Notes: a model not told the origin generated them from the sequence alone. A stretch of DNA of 24,000 nt from Promethearchaeum sp. (GCA_030612265.1 JAUWOE010000011.1:10606-34605), one strand, 5' to 3'. Counted from the first letter of the stretch, positions 1 to 24,000 are shown. Program-made: numbers and translations.

Positions 1-519
1 TCCTGCATGTAAATCCCATTGTTTTAATTGGTGACCACCAAGATTGGAAACTGGTTTCAAACCATTGAATTTAGTTATTTCTCGTTCAATAGCGACTCCT
101 ATATCGCGTAAAGGGACTCCAGGTTTGAAAAGAGGAATTGCAGCATAAAGCGCGTCTTTCACAGCTTTAATCAAATTATTAAATTTATCCGAATTTCCTA
201 AATTTATTGTTATTGCAGCGTCTGAAACATATCCATCAACATGCCCACCTAAATCAATTTTTAATAAACCTTCTTTTGGTAAAGTCTTAGAATCATCTAT
301 TATTGGAGAATAATGTGCAGCTTCTACATCTAACGAAATATTAGCTGGAAATGACCATCCATCAGCGCCTTGTTCAATAATATCATTTTCTAAAATTGTA
401 GCAAGATCATATAGATTGGTTCCCGGTCGAGCTATTTTATAAGCTAATTTTAAAGCATGAGCAACTGCTTGTCCAGCTTTAAGATATTTTTCGGTAATTT
501 CAGATTCTAAAGGGGGCAT
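1..519 (-). CDS. map: Methionine aminopeptidase, type II (archaeal/eukaryotic type). N-terminal 173 codons only; the C-terminus lies beyond the left window edge.
   Basis: The reverse frame is open from position 1 to the ATG (plus-strand CAT at 517-519). It is absent from the ORF track because it runs off the window. My translation is MPPLESEITEKYLKAGQAVAHALKLAYKIARPG...FPANISLDVEAAHYSP...LKIDLGGHVDGYVSDAAITI...VSNLGGHQLKQWDLHAG. This follows the archaeal MetAP2 pattern (FP.N.S....AAHY.P, KID.G.H.DG, NL.GH, LHAG) block for block. Confidence 0.9.
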   Translation of the reverse strand, partial: MPPLESEITEKYLKAGQAVAHALKLAYKIARPGTNLYDLATILENDIIEQGADGWSFPANISLDVEAAHYSPIIDDSKTLPKEGLLKIDLGGHVDGYVSDAAITINLGNSDKFNNLIKAVKDALYAAIPLFKPGVPLRDIGVAIEREITKFNGLKPVSNLGGHQLKQWDLHAG

Positions 520-579
520 TTATCTCAATTATTGATAACTTCCCATATGTTTTAATTGTTTTCTGAAATTTGAATAATT

Positions 580-1509
580 GTGGATAAAAAATTATTTTTT
601 TCATATCTTTATTTAATCATAGCAATTTTTTTATGGGCAACTATAGAAATCGCGATGAGTTTAATTCAAGATAACACAACCCCAATACTAATCAATTTTC
701 TTCGGTTTTTTATTGGGGGGATAAGTTTATTGTTTTATAATATTTTAACCAGAAACACTCAAACTTTAAAGAATTTAATTAAAACTTTTCCGAAATCATA
801 TCTTATCGCTTCTTTCTTTGGTTTAACTATAGGTATGACTTTGTTTGCATATGGAACATCAATGACTGAACCCTTTTTGGCGGCAGCCATTATAAGTTCG
901 AATCCCCTTTTAATTTCAACATATATGATCTTATTTAAAGGTGAGAAGCGTTCATTTAAAAAAATTTTCGGGATAATTTTAGGATTCATTGGCATGATTA
1001 TGATTATAACTGATTTTAAATTCAAGGATTTTCTCCAAACGGAATATATGATAGGAAACATATTAGTTTTCATTGGAACCGCGTTATGGTGCGTAGACTT
1101 GATTATTGGAAAGACATTATTAGAAAAAACTAAAGAGAATGAAGACAATTTTAAAGTAACAAGCTTGGATTTCAATATTGTTACCTTCCTTGCATCATCT
1201 CTTTTTATGATTCCACTTCTTACACTTCCGGGAGAATTTACAATATTAATAAATCAAAACTTGAGAACTTGGTTAATATTATTATATCTTGGTATCCTAG
1301 CAACTGGAGTTTCTTATCTTTTATTCTTTAAAGGAATAAGCAAGATGGAAGCTTCAAAAGGGATTAACCTTGTGTATCTGAAACCAATTTTTGCCACAAC
1401 TTTATCGTTTGTTATATTTAAAACTAATCCGAGCTTATTTTTTTATATTGGATGCACAATTGAAGTTCTAGCACTGATAATTATCTCCTACGAAAAATCC
1501 CCAAAGTGA
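580..1509 (+). CDS. EamA/DMT-superfamily permease (about 10 TM helices)
   Basis: 309-aa ORF that is hydrophobic throughout, with two similar halves as in EamA-repeat transporters. GTG start: the first in-frame ATG is codon 26 and would remove TM1. Its stop (TGA 1507-1509) overlaps the GTG of the next ORF, suggesting co-transcription. Confidence 0.7.
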   Translation: MDKKLFFSYLYLIIAIFLWATIEIAMSLIQDNTTPILINFLRFFIGGISLLFYNILTRNTQTLKNLIKTFPKSYLIASFFGLTIGMTLFAYGTSMTEPFLAAAIISSNPLLISTYMILFKGEKRSFKKIFGIILGFIGMIMIITDFKFKDFLQTEYMIGNILVFIGTALWCVDLIIGKTLLEKTKENEDNFKVTSLDFNIVTFLASSLFMIPLLTLPGEFTILINQNLRTWLILLYLGILATGVSYLLFFKGISKMEASKGINLVYLKPIFATTLSFVIFKTNPSLFFYIGCTIEVLALIIISYEKSPK

Positions 1510-3083
1510 AGTCAATCATGAAAATTTCCCCAATCAAAAAATTTTATAATAAATATTTTCCAAATCACATGATTTACTTCTTAATTTTAGCTATCCTCAT
1601 AAAATTGGGCTTTTTTTTATATGGTATTTATTGTTATAAAATGGGTATTTCAGTTACTTTCAATTCAATTTTTGCTGAATGGGCGAATGAATGGTGGCAT
1701 GTAGAAGGTTTAAGTGATTTTAATGGCGATTATATGATGTTTCGAGATAATTGGTTAAATGAAGAACCACTTTACTCAGAAGCATTTAATGGAAGATACC
1801 TTTATCCACCATTATATTACTATTTAATTAATCTTTTTTCAAAATGGACCATTTTTTCAGCACCAATCGTTATGTTCATCTTTAATATCGCAACGGGATA
1901 TCTTGTCTTTCATCTTTCTAAAAGTCTTGGTGCTAGTGGGAAATTTTCAACTACAATGATGCTACTCACATTATTATCCCCTTTTAATTTACTTTACTCA
2001 GATTATATATGGCAGAACACAGGTGTTTTTACAACTTTTGTAGTTTGGAGCATGTTAGAAATTAGTAAAGAACGTTATGAAACAGGAATGGTATTAATTG
2101 GTATAGCTATTTGCATTAAACAAGTTGCTATTTTTTTCCTACCTGTATTTCTTTTAGGAATTGTGTATAAAGTTAATACTATCTCGGAATATAAAAGTAA
2201 ATCGAGGAATAAATTTGTAGAATATATTAGATCGGTGAATTGGTCTAAACTAATTTATTATACTTCAATACCAATCATAATTTTTATAATTTGTTCAATT
2301 CCCTTCATTTTTACGATTCCAGAAACATATTTTAGGCAGTTATTTGGAGGATTCAATATGAAAGTTGAAGATATTATAGAAACTTTTGATAATGTCGTCA
2401 CAGTCTACAATAGAGATGGATTCTTGGGATATTTTCCAAATTCATCATTAATTGAAGGGGAAGAAATTTATCGAGCAAATCATCGCAGTGCGTTGGATTT
2501 AGCTCTAGCTTGGATTGGATTCCTTTTCAGAATTCCAACTTTCATTACAATTGGATTTTCAATTTTATTCCATTTCAATTTCTTTATGTTATTATTTGTA
2601 ATAATTGTCAATGTAAATTTCTGGAGAATTGCAAAAAAAAAGAAATACTCTACAGATAAAGAATACTACTGGCTGATGTGGTTTTCAGCTTCTCTTAGCT
2701 TTTTTGCTCTTCTAGTATTTTATGATTACGGAATTTACAAATACTACTTTGTTTCATTAACACCGTTTTGGGCAATGTTCGGTTTATCTGGGAAACTAAA
2801 TCATTCAATCTGGAAAAAAAATTATAAGGTTTCTAAATTAAAAGATCAATTTTTTGGAGGAGGAGCGATTATTCACGTTGTATCCCAGTTAATTCTACAG
2901 ATAATTATGATATATTTCAATAAATGGCTTGCACCTGTATTTCTTTTCCTTCCACTTTTCTTATTTTCTTTCGTGAATCATTGGAAAAGGAGTAAATCGG
3001 AAAAAATTTGGAGATTTAGTGAAAAATTTAACTTAAATCCAACAATTTATGTAGATTTACAATCTCTCTGCGTTGAACCTTAA
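1506..3083 (+). CDS. Polytopic GT-C-type glycosyltransferase, candidate PIG-M/PimE (DUF2029)-like mannosyltransferase
   Basis: 525-aa multi-TM ORF. The first loop, LSDFNGDYMMFRDNWLNEEPLYSEAFNGRYLYPPLYYYL, parallels the PIG-M/DUF2029 loop motif as I recall it (TDIDY.VF.DAA....G.SPY....Y.Y.PLL). There is no STT3/AglB WWDYG motif. The start may be the ATG at 1518 rather than the GTG at 1506. Confidence 0.55.
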   Translation: MKSIMKISPIKKFYNKYFPNHMIYFLILAILIKLGFFLYGIYCYKMGISVTFNSIFAEWANEWWHVEGLSDFNGDYMMFRDNWLNEEPLYSEAFNGRYLYPPLYYYLINLFSKWTIFSAPIVMFIFNIATGYLVFHLSKSLGASGKFSTTMMLLTLLSPFNLLYSDYIWQNTGVFTTFVVWSMLEISKERYETGMVLIGIAICIKQVAIFFLPVFLLGIVYKVNTISEYKSKSRNKFVEYIRSVNWSKLIYYTSIPIIIFIICSIPFIFTIPETYFRQLFGGFNMKVEDIIETFDNVVTVYNRDGFLGYFPNSSLIEGEEIYRANHRSALDLALAWIGFLFRIPTFITIGFSILFHFNFFMLLFVIIVNVNFWRIAKKKKYSTDKEYYWLMWFSASLSFFALLVFYDYGIYKYYFVSLTPFWAMFGLSGKLNHSIWKKNYKVSKLKDQFFGGGAIIHVVSQLILQIIMIYFNKWLAPVFLFLPLFLFSFVNHWKRSKSEKIWRFSEKFNLNPTIYVDLQSLCVEP

Positions 3084-4194
3084 TGATTTTTTTTGCTTCA
3101 ACTAAATTAGATTTTAATGATTGCATTTCTTCTAAAATCTCTTTCAATTTTGAATCTAATTCAGGATCTGTTGTGATATTGGAATTGATTCTTAAGGTTT
3201 GGGCAATTTCAAGTTTATTTTTAAGATCGGTTATTTTATCATTTAAGGATTTAATTTCCCTTTCAGTTTTTTGATTTTTATCTCTGGAAACTTCTAATTC
3301 AGCATTAATTTCGGCAATATTAATTCTTAAATCAAATAATTTCTTTGAATCGGAAGAATTTTCTATTTCACCTTCTAATTCCTTTACTTTTTGAATAAGG
3401 TTATTTACTGAGTCTTTCAGTTTTTGGTTTATTTCATTAGCTGTTTCCAATTGTTTTCTCCAAATAAGCGATTTATCTTTCTGAACCTTCAAAGTTTCTT
3501 CTTTTTCTTCTTTTTCATGAGTAAGAGAAACTTTTTCTTCTGTTAATTCCCTAACCTTATCTTTCCAACCCATAAGTTCTTTTCTTAATTTTTCAATTTT
3601 TTCTTCATAACGTATCTCTAACTCGTTTAATCTCTTCTTTATATCCTCTGAATGAGAATCATCAATTGTTTGAGTAGGTGAGTCAATTTTACTTCTAGTT
3701 TCAAATTTGGGAGGAGTAGTTATACTAATTGGTTTGGATTTTCCTAAGTTCTCAATTAAATTTTTAAATTTTTGTCCCAATATTTCATCGAAATCTTGAT
3801 ATTTAGGGTCTTTTGATAAACCTTCACTAATCTCTCCATCGTTTTCTCGAATATAAGCAAGCATTGGGAGGACTTCTTTCGCAACTTTTTTTAAAGGTTC
3901 TTCAAAAAGAGTCGGATTTTCATTGTCCAATATAATACCCAAACATTGATTTGGATACCCGATGAAATTATTATCAATACCTGAAAAAAATGATCCGATT
4001 TGAACGCCTTTAATTTTCAGGTAAATATAGTTAGGATTAGAATTTCGCATTCTATTAAACGAATAAATTTTATTCTGGTCAACTGAGTTAATTTTTAACT
4101 GATCTGAAATTCCACTTGGATATTCTCTGTCAATGAAGGCTCCAGGGACCTTATGGTAACTTAACAAAAATATTCCTTTCATTTCAAAAATCAT
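3028..4194 (-). CDS. Longin/uDENN-like N-terminal globular domain fused to a ~200-aa coiled coil; function unknown
   Basis: 388-aa ORF. Residues 1-150 show a beta-beta-alpha-beta-beta-beta-alpha hydrophobic pattern (GIFLLSYHK, GAFIDREYP, YIYLKIKGVQIGSFF, QCLGIILD, FEEPLKKVAKEVLPML). Residues ~185-388 are heptad-like and rich in K/E/L/I/N (KKRLNELEIRYEEKIEKLRKELMGWKDKVRELTEEK...). No TM segment. Confidence 0.6.
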   Translation of the reverse strand: MIFEMKGIFLLSYHKVPGAFIDREYPSGISDQLKINSVDQNKIYSFNRMRNSNPNYIYLKIKGVQIGSFFSGIDNNFIGYPNQCLGIILDNENPTLFEEPLKKVAKEVLPMLAYIRENDGEISEGLSKDPKYQDFDEILGQKFKNLIENLGKSKPISITTPPKFETRSKIDSPTQTIDDSHSEDIKKRLNELEIRYEEKIEKLRKELMGWKDKVRELTEEKVSLTHEKEEKEETLKVQKDKSLIWRKQLETANEINQKLKDSVNNLIQKVKELEGEIENSSDSKKLFDLRINIAEINAELEVSRDKNQKTEREIKSLNDKITDLKNKLEIAQTLRINSNITTDPELDSKLKEILEEMQSLKSNLVEAKKIIKVQRREIVNLHKLLDLS

Positions 4195-4202
4195 GAGGAT
4201 AA

Positions 4203-5018
4203 ATGCAAAAAAATTTATTAAATTTTCTTCTTATTTACTCAATGGAGGATAGACGGTTTTTTTCTATATTTTTGGGTAATTTTCAAACGAAACAATTAAA
4301 AAAATATATTTTAATAACATTTATGATCATAGTTACGCTTTTATGCATTTCATGGATATTGTATCCTAAAGAGTTAAATTATTCAATTATGACACATACT
4401 ATTTCATATTTAGGTGATTATGAAAAAAATCCAAATGGTTGGATATTCTTTAGCATAGCATTTATTTTCATGTCAATCTTTTTTATTCCTTTGATATTAT
4501 ATATACAAAAACGAATTTTTAAAATTTCACAAGTGGGTTCTTGGATAGGGACTTCTTTTTTATTTGTAGGTGCAGTGTGTGGATTTACAACAGCGTTATT
4601 ACCTGATGTCTACGGAACAAACTTTATAAAAGATCTATCACTTGGAAAAATTCATAATATTGTAGCATTATTTGCAATTTTTGGTTTTATTTTAGGTCTT
4701 TTTGAATATGGAATCCTATTTTTCATAGATTACTGGCCAATTTTTCATCGAAATCGTGAGGGGGTATATGCTTACTTGTCGGTTTTTCCAGTGTTTCTCC
4801 CATTCACTCTTATTGGAATTGGTACTTTGATTACTCAAATAATTCGTGTTAGATTGGGAGGAGAATGGCCAGGTCCAGGTATTTTAAGCTTTCCCTTATG
4901 GGAGTGGATGTTATCTCTAACATTTTTCATAACTATCTATGGCTTAGCCTTAAGATTATCTCAAAAAATCCCGAAGAATATCAATCCGGATTCTGAACAA
5001 TTAAGTAACTTCCAATAA
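4203..5018 (+). CDS. DUF998-like polytopic membrane protein (paralog A); the start is probably the ATG at 4242
   Basis: 271-aa ORF with about 6-7 TM helices. The motifs ISYLGDYEKNPNGWIFFSIAFIF and FPLWEWMLSL are shared with the convergent neighbour. The track start at 4203 leaves only 8 nt to the divergent ATG at 4194, whereas Met14 (4242) fits the TATA spacing. Confidence 0.7.
   Translation: MQKNLLNFLLIYSMEDRRFFSIFLGNFQTKQLKKYILITFMIIVTLLCISWILYPKELNYSIMTHTISYLGDYEKNPNGWIFFSIAFIFMSIFFIPLILYIQKRIFKISQVGSWIGTSFLFVGAVCGFTTALLPDVYGTNFIKDLSLGKIHNIVALFAIFGFILGLFEYGILFFIDYWPIFHRNREGVYAYLSVFPVFLPFTLIGIGTLITQIIRVRLGGEWPGPGILSFPLWEWMLSLTFFITIYGLALRLSQKIPKNINPDSEQLSNFQ
4211..4225. promoter_or_regulatory. 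Palindromic TATA-like element, candidate bidirectional promoter core
   Basis: AAATTTA-T-TAAATTT is a perfect 7+7 inverted repeat centred on T4218. The centre lies 24 nt from the A of the minus-strand ATG at 4194 and 24 nt from the A of the plus-strand in-frame ATG at 4242. Confidence 0.4.
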
Positions 5019-5718
5019 TCCAATAAACGATACCCAGAACCAAAATCCATTCCCACAATGGTAAAGAAAAATTAATCAAAATTATTCTATGGTAATAATA
5101 TAGCCAGAACAAGAAAAATACAAATAAAAACCCTATTAAAGTTCCATAAAACACAATATATAAACCAACAATTTGCCAAATTTTTGGCCAAGGGTCTTTA
5201 TTAATTATTTTTTTGATAAAAATATAGAGATAACAAGAAAATACAGTTGTAAATCCTATAATAGCAATTATTGCATTTGTATAATGAGGAATGGGATTAT
5301 CCTCAGGAAAAAATCCAACTCCAATAACACAAATACATGAAATTATGCTTATAACAAGAGCAGATCTTGAAGTATGATAAGCGGTAGGTCGGAAAATTCT
5401 ATAAATATAAATGAAATAAGGAATAAAAAGTAAACCTGAAAAAATAAGAGCAATTCTGAATAATATAAATCCATTTGGATTTTCTGACTTAATTCCAAGA
5501 CTGCTTACACTTTCTCTAAGCATTAAATGAGGATCATTGTATATAATAGCCGAAATTATTATTAAAATGACTACAACAGAAAAAGTTGAGAAAAATAGGT
5601 ATCCTTGATTTTTCTTTGAACTTCTCCCTTGTAAAATCGATACAAAGAGGGAATTTTTGGTATTGGAATTCATAAAAAAACTTCTTCTCCTCTCTTTTAA
5701 ATTACTATTTATAAGCAT
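4981..5718 (-). CDS. DUF998-like polytopic membrane protein (paralog B), last gene of the minus-strand operon
   Basis: 245-aa ORF. VSSLGIKSENPNGFILFRIALIFSGLLFIPYFIY and LPLWEWILVL align with paralog A. Its ATG lies 14 nt inside the 3-prime end of the upstream amidohydrolase gene (5705-5718 overlap). Confidence 0.7.
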   Translation of the reverse strand: MLINSNLKERRRSFFMNSNTKNSLFVSILQGRSSKKNQGYLFFSTFSVVVILIIISAIIYNDPHLMLRESVSSLGIKSENPNGFILFRIALIFSGLLFIPYFIYIYRIFRPTAYHTSRSALVISIISCICVIGVGFFPEDNPIPHYTNAIIAIIGFTTVFSCYLYIFIKKIINKDPWPKIWQIVGLYIVFYGTLIGFLFVFFLFWLYYYHRIILINFSLPLWEWILVLGIVYWIIGSYLIVQNPD

Positions 5719-7282
5719 TTGTTAGCATAGTTGTTGCATCTTCTGAATTTGCTGCAGGAAAAGAATTTTTGAACATTTCATGAAACATTTGTCTTGTATC
5801 GGGATCAAAATATTTATATCCCATCTGTTTCCATTCAAAGTTCCCAGCGCTCATTAATCCCACATCATCATGTAAATTTAGTATTACTAATGGAATTATT
5901 TTTTCTGGATTAAGTTTGGATTGTGTGACAAGGCAAGATTCATTATTGTATTTACTCCAATCTTCATTAAATTGTAGTAAATGTTGCTTTATATCCATAA
6001 CACCATTATCTATTAGATTTGCTAAAGTTTGAAACATCATATGCTTAACAGATACAGGTTCTTTTGGCATTTTTGGATGATTTTGAGGAAGAATTTTTGA
6101 ATCTTGGATAATAGTTGATACGGGAGTAATATTATTTGAAAATTTAACTTCTCGTCCATATTCGGGAAATAATTTTAGCTGATTTAATCCAAGAATATTA
6201 ATTATATCCTGCAAATTTCCTCCATTTTCAAAAAAGGACGAATACATAATGTTATCAAAGAAAGCTTTTGCGTGCATTTCTTGGAAATATGTATAATCGG
6301 AACCGTACAAGCAAAATTCCGACCATCTCCTTCCTGTTTTCTTTTGAACCCCATTTTGTTCACACCACTCGCTAAATCCTTTGAAGAAACGTTCTACTGT
6401 CTTTCCTTGGCAAAGTGACATATCCATATATGTATTGGGTTGCGCTATTGTATTATAGACTTCAAAATCATCAATGTTCCCTGCAGCAGCGTGAGCAATT
6501 ATAACTTTTAAATTATTCAATAAATGTGGAAATTGTTTTTTTATAATCATACGCGTTTTTGAAACTAATTCGCCAATATCTAAAATGGTTTGCCTACCTC
6601 GAGTATCGAAAATAACAGGCCAATTATATGAAGCTGCTTTGATTAAATTATTGATAGAATTTTGAGAAGTAACTTTGTCTAACCACCCTTCAGAGCGCGG
6701 ATGTAATTTTAGTCCTCTAATATTATTTATTCCATTAGCCCAGTAATCAATTTCATCAAGCGCCTTTTTTCTTTCGTCCGGATGCACTCTTATATACCCA
6801 TTCAATCTTAAACTAACAGGAAATTTGGAAACCTGGCGCGAAATATTTGTATTACTAGCACGATATAATGCTTCTGGTTTTTTATCACGGAATATATCTT
6901 GAAACGGGAACACTACACCTTGATCAATAAGGTTTTGATATTTTATTCGCTCCCAGTAGTCTGTATAACTCCCACTTTTATTCCGTGCTTGTAATTCTTT
7001 GAAAATTCTTTTTATTATGGGCATTTGAACAAATTCTAGTGAAATTTTGGTTGGAACTCTATCAATGACAGTATCATATGTTGGAGATGTTTTTCCATCT
7101 GCCCAGTCTTTTAAAATCAAATGTTCAATTCTGCCCCAAAAATCGAAAGTCCCCTGCCCTGCTTGCATTGGATTCATCATTTCGTGGCCGTCAACGTCTT
7201 TACCCATATGACTGTGGCTGTCGATTACGATAATATTAGTTTCCCTGGTTTTTCCATTCACTACAGTTGTTATTTTCAGCAT
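5705..7282 (-). CDS. Amidohydrolase-2-type metal-dependent TIM-barrel hydrolase with a ~130-aa C-terminal extension
   Basis: 525-aa ORF. It carries the N-terminal HxH motif (IVIDSHSHMGKD), then GLKLHPRSEGW, VIFDTRG, KVIIAHAAAGN, YMDMS and LYGSDYTYF. This order is typical of amidohydrolase-2/COG2159-like enzymes. The tail after about residue 390 has no family I recognise. Confidence 0.7.
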   Translation of the reverse strand: MLKITTVVNGKTRETNIIVIDSHSHMGKDVDGHEMMNPMQAGQGTFDFWGRIEHLILKDWADGKTSPTYDTVIDRVPTKISLEFVQMPIIKRIFKELQARNKSGSYTDYWERIKYQNLIDQGVVFPFQDIFRDKKPEALYRASNTNISRQVSKFPVSLRLNGYIRVHPDERKKALDEIDYWANGINNIRGLKLHPRSEGWLDKVTSQNSINNLIKAASYNWPVIFDTRGRQTILDIGELVSKTRMIIKKQFPHLLNNLKVIIAHAAAGNIDDFEVYNTIAQPNTYMDMSLCQGKTVERFFKGFSEWCEQNGVQKKTGRRWSEFCLYGSDYTYFQEMHAKAFFDNIMYSSFFENGGNLQDIINILGLNQLKLFPEYGREVKFSNNITPVSTIIQDSKILPQNHPKMPKEPVSVKHMMFQTLANLIDNGVMDIKQHLLQFNEDWSKYNNESCLVTQSKLNPEKIIPLVILNLHDDVGLMSAGNFEWKQMGYKYFDPDTRQMFHEMFKNSFPAANSEDATTMLTNAYK

Positions 7283-7306
7283 TATTTTCGATTTCCTAGT
7301 ATTATT

Positions 7307-8968
7307 TTATAACATATAATCAGGCAGAGTTAAGGTTCCGGTCAAAGGTTGTTGTATTGGATCCTGTGAATACGTTATTGTAAAGTATTTAATATCTTCA
7401 AATATATTCGGTTCTTGCCCCTGTTTAACTTTCCAGTCATATAATGAAAGCTGATATTCTGCTTCGGTCATGGGAGGGGATGCGTAAGTAATCTCACCAA
7501 AAACTGATTGCAATAAAGGTTTGAAGAAAGGACTGTATAAATATCCGAGTTCGATAAGCTCATCCTTGAAATAACGAAACATTTGCTCAACTGCTTGAAA
7601 CATGAACCTATGCGGTTTATCTACCGGTCCTAAATAACATTCAGAAAAAAATCCCGTAGTGTCGTATTGATCAACATAACTTCTATCCAAATTTTTACCA
7701 TTGAACAATCCAATAAGTCCACGCTCAATGGCCATTTTCCTATTAAGACAAATAGTGTCAGAATTCACATCAGGAACGTATTTCCCTTCGGATAATATTT
7801 TCCGTGCTTTATAATACATCGTTTCAATTAACATGGCAATTCCAATTCTACGGCATATTGATATTTGAGCATCGCAGATTCTTAATTCAATTGTTCCATA
7901 TTTTGTAAATGGAAAAACATCTTGAAATCTTGCATCATAAAGTGAAGCATAACCAGTGGTAGCTAATAAGAACTGTTGATCTGCTTCTATTCCATTTACA
8001 CCTGATAAATATGGAAGATATTTCTTTGGATCAGTTGAATCAGAAAGCATAGTGGTGTTATTAAGTAATCTAATAGATCTTATACATTTTGGTGCTGTAT
8101 AACGGGGTTTTCCATCAACAATTTTAGATTTTATCACATCTGTGGGTTTTGAATTTAAGATTGGACTGTTTACGCTAAGTGCTATAATATGAGGAATAAA
8201 ATTTCGAACCATGGAATAACATTGGACTTTTTCCTGGTCAGAACTAAATGAACCACAATGATGATGATCTGAATGTGAAAGACCTCGAATATATTCCTTC
8301 ATTGTAGGGTTCATTGCAGTAGACATAATAGAATATCCACGAGGAAGCGTCGCTTTAGCAACATTGAATAGAGTGCCTGCCCAATACGCCAATTCTTCCG
8401 CATATTGACATGGAGGGGTTACTAATTCCAAAATAAATGTAGCCATGGTAACATTCCCATCACGACCGAACATATCAACGGGTACAATTTGATTTGCGTA
8501 TGTGTTTTCAATTTGGTAATCAATACAGCATAAAAAGCCTTTTTCTACATCAGTACGATTATACGGCATTTTACGGATCTTATTACGGATGTATTCGGGC
8601 ATATAAGGAAAGTCGTCCCGTTCGTAATTAATTAGCTGTTTAAAGATTCGGGTAGCATCATTCACCATTTCCTTCATAGTGTGGGTCATATCATCACCCT
8701 CGAGATATGTACCATCTTTGGTATGTGCTACGACTAATTCCATCTCCATACCGTGCGAAAAAGGCAGATAGCGCCAATTTGGAAGATCATTTAAGATTTC
8801 TGTCCAATCCCTTGAGTCTACGGCGGTTTTGGTAGCGGTACTTGTGAATACAGGTGAACTAGTTTGACTTTGTTGCGAATTAGATTTGGAGCCAGAAAAC
8901 ATTCCGAATGCGTTTGGTAGAGCTTCTCCGGTTTTTTTCTTCTTTCTTGCCATTTTGATGTGATCCAT
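7307..8968 (-). CDS. GCS2-family carboxylate-amine ligase (glutamate-cysteine-ligase-2/YbdK-like) with a disordered basic/Ser-Thr-rich N-terminal extension
   Basis: 553-aa ORF. The motifs occur in GCS2 order: FSHGMEMELVV, FILELVTPPC, SHSDHHHCG, IPHIIALSVNSPIL, IRSIRL, YDARF...YGTIELRICDAQ. The first ~55 aa (MARKKKKTGE...SGSKSNSQQSQTSSPVFTSTATKT) are low-complexity. An alternative start is Met6 at 8953. Confidence 0.75.
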   Translation of the reverse strand: MDHIKMARKKKKTGEALPNAFGMFSGSKSNSQQSQTSSPVFTSTATKTAVDSRDWTEILNDLPNWRYLPFSHGMEMELVVAHTKDGTYLEGDDMTHTMKEMVNDATRIFKQLINYERDDFPYMPEYIRNKIRKMPYNRTDVEKGFLCCIDYQIENTYANQIVPVDMFGRDGNVTMATFILELVTPPCQYAEELAYWAGTLFNVAKATLPRGYSIMSTAMNPTMKEYIRGLSHSDHHHCGSFSSDQEKVQCYSMVRNFIPHIIALSVNSPILNSKPTDVIKSKIVDGKPRYTAPKCIRSIRLLNNTTMLSDSTDPKKYLPYLSGVNGIEADQQFLLATTGYASLYDARFQDVFPFTKYGTIELRICDAQISICRRIGIAMLIETMYYKARKILSEGKYVPDVNSDTICLNRKMAIERGLIGLFNGKNLDRSYVDQYDTTGFFSECYLGPVDKPHRFMFQAVEQMFRYFKDELIELGYLYSPFFKPLLQSVFGEITYASPPMTEAEYQLSLYDWKVKQGQEPNIFEDIKYFTITYSQDPIQQPLTGTLTLPDYML

Positions 8969-8981
8969 TTTATTATTGATG

Positions 8982-11108
8982 TTATAATATTGCTTTAAAA
9001 AATGTTTTTAATAATCTAATATCATTTAGAAAATTATAGGTTAAAATTATATTGCAAATTCGAAAATTTGGTTCTTTCAAAACATTTTGGAGATATATAA
9101 AGGATTTTCCTTTACTGAAGAATGTATTATTGATCATTAAATTTATTTCATCGTTAAAATTTTCCTTCAACTTTGAATAGATATCTTTTACAAGGGGGTC
9201 GCCATTATCACCCAGGAAAATCGTTGGTTTTGAAAAATAAGGAATTAAATCTAGGTTAACAACAACAAACGGAGATGGATGCTGCTTAGATTGATTTTTA
9301 ATATAATTTTTCAATACATTATTGTAGTGATTTAATTCTTCTTCATTAAAATTCTCTTTTGATGGGAATAATAAAAAACCGAATGTTTTTTGAGTTTCCT
9401 GTAATAATTCAACATAAACGCGTTGAATATTCAAATATATAGGAAAATCAAACTTATATGGGCTAATAAGCATGATGTTGGATGTTGTTTTTCCCTCAAT
9501 TAAATTAGAGCTGATATTTCCTTGTAGTTCAACTAAATATTTAATTGCAGGTGTAATATTTTTTGATATTGCTGGGAAAGTATAATGTAGTGTATTAATT
9601 TCTTGAGATTCCATCTTTATTTTCTTGGTTTGAACCTTGACTTTCAGATATTCTTGTAATTGTTCAATTAAAAGGGATTTTTCATCTTTCGAGTCGAATT
9701 CTTCAATTATATCATAAACTGATTGGGGCTCTGTAAGATACGCCAAAAAAATCATGCATGTCTTTATTAGCTCAGTATTTGATTCGGAAAGGATGTTGGA
9801 GATGAGACTCTTTAATGATTCTATAGCTCGATTTTTATTGTATTTCGCCCAGTTTTTAATTAATTCAAATAAAACTTTTTGTTGAAGCTCTTTGCTGGAT
9901 AGTTGATAAACTAAATTTGATGCTATTTCAGGTTTCAAAGAAGCCGCAGTAAAAATAATATTTGTAATTATCTCATCTCTTTTTAACTCATTATCAATAT
10001 TTAATGCAATCATAGCAGCTTCATCAGGTTTATCTGAAGCGAGGCTGTTGGAAATAATTTCCATAATCGAATCTTTATGATCTCCTAAGTCCATACCCAT
10101 TACAACTTCGATGGTAACTTTAGGTTCCAGCTGCATCCCTGGTGGAATAAATTGAGAAACAATGGAATATTTTAAAGTTGGATCCGGGATCATTTGGAGG
10201 ATTTCATAAGCATATTGGGGGTTTTGATTAAAAACACCTTTAGCGATACGAGTTAACATTTCATTTTTCTGTTCCAGAGTGATTTCACTTTCTTTAGTCG
10301 AATTCGGCGAAATTTTAGGCTCTTCAATTGTTTCCACTATAGTTTCAACTTTCTCTTCCATCACTGTTTCGGAAACTGTTTTCATCACTGTTTCTTCTAC
10401 CGATTCATAAACAGTTTTAGTGATTTTACGAGGAGGTCTACTAATTTTTTTTCCCGTGATAGAATTAATTAGAGGTTCTTGCGCGATTACCTCTTCAATA
10501 ACTTTTGGTATTTTTTTTATGATTTTTTCGGAAACTTGTTTAGTTATTGTTTTTGGAACTTGTTTTATTACTTTCTTAGTAATTTCACGTGTGTGGGTCT
10601 TATGTATTGGAATTTTGGTTATTTTGTCTAATTCTTTTTTTGCTTTCGATTTTGATAATGCAGGAATATCAGTGAGTATTATGGATTTTGGTAATTTCTT
10701 TTTAAAAGCGGTCAGATCTTCAAATTTGATGTCGCTTTTTACCAGAATATCTGTAACAATGGATTTTTCCACCTTTTTTCTTATTTTCCATTCCATAGAT
10801 TTAAATTCGATTTTTTTCTGGTAATAGGTTAAAACATTTAATTCTGTTAAACCTCCTTCGATTCGGGGTTTAATCAATACAGGCAATATTTTAGTTTCTC
10901 CTGGATCAAAAGATTGTCCTTTTGAAATTGATTTATCTACAGAAAGATCACTCGTTGTACTTGTAAATTTAAAAGCATATGATTCTTCAGATTCTGAATT
11001 ATTCTTAACTGAAAATGAAAGTTCATAATCTTGACTTCCTAAAAGTAAAGTTTGTGGATAATTTAATAATTCTATTGAAATAGAATCCGAGTGAGATTTT
11101 TTTGCCAT
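8982..11108 (-). CDS. 708-aa multidomain protein of unknown function: N-terminal beta-sandwich-like domain, Lys/Glu-rich repeat tract, alpha-solenoid-like middle, alpha/beta C-terminal domain
   Basis: Long ORF ending 13 nt upstream of the ligase gene. The N-terminus has alternating beta-strand patterns (YELSFSVKNNSESEESYAFKFTS...GETKILPVLIKP), like Ig/CARDB-type sandwiches. Residues ~153-265 are charged repeats. Residues ~280-500 are a run of amphipathic helices. No TM segment and no signal peptide are evident. Confidence 0.75.
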   Translation of the reverse strand: MAKKSHSDSISIELLNYPQTLLLGSQDYELSFSVKNNSESEESYAFKFTSTTSDLSVDKSISKGQSFDPGETKILPVLIKPRIEGGLTELNVLTYYQKKIEFKSMEWKIRKKVEKSIVTDILVKSDIKFEDLTAFKKKLPKSIILTDIPALSKSKAKKELDKITKIPIHKTHTREITKKVIKQVPKTITKQVSEKIIKKIPKVIEEVIAQEPLINSITGKKISRPPRKITKTVYESVEETVMKTVSETVMEEKVETIVETIEEPKISPNSTKESEITLEQKNEMLTRIAKGVFNQNPQYAYEILQMIPDPTLKYSIVSQFIPPGMQLEPKVTIEVVMGMDLGDHKDSIMEIISNSLASDKPDEAAMIALNIDNELKRDEIITNIIFTAASLKPEIASNLVYQLSSKELQQKVLFELIKNWAKYNKNRAIESLKSLISNILSESNTELIKTCMIFLAYLTEPQSVYDIIEEFDSKDEKSLLIEQLQEYLKVKVQTKKIKMESQEINTLHYTFPAISKNITPAIKYLVELQGNISSNLIEGKTTSNIMLISPYKFDFPIYLNIQRVYVELLQETQKTFGFLLFPSKENFNEEELNHYNNVLKNYIKNQSKQHPSPFVVVNLDLIPYFSKPTIFLGDNGDPLVKDIYSKLKENFNDEINLMINNTFFSKGKSFIYLQNVLKEPNFRICNIILTYNFLNDIRLLKTFFKAIL
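10314..10652 (-). repeat. Coding low-complexity repeat tract: a Lys-rich part followed by a Glu/Thr/Val-rich part
   Basis: The protein reads ...ITKKVIKQVPKTITKQVSEKIIKKIPKVIEEVI...KITKTVYESVEETVMKTVSETVMEEKVETIVETIEE. At DNA level CATCACTGTTTC occurs at 10359-10370 and again at 10383-10394, a 24-nt (8-aa) period. Confidence 0.7.
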
Positions 11109-11187
11109 ATTTTAACCCTAATTTAACCTTAAAAGTATTTCTTCTCTTATACCTAAATATTTTTACGTTAATTTCTGTTATTTTCTA

Positions 11188-11673
11188 TTATTCGAATTGA
11201 CGTTTTACTTCTACTAATCCTTTTGTACTCTTTATTGATATTTCTTCTTCTTGGTTTTTGATCACATTGAGAAAATTTTCTATTCCATTTCCGATTGAAA
11301 TAAACTCAGCTTGAAAATCTTTAAAGGGAACTCCAACCAAACAATCGATTTCAATGTATAAATTATTCTTAAATAGTGAAAATGTGCACTCTGGTAAATC
11401 GTAATTTAAACCCAAAGAGATTTCATAAATTGTTAAAATTGTTTGTGAAGGGAAAAGTGCGGTATTAAGCAGTAATGCTTTGACGTGTACCCATTTTCCA
11501 AGATTATAAAGAATTACATCAAAATCAAGCTCTCTACACCTATATACGCAGATAATAGCCGGAAATATTTCTTTATCTTTATCCCCGATATCTTGAAACT
11601 CATAGGGAATGTTCATTTGATCCAAATATTCGGCAATGTTTCCTAAATTTTTTCTTTCGTTTATATAACCCAT
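11188..11673 (-). CDS. YbjN/type-III-secretion-chaperone-like small protein (tentative)
   Basis: 161-aa ORF. The pattern NIAEYLDQMNIPYEF...FPAIICVYRCRELDFDVILYNLGKWVHVKALLLN...TILTIYEISLGLNYDLPECTFSLFKNNLYIEIDCLV..PFKDFQAEF resembles YbjN-family proteins (a helix, paired beta-strands, L..lN.......F.l....l.l..d). Called from motif recall only. Confidence 0.5.
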   Translation of the reverse strand: MGYINERKNLGNIAEYLDQMNIPYEFQDIGDKDKEIFPAIICVYRCRELDFDVILYNLGKWVHVKALLLNTALFPSQTILTIYEISLGLNYDLPECTFSLFKNNLYIEIDCLVGVPFKDFQAEFISIGNGIENFLNVIKNQEEEISIKSTKGLVEVKRQFE

Positions 11674-11760
11674 TTTTTCTTCCCTCTACATAAAAATATT
11701 TACTTTGTTCTTATATTAAATTTTCAATTATGTTTTAAAAAACCCAAATTTATACAATGT

Positions 11761-11784
11761 TTTATTTGGATATTTTTATTTGGA
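11761..11784 (+). promoter_or_regulatory. Tandem direct repeat TTTATTTGGA x2 (14-nt period) upstream of the longin-like gene
   Basis: TTTATTTGGA occurs at 11761-11770 and 11775-11784, 20-43 nt upstream of the ATG at 11804 and downstream of a TATA-like AAATTTATAC (11746-11755). Possible operator or initiator region. The AT-rich background makes chance occurrence plausible. Confidence 0.2.
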
Positions 11785-11803
11785 ATTATTAGGATGGGAT
11801 TAG

Positions 11804-12460
11804 ATGGTAAAAGATATTTTTAAGCTCATGATAATTCATAGGGCAGCATCAGTCTGTATTTTTGAACAAACTTTTAATGAACTTCCTGGAGAAGTTGATG
11901 AAGTGGTATTATCAGGATATCTAGTTGCCATTTTTGCCCTTTCTGAAGAAATTGCTAAACAATCAATACATTATATGCAGTTAAACACATTACGTATTTC
12001 ATTCAAAAAAAATGTATCTGATAATTATATCATGGTGCTTATTACAAAAAATGAAATTAAATATAGTAGAATCCTTCAAATTCTAGAAAACTTATCCGAA
12101 AAGTTTAATGAAAAATATCTAGTCCATTTTGAACGAGAGTTTACTGGTAATATTACCCATTTTAAGAATTTTGCCCTTGAAGTCGAAGGTCTTATCCATA
12201 TGGAAACGAGGTATTTCCAATATTTGCAACAACGAAGTGAAAAAATAAATGAATATTTCGAGTCAATTGAATATAATTGGAAAGATTTACGAGATAAATT
12301 GGAAAAAAGGGCACGGATATTTGGAAAATGGAGTATTAAACACGATATGAAAATCGATAAATCGCTTGAAAATACCCTACTAGAATCGCGTGATCATGGT
12401 AGAAAATTGGAGCATGAGGAAAAGAAAAAAGAAAAAGAAGAAGGAAAAGGTTGGGTTTAG
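11804..12460 (+). CDS. Longin-like domain protein with a helical middle and a highly charged C-terminal tail
   Basis: 218-aa ORF. Residues 1-105 follow the longin order beta-beta-alpha-beta-beta-beta-alpha: [74 protein letters not shown]. The C-terminus is [16 protein letters not shown]. Confidence 0.6.
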
Positions 12461-12462
12461 GC

Positions 12463-14679
12463 CTATTTTTTATCTGTATCGCGTCTTATTTTCAAACTTA
12501 AATCCCGAGCTCTTTTAGAATACCATACTAGTAATTCTCCTGAATCTTCAGGTTTAAAATATTCGCCTGCACATAAAGCTGCTGCTTTTTTCATTTCGTC
12601 ATCATTTGGATTACCTAACCCGATGATGTACAAAACCACATTTTGATTTGTGGATAATTTCTTAATAGATTCCATAAAAGCATTACCATCTGTTGGAGCA
12701 CCATCAGTGAGTAACACAATCATAGTAGGTTGTTCTGGATTATCTGCAGTGAACATGTCAACGAGTTGTTGGGCTTTTTCCATTGCTTGACCCATATTCG
12801 TGCTCTGTCCATAAGCATTAGCTATTTGATCAACGATAGTTCGCGCACACGCTTCTAATTCTCCTTTTTGACCGGAAGAAGAATCCATCCATAATTTACC
12901 ACCTGGCATGGGTAGAATTTGAGCTTCATCTGCAAAACGGATAATTGAGACTTTCTCACCAAATCCCCGACCTACTTTTTCAGATAAAAATAAGACAGCT
13001 GCAAAAGCTGCTGACATTCTGCGTGGCACGTTAACACCCGGTTTAAATTTAGCCAGAAATTCTTGAATTTCCCTATCTTGCATTGCTGCTTTAATTCCTT
13101 CAAGTGCTGGACCGATATTTGTAACTTCAACATCCCTCGCCATCATGGATCGCGAAATATCAATAATAAGTATAGCATTGAATGTTACAAGACCTGTTGG
13201 TTTCAGTTCAATAGTTGTTGTGGGAGTTATGGACGCTAAAACATCCCCAGTTAGATCGGGAACCGTATTGAGGACTTCTATCGCGGTATTTGCTCTTTTC
13301 CAGCGAAGTTTAATACCTTTAAATATAATATAATTTGCTAACCATTGTTTAATGATATCCATATTGTTTCGGGCTTGGCTTATTATTTCCCATATATTTT
13401 CACCGGTAATAGGTGAGACACCCAGTTCAAGAGATTGTAAAGGAATAATTTGCCGTATATTCTTTTTCAATTCAACTTCATCTGAACCAATACCGCTTGC
13501 TTCAATTAATTCTTGATCAACTATTACTTTATTATCGGGAACATCCGGATTGAATCGCACTTTTCCTGCACCAAATGCACCTGTAAGATCATCTTCAAAT
13601 GCTAAAATATCTCGTTCTTTTACCTCAAGAGACATTGCATTTCGATGGTTGATTTCAATAAATCCACCCATTTCTGGTTTACTCTCAATTTCCAAAGTTA
13701 CTGCTTCAACATGATCAATTGGAGGTTCCATTGAATAAATTAAAATCTGAGGTGCTTCTACTGCAGTATCAAAAGCGGTATTTTCATCCATTATGATCTG
13801 TTGTTCAGTAACTTGCCCAATTTTTAAACGAGCCGAACCTGTAGCTCGTGTAAATGGATCTTCCCAACCAACTAGAGCGTTTGGAAAAAGATTTAAGCGT
13901 GAGACTAAATTTTGAGATAAAATAACTTTTCCCTCAAGAGAACTTGGTGAAATTTTAGGACTTACTATCATCGAACCTGGATTATTACTAAGCAAAGAAT
14001 TAATGTCAATTTTATTTGGATAAGGATCAGGAGGCGCTATTGGTTCAGCTGAGGGCATGCCTTCTTCAAATCCGGGTTGTGTTAATTGTGAATCACTTGC
14101 AGGAGTTAAATTAGTAGGAGGTGCCATGCTTGGTTGTGAGGGCAACGACGTTATTGGAGTTATTTTGATCTGTGGTATAGAACTCGGAGCTGGAGGTATG
14201 GGTTTTGGTAGAGGAGGAATTGATGGTTGAGGTGTAGGGGAGATGACTGGAACAGGAGGTGTTGGTGGAGGAGAAACTGATGGTTGAGGAGTAGGTGGAA
14301 GTACTGGAGGAGGAGGCATTGCCTTGGTGGGTTTTGGTGGAGGAGAAACCGAGAATTTAGGAGTTTCTATGGTTGCAGGAGCTGGTGGTGTAGGAGCTAG
14401 CGATGGTTCCTTTGAAGAAACAGAAATCGATGGTTTTGTTATGATAATCTCTAGTCCTTGATATCCAAAACTATCCACAATATCCTTCGCAATTTTGATA
14501 GAAAAATCAAGTGATTCTTTATTTGGTTCCATATAACAATTATAGGAACTTTTCGTTTGTGGATCTATTAAAACTATATCACCGCCTTCTTCTAAGCCTA
14601 ACTTTTTTGCATTTTTTATACTTAATAGACATTTACGGCTTAAATCAGAAGTAATTTCAACAAATAATTTTAATTCCAT
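12463..14679 (-). CDS. von Willebrand factor A (vWA) domain protein with three AbrB/Cdc48-N-like small beta-barrel modules and a long polyproline linker
   Basis: 738-aa ORF. The C-terminal vWA domain has a complete MIDAS set: D507-I-S-R-S511 (LIIDISRSM), T in GQSTNMG, and D in IVLLTDGAPTDG. Three modules (aa 1-82, ~245-320, ~325-410) share the pattern L.L..GD.V.h.D..T......h......I.hD, as in Cdc48-N/AbrB-like barrels. Residues 83-221 are Pro-rich. Confidence 0.85.
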   Translation of the reverse strand: MELKLFVEITSDLSRKCLLSIKNAKKLGLEEGGDIVLIDPQTKSSYNCYMEPNKESLDFSIKIAKDIVDSFGYQGLEIIITKPSISVSSKEPSLAPTPPAPATIETPKFSVSPPPKPTKAMPPPPVLPPTPQPSVSPPPTPPVPVISPTPQPSIPPLPKPIPPAPSSIPQIKITPITSLPSQPSMAPPTNLTPASDSQLTQPGFEEGMPSAEPIAPPDPYPNKIDINSLLSNNPGSMIVSPKISPSSLEGKVILSQNLVSRLNLFPNALVGWEDPFTRATGSARLKIGQVTEQQIIMDENTAFDTAVEAPQILIYSMEPPIDHVEAVTLEIESKPEMGGFIEINHRNAMSLEVKERDILAFEDDLTGAFGAGKVRFNPDVPDNKVIVDQELIEASGIGSDEVELKKNIRQIIPLQSLELGVSPITGENIWEIISQARNNMDIIKQWLANYIIFKGIKLRWKRANTAIEVLNTVPDLTGDVLASITPTTTIELKPTGLVTFNAILIIDISRSMMARDVEVTNIGPALEGIKAAMQDREIQEFLAKFKPGVNVPRRMSAAFAAVLFLSEKVGRGFGEKVSIIRFADEAQILPMPGGKLWMDSSSGQKGELEACARTIVDQIANAYGQSTNMGQAMEKAQQLVDMFTADNPEQPTMIVLLTDGAPTDGNAFMESIKKLSTNQNVVLYIIGLGNPNDDEMKKAAALCAGEYFKPEDSGELLVWYSKRARDLSLKIRRDTDKK
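14017..14433 (-). repeat. Coding polyproline/PxxP-rich tract with internal imperfect repeats; locally G+C-rich
   Basis: The protein reads PSLAPTPPAPATIETPKFSVSPPPKPTKAMPPPPVLPPTPQPSVSPPPTPPVPVISPTPQPSIPPLPKPIPPAPSSIPQ...APPDPYP. The unit PTPQPS(V/I) with flanking PP recurs 20 aa apart (nt 14263-14295 and 14203-14235), and VSPPP occurs twice. Confidence 0.85.
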
Positions 14680-14753
14680 TGATAAAACATCTCTTTTTTA
14701 TGATTATTATTAAATTTATTATTATATTGAACAATTAATTGGGAAATTTTTCG

Positions 14754-15140
14754 CTAAGGATATAATTCTGCAATTTTTCCAGCGTAGTATCGAAATACCG
14801 TAACAGTTTTGCCAAGATCTTGAATAGTTCGACTTGCACCTATTAAAAAAAACCTACCAGCAGAAGATAGTACCATAAAGCTTTTTCTACCGCGTAAGAC
14901 AACTTCAATTAATTTATTGTATCCTATTTTGGTTACAGACTCCTCACCGCTTTGTAATAGAACTGCGCCCATTGCACAAAGTGAATCTGGATTGATTTGA
15001 TTTGCGCTAGGAATCGCTGAATAAGCTAATCTCATTCCTTCTCGGGAAACTAGAGCCAGAGCGTCAAGTTCAGTATTTGATGTTATGTTCGCAAGATAGG
15101 CACTAAGCTCATTAGCGTCGCTTTCGTTTAGTGATGACAT
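14754..15140 (-). CDS. Roadblock/LC7/MglB-family protein
   Basis: 128-aa ORF. LDALALVSREGMRLAYS...PDSLCAMGAVLLQSGEESV...LIEVVLRGRKSFMVLSSAGRFFLIGASRTIQDLGKT matches the Roadblock/LC7 alpha-beta-beta-alpha-beta-beta-beta signature. It lies 74 nt upstream of, and co-oriented with, the vWA gene. Confidence 0.85.
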   Translation of the reverse strand: MSSLNESDANELSAYLANITSNTELDALALVSREGMRLAYSAIPSANQINPDSLCAMGAVLLQSGEESVTKIGYNKLIEVVLRGRKSFMVLSSAGRFFLIGASRTIQDLGKTVTVFRYYAGKIAELYP

Positions 15141-15168
15141 AATTGTTCAATTCTTATTTCTGTTTTAG

Positions 15169-15178
15169 AATAAAAAAA
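15169..15178 (-). promoter_or_regulatory. TATA-like box for the Roadblock gene, probably a leaderless or very short leader transcript
   Basis: The minus strand reads TTTTTTTATT about 29-38 nt upstream of the ATG at 15140. No Shine-Dalgarno-like purine run lies between it and the ATG. Confidence 0.3.
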
Positions 15179-15622
15179 GGTTGTGTTTTTTTTTTTTTTA
15201 ACACGCTTTAGAAATACCAGCCTCGTTTCTTAATTTAAATCATTTCTTCAATTAAAATTTGTCGTATCTCGATTTTTTGCAGTTTGGCGAATTTTCATTG
15301 ATTCGATAGAAATTCCTTATAAAATTTTCATCGAATCTCTCATTGCTAATAATTTTAATTTTATTATTCCTAAAAATTATTTCATGATTTTAAGCCTGTT
15401 TTTGAGGGGGACGAAAATTTTCATATATTCATTTCTTCTTGAATTTCTTCACCAAAACCACAAAAACCCCCACAATTGAAAGAAACGGGACTCCGGAATA
15501 AAGAGTAATAAGTAGATTGCTTTCAAGGTTATATTTATCCAATGGGATGGTTAGAAGCTTGGGCCTTAAATTTCTATGTAACACCATGATTTTCCTTCCT
15601 TTTTTATCTTTTTTCTCCCTAT

Positions 15623-16144
15623 TTGCGCGATTGTGTTAATCTTCGCTCTCTCCCTAAAGAACTTGCTTTTTTTCCATTGAAACACATTAAACTTTATAAT
15701 AGCGGTCATCTCATCAAAAATAAAACCAATCTTCCAAAATTGCTTGTAAATTTTGTTCTAATCGATTGGTACTACGGAGATTTCGATTTTAGGAATAGAC
15801 GTAATCGAAAAAAAAATCTTGATTTTGATCTTATTATTGATCGCCTAACACCCGTTTATGAATATCTCCAATTTAATGTTCTTACTAAATTAATTAGCAA
15901 TTTTAGACAAAAAAAAATCCAAATTATACATATTGTAGAACAATGGGCTGAAAAATCAGATAGAGGGACAAAAAAAAAAATTCAAGATTTTATCATCGAA
16001 ATTGCCCGAAAATTAATCTACCTCAAGGATATAAACTTTTCTTATAGTTTGATAACGGAGTTATTTCTGATATCTTCAAATCTTTACCTAAATCTAATCC
16101 CGCTTAAGGAATTCCACCGCAATAACTGTTTTACCTTCAACTAG
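15623..16144 (+). pseudogene. ATG-less 173-codon ORF: probable 5-prime-truncated gene remnant (LRR-like N-terminus) or an orphan CDS
   Basis: The frame is open from 15590 to 16144 but contains no ATG codon, only a TTG at 15623. A stop-free frame this long is unlikely by chance in DNA this AT-rich. The N-terminus LRSLPKELAFFPLKHIKLYNSGHL resembles a leucine-rich-repeat unit. It contains A9, A9 and A11 runs (15808-15816, 15909-15917, 15970-15980). Its 3-prime end overlaps the gelsolin-like gene. Confidence 0.3.
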
Positions 16145-16840
16145 GATTCGTGGGGTATACCCTTCTGCGAAAAATATGCCTTCTGGTAAAGAACTGATCG
16201 GTTCTAAAATGTGTTCTATTTGCTTTTTTCCGAGGAAAACTTGCACTTTTTCACTAACAGAATAGGCAATATTCCCCATTATAACCATTTCTCGATGGAA
16301 TCCTTCAGGAATACCAGCTTCATCGAGAGATTCTATAATTTTATCCAAATCTTGACGAGAAACTATTACCTGTGCCCCATTTGAAGGAATTTTTTGCGAT
16401 CCTGTATATAGGGGTCCAGATTGTTGGATTCCTTCATTATATTTGCTGCTTGACCCAACCATCGGAGCATAACTTCTAGGTTTTGAAGGACCTCCGCCAA
16501 TTTCAAATTTTAATTCCATATCTTCTTTGATTTCTCTGGCAAATCCATCAGTCCTGGGTTGTTCAATTGCACTAAGAAAATCAGGGTAATCGTCTACCTC
16601 ATCTGCATCTATTGAAACGGATTTGTAATTTAATCCAACTTGACCTCTGATCTCTTGAAGTTTATTAGCCCCAATAAATTTGGAACGCACAGTACACTCA
16701 GAACCTTTCCACAAATAAACCACACGGGTGATATCATCACATAAAATGTAGGACTCATTCTTTTCTAATAGAGTTTTAAGGGGAGCATCGGATTTAATTT
16801 CGTGAACTTCTCCGTTGCCTTTAACTAAGAATATTTGCAT
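16094..16840 (-). CDS. Gelsolin/cofilin-fold domain protein: one gelsolin-like domain, a linker, and an unassigned C-terminal domain
   Basis: 248-aa ORF. Residues 1-95 match the gelsolin-repeat core pattern (h-h-h-D.......hh.W.G......EK..A...A..h): LEKNESYILCDDITRVVYLWKGSECTVRSKFIGANKLQEIRGQVGLNYKSVSIDADEVDDYPDFL. Residues ~150-248 are beta-rich and unassigned. The architecture recalls the single-gelsolin-domain-plus-domain-X ('1DGelX') type reported for Asgard archaea. Confidence 0.65.
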   Translation of the reverse strand: MQIFLVKGNGEVHEIKSDAPLKTLLEKNESYILCDDITRVVYLWKGSECTVRSKFIGANKLQEIRGQVGLNYKSVSIDADEVDDYPDFLSAIEQPRTDGFAREIKEDMELKFEIGGGPSKPRSYAPMVGSSSKYNEGIQQSGPLYTGSQKIPSNGAQVIVSRQDLDKIIESLDEAGIPEGFHREMVIMGNIAYSVSEKVQVFLGKKQIEHILEPISSLPEGIFFAEGYTPRILVEGKTVIAVEFLKRD

Positions 16841-16844
16841 TTTT

Positions 16845-16884
16845 CCTCACCGTTTTATTAAATTTTGTAAAAGTAATTTATAAT
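16845..16884 (-). promoter_or_regulatory. Shine-Dalgarno-like site plus TATA-like box of the gelsolin-like gene
   Basis: On the minus strand GGTGAGG (plus-strand CCTCACC, 16845-16851) sits 4 nt upstream of the ATG at 16840. ATTATAAATT (plus-strand AATTTATAAT, 16875-16884) lies about 25 nt further upstream. Confidence 0.35.
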
Positions 16885-16916
16885 TAAATTAGAGTTATTT
16901 TCGCTAAAAAATTTCG

Positions 16917-18476
16917 CTAAAAATTTTTTGATAAGAGAAGTGATTTTAAATTTTTAATTAGATCAGTTGCGAGTATCCTTGGTCCGCTTGATTTTTTAGC
17001 GGATTCACCTAGTAACCCATTTAAATATGCTGCAGAACAAGCACTATTAAATGGTGTGTTTCCGATGGAAAGAAAAGCCGATACTAGTCCAGATAAAACA
17101 TCACCTGTCCCACCAACCGACATTTCAGGGCATCCGCTACGATTTACCCTATAAATACTTTCCTTTTTGGAAATTTTTATAATGTAATCATAGACTCCCT
17201 TTACTAAAAACACCCCTCCAATTTTCTTCAAGATTGAAATCAGTTCTTCACCGTGTTTTTCAATATCATCGAATTTTGGGAGATTTTCAAATTGGACTAA
17301 TGATTTAAGTTCTGCAATGTGTGGTGTTAATACTACTGGGGAATTTTGTAATTTAATTTTGCTCTCTTTGATTAGTTTACCCAACATTTTAATACCATCT
17401 GCATCAACAACACAAGGGATTTTTTGATCAATAATCCATAAGATAAATTTTTCAAAAAATTCAACGGTTTTAGGATCTTGACCCAGTCCGGGACCGATTA
17501 GCACCGTATCAGACCATTGGCTCAATTTTTTTGCTTTGTTAAAATCTAAGTTAGTAAAATTTTTTGCAACACCTTCTTGCACAATTAAATTTGGAGAAAA
17601 ACTTCTTACTACATTTCCAATTCCCTTAGGTACAAAACAAATACATAAATCAATACCTAATTCAAGTGCGGACATTGCCGCAAGTGATGGCGCGCCTGAA
17701 TATGAAGAAGATCCTCCAATCACCAGTAATTTTCCATATTGACCTTTATGGACATCTTTTTTGCGTTTTTTAATTGCAACCTTAATATCTCCATCTCCAA
17801 CAAAAAGACTAGCTTCTATTGGAATTCCAATTGGAGCCACCCAGGTGTTAATATTGGCGAATCCTTGTTTTTTAGCATGGAAAGTTATACATAAATCACA
17901 GTTCACAACTTTATCGGTGATTTTTCCTGTATCTGGATCCATTCCTGAAGGTACATCTACGGAGATTTTTGGTATTTTGCTTTGGTTTATTATATCTATT
18001 GCCGTAGAAATCGGATCTCTTATCTTTCCTTTAATACCTGTTCCCAATAACGCATCAATAATGATATCTGCATTCTTAAACCATTTAGATTTGGAAAGAG
18101 TTTTAAGTTGATTGATATTTTTAGTATAAAAAGCGCGAATTTTTAAAGAAAGAGTATTAACTAATTCCCAATTTAACCTTGTTTCTTCGGTACGTATATG
18201 AATCGGATCCCCTAAGAGTAAAACATTAACAAAAACTCCTCGAGTGGCCAGATGTCTTGCAATACATAGTCCATCCCCACCGTTATTTCCTGTTCCGCAT
18301 AAAATAATTACAGATGATTCTGAATTAAGATTGTATTGTTCATAAATTTTGTTTGTCGCTTGTAAACCTGCACACTCCATCAAATAACCATTTGGTATGC
18401 CTAAACTCGCGCTGTTTGCATCCAATAGAGAGACATCTTTTGCAGTGATTGTATCATTATTAAAATTAAAACTCAT
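16917..18476 (-). CDS. nnr: Bifunctional NAD(P)H-hydrate repair enzyme (NAD(P)HX epimerase / ADP-dependent dehydratase; YjeF_N plus carbohydrate-kinase domains)
   Basis: 519-aa ORF. The N-terminal half carries CGTGNNGGDG. The C-terminal half carries KGQYGKLLVIGGS...GAP.LAA, LTPH..E and GGTGDVLSG, which are typical of YjeF/Nnr. Confidence 0.9.
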   Translation of the reverse strand: MSFNFNNDTITAKDVSLLDANSASLGIPNGYLMECAGLQATNKIYEQYNLNSESSVIILCGTGNNGGDGLCIARHLATRGVFVNVLLLGDPIHIRTEETRLNWELVNTLSLKIRAFYTKNINQLKTLSKSKWFKNADIIIDALLGTGIKGKIRDPISTAIDIINQSKIPKISVDVPSGMDPDTGKITDKVVNCDLCITFHAKKQGFANINTWVAPIGIPIEASLFVGDGDIKVAIKKRKKDVHKGQYGKLLVIGGSSSYSGAPSLAAMSALELGIDLCICFVPKGIGNVVRSFSPNLIVQEGVAKNFTNLDFNKAKKLSQWSDTVLIGPGLGQDPKTVEFFEKFILWIIDQKIPCVVDADGIKMLGKLIKESKIKLQNSPVVLTPHIAELKSLVQFENLPKFDDIEKHGEELISILKKIGGVFLVKGVYDYIIKISKKESIYRVNRSGCPEMSVGGTGDVLSGLVSAFLSIGNTPFNSACSAAYLNGLLGESAKKSSGPRILATDLIKNLKSLLLSKNF

Positions 18477-18565
18477 TAAAATAGAATAAAAAAAATGACC
18501 TTAAATTCAATTCGCATTTAACTTAACCATTAAATTTTCACCACCCAATTTATGGAACAACTAAA

Positions 18566-20449
18566 ATGGAAAATCAATCATCAAAATCAAATAAATGGAA
18601 ACCGATCGAAGGAGATCTTTTCACCCGCTGGGCATCCCAAGTAAGCCCAGAATTACCTTATCCAGAATACCCACGTCCACAAATGATAAGAAGAGAATGG
18701 CACAACCTTAATGGTCTTTGGGATTATGCAATTATCACCAAAAATACTCCAAAAGAAGAAATAACAGAATGGGATGGGGAAATTCTCGTCCCATATCCTG
18801 TAGAATCTGCTTTATCAGGCGTAAAACGAAAATTATTTCCACAACAACATCTTTGGTATCAGCGGACATTTTCTCTTCCAAAAAACTGGGAAGAAAAATT
18901 AAACGACCATCGAATTCTATTACATTTTGGGGGAGTTGATTGGCAAACAACAGTTTGGGTAGATAACCAAGAAGTTTTATTTCATGAAGGTGGCGATATT
19001 CCTTTTTCGGTAGATATAACACCCTATTTAAAAATAATTCATAACAAAAACTCTCAAAATCTCCATGATTTGACAATTAGAGTTTGGGATCCTAGTGACA
19101 AAGGTCGTCAGGAGCGTGGAAAGCAGAAGCTAAAACCACATACAATTTTCTATACTGCAATGAGCGGTATTTGGCAAACAGTTTGGTTAGAGCTGGTTTC
19201 AGATCCATATATTTGCGATTTTCAGTTAACTCCTGATATTGATCGCGAAGAACTAAAGTTAAATTTCAATTTTTCCGGATTTATTGAAAAATTATCTGGT
19301 TTTTCAATAATGGTTGAGGTCTTAGAAAATGAAACTCAAATCTCTACAAAAAAAATAAATGTGGGCGATTTAAATGATAATTTTACAATTCCACTAACAA
19401 ATCCGAGACTTTGGTCTCCTTCTTCTCCATTCTTATATGATTTAAAGATATTTTTGATAAAAAATGGAAATGTAGATGGAAATGGTGATATAATTGATGA
19501 AATTAAATCATATTTTGGAATGCGAAAAATTTCAATTAATGAAGACATTCAAGGGATTCCACGAATTGAATTAAATAATAAATTTTTATTTCAGTTTGGT
19601 CTATTGGATCAAGGATGGTGGCCAGATGGACTATATACTGCCCCAAATGATCAAGCATTAAAATGGGATTTAGAAATTACAAAAGCGATGGGTTTTAATA
19701 TGGTGCGAAAGCATGTTAAAATTGAACCTGCGCGATGGTATTATCATTGTGATAAACTTGGACTTTTAGTTTGGCAAGACATCCCCTCTGGAGGCGTTTA
19801 CGGTGACTGGAAATGGGGTTTTCAGATGTTAGTTGCGATATGTTTAAAAAAGGCATGGTGGACAGGTCGAAATAAAAAGAGCATCCAAAAAAATTTTTAT
19901 CATGAATTGAAACAAATGGTCTCAACTTTATTCAATTTCCCTAGTATTGTTGTATGGGTTCCTTTTAATGAAGGTTGGGGGCAATTTCACACAAAAGAAG
20001 TAACTGAATATTTAAAATCGATTGATGAAACTAGGTTAATTGATAGCGCTAGCGGTTGGACGGATTATAAATGCGGAAATATTCACACGATTCATCGATA
20101 TCCCGGTCCTGGTATTCCAAAAGTAGAATCAAAAAATGGAAGAGGTTTGGGATTAAGTGAATTTGGTGGTTTTGGTTTAGAAATTCGGGAACACACTTGG
20201 AAAACCAAACGTAAAAAATGGGGATATCGCAAAATTAAATCAATATCGGAATTAAAAACAAAATATTCCCAATTAATAAAAAATTTGAAGCCACTAATCA
20301 AAAAGGGATTAAGCGCAGCAGTTTATACACAAACTACCGATATAGAACAAGAAATAAATGGTTTGATTTCATATGACCGTAAAGTTATAAAATTAGAGCC
20401 AGAATGGCTTAAAAATCTTCATAAAACCTTATATGAAGATGTAAATTAA
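18566..20449 (+). CDS. Glycoside hydrolase family 2 enzyme (beta-galactosidase/beta-mannosidase/beta-glucuronidase-like), cytoplasmic
   Basis: 627-aa ORF. It has an N-terminal sugar-binding-like region (LNGLWDY...LHFGGVDWQTTVWVDNQ), then a TIM barrel: FNMVRKHVKIEP, LGLLVWQDIP, the acid/base motif WVPFNEGWGQ and the nucleophile motif LSEFGGFG. No signal peptide. Confidence 0.8.
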   Translation: MENQSSKSNKWKPIEGDLFTRWASQVSPELPYPEYPRPQMIRREWHNLNGLWDYAIITKNTPKEEITEWDGEILVPYPVESALSGVKRKLFPQQHLWYQRTFSLPKNWEEKLNDHRILLHFGGVDWQTTVWVDNQEVLFHEGGDIPFSVDITPYLKIIHNKNSQNLHDLTIRVWDPSDKGRQERGKQKLKPHTIFYTAMSGIWQTVWLELVSDPYICDFQLTPDIDREELKLNFNFSGFIEKLSGFSIMVEVLENETQISTKKINVGDLNDNFTIPLTNPRLWSPSSPFLYDLKIFLIKNGNVDGNGDIIDEIKSYFGMRKISINEDIQGIPRIELNNKFLFQFGLLDQGWWPDGLYTAPNDQALKWDLEITKAMGFNMVRKHVKIEPARWYYHCDKLGLLVWQDIPSGGVYGDWKWGFQMLVAICLKKAWWTGRNKKSIQKNFYHELKQMVSTLFNFPSIVVWVPFNEGWGQFHTKEVTEYLKSIDETRLIDSASGWTDYKCGNIHTIHRYPGPGIPKVESKNGRGLGLSEFGGFGLEIREHTWKTKRKKWGYRKIKSISELKTKYSQLIKNLKPLIKKGLSAAVYTQTTDIEQEINGLISYDRKVIKLEPEWLKNLHKTLYEDVN

Positions 20450-20483
20450 TCAAATTTTTTATGACACCATAAAAAGGAAAAAG

Positions 20484-21866
20484 ATGAGAAAAATGAATAA
20501 AACTGAAGAAGAAATAGAATCTACCGAACTTCATTCTGAAGAAAAAAAAGGTGTTCTAGTTAAAAAACTTGGAATTAGAACCAGTTTGGTACTATGGATT
20601 TTAGGATTATCGGGTCAAATTGCTTGGGCTGTTGAGAATACATGGTTCAATACATTTATTTATGACGAATTGACTCCAAACCCTGCACCTGTGGCTTGGA
20701 TGGTTGTATTAAGCGCTTTTACTGCCACTGTAACTACATTATTTATGGGAAGTCTAAGTGATCGGACCAAAAGCCGTTTTGGACGCCGTCGACCATATAT
20801 TCTCTTTGGATACATTTTGTGGGGAATCGTCACTATTGTTTTCCCAGGGCCAGCACTTTTGAAAAATGTGGGAATAGCAATAGTGTTAATTGTTATTTTA
20901 GATTCCGTAATGACATTTTTCGGCTCAACGGCAAATGATGCCGCATTTAATGCATGGTCCACGGATATAAGTGATTCTACAAATCGGGGACGCGTTCAAG
21001 GAATACTTTCTGCATCAACATTGATTGCAAATTTAATCGCCTTAGGGGTAGCAGGAATTATAATAGACGAATTTGGATATTTTGTATTTTTCTATATTTT
21101 AGGTGGATCAGTTACGATTTTTGGGGGGATTGCTGGATTAATTTTAAAAGAACCTCCAATATCAGAGGAGGAACTATCTAAAACAAAACCTTCTATATTT
21201 ATTGATATCGTTCAAGCATTTTCGCCTAGTTCTATAAAAAAGCATAAGATTTTATACCTTTTATTTTTGTTTATGGCTATTTCTGGAATTGGAATGCAAA
21301 TTTATTTCCCATATCTATTTATTTATTTGGAACACAACTTAGGGTTTTCAAAAACCATGATTAGCGTGGCTGGAGCAATTATCATCCTTTCTGGAACAAT
21401 AATTGCAATAATTGTTGGGATGATTAGTCATAAATTTAACCGAAAATCTGCATTGATTGTACTACTTATTATTTCAGCAATAAATTTAGCAATATTAAGT
21501 CAATTTAGAGATATGTGGGCGGTGATCGCTATTTACGCGATTAAAATTAGCGTTGATACTGCCATTGGGATATTTCTTATGGCTTGGATCCAAGATAATT
21601 ATCCAAAAAAATCTATCGGGAAATATCAAGGTGTTCGTTTAATATTTATGGTTGCAATTCCAATGATGATTGGTGCACCAATAGGATCTTTCATTATTGA
21701 ACAATTAGGCACACCCGCAATAATCGATGGTAAACAAGGTATAATACCAACATGGGAAAGCCTATTAATTGCTGCAATAGTTTCGATTTTTGCACTGATA
21801 CCACTACTTTTTATCCCGAAAAGTGCTGGAAACATTAAAACTTCAAAAAAAGATAATCATTCTTAA
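20484..21866 (+). CDS. MFS-fold sugar:cation symporter of the GPH/sucrose-transporter (SLC45/SUC)-like type
   Basis: 460-aa ORF with about 12 TM helices. The loop after TM2, GSLSDRTKSRFGRRRPYILFG, matches the (D/S)R...R.GRR(R)P motif of GPH and sucrose/H+ symporter families. It follows the GH2 gene after 34 nt. Confidence 0.75.
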   Translation: MRKMNKTEEEIESTELHSEEKKGVLVKKLGIRTSLVLWILGLSGQIAWAVENTWFNTFIYDELTPNPAPVAWMVVLSAFTATVTTLFMGSLSDRTKSRFGRRRPYILFGYILWGIVTIVFPGPALLKNVGIAIVLIVILDSVMTFFGSTANDAAFNAWSTDISDSTNRGRVQGILSASTLIANLIALGVAGIIIDEFGYFVFFYILGGSVTIFGGIAGLILKEPPISEEELSKTKPSIFIDIVQAFSPSSIKKHKILYLLFLFMAISGIGMQIYFPYLFIYLEHNLGFSKTMISVAGAIIILSGTIIAIIVGMISHKFNRKSALIVLLIISAINLAILSQFRDMWAVIAIYAIKISVDTAIGIFLMAWIQDNYPKKSIGKYQGVRLIFMVAIPMMIGAPIGSFIIEQLGTPAIIDGKQGIIPTWESLLIAAIVSIFALIPLLFIPKSAGNIKTSKKDNHS

Positions 21867-21910
21867 TTTTTTTTATTTGACCATTTTTAATGTATCTATA
21901 ATTACATTAA
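21867..21910 (+). terminator. Oligo-T tract plus hairpin downstream of the transporter gene
   Basis: A T8 run (21867-21874) starts immediately after the stop codon TAA (21864-21866). It is followed by a perfect 8-bp inverted repeat, TTAATGTA (21887-21894) and TACATTAA (21903-21910), with an 8-nt loop. Confidence 0.4.
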
Positions 21911-22028
21911 GAAATTCGCTTAGAAAAGCTGTTCAACAAGAATTTGTAGATGATTTGGAAAGAAATTCAAAGTATATAGACTAGATTTTGAAATTTCGAG
22001 AATTTTGAGAATTTTAAAATTCCAATTA

Positions 22029-22061
22029 TTTTTATACTTGTATTGAATATATATTGAATAT
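22029..22061 (+). promoter_or_regulatory. vapBC promoter (TATA-like box with leaderless spacing) and phased direct repeats, a possible autoregulatory operator
   Basis: TTTTTATA at 22029-22036 lies about 26 nt upstream of the ATG at 22060. TATTGAATAT occurs at 22041-22050 and 22052-22061 (11-nt period), and the second copy overlaps the start codon. Confidence 0.4.
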
Positions 22062-22305
22062 GGTATCTCACCAAGTTTCAATAAGAGATGATGTTTATCA
22101 GAAATTGATAAAACTAAAAAAAGATGATGAAAGTTTTTCGGATTTAATAGATCGATTATCGCGTCAAGCAAAAGGTACTTGGGATTTATTAGAAGAACTA
22201 AATGGGATCGCAGGTTCTGATGATTTAGAACTTGAGAAATCAATAATTGAGAATAGATCTGTACTTGAAAAAGTCTTCCAGAAACGACTTGGAATAGATG
22301 AGTAG
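22060..22305 (+). CDS. vapB: VapB-type antitoxin (archaeal 'putative antitoxin' family)
   Basis: MVSHQVSIRDDVYQKLIKLKKDDESFSDLIDRLS matches the archaeal VapB pattern (I.I.DdvY..L..lK....SFSd.I..L). It lies immediately upstream of, and overlaps, a PIN gene. The track start at 22054 is a TTG, so the ATG at 22060 is preferred. Confidence 0.75.
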   Translation: MVSHQVSIRDDVYQKLIKLKKDDESFSDLIDRLSRQAKGTWDLLEELNGIAGSDDLELEKSIIENRSVLEKVFQKRLGIDE

Positions 22306-22739
22306 TGATATTTATGATTATATTAGACACAAATGTAATAATAAAAATAATACATAATAAATTAAATCTAGCTCAATTGAAGGAAAAAATCTTAGAAACT
22401 GAAATATTCGGGATTTCGTCGATTTCTCTTTATGAATTATATTTTGGATTGTATAAAATTAAATATAGGAAGGATAAACAGATAAATCAAGAAAAATGGG
22501 ATAATGAATTAAGAATAATCAAATTGATTGAAGATAAACTCGAAGTGATAGAGTTTGATTCAAAATCAGCGCAGTTAAGCGCAGAAATATATCATTTATT
22601 ACGATCTAAAGGTGAGATTATTGAACTTTTCGACTGTATGATTGCAGGGAATATGAAAGCCTTTGGGCATAAATCTATAATAACAACAAATTCAAAGCAT
22701 TTCTCCCGAATTTCCGAAATTAATGTTCATTTAATTTAA
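22305..22739 (+). CDS. vapC: PIN-domain ribonuclease toxin VapC
   Basis: ILDTNVIIK supplies the first acidic residue, SLYELYFG supplies the Glu, LFDCMIAG supplies the Asp, and IITTNSKHF is the C-terminal T.N..HF motif. The GTG at 22305 overlaps the vapB stop, and an alternative ATG lies at 22314. Confidence 0.8.
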   Translation: MIFMIILDTNVIIKIIHNKLNLAQLKEKILETEIFGISSISLYELYFGLYKIKYRKDKQINQEKWDNELRIIKLIEDKLEVIEFDSKSAQLSAEIYHLLRSKGEIIELFDCMIAGNMKAFGHKSIITTNSKHFSRISEINVHLI

Positions 22740-22753
22740 AGAACGAAATAATT

Positions 22754-23443
22754 GAATTATTACCCGTCCAGGTTTCAAAGTCACATTTTTTATTAATTCT
22801 TTAGTAAAGGAGTGGAAATTTTTCCGGGACTAGCTTCAAAAAAAACCATTGAAAAAAATCATAGTTTAGCAATAAAACCAGAATCATGTATATTAAAACC
22901 AGATAGCAATCCTCTTCATGAAAATCTGTAGGAAGGAGGCAAATTACTGAAATCTTTGCTAAAAATCAATCATTTAAGATCTATGGAACAAAGTTGAAAG
23001 AAAAAGTCGATCATGTTATCTCTTTCGTAACCAACCTATTAAATAAAACTCTCTATCAAGCTCAAAAAGCCATGGAAAATACAAAAAATATACTTGAGGA
23101 TAATGGAACTTTTACTTTGATTGCAAAATGCGATCGTGGTATTGAAAATCCCTTATTTTTCCAAAGAATGAAACACTTACAAACACTTGAGAATATTGTT
23201 TCTTCATTAACGTTTGAGAAATATAAATTTGGAGATCATAAAGCCTATTATTGGGCAGAACTTGCCAAGCGCGCTCGTTTGTTTTATATAGGAGATATTT
23301 CAAGCGGTGAGGCATATGAAGCTTTCATGGAAAAAATCAGCTTTAACAACTTGTTTGCTAAAATCGAAAAATGGATAGAAAAAAACCAGACAATTCTCAT
23401 TGATGAAATGGGTGGGATGTCAGTGGCTTATTTTGAGAAATAA
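22754..23443 (+). pseudogene. Decayed, 5-prime-truncated larA-like (nickel-pincer 2-hydroxyacid racemase/DUF2088 family) gene
   Basis: Three pieces lie in alternating frames:
- 22754-22801: ELLPVQVSKSHFLLIL*
- 22797-22946: FFSKGVEIFPGLASKKTIEKNHSLAIKPESCILKPDSNPLHEICRKEANY*
- 22931-23443: ...TFTLIAKCDRGIENPLFFQRM...GDHKAYYWAELAKRARLFYIGDIS...ILIDEMGGMSVAYF
Together they parallel the LarA core (H.f.G.SGG.K...PG.a...ti..nH......G.l.gNP.H.d..eaa) and C-terminal half. However, the GG/K catalytic positions have changed, there is no ATG, and the N-terminal ~170 aa are absent. Confidence 0.5.
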
Positions 23444-23457
23444 GAAAAAAAATAGAA

Positions 23458-24000
23458 TTACCAACCTTGTGAATCAACAGCATCAGCATTATACTTAGTT
23501 GTCCATTTAATATCGTATTTGGATTCATCCATTTTCAATTCTTCAATCATTTGTTGCATTTGAAGCTGAGTTGCTTCAGAAATTGGAACACCGTTTTTCA
23601 TCCTTTCTAATTCGACTACATACTCCTTTTCTCCAGCAATATAAATATGTTCAGCTCCTGGTTGCTTCTTTGAATTAGTAATTTCCCTAAAAATATCACC
23701 GGTAGTTTTCTTAAAGGTCTCCAGCTCAACAAAAGCTTCAATATCTATGGCAATGAAGAAATGACCTAATCTATACGGATCAAAAACTTGTTTGTTTCCT
23801 TCCATATGAAATCCAAGACAATGTTGCAGGAAATTTGCAGAACTAAGGGCCGCAGAAAGAATCTCCACAAAAGTTGCATAATTATAACCTTTATAACCAC
23901 CTAAATCTTCTCCACTTCCACCTAATGGGGTAAGAGCGGCTTTTTTCTTTAGCATATCTTTTAAAATTTGATTTGAATCCGTAGGATTTTCCCCGGATGT
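23458..24000 (-). CDS. Ldh_2-family dehydrogenase (type-2 malate/L-lactate/L-sulfolactate dehydrogenase). C-terminal 180 codons only; the N-terminus lies beyond the right window edge.
   Basis: The reverse frame stays open past the track's Met to the window end (TSGENPTDSNQILKDMLKKKAALTPLGGSGEDLGGYKGYNYATFVEILSAALS...LGHFFIAIDIEAF). PLGG....GYKGY...VE.L...L and F.IAID are Ldh_2 hallmarks. Confidence 0.75.
   Translation of the reverse strand, partial: TSGENPTDSNQILKDMLKKKAALTPLGGSGEDLGGYKGYNYATFVEILSAALSSANFLQHCLGFHMEGNKQVFDPYRLGHFFIAIDIEAFVELETFKKTTGDIFREITNSKKQPGAEHIYIAGEKEYVVELERMKNGVPISEATQLQMQQMIEELKMDESKYDIKWTTKYNADAVDSQGW

Follow-up and report, generated by a model that had tools for sequence, protein, structure and literature searches.

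A gene module conserved across Asgard archaea that combines a divergent GCS2-type carboxylate-amine ligase with a predicted metallo-enzyme and a large scaffold protein

In the ergothioneine pathway, the GCS2-family ligase EgtA adds a gamma-glutamyl group that is later removed by a hydrolase encoded in the same operon, EgtC, which is an Ntn-type amidohydrolase. In FluG/NodGS and in the SCO6961-SCO6962 pair, an amidohydrolase and a GS-like gamma-glutamyl ligase are fused or encoded by adjacent genes (PMC6478659). A GhExE signature has been defined for the carboxylate-amine ligase superfamily, whose GS-fold members PafA/Dop are able to ligate a protein carboxylate to lysine (PMC2588565).

The locus described here lies in a 24,000-nt window of Promethearchaeum sp. 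(GCA_030612265.1 JAUWOE010000011.1:10606-34605), which belongs to the genome of a close relative of Promethearchaeum syntrophicum, a Loki-type Asgard archaeon. A sequence-only reading of this window had proposed a four-gene minus-strand operon encoding a scaffold protein, a ligase, a hydrolase and a DUF998 membrane protein. The four packed ORFs are real (Table 1), and their ends reproduce the claimed spacing, i.e., gaps of 13 and 24 nt and an overlap of 14 nt. Orthologue alignments favor M6 as the start of the ligase, which sets the scaffold-ligase gap at 28 nt, and a start near M16 for the DUF998 protein (DUF998a), with a gap of ~31 nt replacing the overlap. Judging from this spacing (13-31 nt) and from conserved gene order, the ligase, the hydrolase and the large scaffold protein are functionally linked and probably co-transcribed. 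This part of the proposed unit holds, whereas the DUF998 gene is not a conserved member, being present in 8/85 loci, all of the Promethearchaeum/Lokiarchaeum group. Its product (PF06197, 36.2 bits against a gathering cut-off of 30) has ~6-8 hydrophobic segments; a convergent paralogue, the 3' end of which overlaps that of DUF998a by 38 nt, co-occurs in the same 8 loci, and the two genes together are an insertion confined to this lineage. At its other end, the transcription unit may be one gene longer than proposed, because the scaffold gene is preceded, at a distance of 79 nt that shrinks to 5 nt in L. ossiferum, by a same-strand gene for a 161-aa protein; the latter gene is conserved only in 6 Loki-type loci and has no Pfam match.

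Table 1. Features of the module and its surroundings (positions counted from the first letter of the window).
Feature	Position	Strand	Basis
Scaffold protein, 708 aa	8982..11108	-	No Pfam or NCBIfam family matched
GCS2-type carboxylate-amine ligase, 553 aa; probable start 8953	7307..8968	-	Pfam GCS2
Amidohydro_2-like metallo-enzyme, 525 aa	5705..7282	-	AlphaFold2 and Foldseek
DUF998 polytopic membrane protein (DUF998a), 245 aa; probable start ~5673	4981..5718	-	Pfam DUF998
DUF998-like convergent paralogue, 271 aa; probable start M14	4203..5018	+	BLASTP to L. ossiferum pair
Coiled-coil accessory protein cc388, 388 aa; probable start 4182	3028..4194	-	Conserved downstream of hydrolase
VWA-domain protein, 738 aa	12463..14679	-	Pfam VWA
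161-aa protein, family-less	11188..11673	-	Same strand, 79 nt upstream of scaffold gene

The module is Asgard-wide, and the window carries its Promethearchaeum-type version, as seen from a comparison of 82 Asgard loci (denominators of 73, 63 or 85, depending on the count). Scaffold, ligase and hydrolase genes follow one another in an almost invariant order: the scaffold gene lies directly upstream of the ligase gene in all 73 loci with room for it, and the hydrolase gene follows on the same strand in 70/73, a recurrence among related loci that is more than chance. Median gaps, in gene order and including that before the cc388 homologue, are 61, 35 and 155 nt; the cc388 homologue is found downstream of the hydrolase in 46/63 loci, in 34 of them directly adjacent. 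The link is kept in Loki-, Hel-, Thor-, Hermod-, Hod- and Heimdall-labelled genomes, survives in Helarchaeota and Heimdallarchaeota, where ligase identity is 40-44%, and is also present beside a 1086-aa fusion paralogue, the ligase and hydrolase genes still being adjacent throughout the family, distant paralogues included. In ~18 loci unrelated genes are inserted between the two, and strict co-translation is thus not required. Within the main clade the median identity of the ligase is 81%, versus 44% for the scaffold. The constant core is therefore an Ig-like/solenoid scaffold, a GCS2-type ligase and an Amidohydro_2-like metallo-enzyme, usually accompanied by a coiled-coil protein and/or a VWA (MIDAS) protein. 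A literature search found no publication on the module, the radiation of its ligase or its conservation, and the earlier statement that no characterized pathway matches this gene set is borne out.

Judged from its sequence, the ligase is a divergent, ATP-dependent carboxylate-amine ligase of the GCS2 type with a full active site. All the GCS2 hallmarks listed by the sequence-only reading (GMEMELVV, ILELVTPP, HHHCG, ALSVNSPIL, GTIELRICDAQ) occur in its translation, and it has the features of the GS-fold superfamily, i.e., GhExE, further metal-binding Glu/His residues and two active-site arginines. The GhExE residues G73, E75 and E77 are invariant in 30 orthologues and kept in nearly all paralogue clusters, and E181, H235, H237, R347, E361 and R363 are invariant or nearly so. 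Such a site predicts activation of a carboxylate by ATP, as an acyl-phosphate, and coupling to an amine. Pfam returns only GCS2 (PF04107; 27.8 bits against a gathering cut-off of 21, with only 65/291 profile positions aligned) and no Pup_ligase match, no Gln-synt match is given by Pfam or NCBIfam, and a PDB profile search matched only the YbdK structures 1r8g and 1tt4 (E ~1e-5). The protein begins with a polybasic MARKKKK segment, after which come an LPNAFG motif and a disordered linker, and ends in an invariant tail, PLTGxLxLPxxM; the poly-Lys start is shared by 76/82 orthologues. Catalytic residues are kept in ~60/71 paralogue clusters, including proteins of 1000-3800 aa. Membrane-type signals also appear among the paralogues, as a C-terminal TM anchor (P0256), as N-terminal TM-like segments in at least 9 clusters and as polybasic tracts that flank the ligase domain.

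The hydrolase can be assigned with confidence, on its structural model, to the Amidohydro_2-like TIM barrels that keep a predicted metal site. The window protein itself scores 17.1 bits against the PF04909 gathering cut-off of 26.4, and many of its orthologues carry precomputed PF04909 matches. Its AlphaFold2 model (pLDDT 89.8) matches amidohydrolase-superfamily structures at E 1e-7 to 1e-4, the best PDB matches being 4lak, 4dzi, 8ful and 4dlf (E 1e-7 to 1e-6), and its best structural neighbors are Amidohydro_2 members. The (beta/alpha)8 barrel carries HxH on strand 1 and later His/Asp ligands; beyond it, the C-terminus is formed by an additional alpha/beta domain (~residues 388-525). The amidohydrolase-2 pattern noted previously (IDSHSH, LKLHP, IIAHAA, YGSDYTYF) is present in full, and D21, H23, H25, H194, D226, H264 and D329 are among the invariant residues. 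An "eraser" role, which the sequence-only reading had suggested, is not implied by this family, because the nearest structures are Amidohydro_2-type decarboxylases, lactonases and diiron oxygenases, not isopeptidases.

The scaffold protein consists of an N-terminal Ig-like beta-sandwich, a Lys/Glu/Thr-rich tract (~140-280), an alpha-solenoid (~280-490) and a conserved C-terminal domain of ~200 aa. FixG_C Ig-like matches occur in 12/38 members, Foldseek relates the N-domain to 2r39 and to MSP domains, and the solenoid matches TON_1535 (3zpj, E=8e-4). The AF2 model has a mean pLDDT of 60.5, falling below 50 in the C-domain, where the invariant residues are concentrated; this domain could itself be an unrecognized enzyme. 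The idea that the Lys/Glu-rich tract is a target of the ligase is not borne out: Thor/Hod scaffolds lack the tract, the scaffold of L. ossiferum has an unrelated low-complexity sequence in its place, and the tract, being lineage-specific, cannot be a conserved target.

Among the accessory proteins, cc388 comprises an N-terminal globular domain of ~130 aa, without a PDB or Pfam match, and a coiled coil of ~200 aa, which yields only coiled-coil noise in Pfam and PADLOC. The VWA protein (Pfam VWA, E=8.5e-11) has an intact MIDAS motif (DISRS...T...D) and a proline-rich linker, and is a recurrent fifth partner of the module. In Helarchaeota (L090) a homologue with 47% identity lies directly upstream of scaffold-ligase-hydrolase, and in Heimdallarchaeota (L091) another forms a single run with the ligase and hydrolase genes, two genes upstream of the former. 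A Thor paralogue has a VWA-like gene and a hydrolase-like gene as a pair in its vicinity, and one paralogue (P0278) is a VWA+ligase fusion. Neither cc388 nor the VWA partner, the poly-Lys start of the ligase or the spread of its paralogues into giant proteins figured in the sequence-only reading.

We give a probability of about one half to the reading that the ligase and the hydrolase form a tethered, probably membrane-proximal pair acting on a macromolecular or membrane-bound substrate. Such a pair would make no free metabolite such as gamma-glutamylcysteine; the tethered complex would work probably at the cytoplasmic face of the membrane, where the ligase would write a linkage, at a first guess an isopeptide-type one between a protein carboxylate and a lysine amine, and the metallo-enzyme would either undo this linkage or make the substrate ready for it. 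Recruiting or adaptor functions would fall to the scaffold, VWA and coiled-coil proteins, and the window lineage would have added the DUF998 membrane protein to the operon. In favor of this reading are the conserved order and strand (scaffold 73/73, hydrolase 70/73, cc388 46/63), the persistence of the pairing in Helarchaeota and Heimdallarchaeota, the P0278 fusion as Rosetta-stone evidence, the catalytic residues kept in orthologues and in giant paralogues, the poly-Lys start and the membrane signals of paralogues, the contrast between ligase (81%) and scaffold (44%) identity, the near lack of metabolic neighbors and the absence of TM segments from scaffold, ligase, hydrolase, cc388 and VWA protein, as well as GhExE itself and PafA, a precedent for superfamily members directed at proteins (PMC2588565). 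Against it stand the structural relatives of the hydrolase, none of them isopeptidases, the lack of a conserved Pup-like small ORF, the possible enzyme in the scaffold C-domain and the genes inserted between ligase and hydrolase in ~18 loci. Moreover, the characterized enzymes of the GCS2 family and the amidohydrolase superfamily have almost only small-molecule substrates, which also counts against a macromolecular one. No conserved acceptor site was identified. Membrane association is a prediction from sequence features.

The main rival of the tethered pair is a soluble, FluG/NodGS- or EgtA/EgtC-like small-molecule pathway that proceeds through a transient gamma-glutamylation or amide intermediate, in which the metallo-enzyme would supply or remove the amide partner and the scaffold would merely organize a metabolon. 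Both enzymes have family precedent for this, the FluG-type pairing of amidohydrolase and gamma-glutamyl ligase is known from fusions and from adjacent bacterial genes (PMC6478659), Amidohydro_2 relatives use small aromatic or lactone substrates, and the gene clusters contain no tag-like ORF (no conserved free-standing ORF of 25-90 aa). We nevertheless hold such a pathway to be somewhat unlikely, since it leaves unexplained an obligatory non-enzymatic partner of 600-700 aa, a VWA protein that is adjacent or fused, a coiled-coil partner, a poly-Lys tail, versions with a TM anchor and active ligase domains inside proteins of 1000-3800 aa; furthermore, the conserved gene set includes no transporter or further metabolic enzyme, bar a clade-confined cis-prenyltransferase neighbor, and the top 50 structural matches of the hydrolase do not include 2QPX, the amidohydrolase of the FluG type. 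That neighbor points to another reading, in which the module modifies a membrane lipid head group or a polyprenyl-phosphate-linked glycan at the cytoplasmic membrane face, e.g., by amidating a uronic acid or a serine/ethanolamine head group. In 50/63 loci the cis-prenyltransferase gene is the immediate upstream neighbor on the same strand, beside a divergent mevalonate operon, DUF998 proteins and a GT-C (GT87/ALG6-8-like) glycosyltransferase flank the module in the window lineage, and the polybasic tail and TM-anchored paralogues would fit. This reading appears improbable, as the prenyltransferase adjacency belongs to one clade (58/73 members), with gaps of always at least 109 nt, and is seen neither in the five other ligase clades nor in the Hel and Heimdall loci, only 4 loci have the glycosyltransferase, and no glycan- or lipid-handling enzyme is universally linked.

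Ordinary glutathione/gamma-glutamylcysteine biosynthesis by a GshA/YbdK orthologue with coincidental neighbors is the least credible alternative, even though public annotation names the orthologues "glutamate-cysteine ligase family protein" and a review lists GshA-family matches in Asgard archaea (PMC7278568). In line with the earlier claim that this is not a bona fide gamma-glutamylcysteine ligase, the best curated NCBIfam score (YbdK, TIGR02050, and GshA, NF010039-45) is 46 bits against a cut-off of 176.4 and the others are 16-44 against 332-437, the protein exceeds YbdK by 180 aa, and its neighbors are conserved in 70-73/73 loci; the low scores and the conserved neighbors contradict this alternative. 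Neither of the outcomes by which the sequence-only reading would have been refuted is seen in the data. A role in anti-virus defense or conflict is suggested by the TIR, SLATT, QueC/QueF/TGT-like and methyltransferase genes beside P0278 and by HEPN/MNT pairs inserted in some loci, and is very hard to credit: PADLOC gave no real match beyond coiled-coil noise, and the orthologues, unlike fast-turnover defense genes, occur as single copies, in synteny and with high conservation (ligase median 81%).

No known organisms are more closely related to eukaryotes than Asgard archaea, most of whose conserved lineage-specific genes lack an assigned function. Most Asgard classes have the module, the conservation of its ligase is housekeeping-like, and the ligase family has grown to dozens of paralogue clusters that include giant and membrane-anchored proteins. 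If the enzyme pair acts on proteins or membrane components, it would represent new ATP-driven amide modification chemistry in the lineage parental to eukaryotes; a small-molecule product would instead be a new, widely conserved Asgard metabolite. A bolder version, which we regard as unlikely, would be an Asgard system for the ATP-dependent conjugation or cross-linking of proteins that evolved independently of ubiquitin and Pup, and in which the GCS2-type ligase would form isopeptide-type bonds at the membrane, VWA and Ig-like/solenoid proteins would recruit substrates, a TIM-barrel metallo-isopeptidase would reverse the bonds, and the ligase would have radiated into giant multidomain enzymes. 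In either case, the genes are delimited well enough for direct biochemistry in the two cultured species.

Compared with the known systems, the module shares with EgtA/EgtC the pairing of a GCS2-family ligase with a hydrolase in an operon, but EgtC is of the Ntn type and EgtB, EgtD and EgtE have no counterpart in the Asgard module. With PafA/Dop it shares the ligase superfamily and a similar writer/eraser logic; it differs in lacking a Pup_ligase match and a Pup-like ORF, and its candidate eraser is a TIM-barrel metallo-enzyme rather than a ligase paralogue. No proteasome linkage was seen for the module. As in FluG/NodGS, an amidohydrolase-superfamily enzyme is coupled to a GS-fold carboxylate-amine ligase (PMC6478659), whereas the FluG/NodGS pair is defined by a GSI-like ligase and a 2QPX-like amidohydrolase, a combination that the Asgard pair, with its GCS2-like ligase, does not show, and no scaffold, VWA or coiled-coil partner is among the features described there (PMC6478659). 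Finally, the GhExE Mg/ATP motif, the metal Glu/His residues and the Arg fingers of YbdK/GCS2 (PF04107; 1r8g, 1tt4) all recur in the Asgard ligase, which is, however, aligned only over short motif blocks, scores far below the cut-offs and, in addition to its ~180 extra residues, has a poly-Lys tail, a C-terminal extension, obligatory partner genes and paralogues within giant proteins.

The four minus-strand ORFs proposed from sequence alone were recovered at their expected positions (see table), with the gaps of 13 and 24 nt and the overlap of 14 nt confirmed for the longest ORFs in the ORF listing, and every motif quoted for them is present in the translations. Judging from orthologue alignments, the ligase probably starts at M6 and DUF998a, whose DUF998 family was confirmed with Pfam, near M16; these later starts set the junctions at about 28, 24 and 31 nt, without overlap. 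The gene encoding p161, a 161-aa protein, lies on the same strand and ends 79 nt upstream of the scaffold gene, and the corresponding gap is 5 nt in Lokiarchaeum ossiferum. Thus, the transcription unit may begin one gene earlier, at p161. The window is AT-rich (G+C about 28-37%), and its source is closely related to Promethearchaeum syntrophicum MK-D1, with complete synteny and 89-93% identity of the ligase to Promethearchaeum proteins. A promoter and terminator scan gave counts at or below shuffle expectation with bacterial models, which do not apply to archaea.

Conservation of gene order was assessed in 80 loci from a scan of species-representative genomes, all Asgard by title, and in loci fetched by protein identity; neighbours were counted by iterative search of six-frame ORFs with each window protein, in those loci with enough flanking DNA. 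The scaffold gene stands immediately upstream of the ligase gene, on the same strand, in 73/73 loci. The hydrolase gene lies downstream of the ligase gene in the same orientation in 70 of 73 loci, 53 of which have the two side by side. After the hydrolase, 46 of 63 loci encode a homologue of cc388, a 388-aa coiled-coil protein, and in 34 it is the immediate neighbour; the median gaps along this series are 61, 35 and 155 nt. DUF998a and its convergent paralogue DUF998b occur in only eight loci, all from the Promethearchaeum/Lokiarchaeum group, to which the 161-aa and 218-aa genes are likewise confined. The conserved unit is therefore scaffold-ligase-hydrolase(-cc388): from the four-gene operon of the sequence-only reading, scaffold, ligase and hydrolase stand, whereas DUF998 is a lineage-specific insertion between hydrolase and cc388. 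As to sampling, a single clade with ligase identity of at least 70% holds 73 of the 82 loci, and within it genomes are still divergent (median identities of 81% for the ligase, 70% for the hydrolase, 44% for the scaffold and 38% for cc388).

The pairing extends well beyond this clade. A Helarchaeota contig (ligase 44% identical) encodes, in this order, a VWA protein, a minimal scaffold, ligase and hydrolase; the VWA protein shares 47% identity with that of the window, the minimal scaffold consists of an Ig-like N-domain and the conserved C-domain, and after the hydrolase come genes for a RING protein, an Arf-like GTPase and a homologue of the 218-aa protein in the window. In Heimdallarchaeota, where ligase identity is 41%, a VWA protein and then a 399-aa protein precede ligase and hydrolase; the 399-aa protein was rejected as a scaffold homologue (hhalign probability 0.3%, BLASTP E=0.28). 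Likewise, an Amidohydro_2 gene lies 30 nt upstream of the gene for a 1086-aa ligase fusion from Heimdall/Gerd, and a Thor paralogue locus carries VWA-like and hydrolase-like genes side by side. Retention of the pairing in all these lineages makes it ancestral to the family; the genetic coupling of ligase and hydrolase predates the divergence of Asgard classes. VWA proteins are a recurrent partner of the module, and the enzyme pair has obligatory non-enzymatic partners.

The ligase scores 27.8 bits against Pfam GCS2 (cut-off 21), in an alignment spanning only 65 profile positions, and 16-46 bits against the NCBIfam YbdK/GshA models, whose cut-offs are 176-437. A profile of 30 orthologues matched only YbdK-type structures (1r8g, 1tt4), in short blocks with E about 1e-5. 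The GhExE motif, a superfamily signature of carboxylate-amine ligases (PMC2588565), is invariant together with further metal ligands and arginines (G73, E75, E77, E181, H235, H237, R347, E361, R363), which marks the protein, by its sequence, as an active-looking ATP-dependent carboxylate-amine ligase. Orthologues open with a poly-lysine tract (consensus MAKDKKKKxKKKKK) in 76 of 82 cases, the others being truncated, followed by a D/G-T-F-S motif and a disordered linker; the N-terminus in the window is MARKKKKTGEALPNAFG.

An exhaustive HMMER search returned only 132 ligase clusters at 50% identity, 72 with E below 1e-30. Where a cluster has a name, it is Asgard (Loki, Hel, Thor, Hod, Hermod, Heimdall and Gerd); two clusters are labelled Thermoplasmatota. 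Of the 71 alignable clusters, about 60 keep all twelve active-site positions. In many clusters the protein is 1000-3800 aa long and has its ligase domain at one end, and long paralogues also show zinc ribbons, HhH motifs or weak Ig-like matches. The Heimdall version ends in KKKKRRR and a C-terminal TM helix, a TM-like segment is seen at the N-terminus in at least nine paralogue clusters, and many others carry a polybasic tract immediately behind the ligase domain. Paralogues P0258-P0316 combine an Asgard-specific ligase domain, active sites intact, with this size of 1000-3800 aa, and zinc ribbons, HhH motifs or N-terminal TM-like segments occur in some. Their non-catalytic regions matched nothing, and the extensions of long paralogues showed no homology to the scaffold family. 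One paralogue, P0278, joins an N-terminal part from the VWA family of the window (E=5.5e-33) to the ligase as its C-terminal part. It lies at the end of its contig (locus L088), beside TIR, SLATT, Mom, QueC/QueF/TGT-like and several DNA methyltransferase genes, surroundings that look like a defence or DNA-modification island.

The hydrolase reaches 17.1 bits against Amidohydro_2, under the cut-off of 26.4, and had no match in PDB by sequence. Its AlphaFold2 model is confident (pLDDT 89.8, pTM 0.90), and the top Foldseek matches are Amidohydro_2-type enzymes (E 1e-7 to 1e-6), namely isoorotate decarboxylase (4lak), Map2389c (4dzi), AibH1H2 (8ful) and a COG3618 lactonase (4dlf), with dihydroorotases next. 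Residues D21, H23, H25, H194, D226, H264 and D329 are invariant, and the protein, an amidohydrolase-superfamily metallo-enzyme, has an additional C-terminal alpha/beta domain. Its family does not imply the eraser role once proposed for it, and preparation of the ligase substrate is a possible alternative.

No family match was found for the scaffold in Pfam or NCBIfam. Its N-domain is Ig-like, with FixG_C matches in 12 of 38 family members and Foldseek similarity to 2r39 and MSP domains (TM 0.4-0.55, normalised by target). Whole-chain Foldseek hits to complement/alpha-2-macroglobulin (TM about 0.11, low-confidence model) are meaningless, and only those of the N-domain can be used. The alpha-solenoid resembles TON_1535 (E=8e-4), and the C-terminal domain of about 200 aa, the best-conserved part, could not be modelled by AlphaFold2 and matched nothing in searches. 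A TPGS1_C (tubulin polyglutamylase subunit) match, in 1 of 38 members with E=0.047, was dismissed as chance. The Lys/Glu tract, previously stressed, is lineage-specific: Thor/Hod scaffolds lack it, L. ossiferum has unrelated sequence instead, and no DNA tandem repeats were found in it. In cc388, a conserved globular N-domain of about 130 aa precedes a long coiled coil; kinship of this domain with longin/roadblock proteins, guessed from sequence pattern, was not borne out by any PDB or Pfam match, and comparison with the neighbouring 218-aa family gave an hhalign probability of 0.8%. The VWA protein has an intact MIDAS motif, read directly off its sequence. Three small domains of repeat-like appearance lie at its N-terminus, and its proline-rich linker, with PPPxP runs, measures about 150 aa. 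No TM segments were found in scaffold, ligase, hydrolase, cc388 or VWA protein. On the same strand as the VWA gene, and 74 nt upstream of it, lies a Roadblock/LC7 gene; 29 other loci have Robl_LC7 genes downstream of the ligase, at a distance of about 6 kb.

Coordinates of features in the window and in compared loci
Feature	Locus	Coordinates	Strand	Remark
GT-C-type glycosyltransferase	window	1506-3083	+	convergent with cc388
cc388	window	3028-4194	-	388 aa
cc388/DUF998b start region	window	4183-4241		divergent
DUF998b	window	4203-5018	+
DUF998a	window	4981-5718	-	245 aa; probable start about 5673
Hydrolase	window	5705-7282	-	525 aa
Ligase	window	7307-8968	-	553 aa; probable start 8953
Ligase N-terminus	window	8920-8968	-
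Scaffold	window	8982-11108	-	708 aa
p161	window	11188-11673	-	161 aa
218-aa protein	window	11804-12460	+	divergent from operon
VWA protein	window	12463-14679	-
Roadblock/LC7 protein	window	14754-15140	-
YjeF-type NAD(P)HX repair	window	16917-18476
GH2 glycosidase	window	18566-20449
MFS transporter	window	20484-21866
PIN-domain protein	window	22305-22739
LarA_C and Ldh_2 fragments	window	within 16917-24000
218-aa homologue	L090 (Helarchaeota)	12342-12779
275-aa inserted protein	L005	9968-10795
275-aa inserted protein	L064	11632-12459
275-aa inserted protein	L077	2712-3551
cis-Prenyltransferase	L004	7261-7986
cis-Prenyltransferase	L005	5551-6294

About 18 loci have genes inserted between ligase and hydrolase; these genes are mutually unrelated, and as a hidden component they were discarded for this heterogeneity (HEPN/MNT, CitMHS, a corrinoid methyltransferase pair, a Rag-like GTPase). 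One of them, a 275-aa protein in only 3-4 loci, three of them from related genomes, shows a zinc-ribbon-like N-terminus (CxxC...H), a coiled coil and a weakly ubiquitin-like C-terminal domain (E 0.002-0.004) ending ...SSTAG. A Pup-like small ORF was also discarded, as only shadow ORFs are conserved among loci; a search for any conserved small ORF in module loci showed that none exists. DUF998a and DUF998b stand tail to tail with 3' ends overlapping by 38 nt, a pair kept in the Promethearchaeum/Lokiarchaeum lineage, and the L. ossiferum copy also matches Pfam Frag1 (PGAP2-like). The probable starts of cc388 and DUF998b are about 59 nt apart (8 nt for the longest ORFs), which points to a very compact bidirectional promoter region. 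The 218-aa protein has a longin- or roadblock-like pattern and gave no match in searches; its Helarchaeota homologue adjoins the Arf-like GTPase downstream of the module. The GT-C-type glycosyltransferase, with about 11 hydrophobic segments and weak GT87 and ALG6/ALG8 matches, keeps this position in only 4 loci. The rest of the window, 16917-24000, is ordinary housekeeping context, in part syntenic with MK-D1.

The sequence-only reading suggested a possible writer/eraser pair acting on a small gamma-glutamyl-type metabolite or on the scaffold. We now favour, with a probability of about 0.5, a tethered complex in which ligase and hydrolase would act on a macromolecular or membrane-bound substrate and not on a free metabolite; as a first guess, the chemistry would be a protein isopeptide-type modification. 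This is suggested by the partner types (Ig-like/solenoid, VWA-MIDAS, coiled coil), the VWA-ligase fusion, the polybasic and TM targeting features, the catalytically intact ligase domains within giant proteins, and a conserved set that includes no other metabolic genes, a clade-confined cis-prenyltransferase neighbour excepted. The main rival, possible if tentative, is a small-molecule pathway, FluG-like or Egt-like, that would pass through a transient amide intermediate; it has family precedent in its favour (PMC6478659).

The prenyltransferase exception is also the main basis, with the window's membrane context, for an improbable third target, a lipid or polyprenyl-glycan. In the large clade, 50 of 63 loci have this gene (PF01255, E=1.7e-57) as the next one upstream of the scaffold gene, in the same orientation and at gaps of 109-274 nt, and beyond it is a divergent mevalonate operon (HMG-CoA synthase, HMG-CoA reductase, UbiD-like, AcnX); this adjacency is absent in other ligase clades and in the Hel and Heimdall loci. 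Plain gamma-glutamylcysteine synthesis is unlikely, as is a defence role, PADLOC being negative on the module loci.

Literature searches found no paper on the cluster or its MK-D1 locus tags, nor any on GCS2/carboxylate-amine ligases in Asgard archaea beyond bulk InterPro counts. The pairing of a carboxylate-amine ligase with an amidohydrolase is itself a known kind of arrangement; what is new here is the unprecedented partner set and the Asgard-specific radiation of the ligase.

Follow-up and report, generated by a model that had tools for sequence, protein, structure and literature searches.

The genes for a gelsolin-like protein, a Roadblock/LC7 protein and a vWA protein form a three-gene array that is conserved across the sampled Asgard lineages, and not the five-gene cluster proposed for this locus in Promethearchaeum sp. 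The locus lies in a window of 24,000 nucleotides (GCA_030612265.1 JAUWOE010000011.1:10606-34605), whose first letter is position 1. All five open reading frames that the first-pass annotation had placed within 5.7 kb were found, and the peptide it quoted belongs to the 248-aa frame. The gelsolin-like protein, here called GelX (248 aa), is encoded at 16094..16840, the Roadblock/LC7 protein (128 aa) at 14754..15140 and the vWA protein (738 aa) at 12463..14679, all on the (-) strand. The gene for a 218-aa protein (11804..12460, (+)) is convergent with the vWA gene, and that for a 161-aa, possibly YbjN/T3SS-chaperone-like protein (11188..11673, (-)) is divergent from the 218-aa gene, with a 130-bp spacer between the two. 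Each protein of the trio is soluble, strongly constrained and encoded by a single copy, and a transmembrane-like segment is absent from all of them.

The synteny of the trio was followed in two sets of loci, namely 80 Asgard genome loci picked via the vWA gene, with counts taken only where the flank was sufficient, and 80 metagenome loci picked via the gelsolin-like gene. The conserved order, on one strand, is YjeF, gelsolin-like, Roadblock and vWA. In the genome loci the gelsolin-like gene is present in 58/58, the Roadblock gene in 68/69 (67 on the same strand) and the YjeF gene in 47/47; in the metagenome loci the Roadblock gene is found in 42/45 plus one inverted, the vWA gene in 28/29, and YjeF upstream of the gelsolin-like gene in 41/46. 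The proposed linkage of the three genes holds in essentially every Asgard locus retrieved, with either choice of the gene that served to select loci. The exceptions are two loci with an inverted Roadblock gene (L028 and L128) and three that miss it, all with short flanks (L064, L120 and L137). The trio persists even where the identity of YjeF drops to 36-44%. Synteny decays quickly outside the block: upstream of YjeF, the most conserved gene is present in only 23 loci, and after the vWA gene the array is broken variously in several lineages (the Loki group, L009, L031/L033, L008, L017 and L022). We found no paper in the literature on a gelsolin-Roadblock-vWA trio.

The invariant upstream gene, which was missed in the first reading, encodes in the window a YjeF-type NAD(P)HX epimerase/dehydratase (16917..18476, (-); Pfam YjeF_N and Carb_kinase), probably an invariant neighbour outside the function of the trio. 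The conserved block also carries a PLD-like gene and a methylase/helicase gene; since these and YjeF are functionally unrelated, conserved order alone is no proof of shared function. Nor is the trio a tight operon, because its intergenic gaps are long, with medians of about 200-270 bp (about 266 bp between Roadblock and vWA in other genomes). In the window the genes are on the same strand, with 74 bp between Roadblock and vWA and 953 bp between the gelsolin-like and Roadblock genes. Co-transcription of Roadblock and vWA, which the first reading called probable, is possible, but the 74-bp spacer is AT-rich and could hold a promoter of its own. The 953-bp spacer (15141..16093) is also AT-rich and apparently non-coding, and ~870 bp of it are missing in Promethearchaeum MK-D1 and in one further locus (L002); a doubtful TTG-start ORF at 15623-16144(+) overlaps it. 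An 862-aa CHAT-like (caspase-fold) gene was also observed within the extended array.

GelX consists of a gelsolin domain (residues 1-100, 16541-16840), a disordered linker (residues 101-159, 16364-16540) and a C-terminal domain (residues 160-248, 16097-16363), all on the (-) strand. The proposed gelsolin fold stands for the N-terminal ~100 residues only. A phmmer search of the PDB with the 248-aa protein retrieved the Loki 2DGel structure 7whg (3.4e-5), and a 27-sequence profile matched 7whg (8.2e-11), 2DGel3 (7c2h, 1.4e-7) and ProGel (7c2f, 2.6e-7). In the AF2 model, residues 1-100 have a pLDDT above 90, and the best Foldseek match was ProGel 7c2f_B (E 1.4e-5, TMt 0.78, rmsd 1.5 Å); all 44 best matches were gelsolin-family domains (gelsolin, villin, adseverin). 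In this comparison the N-domain sides with the gelsolins that bind actin, not with the remaining members of the fold. The Pfam Gelsolin model gave no match in the window protein; its orthologue from a Thor metagenome (SMTZ1) matches horse gelsolin (1.4e-7), and the UniRef name of the MK-D1 homologue is 'Gelsolin-like domain-c...'. Residues 160-248 are predicted by AF2 to fold as a separate domain of one helix and five strands, and the linker region carries two invariant motifs, G99xA101xE103-I104 and G142-P143-x-Y145-x-G147 (the latter at 16400-16417).

The N-domain of GelX is a member of the Asgard gelsolin family that has been crystallised on actin, with structures 7c2f, 7c2g, 7c2h, 7whf and 7whg in the PDB (Akil et al. 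2020, PMC7444086). Thor ProGel, 1DGelX and 2DGel are active on rabbit actin in vitro (Akil et al. 2020), and the N-domain shares with them both the fold and the signature ..VYLWKG..S..R.KFIGA... In its layout, with only one gelsolin domain and an unrelated part C-terminal of it, GelX resembles 1DGelX, whose domain X is reported as a coiled coil, in contrast to the helix and five strands predicted here. GelX seems to be smaller than 1DGelX, which migrated near actin on gels, the two being compared by description only. The paper on these gelsolins makes no mention of Roadblock and vWA genes as conserved neighbours.

The assignment of the 128-aa protein to Roadblock/LC7 was borne out by Pfam Robl_LC7 (PF03259; E 3.6e-6, with 27.0 bits where the curated cut-off is 23) and by profile matches to Roadblock chains of Asgard structures in the PDB (9jue_D, 6.7e-5; 7f8m_A, 2.2e-4). 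The protein is ~54% identical to its non-Loki Asgard orthologues, and the mean column identity of the alignment is 72%. Roadblock proteins usually have small GTPases as partners. In size (~128 aa) and Pfam match it resembles the Roadblock/LC7-MglB family (dynein light chain, LAMTOR, bacterial MglB), whereas its constant neighbours are the gelsolin-like and vWA genes and not a small GTPase. A scan of all ORFs of the 80 loci and the window for P-loop/DxxG/NKxD motifs gave no recurrent small GTPase near the trio, only 2 isolated cases, both >7 kb away. The context of GTPase-controlled trafficking offered for these genes therefore lacks local support. In MK-D1, GTPase genes are generally located outside operons with Roadblock genes (Tran et al. 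2024, PMC10933270).

The vWA protein begins with a barrel domain (residues 1-85, 14425-14679), followed by a Pro-rich spacer (residues 83-222, 14014-14433), two further barrels (residues 225-325 and 326-410, 13450-14007), a conserved middle region (residues 411-500) and the vWA domain (about residues 500-738, 12466-13182), all on the (-) strand. The vWA domain with its intact MIDAS was confirmed (Pfam VWA 8.5e-11, 42.8 bits against a cut-off of 23.8; VWA_2 also matches), and the metal-site residues D507-x-S509-x-S511 (13147-13161, (-)), T627 and D659 are invariant in 16 sequences. Among the PDB matches of the vWA domain, the best is 5a8j 'VWA2' (1.1e-5), which we take to be Sulfolobus ArnB. 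Pairwise, the C-terminal 520 aa are 78% identical in the median, whereas YjeF, the enzyme encoded next to the trio, reaches 62%. The three repeated beta-barrel domains, which the first reading had missed, are mutually homologous (hhalign probability 81-94%), and homologues of the protein match Molydop_binding (8e-9) and CDC48_N. Cradle-loop barrels together with a vWA domain would also fit other roles, either Cdc48/proteasome-adaptor-like or ArnB-like signalling. The protein has the complete DxSxS...T...D metal site in common with the intracellular MIDAS-vWA adaptors (archaeal ArnB/'VWA2' 5a8j, Rpn10, the midasin MIDAS domain, integrin I-domains). What sets it apart is its architecture, in which the vWA domain is preceded by three repeated cradle-loop barrels and a long spacer rich in Pro, and an FHA, AAA or ubiquitin-related partner gene is absent nearby.

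What had been described as a ~140-aa polyproline tract is indeed a linker of 139 aa with a Pro content of 35%, yet no Pro run in it exceeds 4, and it is better called a Pro-rich spacer. In 15 homologues it contains 26-38% Pro with longest runs of 2-4; its length varies from 110 to 230 aa across orthologues, and one Loki-lineage orthologue (L081) appears to be without Pro-rich character. As a long conserved low-complexity Pro-rich segment, encoded here beside a protein of actin-binding type, the spacer resembles formin FH1 and Ena/VASP. However, FH1 regions typically have longer Pro runs, and stretches of ~6 or more consecutive prolines occur neither in the window protein nor in the 15 homologues, the longest run in these 16 sequences being only 2-4 residues. 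Moreover, unlike formins and Ena/VASP, the vWA protein has no FH2- or EVH-type domain. It is therefore doubtful that the spacer, not being true polyproline, recruits profilin.

The remaining two genes were added locally. Beside the trio they occur only in the Lokiarchaeum/Promethearchaeum lineage, namely in the window, L001, L002, L004 and L081; in L003 they are not next to it. By profile searches they are absent within 10 kb of the trio in 76/80 genome loci, which contradicts the proposal of a single five-gene module. In the lineage of the window the array is broken after the vWA gene and this pair is found there instead; nothing ties it functionally to the trio. The 218-aa protein possibly carries a longin-type domain followed by long helices. 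It has 18 homologues, all Promethearchaeum/Lokiarchaeum-like. Pfam gave no match for the window protein and a weak one to Fuz_longin_1 (0.0092) in 1/13 homologues, and Foldseek with the poor AF2 model (pLDDT 44.7) gave nothing at E<=0.001. The strand-strand-helix-strand-strand-helix order of that model and the UniRef name of the MK-D1 homologue ('FUZ/MON1/HPS1 first Lo...') would be compatible with a longin. For the 161-aa window protein there was no match in Pfam, NCBIfam or the PDB, nor for its family profile in the PDB. Its family comprises 47 representative clusters, and 5/33 members match Pfam YbjN (PF10722; best 0.0026) and 4/33 CesT_Tir_1 (0.0025), both below the curated cut-off, which weakly suggests a YbjN-like protein.

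Downstream of the trio there is an actin-family gene in 50/59 of the genome and 15/21 of the metagenome loci. Among loci other than those five of the Promethearchaeum/Lokiarchaeum lineage, about 85% have the vWA gene followed by an AbrB-ACT gene, a coiled-coil gene and then the actin-family gene, whose product is divergent (Pfam Actin 3.5e-47, best PDB match 3.7e-37). The lineage of the window keeps the trio without an actin-related protein (ARP), AbrB-ACT or coiled-coil gene within 10 kb, and the ARP gene is hence not an obligatory neighbour. An actin connection of the trio is plausible, because the N-domain of GelX belongs to the gelsolin family crystallised with actin and because in most lineages the actin-family gene is only three genes past the vWA gene.

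We tentatively propose, with a probability of roughly 0.4, that the products of the trio are soluble partners within a complex associated with actin or the ARP. The analysis establishes the identities of the domains, their conservation and the linkage of the genes; from these we infer a physical interaction between the three proteins, binding to actin or the ARP, and a role for each part. Together the three would form a complex in the cytosol, linked to a filament system of the actin family. Its gelsolin domain may contact actin (Lokiactin) or the divergent actin-related protein encoded three genes downstream, and the Roadblock protein would dimerise and serve as an assembly or regulatory platform. 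The metal site of the vWA domain might clamp an acidic residue of a partner, a candidate being the invariant Glu in the gelsolin-like linker, while the N-terminal barrel, projecting at the end of the stiff Pro-rich spacer, would bind a further ligand.

The genes could instead be a conserved neighbourhood without shared function, kept adjacent by inheritance or shared local regulation while serving separate processes. This is somewhat unlikely, although the YjeF, PLD-like and methylase/helicase genes share the block, gaps of 200-270 bp leave room for separate promoters and the trio of the window contains the 953-bp spacer. The quick decay of synteny outside the block, with the best gene upstream of YjeF in only 23 loci, argues against it, as do the breaks after vWA in several lineages, whereas interruptions of the trio are rare exceptions. 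An improbable alternative is that the trio has nothing to do with actin and is an adaptor in protein handling or signalling, of the Ufd1/Rpn10 or ArnA/ArnB type. Substrates or phospho-partners would then bind to the CDC48_N-like barrels and to the vWA domain, and the gelsolin fold would be only a protein-binding module. The matches of the homologues to the CDC48_N and Molydop_binding double-psi barrel models, the rank of 5a8j 'VWA2' and the CHAT-like gene of the extended array would all suit such an adaptor. However, genes for an AAA ATPase, a ubiquitin-like protein, an FHA protein or a kinase are not recurrent among the conserved neighbour-gene clusters; the recurrent neighbour is an actin-family gene, and the gelsolin domain groups, on its model, with actin-binding gelsolins.

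That the YbjN-like and longin-like genes join the trio in one trafficking or GTPase-regulatory module of five genes is highly improbable. The five-gene layout does recur in five Loki-lineage loci, with the 218-aa protein down to 39% identity, and this protein may carry a longin-type domain; but the longin assignment is unproven, a GTPase is absent from the neighbourhood, and the two extra genes, missing from most loci and not next to the trio in L003, belong to a different transcription unit. A vWA-like trunk and a gelsolin-like domain come together in Sec23/24, and here archaea that are relatives of eukaryotes encode both domain types close to each other. It is nonetheless scarcely credible that the trio represents an ancestral coat of the Sec23/24 (COPII) kind in split form, with the vWA 'trunk' and the gelsolin-like domain on separate polypeptides and the Roadblock protein standing in for a GTPase-regulatory partner. 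In Sec23/Sec24 the Sec23_trunk, zinc-finger and gelsolin domains are in one chain, whereas the proteins here are separate and a zinc-finger domain was not seen. Neither Pfam at E<=1, the PDB profile search nor the top 50 Foldseek matches contained Sec23/24, and a Sar1-like GTPase is absent nearby. To our knowledge the trunks of Sec23/24 lack the MIDAS motif, which is intact and invariant in the vWA protein.

Under the reading that we prefer, an actin/ARP-associated complex, the trio, conserved and mostly just upstream of an actin-family gene, is a candidate, open to testing, for a complex of the cytoskeleton that is so far undescribed.

All five open reading frames named by the first-pass annotation are present in the window, at exactly the coordinates it had assigned: a gelsolin-like gene (16094–16840, − strand), a Roadblock gene (14754–15140, −), a vWA gene (12463–14679, −), a longin-like gene (11804–12460, +) and a YbjN-like gene (11188–11673, −). 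Over 19 residues, hydropathy reaches 1.44 at most, and none of the five shows a transmembrane-like segment. They lie in AT-rich DNA (27–37% G+C), with a YjeF-type NAD(P)HX repair enzyme, a GH2 glycosidase and an MFS transporter encoded on one side, and a 708-aa protein of unassigned family together with GCS2-like and amidohydrolase-like genes on the other. No tRNA gene or Rfam family was found anywhere in the window. The window is most closely related to Promethearchaeum syntrophicum MK-D1 (82% identity for the vWA protein) and Lokiarchaeum ossiferum (60%), and therefore comes from a Promethearchaeum-like Asgard MAG; an exact-sequence lookup of the vWA protein returned no existing record.

Conservation of the gene order was assessed in two samples. 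Eighty loci of species-representative genomes were retrieved with an alignment of vWA homologues and searched with the window proteins by tblastn; the second sample, 80 metagenome contigs picked via the gelsolin-like gene, is independent of the first, and all neighbour counts cover only loci with sufficient flank. In the genome loci, the Roadblock gene lies upstream of the vWA gene in 68/69 cases (on the same strand in 67), the gelsolin-like gene lies upstream of Roadblock in 58/58, and a YjeF gene lies upstream of the gelsolin-like gene in 47/47. In the metagenome loci, Roadblock follows the gelsolin-like gene in 42 of 45, with one further case inverted, vWA lies downstream of the gelsolin-like gene in 28 of 29, and YjeF lies upstream of it in 41 of 46. 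Interruptions of the trio are rare exceptions, and the intergenic gaps are long, with medians of 200–270 bp. The median pairwise identity is 78% for the vWA protein versus 62% for the adjacent YjeF enzyme. There is no apparent functional reason for the fixed place of the latter, a YjeF-type NAD(P)HX epimerase/dehydratase (16917–18476, −), beside the gelsolin-like gene. Two short contigs, L064 and L073, carry Asgard-type vWA genes 58% identical to that of the window in a MAG labelled Thermodesulfobacteriota, which is probably a case of misbinning.

These counts support a three-gene trio, not a five-gene module, as the conserved unit. Of the linked five-gene module proposed earlier, the gelsolin-like, Roadblock and vWA genes stand (58/58 and 68/69), but the YbjN-like and longin-like genes are confined to the Loki lineage. 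Searched by tblastn and profile HMMs among the 80 genome loci, these two were found only in L001, L002 and L004, which belong to Promethearchaeum/Lokiarchaeum; the five-gene layout recurs in the Loki-lineage contig L081, where the 218-aa longin-like protein is 39% identical, and the Loki-group genome at L003 has neither gene. The GTPase-controlled context suggested for the cluster was not borne out, as no small GTPase recurs near the trio.

The two lineage-specific proteins are also the least securely classified. The YbjN-like protein (161 aa) of the window has no direct family match; among 33 homologues collected by exhaustive HMMER searching, 5 match Pfam YbjN and 4 match CesT_Tir_1, at about 2.5e-3, and the assignment is plausible from these weak matches. 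The longin-like protein (218 aa) belongs to a tiny family with 18 matches, all close relatives. One of 13 members matches Fuz_longin_1, weakly (0.009), and one UniRef name concurs; the AF2 model built from 13 close homologues is unreliable (pLDDT 44.7), and its fold search came back empty. The 708-aa protein (8982–11108, −) has a repetitive, Lys/Glu/Thr-rich middle and only faint Pfam matches (TRAPPC8 Ig-like domain, 0.055); in L001, L002 and L004 its gene is next to that of the YbjN-like protein, and in L081 it is not. L024 (1–2377) also has homologues of the amidohydrolase-like and GCS2-like genes (5705–8968, −), at roughly 6 kb from its array and on the opposite side relative to the window, upstream of YjeF; this hints at an older common neighbourhood that was rearranged later.

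The gelsolin-like protein (248 aa) adds a new member to the Asgard gelsolins. As a single sequence it matches the Lokiarchaeota 2DGel structure 7whg at 3.4e-5, and a 27-sequence profile matches 7whg (8.2e-11), Thor 2DGel3 (1.4e-7) and ProGel (2.6e-7), with weaker matches of about 1e-2 to eukaryotic gelsolin, villin and adseverin; the orthologue from a Thor metagenome (SMTZ1) matches horse gelsolin directly (1.4e-7). In an AF2 model from 36 homologues, residues 1–100 have pLDDT above 90, the linker 107–157 is disordered, and the second domain (160–248) consists of one helix and five strands with pLDDT of about 80. Foldseek places Thor ProGel first for the N-domain (E 1.4e-5, TMt 0.78, rmsd 1.5 Å), and the remaining matches are gelsolin-family domains only. 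The gelsolin fold claimed from the sequence is thus confirmed for the N-domain. The C-terminal domain has no Pfam match and no meaningful PDB sequence match, and hhalign rules it out as a second gelsolin domain or as Roadblock-like. The layout resembles that of 1DGelX (PMC7444086), except that, compared by description, the second domain is predicted to be a coiled coil in 1DGelX and alpha/beta here. Two motifs are invariant within an otherwise variable, predicted-disordered linker: GxAxEI (G99-x-A101-x-E103-I104; window 16529–16546) and GPxYxG (G142-P143-x-Y145-x-G147; window 16400–16417). Both look like short linear motifs, candidates for binding a partner, and the Glu of GxAxEI could be a ligand of the MIDAS site.

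For the Roadblock protein (128 aa), the family call holds: Pfam Robl_LC7 is above cut-off, and the profile search against the PDB returns the Roadblock chains 9jue_D and 7f8m_A. The vWA protein (738 aa) matches Pfam VWA at 8.5e-11. Its MIDAS residues (D507xS509xS511, T627, D659) do not vary among 16 homologues, which come from MAGs with Loki-, Hod-, Thor-, Hermod- and Odinarchaeota labels; this agrees with the intact MIDAS first noticed. Residues 1–85, 225–325 and 326–410 form three mutually homologous repeats (hhalign probability 81–94%), which in homologues match the double-psi-barrel models Molydop_binding (8e-9) and CDC48_N. An analogy with Sec23/24 was rejected, with no match in Pfam, in the PDB profile search or among the top 50 Foldseek matches.

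The polyproline tract of about 140 aa attributed to the vWA protein was right in size, a spacer of 139 aa with 35% Pro, but the longest Pro run is only 4. In 15 homologues the spacer measures 111–227 aa, with 26–38% Pro and Pro runs of 2–4; it is kept in composition, and its sequence is not conserved. In the PDB it resembles Pro-rich stretches of TonB, a chitinase and AaBgIC. In L081, a more distant Loki-lineage contig, the neighbours of the vWA gene are 79% (Roadblock) and 55% (gelsolin-like) identical; the vWA orthologue itself (8518–10902, −) has diverged strongly, to 28% identity, and keeps the MIDAS, and its aligned N-terminal fragments are acidic, apparently without Pro-rich character. 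With Pro runs so short, the profilin/polyproline idea loses support, and this orthologue weakens it further.

Between the gelsolin-like and Roadblock genes, the window has a spacer of 953 bp (15141–16093), versus about 88 bp in MK-D1. Only about 50 bp adjoining the Roadblock start are conserved, and the spacer contains neither a tRNA nor an Rfam family nor a convincing ORF. The extra AT-rich DNA (about 870 bp) overlaps a 173-aa TTG-start ORF (15623–16144, +) without Pfam match, and could be what is left of an insertion, or a small gene particular to the lineage. A scan with a sigma-70 promoter model, which is not applicable to archaea, and for terminators gave sites no more frequent than in shuffled sequence.

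In most non-Loki Asgards the vWA gene is followed on one strand by genes for an AbrB/MazE+ACT protein (133 aa), a coiled-coil protein (~242 aa), an actin-family protein (~396 aa), an 862-aa protein with a weak CHAT-like C-terminus, a PLD-like protein and a methylase/helicase (L006, 5756–14768, and some 50 more loci, among them L013, L027 and L047). Of 59 loci whose downstream flank is 3 kb or longer, 50 have the actin-family gene. Its product matches Pfam Actin at 3.5e-47, with a best PDB match of 3.7e-37, and is about equally similar to actin and to Arp1; we interpret it as an ARP-like paralogue and not as Lokiactin. Seven loci (L020, 2313–4766, and six others) have a GH3 glycosidase gene between the vWA and AbrB-ACT genes. 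The order breaks after vWA in several lineages (the Loki group, L009, L031/L033, L008, L017 and L022), with differing replacement genes. The AbrB-ACT/coiled-coil/ARP array has no homologue in the window, nor, within 10 kb, in the Loki-group loci, and the YbjN-like, longin-like and 708-aa proteins are unrelated to the genes that follow vWA elsewhere (hhalign probability at most 1.3%).

What, then, could hold these three genes together? The Roadblock fold typically forms dimeric platforms. A Roadblock protein, a MIDAS-vWA protein with ligand-binding-type barrels on a long stiff spacer, a gelsolin domain of the actin-binding type and a recurrent actin-family neighbour together suggest a cytoskeleton-associated complex. 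We give this reading, in which we infer every physical interaction, a probability of roughly 0.4. Against it, the gaps between the genes are long, about 870 bp more separate the gelsolin-like and Roadblock genes in the window than in MK-D1, unrelated genes also lie inside the conserved block, and in the Loki lineage the trio persists with no ARP close by. A bolder version, that the trio is an ancient Asgard-specific complex regulating actin-family filaments, a prokaryotic multi-subunit actin/ARP regulator predating the eukaryotic ones, seems to us unlikely. The target of such an ancient complex would be Lokiactin, or the divergent ARP encoded beside the trio in most lineages, and the MIDAS site and the Pro-rich arm would serve as its coupling elements.

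To our knowledge, Asgard profilins and gelsolins have so far been tested only in isolation, mostly on rabbit actin. The parts of the array (gelsolin, Roadblock and vWA) are known; their fixed combination is undescribed, with no description of it, and no mention of the MK-D1 locus tags DSAG12_01764 to DSAG12_01768, found in the open-access literature searched. The conserved ESP operons of Liu et al. (preprint, 10.1101/2020.10.19.343400), ESCRT with ubiquitin and LAMTOR1-like with a Rab-like GTPase and DENN, do not include it, and MK-D1 GTPase genes lie generally outside operons with Roadblock genes (Tran et al. 2024, PMC10933270). A gelsolin-domain protein in a fixed array with two conserved partners makes a concrete candidate complex, testable in cultured P. 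syntrophicum (genes around DSAG12_01764 to DSAG12_01767) and Lokiarchaeum ossiferum. Should the three proteins not act jointly on actin, a vWA protein so strongly conserved would still point to an important function to be found; if they do, multi-subunit actin regulation would be older than eukaryotes.
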